The translations under genes were made by a program, and so were the position numbers. Source: Geosiphon pyriformis uo1 (lineage: Eukaryota; Fungi; Glomeromycota). From it: a stretch of 64,000 nt of DNA. Where the stretch lies: contig JAAOMT010000414.1 of the NCBI GenBank assembly GCA_016748015.1, positions 90,481-154,480 of the forward strand. The letters are read 5' to 3'. The notes below the pieces were generated by a model. That model was not told the origin of the DNA. It made no database searches and worked only from the letters and a program-made list of their open reading frames with translations. Of this stretch, positions 1-64,000 are shown in pieces (within the stretch, counting starts at the first letter, position 1; every line of letters starts with the position of its first letter).

Positions 1-24
1 TACTGAGACTCTATATTATTATAG

Positions 25-563
25 GATCGGGAATGAAGAGGATTTGGAAAATCCTTTTGTTATTTCGAAGGTTTGTTTTAATATTTTTGGTTAATATTTA
101 GTGTTATAAATCCAAAAAGTCATACATTATTTATTTACAATAGACCAAGCCGCTATTAGATAGCCAGAACAGTCTTAGTAGTCTTCAGCCTTTGCTCGGG
201 AGTTATGAAATGGATTGGGCACCATGGAGGTTCAACTTGATAATCGAGGGTGTAAACATTGAACACATACTTTTGGAAGTATATGTAAAATGTCAGAAAA
301 CAAAACCAAAAACCAAAATATCACTTGATTATGGAATCATTTACCTCAATGATGGTATTATTTTGAAAGCGTTGGGCAACTCAATAATACCATATTTTGA
401 AAAACAAATGAAAGACTATAAACCAAAGAAAGCAATATCTGAAGCGGCTGCAAAAATCTTGAAAACATTTAATGTTGTATGGTGCAAACCATTTATAATC
501 ATCAAAAATGTAGATCAGTCCGAAATTTTAAATGATGATCTTCACGTGTTTTTATTTATATAA
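25..563 (+). CDS. 3' end of a spliced host gene (exons 25-70 and 144-563), product unknown
   Basis: AG at 23-24; exon 25-70 reads IGNEEDLENPFVISK; GT..AG intron 71-143; exon 144-563 is open in phase (TKPLLDSQ...LGSYEMDWAPWRF...FLFI*). CpGs are retained, unlike the decayed repeats next to it. Confidence 0.65.
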
Positions 564-658
564 TTAAATTTTATTGGTTAATATACATGTGTTTTTAATA
601 TATTATTTATAATAAAAAATAAAATTTTATTAAATTTTATATAATATAAAACCAAATA

Positions 659-2829
659 CAGTATTACAAAATTTGAATATTATTTAATTTGTCTAATTCT
701 TCAAAAATATTATCTATGAGATTTATACTTTTTTATAGTATATTCTATTAATTTTCTATTAAGACTTTTTCTATTAAGATTCATATAACACTAATATTTT
801 CTTGAAAATTGTTTAATAGTTATTAAAGATACTAATTTAAGACTTTTAGATACTGTTCTTTGTAATTTTTTTCATGAATAATCATATTTGTTACATATAT
901 ATCTTTTAGTAATTCCTTAATATCTTTCAATAAAATTTAATTTACAATAAAATTTTAGAAAAAAAATATACTTATATTCTATATTTTTAATTAATTCTTT
1001 AATTGTATTTTTTTGAGCAAAAAAATCAGATTTTAACAAAAAACTCTTAAAAAATTTTTGATTTTTTCTTTGCATTTTTGGTATTTTAATACTAATTCTT
1101 TTGATGACTATTTTTTTTATTTTATTAATACTTGTTTAATTTCTTTAGACAATTCTTAAAGTTTTTTATCTGAATATATTTCAAAAAAATCATCAATTAT
1201 AATTAATTATCTAATTCAAAAGAAGTATCTTACATTAATGATTGCTTTTTACTTAGACTTAAATTTATCTTGTTTACAATTAAAGCATTTTTACTAAATA
1301 TTACATGATTAAAGCTATTAGCAAAAACAAATATAGCTATATAATTTAAATATAATTTTTTAAAAATTGGAATTGTTTTATATTTAATTTGTTTAAGAAA
1401 ATAATCTGCTGTTCAATAATTATCTTAATTTATACTAAATTGCAAATAGCATTGTGTTTTTTCTAATATATTAAAATAGTTTTCTATATTATTTTGTTGT
1501 AAATATAAACATCTATCAATTTTAGTTAGAAATTTACTAATTATAATTGATTTTCTATTTCTTTTTTTTCTTAGTAACAAATTTTTATGCTTAGTCTATA
1601 TGCTATGCTTGTCATTATTTGAATAAATAATTTATTTATTATGAATTACAAGAACTCTTTTTTTTTATTAAGTAAATTAAAATGTATTTAATCTATAAAT
1701 TTATTTTTATACTTTAATATATACTTTTTATGTTTATATATTTTTTCTAAAAATTCTTTTTAAGATTACAAGACATTATTTTTTTTATGTTTATTATAAT
1801 ATAAACCTTGAAAATGTTGTTGAAATGAATAACCAAAAATTTTGAATCATCTTACTACAATCATAAGACTAATAGTTTTTTTTATTATTATTCCAATATT
1901 AAAAAACAATTTATGTTCAATGAATTTTTTAAATGTGGCTGGAGTGGCATTGAAGTTTTGGTTTCTAATCCAAATATGACATCTTTTTACAATGTTTTCA
2001 TCATTAATTATTTTAATTGTTTTTTGGTGTTTTCTATGTTTTAATATTAAAAGCTTATTATTAAGCAACCAATACTTTGCAAAATATCAAATTTTTTATG
2101 CTTTTTATATACTATTATTAATAAAAATTTTCTGGGCAATTTTTAAACTGGCATTAATTCTTTCATGTCTATTATTATTATTTAACAAGATAAAATATTC
2201 AAAAATAGCTCTTTTTTAATTATATTTAAAGACAGTTAACTAAGTATGTTGTTTTTCTAAATGTTTTTTTAACTCTTGTCCTTTTTTTATTTAATTAGTA
2301 TATAGATCAACTTTACTATCTAAATTGCTTAAAAATTTAATAAATTTGGGCCATTATAAATCTGTAGTTTGAGCATTATTAATATTAAAAAAAGTGGTAA
2401 TTTTTTTAGTTCCAATTGCTGCTTTGGTAAATAAATTATTTGGTTTATATTTATTATAATAAGTTGACTTTAGTATTTTTTTGTAATGTAAGAGTTTTAC
2501 TTCTTTTTTTCTAGATAATTGTTGTTTTTTTAATTTTGTATTTATTCTAATTACAGCTTCCATATTTTTTGTATTATTTCATCTACTGTTATCATTATTG
2601 CTTTAATTTTTATTACTAATATCCAGTCTGTTAAATTTATTTACTTCAATATAATCATTTATTAAAGTAATATAATGTGTTTTTTTATATGATTCTTTTA
2701 TATTTCTAACTTGATCTTTAGCTTTTCTTTTTTTTAGAATAAAATAGTATTTTTTTATGTAATACAATATTAATCCAATGTATAATTGGTGTTTGAACAG
2801 AATTAAAGGATTTAAACTGTGTAATACTA
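659..2829 (-). mobile_element. Heavily decayed Tc1/mariner-IS630-superfamily DNA transposon (transposase pseudogene)
   Basis: After reverting transitions the minus strand gives GLYY(DG)H(ER)xDV, H(DE)..YSND, KK(G)x(G)xSI(M)IS(E)FL, FVF(D)NSxNH, KF(H)C(E)LNFIERY(W)G and KKYKSHR. Candidate TIRs: TA|cagtattacaaaatttgaa (657-677) and tttaaactgtgtaatacta|TA (2811-2831). Confidence 0.7.
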
Positions 2830-3528
2830 TACAACAAAATTGTATTACAATGGAAATAGTATTTTTAATTCAGATATATATTTATTCTTTAAATTTCTTT
2901 GGTTTTAATTTAAACTTTAATTTCTGTTTTGTAGTTCTGGATAAAAAACAATCAAAAAAAACTCTTTTAATATTCATCAAAAAAAATTTCTATTGGAATT
3001 AGAAAGATTATCTGAACTGAAAATTTAAGTAATATCAATAAAAATAATTACCACAAAAATTTTTTTAACTTATAATAAAAAATTTGAGTAAAAAAGTCTA
3101 ATATTAACAATTAAACAACTAATTCAAAAAAAACCCAATTTTCAAATTAAAGCTGATTCTTTAGAGTTAATAAAAGATTTATTGTAAATGATTATTAATT
3201 AAAAAAATAATAAGTAAGAATATTTGAAATAGATTTCAATTTTAGTGTTATAGTTAAAACCTATACTTCTTATTAATTATCACATATATTAGCCATTGAT
3301 GTTATATAATTAGCCACTCTATTTTTAGATAGTAATTATTAACTTAATCAATAACTTGACTGTTAATCTGATCATTAATCTGATTATTGACTACTTTTGA
3401 TAGCTATATAAGTAATAAATCTCTTAGCAGTAAAAAAACATGTAAGAATCAAAGAAAGAAAAAAAATAAAATAACAACTTCATCTCAATTTTTCTCTTTT
3501 CCTATCTTTAAGTATCTGAACATCTTGG

Positions 3529-4437
3529 TGTTATTCATAAAAAGAAAACAGAGATAGAGAAAATAGGAGACCAATAAGCAAATAGTATATAGCATGTGAA
3601 CACATTGCTCAGCAATGTAGAGCAATGTCAGAAAACATGGCACATTGCTCAGCAATGTGGAGCAATATTAAAAAACATAGCACATTGCTCAGTAATGTAG
3701 AGCAATATTAGAAAATGAGAGCACATTGCTCAGTAAAATGAGCATTTCTCAAGAAATTATAGCACATTACTCGGAAATATGAGCAATCTCATAAAACATC
3801 AATTATGTATATATAGTGGTAGCATTAGAAATAAAAAGAGCAGAATCCTTCCATTAGAATCTTTTAGTTAGAAATCTTTCATCCACAAATATTAAATAAA
3901 ATAAATCATTTACCATCCAAATCCACTCTCTACTATCAACATAAAGTGTTGATAGTAATTGATACTTAACCATACTGGAACAATAGCTCTTGATTACAGC
4001 TATTGATGGATTCTAACTTGCGCATTGTCTTGGCCCATTTTTTTATTTTCTTCTTTATTTTCTTTTATTTTTCTTTTCTTGATTTTATTGTTGTATACTA
4101 ACTGAGTAAAAATTAAAAGTGCTGAAGTAATTGATGTCATAGATAGCCTGGTAAAAAACTCAGAAATAAGGGTAAAATTATATATATATTAATGGATAGC
4201 TTACTAAAAGAGCATAAATGCCAAAATAAACCAGCCACCAAGCTGAAGACAGAAATTGGGAACACAACTTACCAACCAACTACATTGTTATTGAATCTCT
4301 GTTCATTATACAAAGAACTCAACTCTAAAACCTTCAGATACAATCAACATACTAATAACACCAGCATTGTCAAGATACTGAGCACCAAATTATGGATTTG
4401 TTATTTGATTTAAGACTCCAAATAATCATCTGTAACA
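3529..4437 (+). repeat. 5' LTR of A
   Basis: tgtta...tgtaaca; ~40-bp palindromic U3 repeats 3601-3790; TATATATA ~3808; matches 19078-20870. Confidence 0.92.
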
Positions 4438-4439
4438 TT

Positions 4440-4455
4440 TGGTGCTCTCTGTGAG
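4440..4455 (+). promoter_or_regulatory. Primer-binding site tggtgctctctgtgag
   Basis: Starts 2 nt after the LTR end with TGG; homologues at ~22580, ~47041, ~52392 and ~61689. Complementary to a tRNA ending ..CUCACAGRGAGCACCA; tRNA identity uncertain (elongator Met- or Ile-like). Confidence 0.8.
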
Positions 4456-7408
4456 ATATAATCCTATAGAGAACCTGCACCATCAACAATCATCCAAAAG
4501 TGGCAGAATCAGAAATCATAGGAACAAATCATTTAGGATTCACTAAATTCTTATTCCAACAGTATAGTCAACAATTAGGATTGAACAATAATCATTTCCC
4601 AGTAGAATCAGCCTTCAACTTCTATATCAACAATAAAATCACAGATTGCTTAGGAGGAACAGTTAACATTGAATTAGCAAGAGAAAACTTCTATACAGAA
4701 TTATTTCAACATACCAGCTTACCAAAAAACTACAGTTTCACACCAATTATTAGGGAAATCAATCAAACCATTGAAAGGTATACACAACAACAATTCCCCA
4801 TCACCTATGCAGATAAAGGCAAAAGAAGATTGCAAACCCCAACAGTAATACCAAAACAAATCCAACCACTCAATTGGAAAAAAACCTGAGTTGAATCATC
4901 CACCCATCCATCATACTATTATATGCCCAAAAGTATCATTAACATTTCATTAACAGATGTGTCCACATCAAACATGACATCAACCTTTGGACACTTCCCA
5001 TTTCAAAGTAAACAATGAAAAGAAGAGTTATTAGGACCATATGGTGATTACTTTGAAGGATTTAAATCACGATTGTCAATGCCATCAAGATTTCAATCAC
5101 CACTACTACAGCCAGATTTTGGAACCATGAGTTCCTAAAAATTAACAGAATCAGAAGAGGAACAAGAAGAAGAAAAAGAATCTGAAGATCAAGAATTTAC
5201 TTACCAGAACCCGATCTCAGAAAATCCAGAAATTGAAACTCCAAATTTTCAAATGCAGCAAATCAGAACAATCGAAACCCCAACATTAATAATCAACAAC
5301 ACTTACCTCCAGTAATTATGATCAATCCACCTTCAGCTCTACCAATTAACAAACAACAACAACAGTCACTCCAACCATTCCAACAACCACAGCAGCCACT
5401 TCAATAGCCACAACAACAATTACAACCACCACAACAACAACCCCAACTAGACTTAGATCCAATAGCCTATGTTCCAATAGCAAAACTCAAGAAATTCACT
5501 GGCAAAGAGAATGATGCCCAAGTATGGCTAAATGATATGAAGAAAGCCATAGTGGCTAATGGATGGAATAATGCCAGAGTCATGCAAGCCATCCCATATT
5601 TTTTCTAAAATACCACCAATTCATGGTATTAAAGCCTGGTCAACAAACCCCAAGATTTTAATGCATTTAAAATTGAGTTCTTAAGATACTTCAGCAACAA
5701 CAACAGCATTAACAAGCTAGCAAACATCTTCACTACCATCAAACAAGGGGAAAATGAAGCAGTCACTACTTACTTAGGATGCTTTTACAGGAATCTGCAC
5801 CAAATCCAAGCCATCAATGCCAATTATTTCACAGTGGCCCAGATTCTAAATCAGTTTATTTGTGAATTACATAGCAGTATCTTACAATGCTGTTACAGGA
5901 TGGTTTTCTTGTTATATTTAATTGCTGATATTCCGCTTTAATTGCAATCAGTTTTTCGTGAGTTCTTCAATTTTATTTGTGTGATAATGTCACTGTTACA
6001 CTGAAGGCTTTCTTTTTACTGTTGCAATGTAAGTTATTCTTTAATTCTTGATTGTTGTGTGTGTATATGTACTCCTTTTCAGAGGCTGAACTGAAATCTA
6101 CCCACTGTCTGGGGTCTTCTCTGAGGCTATCCTTGCAATTGCCTGATGTGTTTCTCTAATCTAGAAACACAGAATGTTAATGGTCTTTAGCGCTTTTCTA
6201 ATTCTCACAATAAAGCTTTTATCAATTAGTAACAACGTGAATAATCTTGATCAAGGATTATTCTTCCAAGAGATTCAGTTGATGAATGATAGTTTCATTC
6301 AATAAATAATACAAGTAAGTTTCTTAATACNNNNNNNNNNNNNNNNNNNNTCTTGGTTTCTGGACTGGCTGCTTGTTCCAGTGACTGGTCTTGTGATTGT
6401 TTTTTCGCTGGTCTCTTTTTCGGATTCTGATTCAGACTCCTCTTCACGGTTTTCAAACCCTGTTCTAAATTTTGGCTGAAAAAGAGGGTTTTGGAATAGT
6501 GATGAATATCCTCCTGTAATTGGTATGTCTCCCCAGTTACGTTGTTTAATTTTATCAATATAACTAGGAGTTCTTGGCATTTGTGGAGTTGATGTTGATG
6601 ATGATGCAGCTCCTAATGGAATTTGTATCTTATTTTCTGGTGAAAAATGGTATGATTTATCTTCTGGTGAATAAATACGTTGTTTCTTTATTGATTGAGT
6701 GACAGTTTTCTTTGGCATTTGAGCTGGTGTTTCTAGTTTTTGCTGGTTACTTTCCTGATTAATTTCTAAATTTTCTTTGGTTTTGTTGGCGCGTTCCCTA
6801 GTGTTTCCTGTGGATATTGGAAAATTTTCGTTGATGTATTGCTCAATTTCTCGATGGATTTTGACAATAGTTGTGGCTATTACTGCTACTTCTTTTGTAG
6901 TATATTGTGATAATTCTCTATACAATCCAAGNNNNNNNNNNNNNNNNNNNNCTTTTTGATATTTCAATCTGGTGCTTGCTGCTATCACCAGTTGGTGTTG
7001 GCTGCTATTGTGAACTGGTGCTTGCCACTATCGCGAGATGGTGTTTGCTACTATGTTAATCATTACCTTTCTAAGATTATTACTGTGCTATATTATGATT
7101 GAATAGTTTGTATTATTTTTATGATTCTTTTTGCTAAATTCTTAAACCATAACATTATCCCCTCCTTTCAAGATTGAGCTCCGTCAAAATCGAAGTTAAT
7201 TTCTTCATTAAATTCTAAGTTACTATAGTGGTTCAATACTGTGTTATTAATTTGTTGAAGTGAGTTCACAGTAGAGGGCGATTTCTGGGAAATTTAGAAT
7301 TTCTTGTGGTGTTGACGCGTTTTCTAGCTCCGTTCCGAGGTATCCAATGATGGTATCTTCCGGAATGTAGACGGGTTCTTCTGTGGTGTTTGCGATAGGA
7401 ATTTTTAT

Positions 7409-10099
7409 TCATTGAGTTTTATCAGCTGGAATAAAAAGGTTAGTAAGTCCTATGAGAAACTGTTGGCAAGTTTCTGGGTAGGGCTCAAATATTAGGTCTT
7501 TTTCTTTAATTGTCCTTTTTATTCTTATTTCTGATTTTCCATATGGTAGGAGCATGATGGACCGCTCATTTTTAATTACTTTACCTTTTTCCTCTATTGT
7601 TTCAGCAAAATTCGCTTCAATTCCTTTTCCTGTCGATCCGAAACCAAAAGTTCCTCTCGTTGTTTGTGACAATTTCTCATGATTTTCCACTGGCACAAAT
7701 TTCCCAATTTTTACCAATGGTAGGAAAATTGCTTGTGCAATCTTTTCCTTAGATTCAATAGTATAAGACTTTTCTGAATTGTTCTGTAGCAAAACCATCA
7801 AATTTCCAGTATATCCGGAGTCAATTATTCCTCCTTGAATGCTTATTCTTTTTTTCGCGAGGCTTGATCGCGATGCCATTTGAACCATTATTCCTGGCGG
7901 AATTTCAACCGCTATTTTTAGGTCGATTTTGGTGATGCTCCTGGGTGGTAACATTGTGGATTGGTCTTCCGGATAACGTAGATCGAATCCAGCGTCGGTT
8001 GGATGGGCTCTTTCGGGTATTATTCCTAAGTGCCCGTTGTCGAAGTATTGGATGTCGGTCACCTGTTCTAGGTCGGTATAGGCTACAAATTTTTCTGACT
8101 CGGGACCGTCAGGTGAGTCTTGTTGATTTATTGATTGATTTTGAGACTGCTGATTCTCAATTTCCATTTTTCTTTCTAAGTCCCTTTCGTCTTGACACTC
8201 TTCACAGCACTGACTTTGGCATGGGATGAGACAGTTTTCGCAGAGGTAAGTGTTGATTTGGGCGAGGTATTGTTCTTGCTCTTGTCGAGTGGGGCATAGT
8301 TGTTGGTAGTAGTCCTGGAATTCGTCCACTGGGTCGAACATGTTGTAGCTGGCGACTTCGTCAGCTACTTCGGCTGACTCTTTCCAACATCGTATTTCTT
8401 CGGTGGTTCCTCCTCTTACTTTGGCTTGTGCGGTGTTGTACAACTCGTCCTTGCCGTGTGAGTAGTGCTGTAGTCTTTTTAACGCTCTGTTGAACGCTGC
8501 TTCGAATGGCGTTCCTCCTCTTACCCAGTCACAGATGAGGATCGTGTATTGGCAAGTTGCGTCACACGTTCCTCCTCTGCCTGGTAAGTTGTTCCAGTTG
8601 CACCCTCTTGGTAATGGTTCTCCACAAGCGAAGCACGGTTCCTCGTCCCATTTTCCGTGTCTTTCTGGGTAACCGTATTTTTCTTTGTTACAATGGTTAT
8701 AATAGTAGTGGGTGGGGTTTCTTGGGTCTTTGTCCAGTGTGCTGCACGCAGTCATAGACGAGAGTTTCTTCTTGCAAACTGAGCATTCTAGCTTTGGTCT
8801 GCGTCGCTGGTGGTTTCTTTGTGAACTTACCTGGTTCCATTCGGATCTTTCTTCGCTGGTCCACGTTGGTACGGCTGGTAGTTCTGTTCTTTGGTCATCA
8901 GCCCAAAAGAGCTGATAGGTTTCGATGGCTGGTAGTGCTAGATTTTTCTCAAATTCAAAGGTAGGTCTTTGGTTGGCGCTGGGTTTTTGGAAGTGGCCAC
9001 AGGTGGCTGGAATTTTGGCCTGGTGGCCGTTATAATTGATCAGAAGCTCTTGAGTGGTCCAGTCTAGGGTGGCGTTGGCTTTTGTTAACCAGTCATTCCC
9101 TACTAACGCTTGATATTGTGTAGCGTCCATTACTAATACTTTTGTAGGTATTACTATGCCGTTAATTTCGAAAGGGAATGAGTCGATTTCGCCATAAGGC
9201 AGCTTTGTACTTCCATCGGCTGTTATGATTTGGGACGTCGTGGCATGATCAACTTTGAAACCCAGTTGGTTTACTAGTTGAAGTGTTACGATGCTTCCAG
9301 TGGATCCACTGTCTAAGATAAGTTTGATTGGGGTATTGTTTACAGTGGCTTCCGTATACATAGCAGTGATTGGGCATTTTTCATCCAATGCTGCTCCACT
9401 AAACATAGTCTCGTTTTCCTCTAATTCAAAAGGAAAAATAGCTGCAAGGCTGCTATCTTTGGTGGCAACTGCTGGTGGTATTGTCTGGCTCAATTTGGAG
9501 GAATTCTTGGTTCTGTTTATGTTTCTACCGTCATTGTTTCCGATGATCAGGTTTTCCGGTATATTAAGGTAAGTTTGTTGATAATTTTGGTAGTTTGGAT
9601 TGGTTTGCTGATTGGTTCCGGCGCGGTTTGGATTCCTCTGGACCAACGCGTTCTGGTTCCACATGGGCTGATTTCGGGTCTCGGGACGCCAATTCGGGTT
9701 GGCTATCATGGGCTGTTGCTGGTAAGCTCTTTGATTTTGATACGTGGTGGGATATTGGCGTGGTATTGGCATGTACTGGTTTCTGGGCATTTGGGATGGT
9801 GCGTAGTAATTATTTTCGCGTGCTTCCTGCATCATTCGCGTTCGACATTGACTAATCAAATGTCCTACGTGTTTGCAAAAATGGCAGGCGCGTGTTTCTG
9901 TTCTGAATTCCTGGCGCGACGAGCGATTATTTCGACTGTTGCTGACTTCCTGGCTGCGTCTTTGGGGTGGTTGGTATGTATTTTTTCTCAGATCCGGGAT
10001 GAGGTAACTTTCTATTTTCTTAGAGAGTTCCTCCCCTAATCGCGTTACTCTTTTCTCTAATGTTTCTGTCTTATTTTCCTCCATTACCATGTTAACCAT
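7409..10099 (-). CDS. B polyprotein: NC zinc knuckle, aspartic protease, Cys-rich domain, dUTPase, degenerate dUTPase-like domain
   Basis: CHFCKHVGHLISQC; LILDSGS; CxxC clusters; all five dUTPase motifs (AGFDL, SRSS, GGIIDSGYTG, EKIAQAI, RGTFGFGSTG). The frame continues past a TGA (probable Trp) to ~7250. Confidence 0.9.
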   Translation of the reverse strand: MVNMVMEENKTETLEKRVTRLGEELSKKIESYLIPDLRKNTYQPPQRRSQEVSNSRNNRSSRQEFRTETRACHFCKHVGHLISQCRTRMMQEARENNYYAPSQMPRNQYMPIPRQYPTTYQNQRAYQQQPMIANPNWRPETRNQPMWNQNALVQRNPNRAGTNQQTNPNYQNYQQTYLNIPENLIIGNNDGRNINRTKNSSKLSQTIPPAVATKDSSLAAIFPFELEENETMFSGAALDEKCPITAMYTEATVNNTPIKLILDSGSTGSIVTLQLVNQLGFKVDHATTSQIITADGSTKLPYGEIDSFPFEINGIVIPTKVLVMDATQYQALVGNDWLTKANATLDWTTQELLINYNGHQAKIPATCGHFQKPSANQRPTFEFEKNLALPAIETYQLFWADDQRTELPAVPTWTSEERSEWNQVSSQRNHQRRRPKLECSVCKKKLSSMTACSTLDKDPRNPTHYYYNHCNKEKYGYPERHGKWDEEPCFACGEPLPRGCNWNNLPGRGGTCDATCQYTILICDWVRGGTPFEAAFNRALKRLQHYSHGKDELYNTAQAKVRGGTTEEIRCWKESAEVADEVASYNMFDPVDEFQDYYQQLCPTRQEQEQYLAQINTYLCENCLIPCQSQCCEECQDERDLERKMEIENQQSQNQSINQQDSPDGPESEKFVAYTDLEQVTDIQYFDNGHLGIIPERAHPTDAGFDLRYPEDQSTMLPPRSITKIDLKIAVEIPPGIMVQMASRSSLAKKRISIQGGIIDSGYTGNLMVLLQNNSEKSYTIESKEKIAQAIFLPLVKIGKFVPVENHEKLSQTTRGTFGFGSTGKGIEANFAETIEEKGKVIKNERSIMLLPYGKSEIRIKRTIKEKDLIFEPYPETCQQFLIGLTNLFIPADKTQ

Positions 10100-11480
10100 T
10101 TGACTATGGTTAGCTTTTTTCTCGATTCAAGGGCTCTGGCGAGCGTAACGGCTTCTGGTAAGGAATTAGGGTGGGCAGAGCATACTCTTGCTAAAATGCT
10201 GCTTTTTAATCCTCTAATAAACTGATTTAAAACCTGAGGATCAGTGTAGTATCCTTGTTCAATCGCTTCAATCTGACGGCGAATTCGATTGAATCGAGCA
10301 AGGTATTGGGTGACAGTTTCACCGGTATTTTGCTTGATAGTATTGAATTTGTTCTGTAGTTGGATTACGGCATTTGGGTCGCTAAAATACTCCAGGAGTG
10401 CATTTTTAAATTCGGCAAAGCTCGTGGGTTTTGTTTCCAGGCTTTGATACCACGAGTCGGCTGTGCCTTTCAGGAAGAAAGATAATGTTTGAATTGCTCT
10501 TTGGTCGTTCCAGTTATTTGCCTGGATGGCTTTTTGTGCTTCTCTGAGCCATGTGTGCACGTCCGTTTCTTCTTCCTCTCCTGAGAAATCTGTTAGTCTT
10601 GCAATGTATAGTGTGGTCATTTCATTGCCGTTTTCTGCTGGTGGGTTTATTGGTCTAAGAGGAGGTGGGATAATATTTTCTTGAGCATTCCTAAAGGTGG
10701 CTTCCCTTATATCCGGTTCTTCCTTTTGATCATGAGTTTCTTGGTTTCTGGACTGGCTGCTTGTTCCAGTGACTGGTTTTGTGATTGTTTTTTCGCTGGT
10801 CTCTTTTTCGGATTCTGATTCAGACTCCTCTTCACGGTTTTCAAACCCCGTTCTAAATTTTGGCTGAAAAAGAGGGTTTTGAAATAGTGATGAATATCCT
10901 CCTATAATTGGTATGTCTCCCCAGTTACGTTGTTTAATTTTATCAATATAACTAGGAGTTTTTGGCGTTTGTGGAGTTGATGTTAATGATGATGCAGCTC
11001 CTAATGGAATTTGTATCTTATTTTCTGGTGAAAAATGGTATGATTTATCTTCTGGTGAATAAATACGTTGTTTCTTTATTGATTGAGTGACAGTTTTCTT
11101 TGGTGTTTGAGCTGGTGTTTCTAGTTTTTGCTGGTTACTTTCCTGATTAGTTTCTAAATTTTCTTTGGTTTTGTTGGTGCGTTCCCTAGTGTTTCCTGTG
11201 GATATTGGAAAATTTTTGTTGGCATATTGCTCAATTTCTCGATGGATTTTGACAAGAGTTGCGGCTATTACTGCTACTTCTTTTGTAGTGTATTGTGATA
11301 ATTCTCTATACAATCCAAGTTTTGCGTCGTGTGGTTCTTCTTCCTTTCCTATATGATAATTTATTCTGGCGTTGATATAATAAGTGAGAGCAGATTCTGC
11401 TGGACAACACCCTTCTGGTAATCCAAGATCACTTTGATTTTGTGTGTAAATAGCACGGCAGAATTCAAGAACAGTAAGAT
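10084..11480 (-). CDS. B gag (N-terminal extension plus capsid); 5' end in gap; small deletion frameshifts it from the downstream ORF
   Basis: IARLTDFSGEEEETDVHTWL, LKGTADSWY, KQNTGETVTQY and QFIRGL capsid motifs. Confidence 0.85.
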
Positions 11481-14400
11481 NNNNNNNNNNNNNNNNNNNN
11501 NNNNNNNNNNNNNNNNNNNNNNNNNNNNNNNNNNNNNNNNNNNNNNNNNNNNNNNNNNNNNNNNNNNNNNNNNNNNNNNNNNNNNNNNNNNNNNNNNNNN
11601 NNNNNNNNNNNNNNNNNNNNNNNNNNNNNNNNNNNNNNNNNNNNNNNNNNNNNNNNNNNNNNNNNNNNNNNNNNNNNNNNNNNNNNNNNNNNNNNNNNNN
11701 NNNNNNNNNNNNNNNNNNNNNNNNNNNNNNNNNNNNNNNNNNNNNNNNNNNNNNNNNNNNNNNNNNNNNNNNNNNNNNNNNNNNNNNNNNNNNNNNNNNN
11801 NNNNNNNNNNNNNNNNNNNNNNNNNNNNNNNNNNNNNNNNNNNNNNNNNNNNNNNNNNNNNNNNNNNNNNNNTTATTACTTGATTGATTCTTTCCCAATA
11901 TTAAAACTACTGTATATATACATGTTTGTAGTTCTACGAGAAAATACTTTCTTTTTGATATTTCAACCTGGTGCTTGCTGCTATCACCAGTTGGTGTTGG
12001 CTGCTATTGTGAACTGGTGCTTGCCACTATTGCGAGATGGTATTTGCTACTATGTTAATCATTACCTTTCTAAGATTATTACTGTGCTATATTATGATTG
12101 AATAGTTTGTATTATTTTTATGATTCTTTTTGCTAAATTCTTAAACCGTAACAATGCATACGCCCAATGCATTCTGTCAATCTACAAGCAGCTGTCACAA
12201 ACACCAAAGATTTTGAAGCCACTGAATTAAAAGCCAACCATCCTCAAGCCATTAATCTAGTAATAAATAAATCATCTGAATTGGATTCCAAATTGAAACA
12301 ATTTAGTAATTCCATCAATCAGAAATTAGAGGAATACTTAGCTGACAATCGTACAATTTATTAACCACCACAATGACGCAATAATTCTAGAAATGTGAAT
12401 TGCTTCCAGAATTAGTCACGTTTATTATTGTCGACCAATTAACAGTGGCAACAGGAAACGTGTGTTTACCACTATTGTGGTAAACAAGGACACCTACAAA
12501 TCAATTGCCACCATTGTTTAAATAACCAATGATCAGAAAATCAATATTGAAACCTCAATTGCCAGTTTCAAATTCTGAATAACCCACCAAACTCCGAGCC
12601 ATATCATCAGAATTACTTACCTATGACACAGCAGCCATCTTATCAACCACTAGTATATCAAATGCCAATTTATCAACTGACAACACCTGCAATTTATCAG
12701 TTGCAGCCACAACCCATTTATTAGTCGCAGCCTCAAGTAATTTATCAGTCCCAACAAATTCAAACACTGCTGTAGAACTTATCTCAAAATGGAACCCAAA
12801 GGCTGAGATTGACCCAACAAAGCTGGAGATCATCGATGGTAGTTCACTAACTGATCTCCAGTTCTTCTACACAACCAGCAGGATCTCAACAATAGAATTC
12901 GGGCACTGAGTATGCCCAAAACCCAAAAACCAGAACTATTTAAGTCTACTGGTTATCCCAGAAGATGCCCAACCCAATAATCCAGAAACCAACCAACACC
13001 CAACACTTACCAGCAATATTCTATCAGCCACTATCACCAAAACAAATCACTAGACACCATCTTCCCATTTGAACTTGAGGAACCATCGGCCACACTATTA
13101 TTTAGTAGAATCACTTTGGAAGAAAAACTAATCACTGCCATGTACACTGACATGAAAGTTAATGGCCACGCCATCAAACTAATCCTAGATAGTGGATCAG
13201 CTGGCAGTATCATCACACAACAACTCATGGACCAATTAAGTCGCCAAGTTGATCATGCTGCTAGTGTGCGCATAATCACTACTGATGGAGTGACTAAAAC
13301 TCCAATTAATAAAATCAACAACTTCTCTTTCGAAGTCAATGGCATCATTACTCCTATCAAAGTCCTAGTAATGGAAGCAACCCAATATTAAGCATTGGTA
13401 GCCAATGATTGGTTATCCAAAACTAATGTCATACTCAATTGGACCACTCAAGAATTACAACTCAGTCAAAACAGTCAACACACATATGTACCAGCCATGT
13501 ATGGCCATTTCAAGACCACTAACTCAACAACCCTACTCATCAAATTTGAAGAAAAAAAGAAAAACTTACTTGGAAAGCTTATTAAGTGTCCTAGGCCAAT
13601 AAAGATTACAACAAACTACTGCTTATACTCTCTTGGGATGACAATGGCAAAGGAAAACAGAAGGAGATCAAACTTATCTGGAATACAGACCAAATCTGGG
13701 AAATTGACAATAACCAGAATGAACTAACTTGGGAGTGAACAGATGATAATAGTAAGGGAAAAAGAAAAGAAAAAGAAAAGGAAACAACACTTACCAACAG
13801 CATATATAGTCCATATGCTTACACTTTACCACTGCTGTCTGATTATCACCAATTAAAACTGGTATGCGTTGATTGTGATAAGAAATTGTCATCAATGGAT
13901 GCATACTGTGGCAATAACAAAGAATACTTCACTGTTATCAGATTCTACTGCCACTCATGTGTCATAGAGTGTTTTGGATAACCAAAATGACAAAGAAAGT
14001 GAAATAACCAACTCTGTTTTGCATGTAGAACTATCTTATCTAACAAAGAAATGTGAAATGATATTCCTGGACATAGAAGAACATGTAATAAGACATACCA
14101 GTACACTATCTTGATAAATAACTGAGTATACAAGAGAACACTAATCAATGACACATGGAAAAGAGCATTGCAATGATTGGAAGGATATCCCCATGACAAA
14201 CATGAACTTTGGAGAATGGCATATGCAAAAGCAGAAGATGTGACAACCAACAAATTACTAGAAATAAAAAACAATCCTCTATCTCTTTCTGAACTCAAAT
14301 ACATTTAAACTTTCGATGTCTTTGGCAACATCAAGGATGACCTGGAAGAATTCCATGAATATTATCAGTGATTAGCACCCACAATAGAAGAGCAGAAGCA

Positions 14401-16990
14401 ATGTTTGGAAGAAATTAACACTTAACTATATGACCACTGTTTGATTCCATGTGACTTTCAATATTGTAATAAGTGTGACCTCATTTATAATCCACTACTA
14501 TGCATAATCTACATGATTTCAGAAGAGGAAGAACCAATCAACAGCTGTGCATCAAAATCAGAATCAACTTTCAATCCCAATTCAAACTCTGACAATAATG
14601 ATGACAAAAATACTGGTTCCAGCTCCACGCAATATGGTAACAAAAATATCAACAGTTCAAACTTCGATTCAAAATCTGAAATATACATTGTGTTTTCTGA
14701 TCTTTTTAAGAAGCAGGAACTTAAATGGTATAGTGATAACAATAAAGGTATCATGCCAGAATGCATGCATGATACCGATACAGAGTTTGATCTAAGATAT
14801 CCCAGGAAAAATCCCATTAAATTAGAACCACATTCACATATATGTATTGATCTTAAGATAGCACTAGAAATTTCAGCAACAACTATGGTCTAATTAGCAT
14901 CTAGGAGTAGTTTAGCAAAAAAAGGAATTAACATCAAAGAAGGAATAATTGATGCGGGATATGTAGGAAATATTATCGCCATGCTACAAAATGACTCAGA
15001 AAAGATCTATATTATAGAGCCAAATGAAAAGATAGCACAGGCAATATTTTTACCTCTGGTGAAAATAACTCAGTTAGTGTCAGTGGGAAACAGGAAGGAA
15101 TTAGGAATTACAGCTAAAGAGATACAGGGATTCAGATTAATGGGTAGAATAGATATATTAGTTAATATGGCAGAGAAAAAAATTGTTGACAAAAGAGAAA
15201 TTATCTCAATCCGTCAAACAATTTTCATTCTGCCATATAACCAGTATATGTTAGCTATAAAAAGAGAAGTAAAGGATCAAGCTCAATTGTTTAAAGCAGA
15301 AGCCACTATTTGTAAATCAGAGAAAATTGAACTTACTAATTTCTACATATCAGCCAAAAGCCCCAAAAACATTAAAATTCTCATCTATAACACAATTGGA
15401 AAAGTCATTGAAATACCAAAGGGAACCATCATTGGATATTTAACCACCAAAGTTGAAGATCAACCACCAAACCACATTCCAAATTTTCCACAGCTTTACA
15501 GATATGTGAACATTACATCACAAACCATCTATGGAAAAAGTGAATGTTATCTGCTCCAACCAAAACATGAGGAATCTAAATCCACTTCAACAGATGCAAC
15601 TCAAGATGTTACTCAACAATTTCAATGACATCTTTGCTAGCAAAAATGAATTTGGGTGAACCAATATCATCCAGCATTAGATCAAGACTAGAGATGCAAT
15701 GCCAATCAAGCAAAAAGCATACAGAGTACTACCAGCTAGCCATGAGATCATTTGTCAAGAAATCAATCAGATGTTTGACAACGGGCTAATTCAGCCATTA
15801 ATGAGTCTATGGTTGTTACCAGTAGTACTAATCTGGAAAAAAAATGAGAAAATCCACTTTTGTGTAGATTACTGGAAACTGAATGGAATAACTAAAGGCA
15901 ATAACTATCCAACTCCAAAGATCCAGGAATTATTCAATGCTTTTGGTGGAAATAAATGGTTCTCAACATTAAATTTAGATAGTGGATACTAGCAAGTAGC
16001 AATGAATTCAGCCAACAAAGAAAAAACAGCATTTACCACAAAAGAAAGAAATTTTGAGTTTGAAGTCATGCCATTTGGCTTGATGAATACTCCAGCAACA
16101 TTCCAACAGCTTATGGAAATTGTCTATACTGGACTACTATGAAAATCAGTAGTCGTATACTTGGATAACACCAATGTGTTCTCAAAAACATTTGATAATC
16201 ATCTGCATTATCTTCAACAAGTGTTTGAAAGATTAAGAAGAGCCAAATTGAAACTAAATGTAACAAATGTTTCTTTGAAAAAACTGAACTCAAGTTTTTG
16301 GAACATGTAGTGAGTAAAGATGGAATCAAAATAGATCCAGACAAGATTGAAGTAGTTAAGAACTTTCCAGTATCAACCAACTTGACAAAACTAAGAGCAT
16401 TTTTGGGATTCGCAAGCTACTATTGTCACTTCATCAAGGACTTTTCTAAATTAGCTCAGCTGCTTCACTATCTATAAACCAAGAATGAGAAGTATGAATA
16501 GACTGAAACTCAACAAAAAGCTTTCGATACATTAAGAAGAAAGCTTATCCAAGCTCCAGTATTGATGTATCCAGATTACAACAAACCATTTATCATTACT
16601 ACTGATGCATCAGGTCAAGCATTGAGAGCAGTACTCTCACAGAAAAGACCCGATGGAAGAGAACATCCAGTAGCTTATGTCAGTAAAAGTTTAAGTCCAG
16701 CTGAAAAGAACTATGGAACTCCAGCACTAGAACACTTAGCTATCTATTGGGCTGTCACCAAATAGAAGGAATACTTGAATCAAAAATTTGAAGTGTACAC
16801 TGACCACAAAGGATTAACTTCAATCCAGAAACAAGAATTTGCAGATGATCATTATGCCAGATGAAAAATAGAACTTTCACCATTTAATTACACAGTACAT
16901 TATAAAAAGGGAAAAGACAATAGAAATGCTGACAAACTGTCACAAATAAGACAAATCTAAAAACATTTCAACCCAAAAATATAACAAAAG

Positions 16991-18367
16991 ATAAATACAC
17001 AAAAATACTAACAACTACAACATTATATAAATACCCAATTGTTCAAGGAGAAATTATCTCAAAAGGAATAAAACAACATAAAACAACAATTAAAATATTT
17101 TATCAATCATCAAAATATACTTTACCAGAAGAACAGAAGAAATCCAAATCAACCAACCAGAGTAATCACAGAACCAGGAAAAGAAACAATATTATTCAAC
17201 ATGCATTCAGATCCAACAACAGGACATTTTTATAAAGAAGTGACCATAGAAAGAACCAGAAAAAAATATTATTGGCCATCAATGTATCCAGACATCATCC
17301 AATATGTTCAAAATTGTAATGCTTGTCAAAGAAGAGAAGAAACAAAACTAAGTGAACTATTAAGACCAACCAAAGTGGGACAACCATTCAATTGCATTAG
17401 AATTGACTTAGTCAGACCATTAACAATCACCAATAGAGGCAACAGATATATTGCAGTAGCTATAGACTATTTCACAAAATGGCCAGAAGCAAAAGCCATT
17501 CAAAGAGCAGATGCAGAATCCATTGCCAAATTTGTCCATTAAAATTTGATTTGTTGACATGGATGTCCAAAAGAACTACTATCAGATCAAAGAATCCACT
17601 TTGTGAATAGAACATTAACAGAATTAAGTCAGAGATTTGGGATAAAAAGACCATTATTATCACCATATCATCCACAAACCAATAGACTAGTTAAAAAATT
17701 CAATAGAACACTGTGTAAAGCAATCACCAAAATCAGTCAAGAAAACTAAGATGAATGAGATTTGTTTATACCATTAGTATTATTTGCTTATCGGACAATG
17801 AAGCAAGACACTATACAAACAACACCATTTGAATTAGTATATGGTAGAACAGCAACATTACCAGTTGAGATGGAAGTTACCACTTATCCAACAAAACCAA
17901 TAACTGAAGACAATTTTTAGAAAACATTGCTAAAAAGAATATATGACTTAATAGAAACATTAGAAAATAAATGGCAAAGAGCAGCTGATAACATCCAAAA
18001 GTCACAAAAAAAACAAAAAAAAAGACATAATAATTAACTACCAAACAAACCAGTTGAATTCAAAATTGGAGACAAAGTACTTCTACATCATACCAAAGCG
18101 GAAAAACAATAGAATAGAAAATTCGATCTCAAATGGGACAAACCATTTTACATAAAAAAAATTCTTGGAAATGGAGCTTATAAATTAAGATGGAACAACA
18201 AAATTTTAACCAAAGCAGCACATGGTGATCGACTGAAACTATATCACTAAATAGTATTATCATCCACCAATAACATTCCACAATTGGGAGTACAACGAAT
18301 ACTAGTTCAACCAGATGAGATTCCATGAAATCTGGGACCAATCATAATCATTAGACTAAACATGTAA
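16991..18367 (+). pseudogene. Integrase ORF of A (separate from pol)
   Basis: HSDPTTGH..CNAC zinc finger; IDL/SDQ/GLVERFN-like DDE core; KWD(G)PF (GPY/F) motif; no chromodomain; preceded by TAA at 16958 and 16982. Confidence 0.85.
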
Positions 18368-18427
18368 AATCAAACAATAAAAGAGTATATAAAGATACAG
18401 TATACATGACAAAAACAACCAAGAAAA

Positions 18428-19063
18428 ATAGAAATACCAGATCATATTCATGCCATAGCTCAACAATTATTCCAGGCCTTAAGTCAACAACTTTTAGACA
18501 TAGAAATTATCATTAACAACCAAACAATTTGCTATCAAAACACCAAAAGAAAAACAAAAAATACACCATATTAGCAGTTACCAAAGAATGATAAAAACTG
18601 GTTAGATAGCATAATAAAAAAAGTAAAAAACACTTTTGGGAAAATACCTATTATGGCACCAACAGAAAAACTTACAAAAAAGAATTAGAAGCAATGGACA
18701 AAACAACTTCCAATATTATACTGTTACTATTAATTAGGTCGAAAGTTAAATATTCAAGAGTTGTATATCAACAAATCCAAGAGAATATTTAACCAAAACA
18801 TAATACAGCAAATTGAAGAATTTATTGAGAAAAAAGTGAACTCAACACTACATGTGAGAACAATTTATTGACTGCACAACATATTTCAGAACTATCTAGA
18901 AATACTGTTATATTCTGACATGGAAACCATAACCATTAATCAATGAGGAAGAATAAACAATACACAAGTAGAAGATGTGAAGAACAGAGTTGAACAAACA
19001 ATACTAGAAAAAGAAGTATTAGAGCTAATTCAGAATGAAGATTTCAATGAAGCTCAATATTAA
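18428..19063 (+). pseudogene. ORF3 of A (unknown ~210-aa protein between IN and PPT)
   Basis: (M)EIPDHIHAIAQQLFQ...EKEVLELIQNEDFNEAQY*; homologous to ORF3 at 30634, 34958 and 60167. Confidence 0.7.
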
Positions 19064-19077
19064 AAAGGAGGAGATAA

Positions 19078-20870
19078 TGTTACTCATAAAAAGAAAACAG
19101 AGATAGAGAAAATAGGAGACCAATAAGCGAATAGTATATAATACATGAACACATTGCTCAGCAATATAGAACAATGTTAGAAAACATGGCACATTGCTCA
19201 AGAAATCATAACACATTGCTTGGAAATGTGAGCAATCTCATAGAACATCAATTATGTATATATAGTGGTAGTGTTAAAAGTAGAAAAAACAGTATTACTG
19301 GAGGTTTTTGGTCTCTTTTCTGTAATGTTGTTAATGCTTGTTTGCTGTGAATTCACGTTTTTTGGATGTGGTTGAATCTCCAGTAACTGAATTTATCTTC
19401 AAATTATCTTTTATAATTTGAACTGCTGGGCTTATAAGTGGAATGGCCAATTTCGTATCAGTTGCTTTGTGTAGTTACATTGTAGTAAATATCAACTCTT
19501 TCTCAGGAATTGCTCATCTGGAAGCTCACTAAAATGTGTAGTTACTTTGCTGTGAAAATCAAATTTTCTACAGGAATCTCATCTGTAGGCTACCCTAATG
19601 ATTATGATAAGAAAATAAAAGAAAGAAAATAAAAAAAATGTAAAAGAAATAGAATTCTGTTAAGGGAGACGTTTTCTATCCAGGCCTGAAATCACTAACA
19701 GTTTACTGAAATTAGTAGCTAATCAATTTCGAAATGTTAGTTGGGTTTTGGGGATTTTCCAAGTACAATAATTAAAGAATTTGGTTTTCAAATTATTTGA
19801 TGTTTATTTTGTTTTTGTATGTAAAGGATGATTCTAATTGTTAAATCTGAAGTAAGATACATTTTCTCAAAGAGAGAAGCTTTTTTTTTATACAACTTGT
19901 CATAACACTATTCTATGAACTTAAACTTTGCTATTTTCTATAATTTTACTGAACTAAAGATATATTTTGGCAAACTACAAGTTATTTCTGTGAACTATTA
20001 GATGTTTTAGTGAACTATCAATTATTTTGGCAAATTTCTTACAAATTTTGGCGAACTTTTGAATGTTACATAGTTTGGGATATTGCATGATTGATCATCA
20101 CAATTAGATTACATTTGTGTTATGTACAAATTGGGTTATTAATTAAATAATAATTTCAGATATTTTGCTAATGTAATAAGTGATAATTTGAAACGATAAT
20201 ATATGCTAATTAATGATAAAATTTATAAGAGTAATTTCATGCTAAACAATATCTCTAATTTCGTCTGGTAACAGCAGAATCCTTCCATTAGAATTCTTTA
20301 GTTAGAAATTTTTCATTCACAAATATTAAATAAAATAAATCATTTACCATTCAAATCCACTCTCCACTATCAACACTTCATGTTGATAGTAATTAATACT
20401 TAACTACACTAGAACAATAGCTCTTGATCACAGCTATTGATGGATCCTAACTTGTGCATTGTCTTGGCTCATTTCTTTATTTTCTTTTTTATTTTCTTTT
20501 ATTTTTCTTTTCTTGATTTATTGTTGTATACTAACTGAATAAAAATTAAAAGCACTGAAGTAATTGACATCACGGATAACCTGGTAAAAAACCCAGAAAT
20601 AAGAGTAAAATTATATATATATTAACAGATAGCTTACCAAAAGAGCACAAATGCCAGAATAAACCAGTCACCAAGCTGAAGACAGAAATTGGGAACACAA
20701 CTCACCAACCAATTATATTGTCATTGAATCTCTGTTCATTATACAAAGGACTCAACTCTAAAACTTTCAGATACAACCAACATACTAGTAACACCAGCAT
20801 TGTCAAGATACTGAGCACCAAGTTATGGAGTTGTTATTTGATTTGAGACTCCAAATAATCATCTGTAATA
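19078..20870 (+). repeat. 3' LTR of A, interrupted by solo LTR Y
   Basis: Follows the PPT aaaaaggaggagataa; alignment with the 5' LTR resumes at 20274. Confidence 0.9.
19293..20273 (-). repeat. Solo LTR family Y
   Basis: Termini tattactgga...tctggtaaca; TSD acag/gcag; ~21-nt ttttggcgaact-like repeats at ~19900-20060 then tataaaa on the minus strand. Confidence 0.8.
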
Positions 20871-21676
20871 TTAGGATAAAAAATTACTTGTTGGCATTTA
20901 CTTACTCTTTTTTTTGACTTGTATAATTGTAGTATTTGAAGATTATTAAATAAAATGTGACTAAAGAGTATATCTGATATCTAATATTAAATTCTAAGAG
21001 TGCTGACATAAAGCATAAAATTATATCAATGTGTAATCATTTGTTAACAGTATAGACTATCTCTCTACTTTTAAATTTCTTTATTATCTTTTGAAAAGTA
21101 TAGTGACTGAAATATTTTATGAGACTAATCTCACATATTGAATCCATACTTATTCAATTCACTCTTTGAAGTTGAATTTCTTTTGATTCTTTTTATCATC
21201 TTACAATCTTGTTCTCCCTTGCTATCTATTAATTTATTATTCCAATTTGTAACATTAGTATTACAATCTAGTTGTAACTTCTTATTTTCATATTCAATAG
21301 TTAACAATATGTTAAATTATTTATAAATTTACTATTTAAAGAAAAATATTTAGAATATTATAATGTAATCAAAGAGCCAAAATTCTTAAACATAATTAAA
21401 ATTAGTATTATGCACTTTTTTTTCATTAATTGCTTAATACTTGACATATGTTTTTTTATATTAGTGAAAAATTTGAAAAAAATATTATTTATTTATGAAT
21501 TTAATTAGAACTTGCAATTGATTTCGAAAATGCTATGTATTTTAATGATAATTCATGCATTTTCAAAGATGCCAAATTTTTACAAGTGAGAAGTTTATTA
21601 GGTCTTTACAAAAAAACCTGGGTTTTATTTACTTAAATTAATATGTTTTATATATTTTTTGCATTAAAATGAACTC

Positions 21677-24600
21677 TATTACTCGTAGAAAAGAATATAA
21701 GAAAAAATAATAGAAAAAACAAATAGAAAAAATAGACCAATAAAAGAATAGTATTGAGCATATGAGTATATTGCTCTTAAATTATGGCATATTGCTTAAC
21801 AATATGAATTATGGCACATTGCTTAGCAATATGAGCAATATTAATAGATTAGAACATATTGCTTAAGAAATTATAGCACATTGTTCATGAATATATAAGA
21901 TTTTATAGAACATTAATTATGTATATATAACAAAAGTATTAGAAGCAAAAAAGACAGAATCAATAAATAGAATTAATAGCTAGAACAAAACAGTTAAAAG
22001 CAATTTAAAATCCACATTTTATATTAATAAATTATTAATTATTACTTAAACTTATATTATTATCACTTAATTAAAGTATATCAATTATTTTTACTCTATT
22101 AACACTCTATGTTGATAGAATTTAATACTTAACTATACTGGACCAATAGCTTTTGATCACAGCTATTGATAGAATACTAATTCTTATTTTCTTTTATTTT
22201 CTTTGTTGTTTATTAATTTACTAATTGATTAAAAAGATTAAACACTGAGTAATTAATGTTAAAAATAGCCTGATAAAAAACCCCAAAGGAAAAGTATCAA
22301 GTTTAAGAATTTAAGAATAACTTATCAGAAGAGCATAACTGCCAGAATAAAACTGGCTATTATGTTGAAGAAAAAAATTGGATAGAATTGTAATTTTGAA
22401 AGACTATTAACACATTTATTAAATCTCTGTTCATTATACAAAGAACTCAACCAAAATTTTTAGACAACCAAAACTTTCAGATACCAAAACCTTTAAATAT
22501 TACCAACAATATAAGCTTTGAACACCAAGTTATGAGTTTGTTATTTGTTTTCATATCCCAAATAATTATCTTTAATAATTGGTACTTCTTATAAGGTATA
22601 ATTTAATAAAAAACTAGCACCAATAACAACCATCCAAAACAATAACAGAATTAAAAAAATAGAAACAAACTACTTGGAATTTACGAAATTTTTATTTTAA
22701 CATTACAAAAATTATCTTGGATTAACAGATAATAATTGGCCAACAAAATCAGTTTTTAATTGTTATATTAATAAAAGAATTGCATACTACTTAAGAGATT
22801 AAAGAGATTCAGAATCTGTTTTCAACAATTTCTTTAATGAATTACTCCAAACTATTACACTTCCACAAAACTATTTATTCATACCACAAATTACAGAAAT
22901 AAATAAGGAAATTAAAAAGTACACAAAACAAAGATTCCCTATTATTTTTGTTGACAAAAGAAAAAAAAGATTGTAAACACCAACAAAAACATCCAGGCAG
23001 ATACAACTACCCACCTGAAAGAAACCTAGAATTAAATCACTAATTAACTCATTATATTACCATACACATGGAAGTATCATCAACAAATGTGTTCACATTA
23101 AATATGAAAACACCATTAGCCAGGATCTTATTTCAGAATAAACAAAAAAAAACCAAACTACTAAGAACATATGGTAAATATTTTGAAGAATTTAATTTGC
23201 AATTAACAATACTATTAGGACTTTAATTATTATTACTACCACCAGATTTTGGAACTACCAGTTCTTGAAAAATAACAGATTCTGAGGAAAAAAAAAATAG
23301 CAATCAAGAAATTAATACTCAAAACCTGATTTCAGAAAACCTAGAAATTCAAACTTTGATTGTTCAAATCCAACCAATTCTAAGCAATCTAAATTCTGCT
23401 TTTATTGTTTCCTAAAACTTACCTCCAATAATTGTAATAAACCTACCAGTTCTCTAATTACCAAACAACAACAACAACAGTTACAACCACTACCATAATA
23501 ACAATTTTAACAGCAACCACAACCACAACAACAACAACTATTATTAGTACCAATAGTCTATACTCTAATTGTAAAACTCGAAAAATTCATTGGCAAAGAA
23601 AATAATATTCAAATATGACTTAATAATATAGAAAAGGTTATCACAGCCAATAAATGGGATAATGCCAGAGTATTATAAGCAATCTCATATTTTCTACAAG
23701 ATACTGTTGATTCATGGTATCAAAGTCTAATCCAGAAATCTCAAGACTTTAATATGTTTAAACTGGAATTTCTAAGATATTTTAATAATAATAATAATAG
23801 TATTGATTGCTTAACAAATACTTTTACAACCATCAAACAAGAAGATACTGAAACAGTTACCATTTATTTAGGATGCTTTTATAGAAATCTGCACCAAATA
23901 CAAGCAATTAATGCAAATTATTTTACAGTACCACAGATTTTAAATCAGTTCATTCACAGATTATGCAGTAGTATTTTACAATGTATATGTCTATTATATT
24001 TAAACACTCTTTAAGTTACAGTCACTCATATCAGAGACTTTAAATTGGCTGAATTAAAAGCCAATCATGCCCAAGCTGTAAATCTAATAATAAATAAATT
24101 ATCTGACTTAGACTCAAAATTGAAACAATTTAGCAACTTAATTAATTAAAAATTGGAAAAATACTTAGCTAACAATTAGGCCATTTATTAACCTCCATAA
24201 TGGCACAATAATCAAGAAAGTTCTAATCAATTTCAAAATCAGTTGTGTCTATTCTCAACAAATCAACAGTGACAGCAAGAAATATGTGTTTGCTACTATT
24301 GTAGTAAACAAAAACATTTGCAATTCAAATGTTGCAAATAGTTAAGTAATCAACAATCAGAAAATCAGTATCAAAACTCTAATCACCAATTTCAAATCCA
24401 GAATTATGTTAATAATTAATCATCCAAACAATATCAACATCAACTGTATTACACTCAAATAACACAGCCAATTTATTAACCACCTATCTATTAGCCATCA
24501 GCACTGGTAATTTATCAACCATCCCAGCCCCAAATTATTTATCAGTCCCAGCCAAATCAGAATCAGTCACAGAATTTATCTCAAAACAAAAACCAAAGAC

Positions 24601-27600
24601 CAAAAACTACTCAGATCTGTTAAAATTGGCAATTAGCAATGATAATGCACCAACTAATCTCCAGTTCAGCTGTCCAGCAAACTGGATCTTAACAATAAAA
24701 TTCGGGAACTAACTATGCCCAAAACCTAAACACTCAACACTATTTAAGTCTCTTAATATTCCCAGAAATTACCACACTTAATCTATTGGAACCCAATCAA
24801 ATTCAACTAATTTTTAACAATATTTTATCAGCAACATTATTATATAACAACTTATGAACCAATTAGATTGCCAAGTTGATTGTGCTGCCAGTGCCAGAAT
24901 TATTATCACCAATAAGATAACAAAAATGCCTATTGGTAAGATTGACAACTTCTCTTTTAAAGTCAATAACATTATAATACTTATTAAAATATTGGTAATA
25001 GAAGTTACATAGTACTAAGCTCTAATTGGTAAAGACTAGTTGTTTAAAACCAACACTATACTCAACTAAATTACCCAAAAATTGCAACTCAGCCAAAATA
25101 ATCAGCACACTTAAGTACCAGTCATTTGTGATCATTTCAAACCCAGTATTACCCCAGCAACATTAATTGATATCAAAAAAGAAGAAAAAAAACCTACCTA
25201 GAAAGCCTATTAAGTATTGTGGACTAAAGAAAAACATAATAAGCTGTGACCAATTCTATTATGGGATGACAAAAGAAAAAGAAGAGAGAAAGATGAACCA
25301 TAAACCATTATCATCAGCAAAACTACAGACAATTAACACACTTTATACTCAGTAGACATGAAGAAAAAACCTTTTTATATCTCTCTTAAGTGTATTAACT
25401 GCAAAAAAAAGTTTTCATTTATGGAAGCTTGGGTCATGCCAGACAAAGATTACTAGATATATATCTGCTATTACTGTAAGCCATACCACTAAAAACACTT
25501 TGGCTATCCAAAATGACAAGGAAAATAGGACAATAAACCATGTCTTATTTGTAGAGAAATATTACTTGACAAAGAAATATGGAACAACATTCTTGATTGA
25601 GGAGGAACATATAACACATTATGCTAATACACAATCCTTATTAGTGATTAGATAAGCTAAAAAACTTCTTTTAATGTCACATAGAACTAAGCACTATCAT
25701 GTTTGGACAGTTACTCACATAACAAAAACAAAATCTGGCAAATAATAAAGACTAAAGTCAAAAACACTTTGCTTAGTGAAATATTGACAATTAAAAACAA
25801 TCCACCAGAACCAGTTAAGACTTTTTTTATCTCAAATTCAGATGTATTTTTTGATATTATAAGTGATTCAGAATAATTTTACAAGCACTATTAAGACTTG
25901 ATATTCACACAAAAAAAACAAGAACAATAATTAGAAAAACTAAACACCTAACTATGTAATTATTGTTTAATATCATGTGACTTTAAGTATTGTAATAAGT
26001 ATGATCTTATTTACAATCTACCACCACACATAATTTACATGATCCCAAAAGAAAAAAAACCAATTAGCAGCTGCAAAATAGAATCAGAATTACCACTCAA
26101 TTGTAATTCAAACTTTAACAATAATAGTAATATCAATAATTCCAGTTTCATTTAAAATGACAATAATAACAGTAATAATTCAAATTCTGATTTAAACTTA
26201 AAACAATATATTGCACTTTTTGATCTTTCCAAAGAGCAGGAACTCAAATAGTTCAGTGATAACAATAAAAATATTATGCCAAAATGAGCACATAATACTA
26301 ACACAGAATTTAATCTAAGATATCTAGAAAATGTTGTCATTAAATTGAAACCACATTCATGCATTTGTATAGATCTGAAATTAGCACTGAAAATTTTGAC
26401 AACAATAATAGTTCAATTAATATCTAAATATAGTTTAGCAAAAAAGAAAATCAACATCAGAAAAAAAATAATTGATGCAAAATATATAGAAAATATTATT
26501 GCAATGCTATAAAATAACTCAGAAAAAGAATATATTATTGAACCAAATAAAAAGATAGCACAAACAATATTCCTACCTTTGGTGAAAATAGCTCAGTTAG
26601 TATTAGTGGAAACAAAGAAAAAACTAGAAATAACTACAAGAGGGATAAATGAATTTGGATCTATAAATAGAATAAACATATTAGTTAATATAATAGAAGA
26701 AGAACCAATTGACAAAGGAAAAATTATTTCCATTAGTCAATCAATTTTTATTCCCCTATATAACCAGTATTTAGTAGTTATAGAAAGGAAAATAAGAGAT
26801 CAATCCCAAATTTTCAAAGTAGAAGCCACTATTTGTGAATCAGGAGAGATTACTATTACTAATTTCTATATATTGGCTAAAAATAACAAGCACATCAAAA
26901 TTTTCATTTACAACACAATAGAAAACATCATTGAAATACCAAGAGAAACCACTATTGAATACTTAAGCACTAAGGTTAAAGACCAATTACCAAGTACTAT
27001 TTCAGATTTTTTACAACTGTGTAAATATGTGAATATTACATTACAAGTAATATACAAACAAAAAGAATGTTATTTACTCCAACCAAAACAATTAGAACAA
27101 ATAAACTTGGAAAATCTAAACCCACTTCAACATATGTAACTTAAAATGCTACTTAACAATTTTACTGATATCTTTGCCAATAAAAATAAATTTAGCAGAA
27201 TTGACATTATTCAACATTAAATCAAAACTAGAGATGTAATGCCAATCAAACAAAGAGCATATAAAATACTATTATGGTTGAAATTCATACTTTTTATTAG
27301 TTATTACATATATTAGCCATTGATGTTATATAATTAGCCACTCTATTTTTAAATAATAATTATTAACTTGATTAATGACCTGATCAATGACTTGATCATT
27401 GATCTGATTATTAACCACTTTTGATAGCTATATAAGCAATAAATCTCTTAGCTAAAGAAAAAAATATCAGAAATTAAGAAAATAAAATAACAACTTTTAT
27501 CTCAATCTTTTTTTATCGCTAATTTTTTTTTCTCTATCTTCAAGTATCCAAACATCTTGGAATAAAAAATTACTTGTTGGTTATTTCCTAACTTTTTTTT

Positions 27601-30600
27601 GAAACGTATAATTGTAGCATTTAAAGATTATTGAATAAAATATAACTAAAGAGTACATCTAATACTTGATATTAAATTCTAAGAGCACTAATATAAAACA
27701 TAGAATTATATCAGTGTGTGATTATTTGTTGACAGTACAAATTATCTTTTTATTTTCAAATTCTCAGTTATTTTTTGAAAAATATAGTAACTGAGATATT
27801 TTATGAAACTGATCTTACATATTAAATTCATATTTATTCAATTCGCTCTTTGAAGTTGAATTCTTTTTGATTCCTTTCATTACTTTACAATCTTGTTCTC
27901 CTTTGCTATCTGTTAGCTTATTACTTCAACCCATAACAATACTACTAACAAGCCATAAGATTATCTAACAAGAAATCAACAGAATATTGAACAATGGGTT
28001 AATTCAATCATTAATAAGTTCATGATTGTCACCAGTAATACTAGTCCAAAAAAAGAATGGAAAGATCTGCTTTTGTATGGATTACAGAAAACTTAACAGT
28101 ATAATATGTAAAAACAGCTATCTAACTTTACAAATCCAAAAATTATTCAATGTATTTGAGGGAAAGAAATGGTTTTTAACATTAGATCTAAACAGTAGTT
28201 ATTGGCAAGTAATCATGAATTCAGCCAACAAAAAAAAAACAGCATTCACTACTAGAGAAGAGAACTTTGAATTTGATATTATGTCTTTCAGCTTAATAAA
28301 TGCTCCAGCTACTTTCCAATAGCTAATGGAAATTGTTTACATTAGACTACTATGAAAATCAATAGTAGTCTACTTAGATGACACTAATGTATTCTCAAAA
28401 ACATTTAATGATTATTTTCACTATCTTCAGCAAGTGTTTAAAAGATTAAGAAGAGCCAGATTAAAACTGAATGCAAACAAGTGTTTCTTTGGCAAAACAG
28501 AACTGAAATTTTTGAAACATGTCATAAGCAAAGATAACATTAAGACAGATTCAAACAAGATTAAGATCATCAAAAACTTTTTAGTATCAATAAATCTTAT
28601 AAAATTAAGAGCATTCTTGAAATTTGCTGAATACTATTGTTATTTTATCCAAAACTTCTCCAAATTGGCTTAACCATTTTATTAGCTCCAAGCCAAAAAT
28701 GTGAAATATGAATAGACAGAAACCCAACAAAAAGCTTTTGATATTTTAAGAAAAAAGCTTATTTAAACACCAGTACTAATCCATTCAAATTACAACAAAC
28801 TATTCATTATTACTACTGATGTATTAGGTCAAGCATTGAGAGCTGTATTGTCTTAAAAAGAACTAAATAGAAGAGAACACCCAGTAACATATGTCAGCCA
28901 AAGCTTAAGTCCAGCTGAAAAAAACTATAAAACTCCAGTACTAAAACATTTGGCTATCTATTAAACTATTATCAAATAGAAAGAATATTTGAGTTAAAAG
29001 TTTGATGTATATACTAATCACAAAGGATTGACATTAATCTAAAAGCAAAAATTTGGAAACAACTGTCACATAAGATAAAAAATAGAACTTTTACTATTTA
29101 TTTATACAGTACATTATAAAAAGAAAAAAAAATAGAAATGCCAACAGTTTGTTACAAATGAAACAAATCTAAGAACATTTCAACCCAAAAATATAACAAA
29201 AAATGAATACACAAAAAATATTTACAACTTCAGCATTATATTAATATTCAACAGTTTAAGAAAAAATTATTTCAAAAGAAGAAATTATCTCAAAAAGAAC
29301 AAAACAACATAAAACAACAATCAAAATATTTTATTACATATCAAAATATACTATATAAAAAACAGAAAAGATATAAATCAACTACTCAGAATAATCACAA
29401 AACTAGAGGAAAAACAATACTATACAATATGCACTTAGATTTGACAGCAAGACATTTTCATAAAGAAGTAACCATAAAAAAACCAGAAAAAAATAATATT
29501 GGTCATCAATGTATTCAGATATTATTTAATACATTCAAAATTGTAATGTTTGTCAAAAAAGAAAAAAAACAAGACTCAGTAAACTATTAAGAACAATTAA
29601 AGTAGAACAATTATTTGATCAAATTGAAATTAACTTAGTCAAACTATTGACAATAACCAGTAGAAAAAATCATTATATAGCAATAGTCATAAATTATCTT
29701 ACAAAATGGCCAGAAACAAAAGCAATTCAAAGAGCAAATACAGAATTCATAGCCAAATTTGTTTATCAAAACTTGATATGTCAACACAAATATTCAAAAG
29801 AATTGTTATCAAACCAAAAAACTCATTTTGTAAACAAAACATTAGCAGAATTAAGTCAAAAATTTGGAATCAAAAGACTATTATTATTATCATATCATCC
29901 ACAAACCAATAACTTAGTTAAAAGATTTAACTAAACATTATGTAAAACAATAATTAAGATTAGCCAAAAAAATCAGGACAAATAAAATTTGTTTATACTA
30001 TTAGTATTATTTGCTTATTGAACAATGAAGCAAGATATCATACAAACAACACTATTTAAACTTGTTTATGATAGAACAGCAACATTATCAGTTAAAATAG
30101 ACATCAACACATATTCAACAGAACTAATAACAGAAGCCAACTTCTAAAAAACATTGCTAAGAAAAACATACAAACTAATAGAAATATTAGAAAACAAAAG
30201 ATAAAAAGCAGTTGATAACATTCAAAAGTCACAAAAAAAACAAAAAAAATAACATAATAACCAATTACCAAATAAACCAGTTAAATTCAAAATTGGAGAC
30301 AAAATACTTTTACATTATACCAAAGCAAAAAAACAATGGAATAAAAAATTTAACCCCAAATAGAATGGACTATTTCATATTAAAGAAATTCTAGGAAATA
30401 GAGCTTACAAATTAAGATAGAACAACAAAATTTTAGCTAAAGCAGCACATAAAAATTGACTAAAATCATATCACAATATAGTATCATCATTCACCAGTAA
30501 TATTCTACAACTGGAAGCACAATAAATACTAATCTAACCAGATAAAATTCCACGAAATTTGGAACCAATTATAATCATTGACCAAAACAATATAAAAAAC

Positions 30601-32183
30601 ATGGTATATGTAATAAAAGCAACAAACAAAAAAATGGAAATTCCAAACCACATTTATTTAATGGCTTAACAATTATTCCAAGCTGTAAATCAACAACAAT
30701 TAGATATTAAAATTATTATTAATCACTAAACAATCTGTTATCAGAACACCAAAAGAAAAAAAAAGTAGGAAATACATCATATCAACAACCATTAAACTCA
30801 ATAAAATATTGATCAGATAAAATAATAGAAAAAGTAAAAAATACTTTTGAGAAAATATTCATAATTATTCTAATAGAGAAGCTAATAAAAAAAAGTTGAA
30901 AACACTAAACAAAACAACTTTCAATACTATACTGTTACTATTAATTAGAACAAAAGCTAAATATTCAAGAATTATATATTGACAAATCCAAAAAAATATT
31001 CAATCAAGAAATAATATGGCAAATTGAAAACATTATCAGAAAAAAAATAAACTTATCATTTCACATTAGAACAATTTATCGACTATATATTATATTTCAA
31101 AATTATTCAAAAATACTACTACACTCAGAAATAGAAACAATAATCATTAATCAATAAGGAAATATAAACAACTTACAAGTAGAAAACATAAGAACCAGAG
31201 TTGAACAAACAATATTAGATAAAAAAGTAATAGAATTTATCTAAAATAAAATTTCAACAGAGTTCAATATTAAAAAAAAAAGAGATAATATTACTCATAG
31301 AAAAGAGTACAAGAAAAAATAGTAGGAAAAACAAATAGGAAAAATAGACTAATAAAAGAATAGTATTAAACATATAAATATATTGCTTGTGAATTATGAC
31401 ATATTGCTTAGCAATATAAATATTGCTTGAGAAATTATAGCATATTGTTCACAAATGTGTAAAATCTTATAGAACATTAATTATGTATATATAGCAAAAG
31501 TATTAGAAGCAAAAAAGACAGAATTAATAAGTAAAATTAATAGCTAAAACAAAACAGTTAGAAGCAATTCAAAATTCATATTTCATATTAATAAATTATT
31601 AATTATCACTTAAACTTATGTTATCATCACTTAATTAAAGCATATCAATTATTTCCACTCTATCAACATTATATGTTAATAGAATCTGATACTTAACTAT
31701 ATTAAACCAATAGCTCTTGATTATAGCTATTAACAAAATACTAATTTTTATTTTATTTTTTTATTTTTTTTTTATTTTTTTTTATTTTTTTATTTTTTTT
31801 TTATTTTCTTTGTTGTTTGTTGATTTACTAATTGATTAAAAAAATTAAGCACTGAGTAATTGATGTTAAAAATAGTCTGATAAAAGACTCTAAAGGAAAG
31901 GTATCAAGTTTAAAAATTTAAGAATAGCTTATTAGAAGGACATAACTGTTAGAATAAAACCAACCACCACATTAAAGAAAAAAATTGAATGGAATTGCGA
32001 CTCCAAAAAACTATTGACACATATTAAATTTTTGTTCATTATACAAAGAACTTAACCAAAACTTTCAGACAACCAAAATCTTCAGATATTAAAACCTTCA
32101 AATATTACCAACAATATAAGCTATTAAGTACCAAATTATGGGTTTGTTATTTGTTTTTATACTCCAAATAATCATTTGTAACA
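21677..32183 (+). mobile_element. Full-length, older decayed LTR retrotransposon C (same lineage as A)
   Basis: LTRs 21677-22577 and 31289-32183; TSD actc/gctt (ancestral gctc); YLDD at ~28371; IN ATG 29203; ORF3 30634-31273; protease active-site region deleted at ~24838. Confidence 0.88.
27270..27938 (+). repeat. Solo LTR family X copy 2, inserted at the start of RT in C
   Basis: tattatgg...ccataaca termini; atac TSD (27266-27269, 27939-27942); 12-nt tgatca-type repeats then gctatataag. Confidence 0.88.
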
Positions 32184-34410
32184 GCTTATTAAAAAATGTT
32201 TAATACTAATAAAAAAAAGCTATTCAAAGTTATGAGCTTTAAGACAACTTTAGTTCTTCTAATTAAGATAAAGCCAAAAATTTTTCAATTCTAACTTGAT
32301 TTTTCTAAATTAATATCAACTGATATAAGTTTTTTGATTACTGTAATAAGCTATTATATATCATATTTTAATAAATTGTTAAAATATTCAACAATTAAAA
32401 TTCTTTTTACAGTTTAGAAAACCAATTCTAAAACTAAATCATAATTTAGTTGAATACATGATAGATATTTTAGTTATTATATTATTCTTTGGTATAATTT
32501 ATTATTTAAATATTAAATTTAACTGGAAATTTTTATTACAGAAAATTTTATATATTTCTTAAATCCAAGCAATTTTTTGAAACACAATATTATAGTCATT
32601 GAAAGATTATTTGTGAATTCAAATTAAGTATTTAATTATAATAAAAATAATACTGGTCAAAATTTTCAAAGTTGTTTATTGTTTTTTACCTTTTATAATT
32701 TGCAAAAACAGTTTGTAGATTTTTTTTTTAGATTTGATCAAGTTAATTTTTAATTATAAATACTACTCTTATGCTTTATATTTTTAAGCTTTTAATCATT
32801 TCTCTCATCAGATGAAACACAATTTATTCTTAAAATTTTATGAAAAAAAAGTGTTTAAAATATCAGTCATTAAAAAACATATATTGTAAGATATTATAAG
32901 AAAATATTATATTATGTACATAGAAATTATGTTCAAGATATAACATTTATTTTGAAATTGTTATATAATTACTGTAAGTTTAATTTTACAGAATCTATTT
33001 ATAAGATATTCTAAAAGATTTAATGACAATAATGTCTATATATATAAATTTTTATATATAATAACATTGAAATTTTTTGCTATTATTAATAATTAGAAAA
33101 ATAAAGTTGAAAATCAAAATTTTGGATGATAAAAATATCAACCAGCCATATATTTTATCTAATTTAACAGTTAAGTTATATGATCAATTGTCTTTAATTA
33201 TAATATTACCTTATACAATTCTCTTAATTTATCTTAAAGACTTTGTTTCAAGATCTTCAGAAAAAACTTTATATTTGACTGAACTGATGTATTCATATAA
33301 TGAAAACAAGTATGTAGAAAAAGAAACCAACTCTGATAGAATGCAAATTATTGATTAAACATTAGATAATAAGACAGATATTGAACTTACTACACAAGAA
33401 AACCTAAAAATTACATAAAAGTTAACAATTATAGTGTTTACAAAAACATTTGGCAGATTTTTCAACCATGGATAAAAACAAATCAAAGATATCTACCAAG
33501 CTATCAAATAATATTGCCCATTTTAAAATGTATGCTTCAAATATTGTAATATATGATACTACAAAAAAAAATAAGCCATCTAAAATTTATTGCAGAGTTT
33601 ATTTTTTAAAAAATTAATTGCATTAATTTTTTTCATAAATTTTGAGCCACATTCTTGCTTCAAAATATAAAAATTAAAGCAAATGATTGATCTTTTGCAA
33701 TGTCTCTTAATACCAAATATTTTGCTCATAGTATTATTCTTAAGTTAACAGCCAATTATATTACAATTATTTTAATTTTTGTTTCAAATTTGTTGCTTTT
33801 AGCACCAAAGCTGATTGTTTTCAATGTTTATCAAAAAAAATACAAAGTTATAAATAAAGTGCAAATAACATTTCCAAATTTTCTAACAATTATTCATAGT
33901 ACTTTTATAATTCCTTTGACATCTGGTGTAAATAATATTAATATCTGAATTTCTGTCTTAATAATAACAACCAAATATAATAGTGATGTAAATAGAATAT
34001 TCATGGTTAATAATGCTGTGTTACTAACAGAAAACATGTAGGTTGAGAGATATTATAGCTTTATAAAAAAGTGATTATTTAAAGATTAAATTAATATTAA
34101 TTAAAAGCTTTTCTGAAAATAATAATACTTTGATAATTTATCACATAGTAACATAACTTTAATGATTGCTAATTGGCTAAAATTTGATTGATCAGCATCC
34201 AAAAATTAAAGATTAATAATAAAAGTGGCTAATTTTAAACTTTAATAACTTTATAAAATATAATATAATTCAAAAAATTAAATTGTAAGTATAAAAGAAA
34301 AGAACTTAATCTATTATATTTACAGTTTGGTTTTTAATATTATTAAAATTAGAAGACTAGATGTAATTTAAAATTATATAAATTGTTTAATAACTATAAA
34401 TAGTTTGCAC

Positions 34411-36412
34411 TATATATATTTAACAGAATTAATAACAAAAGCCAACTTTTAAAAAACATTGCTAAAAAACATATAATCTAATAAAAACTTTAAAAAATAA
34501 AAAATAAAAAGCAGCTAATAATATATAAAAGTTACAAAAAAACAAAAACAAAAATATAACAACCAGTTATTAAATATACTGGTCGAATTTAAGATTGAAA
34601 ACAAAGTATTTTTATATTATATCAAAGTAAAAAAACAGTAAAATAAAAGAATTAACCTCAAATAAAACAGTTTATTTTACATTAAAAAAATTCTAGGAAA
34701 TAGAGCATATAAATTAAGATAAAATAACAAAATTTTAACCAAAACAGCACATAGTAATTGACTAAAACCATATTACAATATAGTATTATTATCTACTAGT
34801 AATATTTTATAACTGAAAGTACAAAAAATACTAATTAAACTAAATAAGATTTTATGAAATTTATAACCAATTATAATTATCAAAGAAAACACAAAAAAAT
34901 AAATCAAGATAAAAGTATATAAAAACACAATATATGCAATAAAAATAATAGTAAAAGATGGAAATTTCAGATTACATCTACATAATAACACAACAATTGT
35001 TTCAAGCCATAAATTAACAATAATAAGACATAAAAATCATTATTAATTACCAAACAATTTGTTATAAAAACACAAAAAGAGAAAAAAAACAAAAATTATT
35101 TTATATGAGCAATTATTAAGTTAAACAAAACATTAATCAAATAAAATTATAGAAAAAGTAAAGAACACTTTTAAGAAAATACCAGTTACTGTTTCAATAA
35201 AAGAACTAACTAAAAAAAATGAAAGTTATAAATAAAATAATTTCCAATAGTATACTATTACTATCAGTTGGAACAAAAGCTGAATATTCAAAAATTATAT
35301 ACCAATAAATACAAAAAAATGTTTAATCAAGAAATAATACAACAAATTAAAAACTTTATTAAAAAAAAAACAAATTTTATACTATATATTAAAACAATTT
35401 ATTAACTACATACCATATTTTAAAATTATCCAAAAATACTATTATATTTAAAAATAGAACTAATAACTATTAACCAGTAGAAAAAAATAACCAATTCTCA
35501 ATTTAAAGACATAAAAACCAAGATTAAACAAATAATATTAAAAAAAGAAATAATAAACTTAATTCAAAATAAAAATTTTGACAAAACTTAATATTAAAAA
35601 AAAAGATAATATTACTTATAAAAAAAAGTATCAAAAAACATAAGAAAAACAAATTTTAAAATAAACCAATAGAAGAATAGTACTTAATAAATAAGTATAT
35701 ATACAAGAAATTATGTTATATTTTTAAGAAATAACATAGAAAAAAGTAAAAATGTATAGAATTTTATATAACACAAATTATATATATATAATAAAAGTAT
35801 TAAAAGCAAAAAAAAACAGAATAATAGTTAGAAATAAGTAATTATCCAATACTTTTTTTTTAAAAAGATAGTTTTTTATAACTTAAAATAAAATTATACT
35901 CATATTAATAAAAATATTCATTATTATCTAATTTATGTTGTTATTATTTGATTAAGAAATATTAATTATTTTTATACTATTAACAATTTATACTGATAAA
36001 ATTTAATACTTAATTACACTAAACTAATAGCTTTTGATTATGACTATTAATGAAATAGTAATTTTTTATTTTATTTTTTTTATTTTTTTATTTTTTATTT
36101 TATTTTTTTTGTTATTTACTAATTAATTAAAAAATTAAGTACTAAGCAATTAACATCAAAGATAGCCTGGTAAAAAACCTGTAAAACAAGAATAGAAAAC
36201 TTAAAAATAGCTTACTAAAAGAGCATAACTGTTAGAATAAACTGGTTATTATACTAAAAAAAAAATTTACAGAAAAAACCATCAATTAAATCTTTGTTCA
36301 TTATATAAAAAACTTAACCAAAATCTTCAAAAATCACTATTATCAATAGCTATTAAGCACTAAGTTACAGATTTGTTATTTGTTTCAACACTTTAAATAA
36401 GTATCTGTAATA
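34411..36412 (+). mobile_element. 5'-truncated, highly decayed copy H (IN C-terminus, ORF3, PPT, 3' LTR 35610-36412)
   Basis: Aligns to 30110-32183; ORF3 ATG at 34958; LTR ends tgtaata. Confidence 0.8.
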
Positions 36413-37863
36413 TTATTATATATAATACTTTTAATAAACAATTCAAAAAAATTTTAGTATTTGAATTTAAAAAGAAGAAAAAGAAACTAATTACTGAAAC
36501 TTACATGGCTCTTGAATTAACATCTAATTGGGTTAAGAAAAAAAACAGCTATTTAAAACATCTATAATATAACTAATATTATTATGGCCTAAAAAAACCA
36601 GTTAACAATTTATTTATACAATTAAACCAGTTAATGATTGGTATATTTTATATTCAAAACTAGAACCAAAAAAACAACTGTTCTATATTTTACTCAAATA
36701 CAAAAATTGTAACAAAAAGCTTTTATCTATAAAAGCTTATATATTTTTCAAGAAAAAATATAAAACTTATATTTGCTATTACTATAAAGTCTATCATAAA
36801 AAACAATTTGACAGTTCAAAATAAAGTGAAAAATAGAATAATACATTCTGCTTTATATGTAGAGAATTATTGTATAAAAAATACAACTGAATTAATATTG
36901 CAATAAAAAGAGAAGTATATAACCAAACTTGTCAATATACTTTATCAATTCTTGAGAAAGTTAAATAAAAAACATTTTTCAATACAGCATATAATAATAT
37001 ATTTAACAAACTATACTATTATTTAAATGATGCTAAAATAATTTATAATTTTGCCATGGTTTTAATTAATAAAGCTACTTAGAAAGATGTTTGCCAAATA
37101 AAAAAAGCAAAATATATTGAATATATAATAAAATTAGCTAGATTAAATTATAAAAATAAAGTAAAAACATATTATTAAATTATAAGCTATATTTACTTAA
37201 CCAAAAAAGCTCAAATTTAATAATTAAAGCAAATAAACATTTAACTATACAAAAAATATGTTATGTTTTATAATAACTAATAATATTTAAAATACTATGT
37301 ACTTAATATCTTTTTGTTCAATAAAAACAATAAGTATAAAATCAAATTTAAAGAATTTAAACTTAAAAAAACTGCAATTATACCAATTTACTTAGTCAAA
37401 AATCAGCTTGTCATTCAGTTCAAGTATTTTAATAATAACAGTCAAGAAATTAAGCCAAAAAAGCTTATAAAATTAATACAAAATACAATTTATAATATTC
37501 TGATAAAGATATCTTGGTTTTTTAACCAAAATTTTTAACAAAAATCAACTTTAAGATTGCTTTTAAAATTTTATTAAGAGCAATAATTTAAATTGCTTCT
37601 TAATTATTTTTGGCCAACAAAAAAATCAATGTTAGAAAAAAAATCATCAATACAAAATACACAGAAGATATTATTATTATGTTATAAAATAAAACTAATA
37701 AACCATTGAAAATTTTGGTTTCAAAAATAATTAAGTTATTATAAAACTTTTTTTTCTCTCCTACTTCCAAAAAACTCCAATAAGCACTTTTCTGAGAAAA
37801 AAAGTTTTTTGTTTTTCTTGTTAATAATATATTAACATTTCTTTAACTAACAATCCTTTCATC

Positions 37864-39717
37864 GTGGATTTGGAAACTGTCTCTAGTGGTGACATGTCTA
37901 GTAAAAAGGCTCTTAAGGATGTGTTTTACAGTCCTGCTGGTGGTTCCTTTTCACAAAGAAAGAAAGCTTTTCTTGGAAATGTTAAATACTCTGGTGATGA
38001 AAAGAATATTTTTTTGAAGTCTGGTTCTGGTGCTAGTATATATTCTGATGTGAAGAGCCTATCTGGTGATGATGATAATGTTAGTATGTCTGGTGGTTTT
38101 GATAGTTCTTTCTTGGACTTGGCTGTTAATACTCCCAAGGCTAAACAAGTGAATACTGGTGCAAATTTCAGTTCTCCTATTGGTTCTCTTGACTTTAAAA
38201 TGGATGAAGAGATGAAACCTCTTCCACTCTCCCTTAGAAAAAAGGTTTCTTTGGATAAGATTTGGATTGATTCCAAGATCATCAAAACTTCTGTAGAGAT
38301 GTCGGTTAAGAAATCATTTGCTTTGGACATCAATTTTTTGGCTGTGGAAGGGAAATTGACTACACAAAAAACTCAGTTTGTCAGAAAAATTTTTTCAAAA
38401 ATCAATGGTTTTGGGGGGGCCACTACTTCTTCAAAATTTGAAGGAATTATCAGATCAACATTTACATCAAAGAAAAGCATGAAAAAGGCCATTTTATTGG
38501 CTGGCAAAAATGGAATCAGCATAAACAATGATCTTAGGAAACAAGAATTTCATTCAGATTGGGTCATAGTAATTAAGGAAATTCTCATGAACACGCTTAA
38601 GGATATGATTGTCACTACAGTTTCTGAGTTTGGGCAAATTAAGTTGATCAAAATTCAGTTAATTGGAATGTGTCAAAAGACTGTGATGGAGTTTGTTGAA
38701 TTGAGTCAAGCCGATCTGTTGGCCTCAAAATAGTTATTCCTGATCGGGAAGGATTCAGTACGTGTTGCCAAAGCAGCAAAAGATCGTAATATCTAGGCAT
38801 CGAGAGATCAGTTCAGGGTGCTGTTGTTTACTTTGCCAGTGGGAATGACTGCACATGATCTTGGTACTCTTTTGGAAAAGACTGGCGAAAAAACTTGCAT
38901 CATCAATTATTCATTGGAAACTGGCAATAGATTTTGTTGTGCTGTGGTTGGCTTTGAATCTAATGAGGAGTTGGAATCTGCTTTTCTCGCTGAGCCTATT
39001 TTCGGTGGGGTGCATCTCTCATGGGCTAGATTGGATTTGGTTTGGTGTGCGAAGTGTGGGTGTTTTGGCCATTCTACTTTGGAGTGTGATGCATCAGTTG
39101 AGTCATCTTCTGGCCTCCCAAATTTGTTTAAGAAGTCTGCTTCTGGTTTTGATCGTCTTTAGTTAGCCAGGTTGTATGCGAAAAAAAATGTTCCTATCTT
39201 TTGCCCCGCTGTTTTTGGCAGAAAATTGTGGACTCAAGTGGTGTCTCTTGCCTTCTTTTCTGGTTCTGGTTTGCTCTCTGGTAGTACACCTCTCTCTTTT
39301 GGTTTTTCTGGTCCTCAGGTCAATGGTTTGGGTGATTATTTGGCAGTTTTAGAGCATTCTTTGGAAATTCTTTTGGATCAGGTTTCTGTTATTCTTAGGA
39401 AATTGAGTTTTGTTGATCTGGTGCCTTTGGTATCCACTTCTCATGCTCCTTCTATGGCTGGTTTAGTGCCTTCAGCTCTGGTTGTGGATTTAGATATGAC
39501 TCTGGATGATATGTTAGCTCCATCCGTTCCCCTTCTTTCTGGTAGTGATAAGCCTACTGCTGGTCTTAGTTCGAGTGGTTCTAAGGTTCTTACCTCTAAG
39601 GTAGATGGTTTGAAATTCAAATTGTCTACTCTAGAAGCTTTGTTTGATTCAATCCTGGCAAGATTGGATCTCTTGTGTTCTGGTTCAGGCTTGTCCTTAC
39701 TCCCTTCATCCCAATGA
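37864..39717 (+). pseudogene. LINE ORF1 (nucleic-acid binding; CCHC knuckle)
   Basis: ORFs at 37864, 38818 and 39172 share one frame separated by TAG stops; CAKCGCFGHSTLEC. Confidence 0.8.
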
Positions 39718-42700
39718 GTAATCTAATCTGGAAATTAGCTATGTGCAACGTTTGGAGTATCAATGTCCCTGCAAAACAGGCAGACATGGTCCATTGACAT
39801 GTGAGTTCTGGGAATATGGTTTCCTTTGTTGCTGAGACAAAATTAAGGTCTTCTTCTGGATCATGAATCAGGGACAAATTTGATGGGATTCAGATTTTTA
39901 CTTTTGGGTTGGATATTGGTTATCTTGGTGTTAGCATTGCTGTGATTATAAACAACTCTTTGACTCACTATGTTTCTAGGGTTGAGAAGGTTCCTGGTTG
40001 TTTGATTTCAATTTGGCTTTTGTTTAAAGACAAGCTTTCAGTTACAATTTTGGGTTTGTATACTGGTGCTTCTCCTGGGACTAGGTTTGCTCAGACTCCT
40101 GCAGTGAATTTTCTTATTGTTAAGACTGTTAACTTCAGCATTTTTGTCATTCTGGATGGTAATTTTAACGAGAATAATTCTGGAAGGAGTGTAAGTTTTA
40201 AGTTCTGTTTGGGTTTGGGTTTAGTCAATTCTTTTGCTGGACACTCTTTGGTCAAAACAGCTACATAGAGCAATTCTAGGGGAGTGGAGAAAACAATTGA
40301 TTTTATTCTTGTTAGTGGGACTCTATTTTCTGCTGTTGTGAAACATTGTGTCAATTCTGTTTCTGATTTCTTCAATACGGATCACAAATCTGTCATGATA
40401 TCAGTTGGCTTGGGTGAGTGCTTAGATGTTTGGCTAAATGGTTTGCATAAACAGACCAATAAGGACTATTGAAAGTTTAGGATCAAGAATGCTGATGGTG
40501 CTGGGTGGTTCCATTTTAAGGAATGTTCCTCTGCTAAAATGTTGGAGGTAAAGGGGAGATTTTTTAGTGCTACTGCTAGTCTTGATTTGGATGCTATGTG
40601 GTCTTTACTGGAAAAGATGGTGGTGGATTCTGTAGATGAAATATTTTTCAGACATTGGTTCTGTGATTTTCAGTGCTCAAAAAATAAACATTCTTCTAGG
40701 TTCCTGGGTTTGGAGTTGCTAGTTGCCAAGATAGTCAAATGCCTGACCTCTGCTGATACTTCTGGTTTCGATCAATTCATGAAAAAATGGTTAGCTCTGG
40801 ATGCTGGTAAAGCTCTTGTTCTGGAGGACATGGTTCGTGGTGGCCAAAAAGTGGAGGACCTTCTTAGTTATTTGTTGCTCGTCAGAAAAGGGTACAGAAA
40901 ATCCAAGATAATTGAGTCAAAGTTGCTGCAAGAGACTACTATCAGAAAGGCTATTGAGAGGCATATAAAACAATTTTGCTCAGACAAAAGGAGTATGATT
41001 AGGAGTGTTCTGGATCAGCCATTTCAAAAGGTGGTGTTGGATCACTTGGTGGTTAATGATGAGTTGATATTGGAGCCAAAAGAGGTCAGGTCAAGTGTTG
41101 ACAAGATTATGGAGGGTTGGACATGGAAGTGTATGATGCCTATAGTGCTGTCTGATCTCTGGGCTTGTCAGTATGCACCTTTGAACTATGTTAGAAATGA
41201 TGCCTTTTTTAACGTAATGAATGTGATTAGCATGGGTAAATTGCTTTTGGTTACTAATGGCCTGCCTGATGACAAAGCTGCTGACTTGTCTGGCATTTCC
41301 AATGAACTCTGGAAACATGGTTGTGATAAGGTGTTGGAATGCCTTTTGGTGTTGCTAAATGTGTGTTTATCTATTGGCATGGTGCCTGCTTTGTAGAAGA
41401 GAGCATGTGTCTCAATGATCCCTAAGCCTTATGATTGGGATGGAGTTCTTACTAATACTCAACTTATTGCTTTGATTGAGACTGCCAGAAAGATTTTGTC
41501 TGATCACATCTTTTTGGCTTGTAGTAAGTTTGGTGTTCTCTGAAGTGATAATTTTTTGGTGCTCCATGGTACTTCTATGCTATCTCCAGTGTTTGCGGTT
41601 GGTTTAGTTGTGGAAGATGCTCTTGAAAAGAATAGAGAAATTTGGTTGGTTTTGCAGGATATGCAGAAGGTGTATGATTCTGTTGGTTGGCCTTACTTGA
41701 AAGCTAGTCTGCGGCACATCAAAATGTGTAAGAAGTTTATTGGGTTTTTTGGGAACATTCACGAGGATAGGGTTAATAAGATAATGACTAATTTCGGCTT
41801 GTCAGATGGCTATAGTGTACATGATGGATTGGACCAGGGTAAAGTTTTTTCACCTCTCTTATGAAGGATTTTCTATGATCCACTCTTATGCGAAGTGAAA
41901 CAACACAAGCATTTGTGCAGATACTATGTTGATTCTAAGTTTGTTGCAAAGATGGGCAGAGTAAAGGATATGGATAAGATGATGTCTTATTTAGCAGCTG
42001 GTGCATTCGTCGATGATATGATTTGGATTGGAAATTGTCAGGCCTCCACTCAATATGCTCTGAACATTGCCAGTGAATTCTTTGAAATCAATGATATTTC
42101 TATTAATAATGATAAAACAGTGGCTATTTCCATTAATTAGGGTGTTAAGGTTGTCTCTCTAAGTATTTGTGATCAGCCAATCTCAATTGCTAAAAAGGGC
42201 AAAGCTTATTGTTATCTGGGTATCTTTTTGTCTACAGAGGGTTTGTCTAAACCTAGTGTGTTCAAAGCTCATTCTGATGTTCGGTTTTTTGTCAATATCG
42301 TGCTTAGAAAGACTATTACAGATAAGCAGTTCTTGTATTTGGTCTCAGCTGTCTTGCAGCCTATTGTTAGTTATCAGACTCAGTTTAGTTTTGTTTCATC
42401 TGGTGTTTGTCACAAATGGGATGTCATGATTAGGAAGAGTCTTAAATCCAAAGCTGATTTGCCTCATGATTTTCTGGATGCTACCTTATATTACTTTTCT
42501 TTGTATGGCTTGAAGACTTTTAAACAAGTGCAATTTGAAGGGAAGATCGCTGCTTTGGTGTTCTTTTCTAATGCCTCTGGGGTCCTTGGGCATTTGTTTG
42601 ATCATAAGTTTTTAGACTTGCAGGTTCTTGGCTGGACTCCTCTGGATCCTTTGCAGTTTTCTGTCAAGTTGCATGTTAGTTCAGTCAACAACTTTTTGGC

Positions 42701-44385
42701 TGGAATTGTGAAAATTTTTTTGAGTAATGAGCTTTCCTTGGCTAACAACCTTTCCAATGCCTTCACAATCCAGGTCATTTTTCACTTTTGTCAATTCTAG
42801 GTAGTTCTGAGTATTTTAATTCTGTTCACTCTCTGAAGCATTTTAGGATTGCTTTTGGTGATCGGATTTTGGATAAGAGAGACCATGTGCTAGATTGGAA
42901 GATCTTTTATTGTTAGAAGAGGTTGGACCCATGAGGCTCCGTGCCTTACTGGTTCTCAGTCACGTCTAAGTTTATGTTAGTTCAAGGCTTTTCTGCTTTT
43001 AGTTCTGCTGGTTTTGTTCAGTCTATTGATACAAACATTTTAGATTCTGAAGTGTTTTCTCTGGTGAAAGATGGATTGCATGATATCTGGTCTAGTTGCT
43101 TTGAGGTGTATACTGATGGATCTTTGAAAAATGCTGGCTTGGTTAATGCTGCTTGTGGTGCTACTGTGTATTTTCCAGTTTTGGATAGAAGTGTTGGTGT
43201 TGTGGTTGGTGGTCTACTGTCCTCTATTCTGGCTGAGTTGTAGGCTGTTGCATTGGCTCTTGAGTGTGTACCTTCCTTTTGTTGAGTGATTTTGTATACT
43301 GATAGCCAAGCTGCTATTGATGCTTGCTTGTCGGAGTTGTCTTGTGCCATGCCTGATTTTTGTAATTGGTGCTGGTTAGAGAAACACCATATTTTCAATT
43401 TGGTTAGGGAAAAAAATTTCGAGGTGGTCTAAGTTAAGGTTAAGGGCCATTTTGGCATTTCAGGTAATGTCAAGGCTGATTTGGCAGCTGGGGATGCTGC
43501 TCGATCTCCCTTCTCTTTGTTGGCTGGAGTTCATGAACATTATTTGGTGGCTAAAAACACGGCAATCTCTGGTAATGCCCGCCACTTTTCAAGAGACATT
43601 TTTCAATCTATTAATCGTGTTCACTGGAAGACTGGGCCTGGTGTGGATGTGATACCTGTTGACCTTGTTGGGTGTGTAGACTGGATTTCTACCACAAAGG
43701 TTTGGCATCTAGACTCTCATATGCTCACTGAGTTCACTGGTCGGAAAACTTCAAATTTGCATTCATATTTAATGAAAGCTATACACAGATGTCTTCCAGT
43801 AGCTGTTCGAAAAAGACTGTATGATAGGGGTTATTCTGGCGTATTGTGTGTGGTGGAGTGGAATTTTCTGACCATGCCTTCACGTGCTCTCGGAATGTTG
43901 TTATTTGTGATGAGATTCTGGTTGAGGCTTCTGCTCATTGGGTTTTGGTGGCGGGTTTTTGTGACTTGTCATCTTCAGCTGTTTTGTGGACGTTGTCTAC
44001 CTGTTTTCTAAATGTAGGTTTGTATTCTATTGTGTGTAAGGGCTTCGTGCTGGATGAATGGTGCAAGGAAGCTTGGGGTGTATTTGAAAATAAGAAGCAG
44101 GCCATTGGTGAGGTTATCAGTTTTGTTAGGTTTGTAGCTGATTTACATCATGTGAAGGCATGGTTGGTGAGATCTGAGCACAGGGTGCGGATGGAGAAGA
44201 CTGGTTTGGTTGCTAATGGTGGGGTTGTTTCTGGTCTGTTTTGTGATGTTTCTTCTATATTGTCGGGTGGAATGGTTAGAATGCTTGGTGTGGTTGAATC
44301 ATTCACTGTTAGCTTTGGTTATTATTTGCTGTGCTGTTTTTTTTCTGGTTTAGATGGTGTTGTTAGTATCAATATAGGTGTATAG
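39714..44385 (+). pseudogene. LINE ORF2: APE endonuclease - RT - RNase H - Cys-rich C-terminus
   Basis: CNV..IN and ETKL, TIDFI, TDH (APE); QDMQKVYDSV, GLDQG..FSPLL, FVDD (RT); YTDGS, AEL, YTDSQ, VKGH..GN..AD (RNase H); C..C...DHAFTC. Confidence 0.9.
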
Positions 44386-46237
44386 TGTTGCCTTGACTGG
44401 TCTAAGTGGCTAGCCATATGTAGTAAGAGTGTAAATTGCATTTAGTTTGGGTTACTTAGCTTGGCTCTATGTACTAGATAGCAGTTGGGCTTCACTCAAT
44501 AAAAGTGGAAAAAATAAAATAAAAATAAACCATTCAAGATTAAACATACTGAGAAAATTGCACAAATTATTTATTTATTCTTAATTAACATATTGGATTT
44601 ACAATTAGTTATATTAAAAAAACAATTAGGCAAAAGCAAAAAAAAAATTCAAGATTTTGATTTAACTAAACAATTTACAGTTTTAATCAATATAGTTTTT
44701 AATACACAGAATAAATTTTACCAGATTTTTTAACTTTTTTAGCCAATTATTATTTTACTATTTGGAAAATATTATGAAATTTACATCTGCTTAAAACCTA
44801 TTATCATACAGTAAATTTTTAATTCAATAAACAAATTTGCAAAGAACATAATATTTTAATACTAAATATTTATATTTCTAAGAAAATAAGAAAATTTCAG
44901 ATTATTTTACAATTCTAATAATTATCTAATTGTTCTATTAAATAAATTAAAAATTAAAATCATATATAGCAATATTTTTTAAGAAAAATCTTTTAAATTG
45001 TTTTAAATTTATCAAAATTATAAAACATATATTATTCTCAAACTTAAACATTATTTTTACTACTAAAAACTACCACATTATTGAAAAAAAAACTTTTTCA
45101 AATTAATATGAGTCTCTTAAAATTCTAACAACAAAGACAATTAAAACAATTTATTACAAAAAAACTAATATTATATAGCATTAAATTCACACAAAAAATG
45201 CTTCATCAAAATATCAACAGATCTACTAAGTTTTACTAATTAGCCACCAATTTATTAGAGAAAAAATCTAACAAATACTCAATAATAGTCTTATTTAATT
45301 ATCCAGAAGTTTTTGGATCTTACCAATAGTTCTTATAAAAAATAAAAATAAAAAAATTTGATTTTGTGTCAATTATTGTTAACTAAATAGTATTACAATT
45401 AAAGATATATACTTTTTATTCAAAATTAACAATATGCTAAATACTCTAATAAAAACCAGATTTTTTTTAACTTTAAACTTGAAAACCAGATACTAACAAT
45501 TTGAAATAGATCTTAAAAACTGCTCTAAAACAGTCTTTACTATTTAAGAAGAAAATTATAAATTCAATATAATGTTTTTAAACTTTGCAATACACCAGCA
45601 ATATTTCAATAACTATGGATATTGTATATAAAGAACTCTTATAATAATCAGTAATTATTTATCTTAATGATATTAATATATATTTTTTAAGTTTCAAAGC
45701 TTATTTAATTTATTTGCAAGAAATTTTTTAACAATTACAGAAAGCAGAATTAAAACTTAATATTAAGAAATGCTACTTTGGAAAAACAAACTTGATTTTT
45801 TTTAAACATATTATTAGCAAAAATAGAATTCAACCTAATTCAAAAACAATTAATGTTGTCAAAAATTTTAAAATTCTCTAAAATATCACAAAATTAAAAA
45901 AATTTATAGAATTAGCCTTTTATTACTGAAAATTTATCAAAAAATTTTCTGAAATTGCCAAACTTTTTAATTATTTAACCAATAAAAATATCTGATATTA
46001 ATAAACAAAAAAACAGCAAAAAGTTTTTGAAACTTTTAAAATAAAATTAACTATAGCATTAGTTTTTTCCTATTTAGATTTCAACAAATAATTTTGATTA
46101 GTCACTAATATTTTATATACAGTATTTAGTACTATTTTATTATAATTAAATAATAATAGCTTATATTAACAAAATACTTAAATCCACTAAAACAAAATAT
46201 AACTTAATTAAATTAAAAGCAGCAGCTATTATTTCAG

Positions 46238-49200
46238 TATTACTCATAGAATATAAAAAATATATTAACATATAAATTAGCCAATCAGAAGTAGCCATAG
46301 TAAATATGAAATTCCAGAATTTTTCTTAGAAGAATTACAAGATTCCAAGAATTTTAGAATTCTTATACAAGAAATCACAAGATTTCAGAATTCCAGAATT
46401 CTTCTTAAAAGAATTAAGAAATTTCAATTATGTATATACAGCAGTAGCATTAGAAAAAGAAAAAACAGATCTCTCAGTTTAGATTTGATTTAAGGAACCT
46501 TTTTATTTACAAATATCAATAAATAACTATTCACTATCTTAATCTATTCTCTACTATCAACACTTCATGTTGATAATAACTGATACTTAACCACACTGAA
46601 ATAATAGCTCTTAATCATGGCTATTAATGGAATACTAATATTTATTGTTTTGGCTTATTTCTTTATTTTTTTTCATTTTTTTCATTTATTTTCTTTTGTT
46701 ATTTCTTTTTGTTTTACTAATTGATTAAGGATTAAAAAGTGCTGAGTTACAGATGTCATAGGGACTGGTAAAAGACTTATGAAACAAGAGTAAAACACTC
46801 ATAATTGAGAATAGCTTACCAGAAGGATTACCAGCCACCATGCTAAGAATGAAATTCGATGGAATTGTGATTCTGGAAGACTACTGAAACAACAATTGAA
46901 TCTTTGTTTATTATACAAAAGACTCCACCAAAATCTTCAGATTATGAAAACCTTCAAAAATCAACATCATTAAATCAATTGAGCACCAAGTTATGGGTTT
47001 GTTATTTGCTATAAGACCCCAAATAATTACCTGTAACATTTGATGCTTCCTGTAAGATATAATTTTACAGAAAACCAGTACCAACAACAAGTCATCCAAA
47101 AATGGCAGAATCAGAAATAATAGAGACAAATCATTTAGGATTTGCCAAATCCTTATTTCAATAATACAGCCAACAATTGGACTTAACCAATAATTATTAT
47201 CTAGCAGAATTAGTTTTCAACTTTTATGTCAACAAAAAAATCACAGATTTTCTTAAAAGACCAGTTGACATTGAATTAGCAAGAGAAAATTTCTATACAG
47301 AATTAATCCAATATATCAGCTTACCACAAAATCACAATTTTGCACCAATTATCAGAGAAATTAATCAAAAAATTGAAAGATACACTCAATAACAATTCTC
47401 TATTACCTATGCAAATAAGGGTAAAGGAAAGTTACAAACACCAGCAGCAACTTCAAAAGGAATATAATTACCAACATGAAAGAAACAAAGAATTGAATCT
47501 CCACTATATCCATTATATCATTACATACTCAAAAGTACCATCAATATTACATCAGCAAGTGTGTTCACATTAAACATAATATTAACATTTAGATGACTTT
47601 TATTTCAAAGTAAACAAAAAAAAGCAGAATTATAGGGAACTTATAACAATTACTTTAAAGGATTCAAATCTCAATCTCCAACACTATCAGAATTTCAATC
47701 ACCATCACTTCAACCAGATTTTGGAACTGTGAGTCCCTGGGAGATAACCGAATTAGAAGAAAAGAAAAACAACAATTAGGAATTTAATTACCAGAATCTG
47801 ATTGTAGAAAACTCAGAAGTTGAAACTCTGAATATTCAAACTCAGGAAAATCAGAATAATCCAAATTCTAATATTAATAATTAACAATACTTACCTTTAA
47901 TAATTGTTATCAATCCACCATCAGTTGCCACACAACAACAACCATTGTTACAACCTCAAATTTAGTTACCACCTTAACAACAACAACAACAACAACAATA
48001 ACCAAACTTGGATTCAATGGCTTATGCTCCAATAGCAAAACTTGAAAAGTTTATGGGCAAAGAAGATGATGTCTAAATATGGCTCAATGATGTCAAAAAA
48101 GCCATCATGACCAATGGATGGAATGACACAAAAGCCCTCTAAGCCATTCCATATTTTCTCTAAAATACTGCCAACTCATGATATCAAAGCTTGGTTAACA
48201 AATTCCAAGATTTTAATGCATTCAAGCTTGTATTTCTACAATATTTCAGTAACAATAATAGCATTAACTGCTTGGCAAATACTTTTATCACCATTAAGCA
48301 AGAAAAAACTGAAGCAGTTACTACTTACCTAGAATGCTTCCATAGGAATCTGGACCAAATTCAGGCAATACAAACCAATTATTTTACAGCACCACAAATT
48401 TTAAATCAATTCATTTGAGACTTGTACAGTAGCATTCTCTAATGTATACATCCATTACACTTAGCAAATCTTCAAGCAGCAATTACCTATGTTAGAGATT
48501 TTGAAGCCACTGAATTAGAAGCCAATCATAATCAAGCTGTGAATTTAGTAATGAACAGATCATTTAATTTGGATTCCAAATTAAAACAATTCAGTAATTT
48601 GATCAATCAGAAATTAAAAGAATACTTAGCTAACAATCAGGCAATTTATTAATCTTCACAGTAATACAATAATCAAGAAAATGCAAACTGTTTCCAAAAT
48701 CAGTCATGTTTGTTATCATTAATCAATCAGCAATAGCAGTAGGAGATGTGTGTTTGCCATTATTGTGATAAACAAAAACATTTGAGGATTGACTGCAGAT
48801 TAAGAATAGATAACTAATGATTGGAAAATTAATATTAAAACCTTGATCACCAGTTTCAAACTCCGAGATATCAATTCAACCCAGAACTATATTAACCAAA
48901 TTATTTATTAGTGATACAGCTACCAAGTTATTAACCACCCATTTATTAGACTCCAATACCAGTTATTTATTAACTACAGTCACAAATAATATATTAATCT
49001 CAACAAATTCTAACACCAACACCAAACTCAGCTTAGATAACATCAAAAAATCCCAGATCTAAGGTCACTCAAAACTGGAGATCAGCAATAGTTGTTTACC
49101 AGCTGATTCCCAGCTCTTTAAATCAGTCATCAAGATTACATCAGTGGAATTCAGAAACCAAGTACACCCAAAATCCAAGTTTCCAGAACTATTTAAGTCT

Positions 49201-51557
49201 TCTGGTTACCCCAGAAGACACCACATTCAACAACTTGAAAGTCAAACAAAAGCAGCCACTTACTAACAATATACTACTAGCAACCATTATTGAGAACAAA
49301 TTACTTACTGCTATCTTCTCTTTTGAACTTGAGAAATCAGTTAAAATGCTGCTATTTAATAGAGCCATCCTAGAATTAAAACTCATTACTGTAATATATA
49401 CAGATGCTAAAGTTGATGGGCAACACATTAAACTGATTCTAGACAATAAATCAGCTGACAGTATTATTATCTGACAATTCATAGATCAATTAGGTTGCTG
49501 AGTTGATTGTGTTATCAGTGCACAAATAATTATGGCCAATAGAGCAATAAAGACTCCAATTAGTGAAATAGATGACTTTCCATTTGAAGTCAATGGCATC
49601 TTAATATCAATCAAGGTATTAATAATAAAAACAACTCAGTATTAAGCTCTTATCAGGAATAACTGGTTGTCCAAAACTAATGCCATGCTCAACTGAAACA
49701 CCCAAGAACTACAGCTCAGCCAAAACAGCCAATACACATGTATATTAGCCACTTGTGATCATTTTAAGACCACTACCAATAACAAGCCATTTATCAAATT
49801 AGAAGAAAAAAAAAAAACCTACCTAAGAAGCCTACCAAGTTTTCTGGGCCAACACCAAACACAACAAGTTACTACCAGTATTTTTCTGGGATAACAAAGG
49901 GAAAAAAAGGAAAAAAATACACCAAAAGAAGACACCATCACAAAAGAAATAACTAGTGGCTAAGAAAAATTTTACTCACACAAGCCACCAAAGCAATTGT
50001 TATATATTCTACTCAAATGCTAAGATTGTGACAAGAAACTTTCTTTTATGGAAGCTTGAATTGCATTCAACAAAAATTACTAAACATAAATTCACTATTA
50101 CTGCAAACCATACCACAGAAAATAGTATGACTATCCAAAATAACAAGACAAGTGGGACAACAAACTATGTCTCACTTGTAAAGAACAATTACTTAACAAA
50201 GGAATATGGAATAACATTTCTGGTTAAGGAGGAATATACAACACTTCATACCAGTACATAATCTTTATCAACAACTGAGTAAGTTATGGAACTTCTATTA
50301 CTGCAGCCTGGCACCAAGCAATCTCTCATTTGGATGGTTACTCACATAATGAGGACAAAATTTAGCAAATGGTAAATACTAAAATCAAAGGAGCCATGCC
50401 TAGCAAAATCTTAAAAATTAAAAATAATCTTTTAGAACCAGTCAACATCGTCCTTATCCCAAATTCAGATGCTTTTTTTAACATAGAAACAAGTCCAAAA
50501 GAGTTTTATAAGCACTATCAGAATTTAGCATTCACAAGAGAGAAGCAGAAACAGTGTTTAGAATAACTAAACACCCAACTATGTGACTATTATTTGATTT
50601 CATGTAATTTTCAATATTGTAATGAGTGTAATCTCATCTACAATCCACTATCATGCATGATTTACATGATTCCAAAGAAAGATGAACCAATTAGCAGTTG
50701 TATATCAGAATTAGAATCACCATTCAATTTTGATTTAAACTCTGACAATGATGATGACAATAACAACAGTTCCAGCTCTGTTCAAATTGGCAATAGTGAT
50801 AACAACAATTCAAACTCAGATTCAAACCCAAACAATACATTGTGCTTTCTGATTTTACCAAGAAACAGGAACTAAGATGGTTCAGCAATAATGATAAAGG
50901 TATTATGCCAAAATGCATGCATAATACTAATGCAGGGTTTGATCTAAAATATCCAGGAAAAGATGCCATCAAATTGGAACCACATTCACACACCTGCATT
51001 AATCTCAAAGTAGTCTTGGAAATTCCAACAACAACAATAGTTCAATTAGCATCTAGAAGTAGTTTAGCAAAAAAAGGAATCAACATCAAAGAAGAAATAA
51101 TTGATGCAAAATATGTAGAAAATATTATTGCAATGCTACAAAATAACTCAGAAAAAGCTTATATCATAAAGCCAAACAAAAAGATAGCACAGACAATATT
51201 TCTGCCTTTGGTAAAAATAGCTTAATTAGTGTTAATAAGAAACAGAAAAGAATTAAGGATTACAACTAGAGAGATACAGAAATTCGGATCCATGAATAGA
51301 ATAGATATACCAGTTAATATGATAGAGAAAAAAATTGTTAACAAGAGAGAAATTATCTTTACTCATCAATCAATTTCCATTCCATCATATGATTAGTATA
51401 TAATAGCTATAGAGAGAAAAGTAAAGGATCAGATTCAGATTTTTGAAGCAGAAGCAACACTTTGTGAATCAAAAAAGATTGGATTAGTTAATCTACACAT
51501 ACCAGCCAAGAACCACAATTACATCAAAATTTCTATCTATAACAACATGGAAGACAT
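46238..51557 (+). mobile_element. 5' part of LTR retrotransposon D (LTR 46238-47038, gag to dUTPase), inserted in G and interrupted by E
   Basis: tattactcatag...tgtaaca LTR, PBS, gag ATG 47102, LILD, AGFDL/SRSS; breaks off in the second dUTPase-like domain at the next LTR. Confidence 0.85.
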
Positions 51558-54500
51558 TGTTACTTATAAAATATAGGAAGTATATTAGCATATAAATTTG
51601 CCAATTAGAAATAGCTGTAGTAAATATGGAATTTCAGAATTTCTCTTAAGAAGAATTGCAGAATTCCAGGAATTTCAGGATTCTTGTACAAAGGAATTGC
51701 AGAATTCCAAAAATTTCAAGATTCCTGGTATGAAAAATTAAGAAATTGAGAAATCTCAATTATGTATATATAGCAGTAGTGTTAGAAACAGAAAGAAACA
51801 GAATATTTTAGTTAGAGACCTCCTAGTTTAGATTTGATCTAAGCAATCTTCTATTCACAAATATCAATAAATAATTATTCATTATCTTAATTCACTCTTT
51901 ACTATCAACACTTTATGTTGATAGTAATTAATACTTAAACACACTGGAACAATAGCTCTTGATCATGGCTATTGATGGGATACTAATATTTATTGCTTTG
52001 GCTTATCTTTTTTATTTTCTTTTATTTCTGTTATTTTTTTTGTTATACTAATTACTTGAAAATTAAGTGCTAAGTTATTGATGTTACAGATAGCCTAATA
52101 AAAGACTCCAAAGGAAGAGTATAGGAATTAAAAAGTTAAGAATAACTTACCAGAAGAGCATCTCTGCCAAGATTACTGACCACCATGCTGAGAAAAAAAT
52201 TCGATGGAATTGTAATACTAAGAGACTATTGAGAAGACAATCATTGAATCTCTGTTCATTATACAAAGAACTCTACAACAAAATCTTCAGATAAACAATG
52301 CCTTCAGATATTACCAATAACATTATCAATTAAGCATTAAGTTACAGATTTGTTATTTGATTTGAGACCCCAAATAATCACTTGTAATATTTGGTGCTCC
52401 CTGTGAAGTATAATTCTACAGAGAACCAGCACCAGCCAACAACCATCCAAAAGTGGCAGAATCAGAAATTATAGGGACAAACCATTTAGAATTTGCCAAA
52501 TCCTTATTTCAACAGTACAGCCAACAATTGGGCTTAACCAACAACCACTACCCAGCAAAATTTGCTTTCAACTTTTATGTCAACAAAAAAATTACAAACT
52601 GTCTAAGAAGAACAGTTGACATTGAATCAACAAAGGAAAACTTCTATACAGAATTATTTCAACACACCAGGTTATTAAGAAATCACAGTTTTGCACCAAT
52701 CATTAGGGAAATTAACCAAACCATTCAAAGATACACTCAACAACAATTTCTTATTACCTATGCAGACAAAGGCAAAGGAAAGTTACAAACACCAACAGTA
52801 ACACCTAAAAGAATACAACTACCAACTTAGAAGAAAACAAGAATAGAATTACCAACAAATCCATCATACTACTATATACCAGGAAGTGCTATCAACATTA
52901 TATCAACAGGTGCATTCACATCAACCATGACATCAATATTTGGATAATTCACATTTCAGAGTAAACAAAGGAAAGAAGATCTTCTAGGACCATATGGCAT
53001 GTATTTTGAAGGATTTAAGTTATGATTGTCAACACTATCAAGACTTCAATCCCCACCACCCCAACCAGATTTCAGAACCACGAGTTCTTGGAAAATAATG
53101 GAATCAGAAAGAGAACAGGAAGAACAGGAAGAAGAGGAAGAAGAATTTAAAGATCAAGAATTTACTTACCAGAACCCGATTCCTAAAAACCCGGAAGTTG
53201 AAACTTCAAATCTGCAAACTCAGCAATATTTAAACTTAGAAAATCCAGAAATCAGAACTCTGAATATTCAAGCACTGCCAAATCAGGACAATTCAAACCC
53301 CAAGTTAATTAATCAGCAAAACTTACTTTTAGTAATTGTCACTGATCAGCCATTCATTGAACAGATTTAACAGCAGTAAATACCACTACAGCAGCTATTA
53401 CAACAATCACTTCAATCACCACAACAATTAAACATAAATCCAATGGCCTATGCCCCAATAACAAAACTTGGAAAATTCACAGAAGCAGAGGACAATGCAC
53501 AAATATGGCTCAACAATATTGAAAAAGCCATTACAGCCAATGGATAGAATAACACGAGAGCTCTACAGGCCATCCCATATTTCTTACAGAATACTGCCGA
53601 CTTGTGGTATTAAAGTTTGGCCATTAAACCACAAACATTCTAGGAATTTAAAATTGCATTCTTGGAATATTTCAGTAATAATAACAGTATTAATTATCTA
53701 GCCAATACCTTCACCACCATCAAACAAGGAGAAAATGAAGCAGTTACTACTTACTTAGGATGCTTCCACAGAAATTTGCATCAAATCCAGACCATATAAG
53801 CTGATTATTTTACAGCACCACAAATTCTGAATCAATTCATTAGAGAACTGCACAGTAGTATCCTCCAGCACATATGTCCAATGCATTCAGCAGATCTTCA
53901 AGCTGTGGTTACAAACGCCAGAGATTTTGAATCAGTTGAACTCGAAGCAAACCATGCACAAACCATAAATCTAGTAATAAATAGATCATCTGAATTGGAT
54001 TCTAAACTAAAACAATTCAGTGATTTAATCAATTAGAAATTAGAAGAATACTTAGTTGACAATTGTGAAATTTATCAATTTCCCCAATAATGTAATAATC
54101 AAGAAAACTCAAATCATGTCCAAAATCAATCGCATCCAACATCATCAACCAATTAACCATGGCAACAGAAAACGTGTGTATGCCACTATTGTGGTAAACA
54201 AAGACATTTGCAATTTGAATGCTGAAAAAAGATAAGCAACCTAAGATCAGCTAATTAGTATCAAAACTTTAATTGCTAACTACAACCACAGAATTACATC
54301 AGTAATCAATTACTAAAACAATATCAACTAAATTACCTACCTATGACACAACAGCCAATCTATCAACTACCAGTTTATTAGCCAACAACACCCATAATTT
54401 ATCAACCATAGTTCCAGCTTATTTATTAGCCACAGTCTTAAGTAATTTATCAACTCCAACAAATTTAAACACTGCCACAAAACTTACCTCAAAATGGAAC

Positions 54501-57500
54501 CCAAAGGCCAAAACTGACACAACAGAGCTGGAGATTGTTGATGGTAGTCCATCAACTGATCCCCAGTTCCTTAACCCAGCCATCAAAATCTTGACAATGA
54601 AATTCGGGCACCAGGTACACCCAAAACCCGAATGTCCAACAGTATTTAAGTCTTCTAATTACCCCGAAAGATGCCTTACCTAACAACTGGAAACCTAAAC
54701 AAAAGCAGCCACTTACCAATAATATTCTGCCAGCAACTATTTCCAATAATGAATCTCTAGTAGCTATTTTTCCTTTTGAATTCAAGGAAACCACACCAGT
54801 CCCATTATTCAGTGGAGCCACTCTTGACACCAAACTGATCACTGCCATGTACACTGATGCAAAAGTGGATGGTCATGCCATCAAACTGATTCTAGACAGT
54901 GGATCAGCTGGCAGCATCATTACACAACAACTCATGGACCAATTAGGTTGCCAAGTTGATTACACTGCCAGTGTATGCATAATTACTGTTGATGGAACAA
55001 CCAAAACTCCCATCGGTGAGATTGATGACCTCCCAATAGAAGTCAATGGCATCATAGTGCCAATCAAAGTATTAGTTATGGAAGCCACCTAATATCAAGC
55101 TCTAGTTGGGAACAATTAGCTGTCTAAAACCAACATAACACTTAACTGGACCACTCAAGAGTTGCAAATCAGTCAAAATGGCCAACATATGCAAACACCA
55201 GCAATGTGTGGTCATTTTAAGACCACTAATGTGCCAACACCATTAATAGAACTCAAAGAAAAGATAAGCAAACCTTTTTGAAAAGCCTATCAAGTATCAT
55301 GGGCTGACAAGGACCACAACAAACTACTGCCAATACTTTCTTGAGACAACAATGAAAAAAAAACACAAAAAAAAAAACTTACCTGGAATGCAAACCAAAC
55401 CTGGGAAACTAACAATGGCTCAGACAAATTACCAACTTGGAAATAGGAAAAAACCAACAAAGGGAAAGGAAAAAGGAAAGAAGAAGACCTACTTAAAAAA
55501 ACCACTACCATGAAAGAAACAACTAGTGATTGGGAAAGAGAGTACTCACAGAAACCAATAATAGAACCACCATACATACCTCTCAAATGCAAAGACTATA
55601 GAAAAAAACTTTCTTCCATGGGAGCTTGGGTTGTGCCAAATAAAGATTACTGGATGTAAACTTACTATTACTGCAAGTTATGCCACAAAGAATGTTATGG
55701 CTATCCAAAGTAACAAGGCAAGTGGGACAATAAACCATGTTTTGATTGTGGAGAACAGTTGCTTGATAAAGGAATGTGAAATAACATTTCTGGTCAAAGA
55801 GAAATGTGCAACACTTTGTGCCAATACACAATCTTCATTAACAACTGGGTAAGTCATAGAACATCTGTTACTGCCACCTGGCACCAAGCAATCTCCCACT
55901 TGGACAGTTATCCACACAATGAAAACAAGATTGGTGGATAACGAACACCAAAATAGAAGGCACCATGCCCAGTGAAATATTAGAAATCAAGAACAACCCC
56001 CCAGAACCAGTCAACATTGTATTGGTTCCCAACCCAGACACTTTCTTGGATCTGGAAACAAATCCAGAAGAATTTCATGAGCACTATCAAAATTTAGCAC
56101 CCACTAGAGAAGAATAAAAGCAGCATTTAGAGCAGTTGAATACTTGATTATGTCAACATTACTTAATTTTCAGTGACTTTCAATATTGTAACAAGTGTGA
56201 CTTTATTTACAATTCACCAACATGCATGATTTATACAATCCTGGAAGAAAAAGAACCAATTAGCAGCTACGCATCAGAATCGGGATCAACTTTCAATCCT
56301 GATTCAAACTCTAATAATGATGACAATGAAAATAACAGTTCTAGCTCTATTCAAAATGGCAATGAAAATTATAATAATTCAGACTTTGATTCAAACCCCA
56401 AAACATATATCATGCTTTCTGACCTTTCTAAAAAATAGGAACTTAAATAGTTCAGTGATACCAATGAAGGTATTATACCAGAACGTGCACATGATACTGA
56501 TGCTGGGTTCAATCTGAAATATCCAAAGAAGGATGTCATCAAATTAAAACCACACTTGTGCATATACATTAATCTCAAAATAGCATTAGAAATCCTAGCA
56601 ACAATAATGGTTCAACTAGCATCTAGAAGTAGTTTAGCAAAAAAAGGAATTAACATCAGAGGAGAAATAATTGATACAGGATACATAAAAATATCATTGC
56701 AATGCTACAAAATAATTCAGAAAAAGCCTATGTCATAGAGCCAAATAAAAAGATACACAAGTAATATTCCTGTCTTTGGTAAAAATAGCTCAATTAGTAT
56801 TAATAGAAAACAGAAAAAAGTTAGGGATTATGGCTAGAGGGATACAAGAATTTGGATCAACAGATAGAATAGATGTACCAGTTAATATGACAGAGAAAGA
56901 TATTATTAACAAAGGAAAAATTATTTCCACCCATCAACCAATTTCTATTCTACCATATGACCAGTACATGATAATTATAAAAAGAAAAATAAAGGATCAG
57001 GTTCAGATTTTTGAGGCAGAAGCAACACTTTGCAAATCAGAAGAAATTGGTTTGGTTAACTTATACATACCAGCAAAAAATCATAGTCACATCAAAATCC
57101 TCATTTATAACAACACAGGAGATATCATTGAGATACTAGCAGGAACCACCATCAGATACTTGACCACAAAAATTAAAGACCAATTTCTAGACACCATTCC
57201 AGACTTTCCACAACTGTGTGGATATATAGACATTATATCACAAACAATATATAGATGAAAAAAATGTTATCTGCTTCAACCAAAACAGTTGGAATAGATA
57301 AACATGGAAAACTTGGATTTACTTTAATATATATAGCTCAAGATGTTGCTCAACAACTTTAATAACATCTTTGTCAATGAAAATAAATTTGGCAGAACTA
57401 ATATCATCTAATACCAGATCAAAACTGAAGATGCAATGCCAATCAAACAAAGAACATACAGAGTACCACCAGCCAGCCATGAAATTATTTGTCAAGAAAT

Positions 57501-58730
57501 CAATTGGATGCTTGACAACAGATTAATTTAATCATCAATAAGTTCATAATCATCACCAGTGGTATTAGTCCATAAAAAAATGAGAAAATCTGCTTTTGTG
57601 TAGATTACTGGAAATTGAATGGAGTAACCAAAGGTAATAGCTACCCAACTCCAAAGATTCAAGAGCTGTTTGACACTTTTGGAAAGAAGAAATGGTTCTT
57701 AACTTTAGACTTAAATAGCAGTTACTGGCAAGTAGCCATGAAACCAGAAAACAAAGAGAAAATGGCTTTTACAACTTGAGAAAGAATTTTTGAATTTGAA
57801 GTAATGCCATTTGGCTTGATAAATGCACTAGCAATATTCCAATGATTAATGGAAATTGTATATACTGGGCTACTATGGAAATCAGTAGTCATATACTTGG
57901 ATAACACCAATGTGTTTTTAAAAAGATTTGATAATCATCTGCATCATTTCTAACAAGTATTTGAAAGACTAAGAAGAGCCAAATTAAAACTAAATGCAAC
58001 CAAATGTTTCTTTGGAAAAACTGAACTCAAGTTTTTGAGACATGTAGTAAGCAAAGATAAAATCAAAACAGATTCAAACAAGATTGAAACTGTCAAGAAC
58101 TTTCTAGTACCAAATAATCTCACAAAATTAAGAGCATTCTTGGGATTTGTGGAATACTACTGTTGTTTTATCAAAAACTTTTTAAAAATAGCTCAACCAC
58201 TACACCAACTCCAAACAAAAAACACCAAATATGAATAGACAGAAATTCAGCAAGAAGCTTTTGATACATTAAGAAGAAAGCTTATTCAACTCCCAATACT
58301 AATTTATCCGGATCATAGCAAGCCATTTATAATCACAACTGATGCATCTGGTTAAGCATTGGAAGCAGTATTATCTCAGAAAAGACTGGACAGACAAGAA
58401 CATCCAGTAGCTTATGCCAGTAAAAGCTTAAATCCAGTTGAAAAGAACTATGGAACTCCAGCATTGGAACACTTAGCTATCTATTGGGCTGTCATTAAAT
58501 GGAAAAAATACTTGAGTCAAAAATTTGACATATATACTGATCACAAAGGATTGACTTTAATTCAGAAACAAAAATTTGCAGATGATTATCATGCCAAATG
58601 GAAAATAGAACTTTTACCATTTAATTATACAATATATTATAAAAAAGGAAAAAAAAATGGAAATGCTAATGGATTGTTGTGAATAAAACAAATCTAAAAA
58701 AAACATTTCAACTCAAAAATATAACAAAAG

Positions 58731-60106
58731 ATGAATATACAAAAATATTAACAACTCCAACATTATATAGATACCCAATTATTCAAGGAAAAATTATCTC
58801 AAAAAGAACAAAACAACATAAAACAACAATCAAAATATTTTATCAACCATCAAAATATATTTTATCAGAAGAACAAAAGAAATCCAGATCAACTAATCAG
58901 AGTAGTTACAGAACCAGAGAAAAAGACAATATTATTCCACATGCACTGAGATTCAACAGCAGGATATTTTCATAAAGAAGCAACTATGGAAAGAATCAGA
59001 AAAAAATACTATTGGCCATCAATATATTCGAATATTATTCAGTATGTTTAAAATTGTGATGCTTGTCAAAGAAGAAGTGAAACAAAACCCAGTAAACCAT
59101 TGAGACCAATCAAAGTAGGACAACTATTCAACCATATCAGAATTGACTTAGTTGGATTATTAACAATTACCAGCAGAAGCAACAGATATATTGTGATAGC
59201 CATGAATTATCTTACAAAATAGCCAAAAGCAAAAGCCATTCAAAGAGCAGATGCAGAATCCATTGCCAAATTTGTTTATCAAGATTTGATCTGTTGACAT
59301 AGATGTCCAAAAGAACTATTATCAGATTAAGGAACCCACTTTGTAAACAAAACATTGACAGAATTAAGTTAAAGATTTGGAATTAAAAGACTATTGTCAT
59401 TATCATATTATCCACAAATTAATGGATTAGTCAAAAGATTTAATAGAACACTGTATGAAGCAATTGCTAAGATTAATCAAGAAAACCAGAATGAATAAGA
59501 TTTGTTTATACCATCAGTATTATTTGCTTATTGGACAATGAAGCAAAACACTACACAAGCAATACCATTTGAATTAGTATACAGTAGAACAACAATATTA
59601 CCAGTTGAAATAGAAGTCAACACTTATCCAACAGAACCAATAACTGAAGACAATTTTCAGAAAATGTTGCTAAGAAGAACATATGACTTGATAGAAACAT
59701 TAGAAAACAAATGGCGAAAAGCAGCTGATAACATCCAAAAGTCACAAAAAAAACAAAAAAAAAGACATGATAACCAACTACCAGAAAAACCAGTTGAATT
59801 CAAAATTGGAGACAAAGTACTTTTATATTGTACCAAAGCGGAAAAACAATGAAATAGAAAATTTGACTCCAAATAGAACAGATCATTTCACATAGAAAAA
59901 ATTCTTGAAAATAGAGCTTATAAATTAAGATAGAACAACAAAATCTTAGCCAAAGCAGCACATGGTGATTGACTGAACCATATTACTATATAGTGTTACC
60001 ATCCACCAATAATATTCCACAATTAAGAGTATAAAGAATACTAGTCCAACCAGATGAGATTCCACAAGATCTGAAACCAATCATAATTATTGGACCAAAC
60101 ATGTAA
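58731..60106 (+). pseudogene. Integrase ORF of E with its own ATG
   Basis: MNIQKY..LQHYIDTQLF...MHxDSTAGYF..CDAC...IDL...EKQ...IIIIGPNM*. Confidence 0.85.
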
Positions 60107-60166
60107 AATTGAATAATAAAAAGAGGATATAAAGACATAATAGACGCGACAGAAGACTTCAGAAAA

Positions 60167-60792
60167 ATGGAAATCACTAACAACATTCACTTATTAGCAC
60201 AACAAATTTTCCAACTGATTTAACAACAAAATATGGAAATTACTATCAATCAACAAACTATTTAATACTGAGATACTAGAAAGATATCCAAATACAAAAG
60301 TCAAAAAAAAACAGAAAACATTATTAACAAAATGGTTCTGAAAATAAAATTAGCAATAGAAGAACCAACAAGTATTACCATATATCAAGAGTTGACCAAA
60401 GAAACTTGGAAATGATGAATACACAAATTTCCAAAAAACTTTTGTTATTTCTACTTGGGACAACACTTGAATATTCAGAACTTATACATGGACAAAACAA
60501 GACAATTATTTAACACAACAATACTGCAACAACTAAAACAATTTGTGGAAAAAAATAATTTGACCACACAAGTAAGAGCCATCTATAGACTACATATGGA
60601 ATTTCAAGACAGACTAGAAATCTTACTTAATTCAGAATTGGACTCTATTACAGTTAACCAGATAGGAAAAATAACCAACACCCAATTTGAAGAATTACAG
60701 AACAAGATAACCCAAGCAATTCTTAAAAAAGAAGTTCAAGAAATATTCAATGGCAGAGAATTAAAGTTAGGAGATTTGGGAGATCTTGATAG
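60167..60792 (+). pseudogene. ORF3 of E (unknown protein)
   Basis: ATG 60167 is in frame with track ORF 60455-60847: MEITNNIHLLAQQIFQL...CYFYLGQHLNIQNLY...VRAIYRLH...ITVNQIGKITNTQFEEL. Confidence 0.75.
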
Positions 60793-63700
60793 TGTTACTT
60801 ATAAAAAGAAAACAGATATAAAAAATAGCAGATCAATAAGAGAATAATATTTAGCATGTGAGCATATTGCTTAGTAATATGGAGCAATATCAAAAATCAT
60901 AGCACATTGCTTAGCAATATAGAGCAATATCAGAAAGCAATATCAGAAAGCATGGCACATTGTTCAGCAATGTGGAGCGATGTTAGAAAATTAGGGCACA
61001 TTGTTCAGCAATGTGAGCATTGCTCAAGAAATCATAGCACATTACTCAAGAATGTGAGCAATCTTGTAGAACATCAATTATGTATATATAGCAGTAGCAT
61101 TAGAAGTAGAAAGAGCAGAATCTTTTGGTTAAAAATTTTCCATCCACAAATATTAAATAAATAAATTATTCACCATCCAAATCCACTCTCCACTATCAAC
61201 ACTTCATATTGATAGTAATTGATACTTAACCATGTTGGAACAATAGTTCTTGATCATAGCTATTGATAAGATACTAACTTGTACATCGTCTTGGCTTATT
61301 TCTTTATTTTCTTTTATTTCTTTTTTTCTTTAATTTTGTTGTTGTATATTAACTGATTAAAAATTAAAGCACTGAGTAATTAACGTCACAAATAGTCTGG
61401 TAAAAGACCCAGAAATAAGAGTAAAATTATATATATATTAACAGATAGCTTACCAGAAAGGCACAAATGCCAGAATAAACCAGCCACCAAGCTGAAAACA
61501 GAAATTGGGAACACAACTCACCAACCAACTACATTGTCATTGAATTTCTGTCTATTATACAAAGAACTCAATGCTAAAACCTTCAGATACAACCAACATA
61601 CCAATAACACCAGCTTTGTCAAGATATTGAGCACCAAGTTACAGATTTGTTATTTGATTTGAGGCCCCAAATAATCATTTGTAACATTTGATGCTCTCTG
61701 TGAGATATAATCTTACAGAGAACCAGTACCAACAACACCCATCCAAACAGTGGCAGAATTTAAAGAAACAGGAACAAATCATTTAGAATTTGCGAAATCC
61801 TTATTCCAACACTACTGTCAACATTTAGGATTAATCAACAACCACTTATCAGCAAAATCAGCTTTTAATTTCTACATCCACAAGAAAATCTCATATTTAT
61901 TAGGAGTACCAGTAGAAACCAACTCAGCCAGAAAAAACTTCTACAATGAATTAATCCAGAATACCAGCCTATCAACAAATTACAATTTCACAGCAATTCT
62001 CACTAAAATCAATAAAGAAATTGAAATTTACACTCAACAAAGATATTTAATTACCTATGTAAACAAAGGCAAAGGAAAACTGCAAACACCAGCAGTAACA
62101 CCCAAAAAGATACAACCACCCACTTGGAAGAAAACAAGAGTTGAGTCACCAATTAATCCATCATATTATTATACACCCAAAAGTGCCATCAATATTACAG
62201 ACGCATCCACATCAAACACAACATCAACCTTTGGACAATTTTTATTTCAGAGTAAACAAAAGAAAGAAGATCTTCTAGGACTATACGGCGCATATTTCAA
62301 AAGATTTAAGTCTCAATTGCTTATGCCATCAGGACTCCAATCTTCACTACCCCAACCAGATTTCAGAACTGCGAGTTTCTAAGACGTAACAGAATCAGAA
62401 AAAGACCAAGAAGAAAAGGAAGAAGAATCTGAAGATTAAGAATTTACTTACCAGAACCTGATCACTGGAAATTGAAACCCTAAACTTTCAGACTTAGCAA
62501 AATCTAAGTTTAAAAAATCCAGAAATTAAAACTCCAAATTTTCAAATGCAGCACAATCAAAACAATCAAAACTCCAATCTAATTAATTAACTGGACCTAC
62601 CTCCTGTTATCATTATTAACCCACCACCAGTTGAACCAATTGGCCAGCCACTACAACAACTACACCAGCAGATTCAACAGCCACTAATACCATTTCAACA
62701 ACCACCACAACCCAACTTAGATCCAATGGCATACACACCAATAGCCAAACTCAAAAAATTTACTGGCAAAGAGAACAATGTCCAAGTATGGCTAAATGAT
62801 ATGGAGAAAGCCATTGCAGCTAATGGATAGAATGACACCAGAGCCATGCAAGCCATCTCATATTTTCTCCAGAATACTGTCAATTTATGGTACCAAAGTC
62901 TGGTTAACAAACCCCAAGATTTTAATGCATTTAAAATTGAGTTTTTAAAATACTTCAGCAACAATAACAGCATTAACAAGCTAGCAAACATCTTCACTAC
63001 TATCAAACAAGAAGAAAATGAAGCAGTCACTATTTACTTAGAATGCTTCCATAGAAATCTGTGCCAGATCCAAGCCATTAATGCCAATTATTTTACAGTA
63101 GCCCAGATCCTAAATCAGTTTATTCACAGATTATACAGCAGCATCCTGCAATGCATATGTCCAATGCATCCCATCGATCTGCAAGCAGCTGTCACAAACA
63201 CCAGAGATTTTGAAGCCACTGAATTAGAAGCCAACCATGTCCAAGCCATTAATCTAGTAATGAATGGATCATCTGAATTGGATTCCAAATTGAAACAATT
63301 TAGCAATTCTATCAATTATAAATTAAAGGGATACTTAACTGACAATCACACAATTTATCAACCACCACAACGATGCAATAATTCTGGAAATGTGAATCAC
63401 TTCCAGAATCAGTCACATCCATCATTATTGACCAATCAACAGTGGCAACAGAAAATGCATGTTTGCTACTATTGTGGTAGACAAGAACACCTACAAATCA
63501 ATTACCACTATTGCTTAAATAACCAACAATTAGGAAATTAATATCAAAACCCTGATCACCAGTTTCAAATTCCGAATAACCCACCAAACTCAGAACCATA
63601 TCATCAGAATTACTTACCTATGATGCAACAGCCACCTTATCAATCACCAGTATATCAAATGCCAATTTATTAGCTGTAGTCACAACCAATTTATTAGCCA

Positions 63701-64000
63701 CAGCCACAACCCAATTATCAGCCACAGCCTCAGGTAATATATTAGCCCCAACAAATTCAAATACCACTACAGAACTTACCTCAAAATGGAACCCAAAGGC
63801 CAAAATTGACCCAACAAAGCTAGAGATCATCAATGGTAGTCTATCAACTGATCCCCAGTTCTTCTATACAACCAGCAGGATCTTGACAATGGAATTTGGG
63901 CACTGGATACACCCAAAACCCGAATTCTTAGAACTATTTAAATCTACTGGTTACCTTAAAAGACACTCAACCCAATAATCTGGAATCCAATCAATACCCA
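60793..64000 (+). mobile_element. 5' part of LTR retrotransposon F (LTR 60793-61686, PBS, gag), continuing beyond the window
   Basis: A-type LTR with palindromic U3 repeats, PBS at ~61689, gag GTG 61750, capsid ORF 62846-63541 with zinc knuckle. Confidence 0.88.

What the first reader, a model, noticed from the sequence alone, without database searches (positions are those of the whole stretch)
20415..20439. LTR hairpin with HIV-DIS-like geometry: stem sequence changes between families, palindromic loop is kept
A-type LTRs have tggaa-CAATAGCT-ct TGATCA c-AGCTATTG (3981, 20415, 22144, ~31708, 46602, 51950, 61241, with decay variants). The otherwise non-alignable B LTR (minus strand, 6263-6239) has tggaa-GAATAATC-ct TGATCA a-GATTATTC. 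That stem differs at four base pairs yet still pairs over 8 bp, with the same 9-nt loop and the same upstream tggaa. Established: the HIV-1 DIS is a 9-nt loop of 2 nt, a 6-nt palindrome and 1 nt that forms kissing dimers. Inference: a genome-dimerisation or packaging signal ~170 nt after the TATA box. A shared palindrome could also let B co-package with autonomous elements.
Basis: partly seen in the sequence, partly recalled or inferred. Interest (0 to 1): 0.75.

Follow-up and report, generated by a model that had tools for sequence, protein, structure and literature searches.

The report
Conserved palindromic hairpin in retrotransposon LTRs
Two distantly related families of jumping genes in a fungus keep the same small hairpin, with a self-complementary loop, in their terminal repeats; it likely helps two RNA copies pair up for packaging, but this is untested and it lacks the chemical hallmarks of the HIV signal it was compared with.

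Summary
The hairpin is real. It sits mid-LTR in two Ty3/gypsy families (A, B) whose Gag capsids are only 45-48% identical; the B proteins' database relatives are named Geosiphon pyriformis. All 8 A-type LTRs and the one readable B LTR carry it. Between A and B, 4 of 8 stem pairs change on both sides and still pair. A second helix, predicted from A alone, also covaries in B, so this is part of a conserved RNA module. The loop hexamer is intact in only 4 of 8 A copies; the others carry C>T/G>A changes. It is not an HIV-type DIS: AU-centred weak palindrome, pyrimidine flanks, and a place 360-450 nt upstream of the PBS. The closer analogue is Ty1 SL1 (PAL1/PAL2). Best reading (0.45): a Gag-chaperoned dimer/packaging hairpin in the 5' leader. 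Co-packaging of B with A is not supported: other B copies continue into their own RT start, and A-B duplexes are predicted weak. Covariation rests on one family contrast in one genome; no RNA data, so start site and function are unshown.

The parts
20415..20439 (+). HP2: 8-bp stem, 9-nt loop (2 nt + TGATCA + 1 nt); the finding. Copy in the 3' LTR of element A1
   Evidence: stem probability 0.99-1.0 in all contexts tried
20410..20414 (+). Single-stranded 5' flank, TGGAA in B and 3 of 8 A copies (TAGAA here)
20366..20390 (+). HP1: 10-bp stem, 5-nt loop, 25 nt upstream of HP2; outer pair A-T in five copies, T-A in two
20329..20339 (+). AATAAA hexamers 81-86 nt upstream of HP2 (81-118 nt in all 8 A copies); candidate poly(A) signal, inferred
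20470..20538 (+). T-rich tract (A only) ending in a TACTAAYTGA-type motif that B shares
20581..20640 (+). Helix P3 (20581-20587 with 20634-20640) enclosing a short hairpin P4; covaries with B
   Evidence: predicted from A only, tested on B
19078..20870 (+). 3' LTR of element A1, interrupted by a ~970-nt insertion (about 19294-20266) between TATA and hairpins
3529..4437 (+). 5' LTR of element A1 (909 bp, TGTTA...TAACA); TATA at 3808, HP2 at 3981-4005 with loop TGATTA
   Evidence: 4-bp target duplication with one mismatch
4380..4455 (+). U5 end and PBS-like stretch (TGG two bases after the LTR end) folded into one long hairpin that covers the PBS
   Evidence: local z -6.4
22144..22168 (+). HP2 copy, subfamily g2, loop intact
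31708..31732 (+). HP2 copy, g2, loop TGATTA
36025..36049 (+).
46602..46626 (+). HP2 copy, g3, loop TAATCA, closing U-G pair
51950..51974 (+). HP2 copy, g3, loop intact, closing U-G pair
61241..61265 (+). HP2 copy, g1, loop intact
6239..6263 (-). HP2 of family B; a 24-nt perfect palindrome with one extra base
   Evidence: 1167 contigs of run X1 lie on 6130-6330 and the listed differences in this hairpin are minority letters
6283..6301 (-). B analogue of HP1: 7-bp stem, 5-nt loop, different sequence
6078..6125 (-). B helix P3 (6125-6119 with 6084-6078) and inner hairpin P4
5891..12153 (-). B element: LTR, gag, protease, dUTPase, internal deletion, PPT, LTR; three N gaps; inserted in A1 with a 4-bp target duplication

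Best explanation
A conserved stem-loop inside the LTR of two fungal Ty3/gypsy families, predicted to lie in the 5' leader RNA, likely serves as the contact by which two genome copies pair for packaging. Shown: the hairpin, its covariation between families, its place between the TATA island and the PBS, and neighbouring helices that also covary. Inferred: transcription starts just after the TATA island, so the hairpin is in R/U5; the exposed UGAUCA loops of two RNAs touch weakly; the element's zinc-knuckle Gag/NC then melts the stems and forms a 22-24-bp intermolecular duplex, as Gag does for Ty1 SL1. Because the stems differ, the tight duplex would form within a family, not between A and B.
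For: Stem: 4 of 8 pairs changed on both sides, covariation score 0.337 against 0.186 +/- 0.035, 0 of 500 shuffles, best slid control 0.101. Out-of-sample check: helix P3 predicted from seven A LTRs keeps 6 of 7 pairs in B with 4 double changes after a structure-blind alignment. HP2 has no transversion or gap between the three A subfamilies, whose LTRs are 64-71% identical; identity rank 18 of 869 windows. Gag capsid A vs B 45-48%. Loop positions 2 and 9 vary between lineages (position 9 is C, T or A; position 2 has a non-decay variant in 66 contigs, 7.8% of depth, in B) while the six palindromic positions show only C>T/G>A changes. Loop unpaired with p 0.88-1.0 in two A copies. Homoduplex gain -11.2 to -15.2 kcal/mol against about -5 for loop shuffles (1-4 of 300 as good) and -3 for HP1. 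CCHC knuckle in B and in A copies. Precedent: Ty1 dimerises through AU-rich palindromes in a 5'UTR hairpin, with Gag (PMC6844567, introduction and passages read).
Against: All double changes in the inner stem come from one contrast, A vs B, in one genome; the tool's shuffle count is not a probability. The loop is a weak kissing partner: -5.0 kcal/mol, rank 37 of 64 hexamers, AU-centred and flanked by pyrimidines. A shuffled loop of this composition holds a 6-nt palindrome 6-13% of the time, and the whole 25-mer is a near-palindrome, so a palindromic loop may be a by-product of fold-back origin. The non-palindromic TGGAA flank is as conserved as the loop, which fits protein binding equally well. 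In B the hairpin competes with an alternative fold (stem probability 0.01 to 1.0 depending on the flanks), as it does in the A copy at 61241. The hairpin is predicted more stable on the antisense strand in 2 of 3 copies tested. No start site or poly(A) site is known.
Confidence: 0.45

Rival explanations
1. An RNA hairpin for 3'-end formation or strand transfer: HP1 and HP2 would set or mask the poly(A) site, or act in R or in minus-strand strong-stop DNA, like the TAR and poly(A) hairpins of retroviruses; the palindrome is incidental.
For: AATAAA lies 81-118 nt upstream of HP2 in all 8 A copies and a T-rich tract follows it, the usual order of LTR poly(A) signals (PMC3601003, passages read). 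The hairpin folds as well or better on the minus strand, as RNA and as DNA.
Against: B keeps both hairpins but lacks the T-rich tract and has its only readable AATAAA 286 nt downstream. AATAAA is common in such AT-rich DNA. The g3 closing U-G pair suits the sense strand only.
Confidence: 0.2
2. A monomeric protein-binding RNA element: the stem presents a fixed loop and 5' flank to Gag or to a host export or translation factor; no RNA-RNA contact is made.
For: TGGAA, the loop and two AAYTGA-type motifs are conserved in sequence while stems covary. Weak kissing energy.
Against: Only the six palindromic loop positions are free of non-decay changes, though this is few events.
Confidence: 0.15
3. 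A DNA element: a palindromic transcription-factor site downstream of the TATA box, kept symmetric by selection or by template-switch correction.
For: An unrelated solo-LTR-like element (27272-27939) has a short tandem repeat holding TGATCA just upstream of a TATA-like box. TGAT motifs recur through the cassette. B's hairpin is almost a perfect palindrome.
Against: A protein would not be expected to accept four changed arm positions that stay complementary; the long-range helix P3 also covaries and is not a local palindrome. TGATCA is not enriched in the window (35 against 28.7 +/- 5.7).
Confidence: 0.12
4. The transcript starts near the LTR end (Tf1-like self-priming), so the hairpin lies in U3 and is present only at the 3' end of the genomic RNA.
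For: A 9-10-nt stretch about 60 nt inside the LTR end pairs with the PBS-like sequence in a long hairpin in 5 of 5 copies followed by a PBS (weak in one), the geometry described for Tf1 (PMC7175516, passage read). A second highly conserved island lies about 80-95 nt upstream of it.
Against: The PBS-like stretch begins TGG two bases after the LTR end, as tRNA PBSs do, and the TATA island at LTR +280-300 is the best-conserved block between A and B. The host tRNA set was not available.
Confidence: 0.08

Closest known systems
Ty1 SL1 hairpin (PAL1/PAL2), S. cerevisiae
   Same: LTR retrotransposon; AU-rich self-complementary hairpin in the 5'UTR upstream of the PBS; dimer through an extended duplex that needs Gag (PMC6844567, abstract, introduction and passages read).
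   Different: Ty1 is a copia element; its palindromes form the stem arms around a 3-nt loop, whereas here the palindrome is in a 9-nt loop and the stem covaries. Ty1's role is shown, this one is not.
HIV-1 DIS (SL1)
   Same: 9-nt loop of 2+6+1 with a self-complementary hexamer on a conserved stem (PMC2943608, passage read).
   Different: HIV loops are GC-rich with two central G-C pairs, tolerate at most one A-U pair and need flanking purines (PMC5874298, first part of section 9 read). Here: central A-U, 4 A-U pairs, flanks C-U and C/U/A, and a place inside the LTR upstream of the PBS rather than in Psi.
ASLV L3, MPMV Pal SL, MMTV pal II and foamy-virus SII palindromes
   Same: Short hairpin or palindrome near the 5' end used as dimer contact (PMC5874298, passages and section 11 read).
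   Different: Those are retroviral; no sequence likeness was tested.
Ty3 dimer linkage
   Same: Same superfamily; Ty3 RNA is dimeric and NC promotes this (PMC4974528, passages read).
   Different: For Ty3 a tRNA-palindrome model was proposed and later questioned; the passages read name no element-encoded hairpin.

Membership tests
HIV-1-type DIS | 9-nt loop, 2+6+1, with a self-complementary hexamer | tested here: met
   5 of 9 copies intact; 4 of 9 carry one C>T or G>A change
HIV-1-type DIS | Stem kept by base pairing | tested here: met
HIV-1-type DIS | GC-rich palindrome with two central G-C pairs | tested here: not met
   UGAUCA: -5.0 kcal/mol against -7.9 and -10.9 for the HIV hexamers; criterion from PMC5874298
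HIV-1-type DIS | Purines flanking the hexamer | tested here: not met
   5' flank CT or TT in 9 of 9; 3' flank C, T or A; criterion from PMC2943608
HIV-1-type DIS | Located in the packaging region downstream of the PBS | tested here: not met
   348-451 nt upstream of the LTR end in 9 of 9
HIV-1-type DIS | Forms a loop-loop kissing dimer in vitro | not testable with these tools
   needs gels or probing
Ty1 SL1-type dimer hairpin | Lies in the transcribed 5' leader upstream of the PBS | tested here: inconclusive
   between TATA island and PBS; start site unknown
Ty1 SL1-type dimer hairpin | Can convert to an extended intermolecular duplex | tested here: met
   prediction only:
Ty1 SL1-type dimer hairpin | Palindromes form the stem arms around a 3-nt loop | tested here: not met
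   palindrome is in a 9-nt loop
Ty1 SL1-type dimer hairpin | Gag-dependent dimerisation; needed for mobility | not testable with these tools
   knuckle motif present, activity untested
Ty3/gypsy LTR retrotransposon (carrier element) | gag, protease, RT, RNase H, integrase in gypsy order | tested here: met
   Pfam gag, protease, dUTPase, integrase zinc domain on 10 of 21 ORFs scanned; RT and RNase H pieces recognised by eye in translations upstream of integrase
Ty3/gypsy LTR retrotransposon (carrier element) | TG...CA LTRs, PPT, PBS, target-site duplication | tested here: met
   B's PBS lies in an N gap
Any Rfam family | Match at gathering score | tested here: not met
   0 in the window; one chance-level hit, E 0.65, in 3500-7200

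The most novel reading that the evidence does not exclude
An element-encoded dimer linkage for Ty3/gypsy retrotransposons with a two-part code: a loop shared by all families of the lineage starts contact, and a family-private stem decides which RNAs lock into a tight dimer, so that cohabiting families sort self from non-self when packaging. It would be one helix of a conserved ~600-nt leader structure held inside the LTR.
Probability: 0.2. Interest if true: 0.72.

Novelty: new variant of a known kind. Interest (0 to 1): 0.45.

Why it matters
How Ty3/gypsy genomes dimerise is poorly defined: the reviews read here describe element-encoded palindromes for Ty1 and retroviruses but only a disputed tRNA model for Ty3. 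A 25-nt hairpin with natural compensatory variants gives a cheap in vitro test, including whether families that share a genome keep their RNAs apart. If the role is 3'-end formation or protein binding instead, it is still a conserved RNA module in the LTRs that cover about 41% of this genome (PMC11952901, passage read), but of modest general interest.

Tried and rejected
No whole genome is held, so no genome-wide LTR alignment or R-scape-type test. Searches for relatives in collections found none: viral contigs by protein and by pattern (one hit without a stem); metagenome contigs by pattern (one hit inside a bacterial glycosyltransferase-like gene with no stem; this used the only scan); bacterial genomes by pattern (none; the second scan was not used). 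An integrase alignment was too gappy to search with. Sequencing runs: no RNA holder listed; X2 and X3 laid nothing; X1 may be the window's own source, so it is not independent support, and its depths are no copy numbers. Both variant tables have exactly 30 rows and may be cut. Earlier findings: three look-ups, nothing. A model built with B finds only its 9 training copies at E below 0.2. First guesses of the LTR ends (near 4141 for A, near 6174 for B) were dropped once target duplications and PBS were found. Hammerhead, HDV-like and branch-point readings of nearby motifs were considered by eye from recalled consensus and dropped. Loop decay among copies was not counted against function: its rate in X1 (8% and 17%) is like that of other C/G sites nearby (7-15%), as expected after insertion. 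Literature: 10 searches; none listed this hairpin or family; two returned no paper. Subscription papers, the Geosiphon genome paper and all supplements were not seen.

Full report
Setting. The window is AT-rich DNA made almost wholly of nested repeats. Ten of 21 long ORFs were scanned; they carry retrotransposon gag, aspartyl protease, dUTPase and integrase domains, and RT and RNase H pieces are visible upstream of integrase. All 115 relatives of the B Gag are named Geosiphon pyriformis. LTR sequences cover 41.2% of that genome (PMC11952901, passage read). No whole genome is held.

Anatomy. A-type LTRs are 800-910 bp, from TGTTA to TAACA, followed by a PBS-like TGG stretch or preceded by a polypurine tract. 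There are eight copies in three subfamilies, 64-71% identical between subfamilies. The order inside is: variable U3 repeats, a TATA island, AATAAA, hairpin HP1, a 20-nt linker ending in TGGAA, hairpin HP2 (the finding), a T-rich tract, helix P3 with inner hairpin P4, and a long hairpin over the LTR end and PBS. The 20415 copy belongs to the 3' LTR of element A1 (3529-20870), which is split by a ~970-nt insertion; it would not be the copy that is read into a leader. Element B (12153-5891, minus) is inserted in A1 with a 4-bp target duplication; its LTRs are broken by N gaps.

Noticed in passing
window 4380-4455 (+), also at LTR ends 47038, 52389, 61686, 22577: A U5 stretch about 60 nt inside the LTR end is complementary to the LTR end plus PBS and forms a long hairpin (z -6.4) that hides the PBS; Tf1-like self-priming geometry or a gate on tRNA binding. 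The PBS recalls an elongator tRNA-Met 3' end (recalled, untested).
   Followed up: partly
window 20581-20640 (+) and 6125-6078 (-): Long-range helix P3 with inner hairpin P4 covaries between A and B; the 3' half of the LTR looks like a structured leader of about 600 nt.
   Followed up: yes
window 27272-27939, and 3248-3528 with 20871-21263: A third, 668-bp solo-LTR-like family with 11-12-bp terminal inverted repeats and a 4-bp target duplication; a 12-nt tandem repeat holding TGATCA forms a long imperfect hairpin (z -5.1 in one copy, weak in the other) just upstream of a TATA-like box followed at once by AATAAA.
   Followed up: partly
window 19294-20266: A ~970-nt insertion with short inverted ends splits the A1 3' LTR; probably a non-coding DNA element.
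   Followed up: no
window 18355-18870, 60272-60800, 30945-31154: A elements carry an extra reading frame of roughly 200 codons between integrase and the 3' LTR, of unknown kind.
   Followed up: no
window 7412-8020 (-), 14894-15625: dUTPase between protease and RT in both families, preceded by a Cys-rich linker; this position is reported for some fungal gypsy elements (PMC2864245, passage read).
   Followed up: partly
whole window; Changes among copies are overwhelmingly C>T and G>A, and the oldest copies fall to 16-20% GC; strong deamination-type decay.
   Followed up: no
window 37828-44385 (+): A 39% GC stretch with broken frames that look like a non-LTR retrotransposon (by eye, not scanned).
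   Followed up: no
window 6351-6931 between two 20-N gaps: A 97%-identical copy of B gag lies inside B's 3' LTR between scaffold gaps; likely a misplaced contig.
   Followed up: partly
window 14747-14776 and 50899-50927: A 10-bp stem with an ATGCAT-holding loop inside the A pol frame, just before dUTPase, in two copies.
   Followed up: no

Follow-up and report, generated by a model that had tools for sequence, protein, structure and literature searches.

The window, the whole 64,000-nucleotide stretch analysed, contains several homologous copies of a Ty3/Gypsy-type retroelement that share one layout, as the earlier note had described. In copy E (51558-60792), Pfam recovered in order Retrotrans_gag, aspartyl protease, dUTPase, RVT_1, RT_RNaseH, Integrase_H2C2 and rve, the last with a match below the Pfam curated cut-off. 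The features of copy E and of the other copies discussed here are listed below, under copy letters that may not coincide with those of the earlier note.

3529..20870 (+): copy A, complete, carrying two nested insertions; target-site duplication (TSD) TTGG/TTAG
5891..12153 (-): a related but younger element inserted within copy A; TSD ATGC
21677..32183 (+): copy C, complete, in a more decayed state and carrying one insertion
46240..51557 (+): partial copy F, broken by copy E within the post-dUTPase domain
51558..52389 (+): 5' LTR of copy E, of the same subfamily as the LTR at ~46240
52392..52408 (+): primer-binding site (PBS; TGG...), identical in the copies at 4440, 47041 and 61689
52411..53442 (+): Gag N-terminal extension in the capsid frame, with changes in excess at third positions
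53443..53950 (+): capsid (Retrotrans_gag 53572-53845)
54181..54222 (+): nucleocapsid CCHC knuckle, seen in translation
54856..55126 (+): aspartyl protease, in the gag frame
55582..56198 (+): Cys-rich domain of ~200 aa, probably zinc-binding, with no Pfam or fold match
56451..56868 (+): dUTPase, with a frameshift near 56690 in copy E
56887..57190 (+): conserved ~100-aa post-dUTPase domain, weakly dUTPase-like
57576..58235 (+): reverse transcriptase (RT) core, decayed
58240..58697 (+): RNase H together with the pol stop shared across the family (58695-58697)
58698..58730 (+): A/C-rich spacer of 33 nt without AUG, containing a second in-frame TAA (58722-58724)
58731..60106 (+): stand-alone integrase ORF with HHCC, DDE core and GPY/F-type end, without chromodomain
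60167..60790 (+): ORF3, ~210 aa, without transmembrane segment, homologous to the ORF3 of relative L005
60765..60792 (+): imperfect polypurine tract (PPT) of copy E
60793..61686 (+): LTR of the copy-A subfamily; next come a PBS and the copy H internal region

The order RNase H, stop, integrase, stop, ORF3 proposed in the earlier note was confirmed. In copy E, pol ends at the first TAA, the second in-frame TAA follows, and integrase opens on the ATG at 58731, with a 1-nt deletion near 59975. Both TAAs are common to copies A, C and E, in all of which the integrase start shares the pol frame; the ATG itself is intact in copies E and C and reads ATA in copy A. In a comparison with 654 contigs of the same organism, which may be the window's own source and would then sample variation among copies rather than independent material, neither TAA nor the ATG had an alternative letter at 4% or more, and base 58713 beside the junction was variable in 93% of the depth. 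Because the stops are common to the three copies and have no such alternative letter in the contigs, they are a genuine family trait and not decay.

The same separation was found outside the window. All 34 metagenomic loci with RNase H upstream of integrase have a stop and a separate integrase ORF, in all three phases relative to pol (13/11/10, with phase 0 in 11). A Met start is present in 118 of 120 near-length integrase relatives, mostly at the homologous position. Integrase lies outside pol, departing from the usual Metaviridae organisation. We are nearly certain that gag-pol ends after RNase H and that integrase and ORF3 are separate AUG-started genes. A continuous pol in intact relatives, which the earlier note had proposed to look for, was sought as well: integrase is separate at every one of the 34 loci, but protein P0158 appears to be a continuous RT-RNase H-integrase fusion, its linker measuring 7 aa, and it clusters with the window's element (83/86). 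Since this fused protein sits inside the clade, the integrase split is not universal. The separate-integrase layout also accounts for the annotation of many "integrase" genes in Glomeromycota as stand-alone proteins.

The affinities of the element are with Metaviridae. The domain order is protease-RT-RNase H-integrase, the pol of the intact relative L029 has Ty3 Gag-Pol as its best PDB match (E 1e-102, well above caulimovirus and retrovirus RTs), and the RT-RNase H of the group falls among gypsy pols in trees. As to the named non-chromovirus clades (Gmr1, Osvaldo, Mag, Athila/Tat), the references in the RT tree are search matches, mostly unnamed, and the group is set apart from those labelled animal or plant. 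The absence of a chromodomain claimed in the earlier note held by Pfam in copy E, and none appears in the Pfam lists of the 120 near-length integrase relatives. The 34 loci and the trees support a distinct non-chromovirus Ty3/Gypsy lineage, as judged from sequence, with stand-alone integrase and a third ORF.

The claims about the element's ends stood only in part. The LTRs have TG...CA-type ends with the PBS next to them, and TG...CA LTRs, PBS, PPT and a 4-6 bp TSD are found together in copy A and the nested element, but not in copy E; intact relatives have the first three. Copy A is flanked by TTGG/TTAG, and a paralogous empty site (27557-27560) has TTGG once; the nested element is flanked by ATGC/ATGC, whereas the copy C duplication is mismatched at two of four positions. 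No TSD can be proved for copy E, since its LTRs come from two different subfamilies, the 5' LTR and the LTR at 60793 sharing ~70% identity over the 3' 630 nt only. Likewise, the PPT is clean in copy A (~19063-19077) but imperfect in copy E.

Like Ty3, the element has the gag-protease-RT-RNase H-integrase order, a CCHC knuckle, TG...CA LTRs, PBS, PPT and a 4-bp TSD; unlike in Ty3, integrase has an ATG of its own beyond the end of pol and is followed by a third ORF. Foamy viruses and Cer1 of C. elegans also express an enzyme or regulator apart from the Gag polyprotein, but foamy viruses split all of Pol from Gag, and Cer1 adds CERV and keeps integrase in pol. Passages of three reviews list integrase as a pol domain (PMC12440569, PMC3248453, PMC10224137). 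A dUTPase between protease and RT, as seen here, has already been described in fungal elements in a chromovirus survey (PosPlaTy3-5, Phanerochaete and Tuber elements; PMC2864245); the survey's passages on them do not mention a separate integrase, and the Cys domain preceding the dUTPase is unmatched to them. The bdelloid rotifer elements Juno, Vesta and TelKA likewise carry a dUTPase in pol and diverse ORF3s, but as described in part of PMC5408684 their integrase is in pol and their ORF3s are env, GDSL, DEDDy or transmembrane proteins, unlike the window's ORF3, which matches no Pfam family. Troyka and Kuafuorterviruses are recently defined LTR lineages of animal hosts. According to PMC12440569, Troyka elements end in CG...CG, make 3-bp TSDs, mostly encode one Gag-Pol and lack GPY/F; neither these ends nor a 3-bp TSD was found here. 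We found no printed description of a separate-integrase clade in the literature, a search that did not cover Repbase, Dfam or GyDB.

The accessory modules, which the earlier note took as a trait of the whole lineage, proved narrower in distribution. None of the 14 metagenomic relatives spanning protease and RT has the Cys domain or the dUTPase, and on these sequences the two mark only a Geosiphon-type sub-lineage. An ORF3 match is missing from 11 of 34 relatives with room downstream, one of which bears a NUDIX ORF instead. The module described as a degenerate dUTPase is a conserved ~100-aa domain, but its dUTPase likeness is weak: hhalign gave P = 0.0045 and 7.7% probability over 39 columns (reversed control P = 0.68), and no dUTPase was among its PDB matches, so that its identity as a second dUTPase is weakly supported by sequence comparison. 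Fold searches with the Cys domain returned partial helical matches only (best Z 5.3), in a comparison that scarcely covered its zinc-cluster parts. The dUTPase itself would be expected to limit uracil in cDNA, and the Cys domain would probably bind zinc.

ORF3 sits between integrase and the PPT-LTR in intact elements. Its changes between copies E and A fall 80/47/117 by codon position; the E-C and E-D comparisons, with little or no third-position excess, were poorly aligned (19% and 31% identity) and were dropped. ORF3 and the Cys domain both show purifying selection. The earlier description of the element as retrovirus-like should not be read as implying an envelope: the top 19-residue hydropathy is at most 1.3 in all 19 ORF3s, giving no transmembrane segment, there is no env Pfam match, and the membrane fusion protein of Errantivirus-type elements was not found. 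Searches of Pfam, PHROG, PDB sequences, Atlas and folds returned nothing above background (best Z 4.3). The window's ORF3 is tied to the broad ORF3 group via L005 and not directly, since its match to the broad profile (E 0.15) lies within shuffles and hhalign gives a probability of 0.5%. A likeness of ORF3 to DUF1016_N was dropped, the match reaching only E 0.11 in a single one of the 28 members.

By the textbook account, integrase enters the particle inside Gag-Pol; a widespread clade that encodes it separately needs other means of translating a downstream ORF and of packaging free integrase. In the reading we favour, to which we give a probability of roughly 45%, integrase and ORF3 would be translated by ribosomes that terminate at the end of pol and begin again a little further on. 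Of the 34 integrase starts, 32 have a purine at -3, compared with 499 of 885 ATGs in the background, and 28 have G at +4. The spacer from pol stop to integrase start has a median of 61 nt (range -20 to +727 nt), the start overlaps the stop in six loci, and the 21 short spacers together hold 7 AUGs against ~18 expected. Simple rescanning could not, however, get across the spacers of three loci, which measure 365-727 nt and contain 7-12 upstream AUGs. UGGGA, the motif of calicivirus-type reinitiation, occurs in only 2 of 34, near background, and reinitiation following a long ORF is usually inefficient. Stop-and-restart on full-length RNA would set the integrase dose independently of Pol cleavage, and integrase, being off Gag-Pol, would need a different way into the particle or to the cDNA. 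Predicted to be soluble and helical, ORF3 may be the helper for this integrase step or for RNA export, an assignment we make tentatively.

Production of integrase and ORF3 from their own spliced or internally promoted subgenomic RNAs, as for foamy-virus Pol, is a serious though lesser possibility, in which ORF3 could be a Rev- or CERV-like exporter of unspliced RNA. The strong initiation context fits ordinary scanning too, the long AUG-rich spacers of L011, L055 and L059 need a bypass, and the window's spacer has AG right before the ATG; moreover, ORF3s of LTR elements typically come from spliced messages in the part of PMC5408684 that treats them, and in PMC10309623 the Cer1 export factor is encoded by a spliced mRNA. 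Yet no YAG acceptor position is common to the 34 loci before the integrase ATG, nor is a branch-point position, YAG is missing altogether from the nearest 100 nt in L001 and L010, and the clustering of starts at or overlapping the pol stop is left unexplained. A structured RNA element that positions ribosomes on the integrase start in IRES-like fashion, or regulates that start, in at least one sub-clade is improbable as the explanation. It would draw on a 9-bp hairpin with conserved bulge and loop immediately 5' of the integrase ATG in 19 loci, in which 100% of cells pair and six of nine pairs show compensatory change, but this could be a packaging or protein-binding signal, and by a model that may miss more distant copies the window and most branches lack it.

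Three further explanations fare worse. The separate integrase could be a captured Ginger-type DNA transposase gene rather than a product of a pol split, which would be compatible with stop-and-restart translation. From part of PMC2836005, Ginger1 transposases are stand-alone gypsy-like integrases with a GPY/F motif, TGT ends and 4-bp TSDs, and proteins joining integrase to OTU or Ulp1 occur among the longer matches. Ginger1 differs in carrying TIRs and, at the C-terminus, an OTU or Ulp1 protease domain, and in lacking RT; here integrase lies inside an LTR element, between RT-RNase H and the PPT-LTR. The OTU/Ulp1 proteins P0161, P0220 and P0235 fall outside the fungal group in the integrase tree, the RT-RNase H and integrase trees contain much the same group, and a fused relative is present in the clade; we consider such a capture quite improbable. 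Expression as a Pol fusion by read-through or frameshifting might be read from the shared frame in copies A, C and E and the 11 phase-0 relatives, but is very improbable given two in-frame stops in the window's family, three phases and the range of spacers among relatives, and a conserved integrase Met with initiation context. Least credible is that the stops and ORF3 arose by post-insertion C-to-T decay: the copies are heavily decayed, but in each copy only 3-4 of the 26 CAA sites have become TAA, the stops are fixed family-wide and across intact relatives, and ORF3 has codon-position bias.

The broadest interpretation would be an undescribed, old fungal Metaviridae clade with an operon-like pol, integrase translated alone (with an RNA element at the start codon in a sub-clade) and delivered by ORF3, itself helical and without a known fold relative; taken as a whole this is rather unlikely. 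The natural junctions of the intact relatives are short, and their covarying hairpin is compact, so that both can be tested in reporters. The hairpin in the 19 relatives is new here: it has no Rfam match, its pattern occurs four times in prokaryote genomes, in no case with a paired stem or an integrase nearby, and not at all in viral contigs, and hammerhead and IRE readings do not fit.

The element nested in copy A retains an open 905-aa nucleocapsid-protease-Cys-dUTPase frame, with RT to integrase deleted. A programmed gag-pol frameshift in it was rejected, the shift preceding nucleocapsid and homologs being continuous there. Viral contigs gave no match to the 905-aa ORF and, for the integrase query, only one distant fused pol. 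Decay is heavy throughout, with a CpG observed/expected ratio of 0.10 and 167 transitions among the 175 differences between copies E and A in integrase; RIP was rejected as the process, CpG being depleted and TpA not enriched. The copies are decayed members of a high-copy gypsy-type element whose host is probably Geosiphon, and the family probably belongs to the LTR expansion that covers 41% of the G. pyriformis genome (PMC11952901).

A single family of LTR elements, present as decayed copies, dominates the window. In copy E (51558-60792), taken as the study case, Pfam analysis identified capsid, protease, dUTPase, RT, RNase H (RH) and integrase (IN) in gypsy order and no chromodomain, the latter as claimed in the earlier note. 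The N-terminal extension, capsid, CCHC knuckle, protease (PR) and first half of a ~200-aa Cys-rich module (Cys domain) share one frame. Pol ends at a stop, followed by an IN ORF with its own ATG and then by a third ORF (ORF3), in keeping with the three-ORF layout proposed from the sequence alone:

58695-58697: TAA, pol stop after RNase H
58722-58724: second in-frame TAA
58731-60106: integrase ORF, from its ATG to its end
60167: start of ORF3

The window element is a real variant of Ty3/Gypsy organisation. Decay was the obvious rival explanation for the stops, because the family copies are strongly CpG-depleted (observed/expected 0.10, versus 0.79 in a younger nested relative inside copy A) and differ mostly by transitions; it was rejected by three tests. 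Both TAAs are common to copies A, C and E, and decay affects just 3-4 of 26 CAA/TAA sites per copy. From a DNA run containing the window's sequence, 47,431 contigs were mapped to 5 kb; among the 654 covering the pol/IN junction, any alternative letter stayed below 4% of the depth at both TAAs and at the IN ATG. This run is possibly the window's own source, and so samples element copies rather than independent organisms. Finally, an IN alignment was used to scan metagenomes; 536 stretches were confirmed, and the 80 best were retained. Of these loci, 34 have an RNase H upstream of IN and 46 have none detected there; all 34 carry a pol stop and then a separate IN ORF with its own Met, in phase 0, 1 or 2 relative to pol (n = 11, 10 and 13). 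A Met start was also present in 118 of the 120 near-length IN relatives listed by a search unable to return fused forms. The stand-alone integrase is upheld.

A search for longer proteins returned five Glomeromycota gene models as top matches. In four of them the RNase H end motif is missing at the join, and the models look joined across introns; P0160 has an odd 92-aa linker. Continuous pol through IN is absent from all 34 loci but present in P0158, a protein from a 3.6-kb metagenomic contig whose RT-RH-IN runs on unbroken with a 7-aa linker. In a joint RT-RH and IN tree (60 rows), one group (92/96) unites P0158 and three gene models with every one of the 21 separate-IN elements, and stands apart from animal- and plant-labelled matches, the rows including no named reference clades. 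Within this tree the window element groups weakly with P0158 and a further protein, P0156 (83/86); a clade without P0158 was not rejected by the AU test (p 0.31). The IN-only tree, likewise of rows without named reference clades, has a poorly resolved backbone.

The separate-integrase variant is probably undescribed so far: no description of such a gypsy clade came up in searches of the open-access literature, which took in portions of PMC11952901, PMC3248453, PMC5408684, PMC2864245, PMC2836005, PMC10224137, PMC5737381, PMC12440569, PMC11673190 and PMC10309623 but neither the genome papers on Geosiphon nor Repbase, Dfam or GyDB. The element family lists in the supplements of PMC11952901 and PMC2864245 may bear on novelty.

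At the 34 IN starts, a purine occupies -3 in 32 (background 499/885) and G occupies +4 in 28. Between pol stop and IN start the spacer has a median length of 61 nt (range -20 to +727), and six starts overlap the stop; the L050 spacer was measured past one stop in its pol extension, and is otherwise 943 nt. Short spacers are G-poor and contain 7 AUGs against ~18 expected. We consider stop-and-restart translation, in which ribosomes would stop at the pol stop and restart at the downstream IN start, the most likely mechanism (probability roughly 0.45). UGGGA, the motif of calicivirus-type reinitiation, is not enriched near the 34 IN starts. Production of IN from a subgenomic RNA, the way foamy-virus Pol is expressed, ranks second as a possible but more doubtful route, with no fixed splice acceptor seen before the start in these loci. 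Three long AUG-rich spacers suggest that a single mechanism may not serve the whole clade. Free integrase would be packaged by a separate route, in which ORF3 could have a role. An in-frame stop also lies between protease and RT in L009, L011, L019, L030, L062 and L059, which suggests that certain sub-clades have another split, or a site of read-through.

A covarying hairpin lies directly 5' of the IN ATG in 19 metagenomic loci, always on the sense strand:

L029:4457-4509, sense strand: hairpin
L007, L015, L021, L025, L027, L032, L034, L039, L040, L043, L045, L046, L050, L051, L052, L060, L065, L066: the other 18 hairpin loci

It comprises 9 bp, with compensatory change at 6 pairs, a conserved 12-nt bulge and an 8-nt loop; it has no Rfam match and is missing from the window. 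A 240-400 aa pol extension after RNase H, with a common Cys/His cluster and no Pfam match, occurs in L015 (4339-5163), L027, L029, L047, L050 and L051. Since five of these six carry the hairpin (L047 has the extension without the hairpin, L007 the reverse), the extension might be its binding partner.

ORF3 changes between copies E and A fall 80/47/117 by codon position. Window ORF3 has a match in L005 (26% over 217 aa, E 4e-17), the locus that is sister to the window element in the IN tree. The relatives' ORF3s form one family. A profile built from 18 of them and 10 database proteins matches 36/81 loci, 18 of which were not used in its construction (counted by hand). The window type connects to this family only via L005 (E 4e-4 with a profile lacking L005, above 200 shuffles), its direct match to the broad profile not being significant. 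Among 34 loci with at least 650 nt downstream of IN, 23 have an ORF3 match and 11 none. A PPT lies 3' of ORF3 in L015, L029, L047, L050, L051 and L024, and L059 has terminal repeats of 435 nt. The L034 ORF3 model is a confident all-helical domain (pLDDT 93) for which no structural match was found, and all 19 ORF3s checked lack a transmembrane segment. In L016 (1945-2886) a NUDIX hydrolase ORF replaces the usual ORF3 after integrase, and the ORF3 homolog P0136 is annotated in a bacterial MAG (2.4-kb contig), possibly because fungal sequence contaminates that bin.

Accessory modules are distributed more patchily than the earlier note implied. Neither Cys domain nor dUTPase occurs in any of the 14 metagenomic loci that extend from PR to RT, so the two mark a sub-lineage. 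For the Cys domain, 248 relatives fall at E <= 0.001, with ~14 Cys and one His kept across divergent members; of 40 scanned, 25 also include gag, protease or dUTPase, 14 match no Pfam family and one has an unrelated match. P0285 encodes PR-Cys-dUTPase-spacer-RT in a single frame (46% identity). Seven of eight proteins looked up are from Geosiphon pyriformis, which points to this fungus, or one closely related to it, as the likely host. The domain model is moderate (pLDDT 76, pTM 0.47), and no structural match was found. As for the supposed degenerate dUTPase, the domain 3' of dUTPase shows conservation, yet there is only weak support for its descent from a dUTPase.

Insertion sites of copy A and its nested element:

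3529-20870: copy A, TTGG/TTAG flanks
5891-12153, minus strand: nested element, exact ATGC duplication

Copy A occupies a host repeat (~3250-3528 with 20875-21200) whose empty counterpart at 27240-27950, with a single TTGG at 27557, shows the target before insertion. The proposed 4-bp TSDs are thus borne out for these two but not for copy E, where none is demonstrable. The 5' LTR of copy E matches the LTR at 46240, and the LTR at 60793 is of copy-A type, followed by a different internal region; judged by these matches, copy E falls short of a clean provirus. Between E and A (58731-60790 versus 16991-19063), IN differs by 8 transversions, yet ORF3 protein identity is only 42% and LTR types differ, so ORF3 and LTR seem to have been swapped among subfamilies.

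The Gag N-terminal extension (52090-52900 and matching parts of A, F and H) has ~170 codons without Met after LTR/PBS-border stops common to all four copies; the U5 part of the LTR contains an open frame in copies A and H. The nested element retains an open 905-aa NC-PR-Cys-dUTPase frame and lacks RT and IN; a piece of its gag at 6351-6931, between two N-gaps within its 3' LTR, is probably an assembly artefact. Decayed long ORF fragments at 37800-44400 (plus strand) have, by eye, a LINE-type look with RT and RNase H.

Follow-up and report, generated by a model that had tools for sequence, protein, structure and literature searches.

A separate integrase reading frame behind RNase H in a Ty3/Gypsy-type element of Geosiphon pyriformis and its relatives

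The element and its copies

The window, i.e., the whole stretch of 64,000 nucleotides of Geosiphon pyriformis DNA that was analysed, is AT-rich and contains a cluster of decayed copies of a single LTR element (Table 1), among which D, E and F form a tandem array, with one LTR common to D and E. The LTRs (TGTTAC...GTAACA) have TG...CA ends and are about 830-910 nt long; the two LTRs of copy A are 91% alike over 607 nt, and a candidate target site duplication around this copy, itself decayed, reads TTGG on one side and TTAG on the other. The primer-binding sequence TT-TGGTGCT follows the LTRs of A and E, and a polypurine tract, AAAAAGGAGGAGA, lies directly 5' of the 3' LTR of A. The coding order is gag, protease (PR), dUTPase, RT, RNase H (RH) and integrase (IN), and the Pfam domains Ty3_capsid, RVT_1, RT_RNaseH and Integrase_H2C2 were recognized. 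Gag and protease share one frame in D and E; the start of the E coding region was placed by the ATG of D at the matching position, where E reads GTG. The observed/expected ratio of CpG is 0.03-0.14, and C/T and G/A columns in the aligned copies far exceed other changes.

Table 1. Positions of the element copies, of the features of copy E and of related features
Feature	Position	Strand	Remark
Copy A	about 3529-20870
Copy C	21677-32183
Partial copy	near 34.4-36.4 kb
Copy D	46238-52389
Copy E	51558-61686
Copy F	from 60793
5' LTR of E	51558..52389	+	TGTTAC...GTAATA; also 3' LTR of deleted D
Primer-binding site of E	52392..52406	+	starts TGG, 2 nt past LTR
gag-protease-dUTPase-RT-RNase H region of E	52453..58697	+	decayed; start inferred
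TATAAAAA	58638..58645 (E), also 16901, 29115	+	Tyr-Lys-Lys codons of RNase H
TAA closing RT-RNase H frame of E	58695..58697	+	4 codons past N-A-x-G-L-x-x motif
Spacer of E	58698..58730	+	33 nt, A/C-rich; second TAA 58722
Integrase ORF of E	58731..60106	+	separate; ATG, N-terminal extension, H2C2 zinc finger, core
Further ORF between IN and 3' LTR of E	60167..60850	+	decayed; ORF3 position
3' LTR of E	60793..61686	+	then PBS-like sequence and gag of F
Junction of copy A	16958..16993	+	TAA 16958, 30-nt spacer, TAA 16982, start decayed to ATA 16991
Junction of copy C	29170..29205	+	TAA 29170, 30-nt spacer, TAA 29194, ATG 29203
ORF3 in relatives	L005:2284-2715, L002:5890-6333		examples among 11 loci

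By its ends, coding order and RT, the element is a member of the Ty3/Gypsy group (Metaviridae), with which it shares the TG...CA LTRs, the TGG primer site, the purine tract and the gag-PR-RT-RH-IN order; it departs only from the usual layout with integrase in Pol, integrase lying outside Pol here, and it carries a dUTPase and an extra 3' ORF. Surveys place integrase within the polyprotein, and the two-ORF plant elements that they describe are broken after GAG or GAG-PROT (PMC3248453, PMC6317226), whereas stops follow RNase H in three copies of the window and at 16 related junctions. The chromodomain that would mark a chromovirus (PF00385) was found neither at the C-terminus of the window integrase nor in the 120 listed homologues described below.

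Copy D ends after dUTPase and enters the next LTR, being a second deleted form without RT-RH-IN. A younger related element (5891-12151, minus strand), flanked by a clean 4-bp target duplication (ATGC), is nested in copy A; its gag and protease-dUTPase frames are open, and it has no RT, RNase H or integrase before its 3' end. Since it contains N gaps and a duplicated piece of gag, it is partly misassembled. A LINE-like sequence with few stops lies at about 37800-44400; it encodes an RT (RVT_1, E 6.7e-10) and, at the C-terminus, an RNase H (E 9.3e-11).

Stops and starts between RNase H and integrase

In copies A, C and E, the stops and starts of the junction were found exactly where the first-pass annotation had located them. 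Both TAAs and the start codon are in the RNase H frame in A and E, and copy C has a 2-nt deletion within the A-run of YKKG. The 33-nt spacer of E contains no AUG, no GT and no predicted structure, and GT is absent from the spacers of all three copies; the integrase ORF of E is interrupted by decay stops and, late in the frame, by a frameshift. In the DNA run X1, which may be the very source of the window, several contigs double back over the spacer at 58701-58729, suggesting copies with a tandem spacer duplication.

The six TAAs shared by the three copies had been read as ancestral, on the argument that decay stops mostly differ between copies, and a comparison of CAA and TAA at the background rate of decay had been proposed as a check. 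Alignment of 778 codons of RT-RH and IN across A, C and E revealed stops at 40 positions in at least one copy, of which 28 are confined to a single copy, 10 are shared by two copies and 2 by all three; the argument holds, yet stops shared through decay do occur, the two three-way cases being Trp codons (TAG/TAG/TAG and TGA/TAA/TAA). None of the 778 aligned coding codons reads TAA throughout A, C and E, and at the 33 codons that read only CAA or TAA, TAA accounted for 9 of 99 codons, never in two copies at once. It follows from these counts that the six shared TAAs are not products of decay, and the ancestral reading is strengthened by unbroken relatives that are split too (next section). At the rate of 9 TAAs in 99 codons, the probability of six TAAs would be about 6e-7 by hand calculation, if the copies decayed independently. 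At the second TAA, every alternative letter stayed below 3% among 1395 run X1 contigs, which is a weak test, as the expected ATA>ATG control was absent near the edge; the 40 differences listed for the run X1 contigs included the decay control 58749 T>C, at 58% of depth, and did not include either junction TAA. No contigs of runs X2 and X3 aligned to the window.

The split layout in relatives

The claim that integrase is a separate gene with its own ATG was borne out by unbroken relatives with the same split, which is spread across the clade. Of 80 metagenome loci examined as DNA relatives, all 11 in which the integrase scored at least 400 bits and an RT lay upstream are split (11/11). Unbroken examples are L002 (1479+418 aa), L010 (688+423 aa) and L014 (1114+427 aa); in L002, the 1479-aa ORF comprises gag-PR-RT-RH and is followed by the 418-aa integrase. 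Lower-scoring loci are mainly fused or decayed, or have integrase ahead of RT. An ATG stands at the aligned first position of integrase in 22 of 23 high-scoring loci (the other, L008, is cut at the contig end), compared with 0 of 15 lower-scoring loci. In L006, L009, L023 and L025, integrase is preceded by the terminal part of a Cys/His-rich pol tail that shares homology with the tail of L002, and the pol tail of L084 also ends like that of L002; these five loci and the 11 split loci made up a set of 16 junctions. That the shared stops represent decay or error passed on from one dead master copy is next to untenable: the heavy C>T and G>A decay with CpG of 0.03-0.14, the tandem arrangement of copies and the two Trp codons stopped in all three would suit it, but it is contradicted by relatives split at the same boundary without being broken (L002, L010, L011, L012, L014) and, by the weak test above, by the uniform second TAA in run X1.

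L037 was a candidate split locus by virtue of an overlap, but it carries a chromodomain and is near-identical to the fused L042, so it was read as a frameshift and left out of the split set. Long acidic tails extend past RNase H in L002 (3497-4438, 315 aa) and L014 (4950-6702, about 584 aa), and the L002-type tail has a conserved Cys/His cluster common to L006, L009, L023 and L025, with no Pfam match. L084 and L085 are short contigs in bacterial metagenome bins and probably represent eukaryotic contamination.

A protein search with the window integrase as query, its stops replaced by X, retrieved 254 homologues of 242-770 aa, of which the 120 listed are 337-453 aa long; those close homologues that carry a species name belong to Rhizophagus irregularis. 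Among those listed, 102 begin 65-77 residues ahead of the zinc-finger His, 56 of these exactly 72 residues before it, as in the window, and 18 begin at a later Met. It is to be noted that gene callers start at Met, so that the common start column, and not the Met itself, counts as evidence. Fused forms (n = 20) were seen among the longer proteins, in what was a weak search for them; the highest-scoring one reached 282 bits, compared with 385 for the top stand-alone integrase. Viral contigs gave only 3 weak integrase matches, and an RT search of 50% representatives matched chiefly multi-copy chimeric proteins.

Quick trees were drawn for both domains, that of RT omitting 11 distant or redundant loci. 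With three window copies included, RT placed the window on one side of 20 rows (SH-aLRT 99), comprising the window copies, all 10 split loci included in the tree, 6 proteins without integrase and 1 fused protein; with copy E alone, the window fell outside the split clade. In the integrase tree, the window lies in a group of 25 rows (support 82), of which 24 are split or stand-alone and one is the fused P0124, and L010, L024 and L030 lie outside this group among fused rows, so that split rows do not form one clade. P0123, located inside the split RT clade, is a fused RT-RH-IN with hardly any linker and a Met right past the RNase H motif, and looks like a re-fusion. One origin of the split, with re-fusions, would fit these trees; since the fused P0123 and P0124 are close and split rows are scattered in the integrase tree, a single origin is only a candidate.

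A third ORF, ORF3, follows integrase in 11 loci, where the products are related to each other (119-283 aa, with a core of about 145 aa), and homologues are annotated in Cetraspora pellucida. It matched no Pfam family, and a search for an earlier account of it found none. The predicted model, made with confidence (pLDDT 92), is all-helical and clearly resembles no known fold, as Foldseek E values exceeded 0.1 and the best structural match had Z 5.0 with an rmsd of 3.2 over 69 residues; the Atlas matches of this ORF had low counts of shared features. The window ORF at this position is conserved in four window copies; its homology to the ORF3 of relatives is only suggestive, as hhalign returned E 0.018 with a probability of 2.5%, and its score against the ORF3 HMM (3.6 bits) was under the best of 1200 shuffles (9.3).

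Possible routes to a separate integrase

LTR retrotransposons are thought to package integrase through the Gag-Pol polyprotein fusion, and a lineage without this fusion needs other means to set the dose and delivery of integrase. In the mechanism proposed here for this Ty3/Gypsy-type element, whose integrase ORF has its own ATG 30-33 nt past the stop of gag-PR-dUTPase-RT-RNase H, ribosomes on the genomic RNA would terminate at the RNase H stop, scan the short AUG-free spacer and reinitiate at the integrase AUG, and integrase would consequently be made at a lower dose than RT. Of the three routes named in the first-pass annotation (internal promoter, splicing and reinitiation), reinitiation appears to fit the sequences best. 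Nonetheless, that the separate integrase ORF is made by termination-reinitiation with short scanning has in our judgement only about an even chance, because an equal lack of AUGs would be expected of a subgenomic RNA whose start lies close to the stop.

The integrase AUG behaves as a true start, since a purine occupies -3 in 20 of 23 relatives, compared with 84 of 135 internal ATGs; G occupies +4 in 20 of 23 versus 38 of 135, which is partly due to the residues Asp and Glu. The spacers of the 16 junctions range from -8 to 727 nt, with frames 0, +1 and +2 in 3, 5 and 8 loci, respectively. In the 12 spacers of 30-190 nt, a class defined by a 200-nt cut that was picked after the data were seen, there is 1 AUG against 14.6 expected from shuffles, and there are 29 AUGs in the 100 nt ahead of the stops of the same spacers. 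No such depletion is seen in the long spacers (278, 365 and 727 nt), which have 22 AUGs against 23 expected; being AUG-rich, these three cannot work as they stand by scanning from the stop. All 15 non-overlapping spacers together contain 23 AUGs against 37.7 expected. L020 has the sole overlap among the 16 junctions (AUG-NN-UAA), and in L007 an AUGA overlap is found at the IN-ORF3 boundary. The TURBS motif UGGGA was seen within 120 nt before the stop at only 1 of 15 loci, and none was read in the window alignment.

A capped subgenomic RNA, transcribed from a promoter located within the 3' end of pol and starting near the stop, is a possible but unlikely alternative. The AUG-free spacer could serve as its 5' leader, the long AUG-rich spacers would be tolerated if the start were near the ATG, and TATAAAAA, which had been taken for a TATA box, does lie about 90 nt upstream of the integrase start in A, C and E, with only 2 such words in the 8.4 kb of copy E. 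However, TATAAAAA encodes Y-K-K of RNase H, and the relatives do not support the TATA box claim: TATAWA occurs in the 150 nt around the integrase ATG in only 1 of 23. The AUG-free zone, moreover, tracks the stop even when a 315-aa tail shifts it (L002, L006, L009, L023, L025), and the overlap of L020 requires no leader.

Any evaluation of the remaining routes has to consider a hairpin of about 40 nt that lies a few bases 5' of the integrase AUG in nine loci (L002, where it is at 4465-4501, L003, L006, L007, L009, L015, L018, L023 and L025), and consists of a lower stem, an 11-nt 5' bulge (GAAAGC-NN-AAG), a 6-bp upper stem, a bulged A and a triloop. Changes on both sides were observed at 8 of 13 pairs, and 0 of 500 shuffles reached the covariation score, although the structure was derived from the same rows; in slid controls, pairing fell to 21-47%. 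The hairpin model added L034:11-62 and L085:153-207, both just 5' of integrase, making a total of 11 relatives. It had no match in the window, and the hairpin pattern was likewise absent from the window and from viral and prokaryote contigs; an Rfam scan gave three chance-level matches, none at the motif, and the literature searched held no published account of it. With its lower and upper stems, 5' bulge and triloop, it resembles the epsilon element of HBV in shape. For reinitiation, this hairpin is a difficulty, as it could impede scanning in the 11 relatives, and it holds a branch-point-like URAY and a YAG.

These same elements, the URAY with the bulged A and the YAG, would favour a spliced subgenomic mRNA in which a donor in the 5' leader is joined to an acceptor before the ATG, as for env genes, and in 9 of the 10 hairpin loci measured the distance from the ATG back to the nearest YAG is 5-15 nt. 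This route seems rather unlikely to us all the same. The acceptor suggested at the window junction, AAG|ATG, is present in A and E, but copy C reads aaaaa|ATG. AAG is a poor splice acceptor. As a lineage-wide feature, an acceptor beside the ATG was likewise not sustained: the window sequence is AAG and not YAG, there is no AG in the 63-nt spacer of L012, and in four loci the distance to the nearest AG is 56, 72, 87 and 114 nt. Furthermore, the 3' strand of the L003 hairpin has no AG, and base pairing itself explains the conservation of the hairpin.

It is distinctly improbable that the RNA before the AUG, i.e., the hairpin in the subclade and the unstructured A-rich spacer here, recruits ribosomes internally, without upstream translation. 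The two-sided changes at 8 of 13 pairs, unmatched in 500 shuffles, the constant position of the hairpin between stop and AUG, and its recognition in L034 and L085, which were not used in building the model, are consistent with such a role. On the other hand, the model matches neither the window nor L084, Rfam has no match at the motif, and AUGs are missing upstream of the hairpin as well (L009, L023), which internal entry would not need.

That a full polyprotein is still made, whether by Ogre-like splicing-out of the spacer, by readthrough of both stops or by a frameshift, is very improbable. In its favour, the RH and IN frames of the window agree across the junction, an intron between ORFs is spliced in Ogre (PMC6317226) and P0123 is a direct RH-IN fusion with Met right past the RH motif. 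Against it, the two TAAs of the window would both need readthrough, the three window spacers have no GT, and the relatives show every possible frame offset, as many as 15 stops in frame, and a conserved Met whose context is strong. Since the spacers are in all three frames, conserved readthrough or frameshift is ruled out. Ogre, also a Gypsy element, likewise has its pol region interrupted by a non-coding gap, but its gap is between PR and RT and is spliced out (PMC6317226), whereas the gap here is between RH and IN; with no GT in the window spacers and no AG in that of L012, an Ogre-type GT...AG intron is not seen.

Returning to termination-reinitiation, a review describes its proposal across the 63-nt ORF1/ORF2 spacer of LINE-1, reinitiation gaps of up to 29 nt in pneumoviruses, and stop/restart in SART1 and in the fungal victoriviruses and hypoviruses (PMC5972666). 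Like LINE-1, SART1, victoriviruses and hypoviruses, the element has a downstream enzyme ORF with its own AUG soon after the stop of a long ORF; compared with the overlapping or almost adjoining stop and start of SART1 and victoriviruses, the gap here is 30-33 nt, and stop and start overlap in 1 of 16 related junctions. The differences from LINE-1, SART1, victoriviruses and hypoviruses are that only integrase is split off here, in an LTR element without a TURBS motif, and that the mechanism is proposed from sequence.

A separate integrase would have to reach the cDNA without a polyprotein. The simplest route would be for it to bind its own template RNA and be co-packaged; alternatively, it may load on the cDNA in the nucleus, like the stand-alone Ginger1 transposase. 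Foamy viruses, hepadnaviruses and caulimoviruses make Pol separately, and their enzyme, like the integrase here, must reach the particle unfused to Gag; there it is RT that is separate, and here it is integrase. Gypsy integrases with a YPYY motif include those related to Athila/Tat, Gypsy-1-I_RO and DGLT-A, with Ginger1 DNA transposons alongside (PMC2836005). The window integrase is similar to these and to Ginger1 in its length of about 400 aa and its extension before the zinc finger, the YPYY match being by eye only. DGLT-A is described as having one ORF, without an N-terminal integrase extension (PMC5006619). Ginger1 transposases are described as stand-alone proteins, a further likeness, but Ginger1 has TIRs of 40-270 bp and no RT, while the element retains LTRs and RT, has no TIR layout and carries integrase between RT-RH and LTR.

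No account of a split integrase was found among the papers listed by the literature searches, whose coverage of subscription journals was sparse and did not extend to Repbase Reports. The broadest reading, offered tentatively as it is unlikely to hold in full, is of a polycistronic fungal Gypsy lineage (gag-pol, IN and the orphan helical ORF3) that uses reinitiation for its downstream genes, and in one subclade of which the hairpin controls integrase and loads it on the genomic RNA with no need of a polyprotein. If true, integrase would be delivered by a route new to these elements, which could also serve as a model for the rise of stand-alone Ginger1-type transposases. With the split lineage, reinitiation past a very long ORF becomes open to experiment in a fungal element, for which the covarying hairpin and the orphan ORF3 offer concrete handles. 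In one fungal survey, the rve domain served as the marker of Ginger (PMC5751038), and stand-alone rve proteins from split elements may be counted as DNA transposons.
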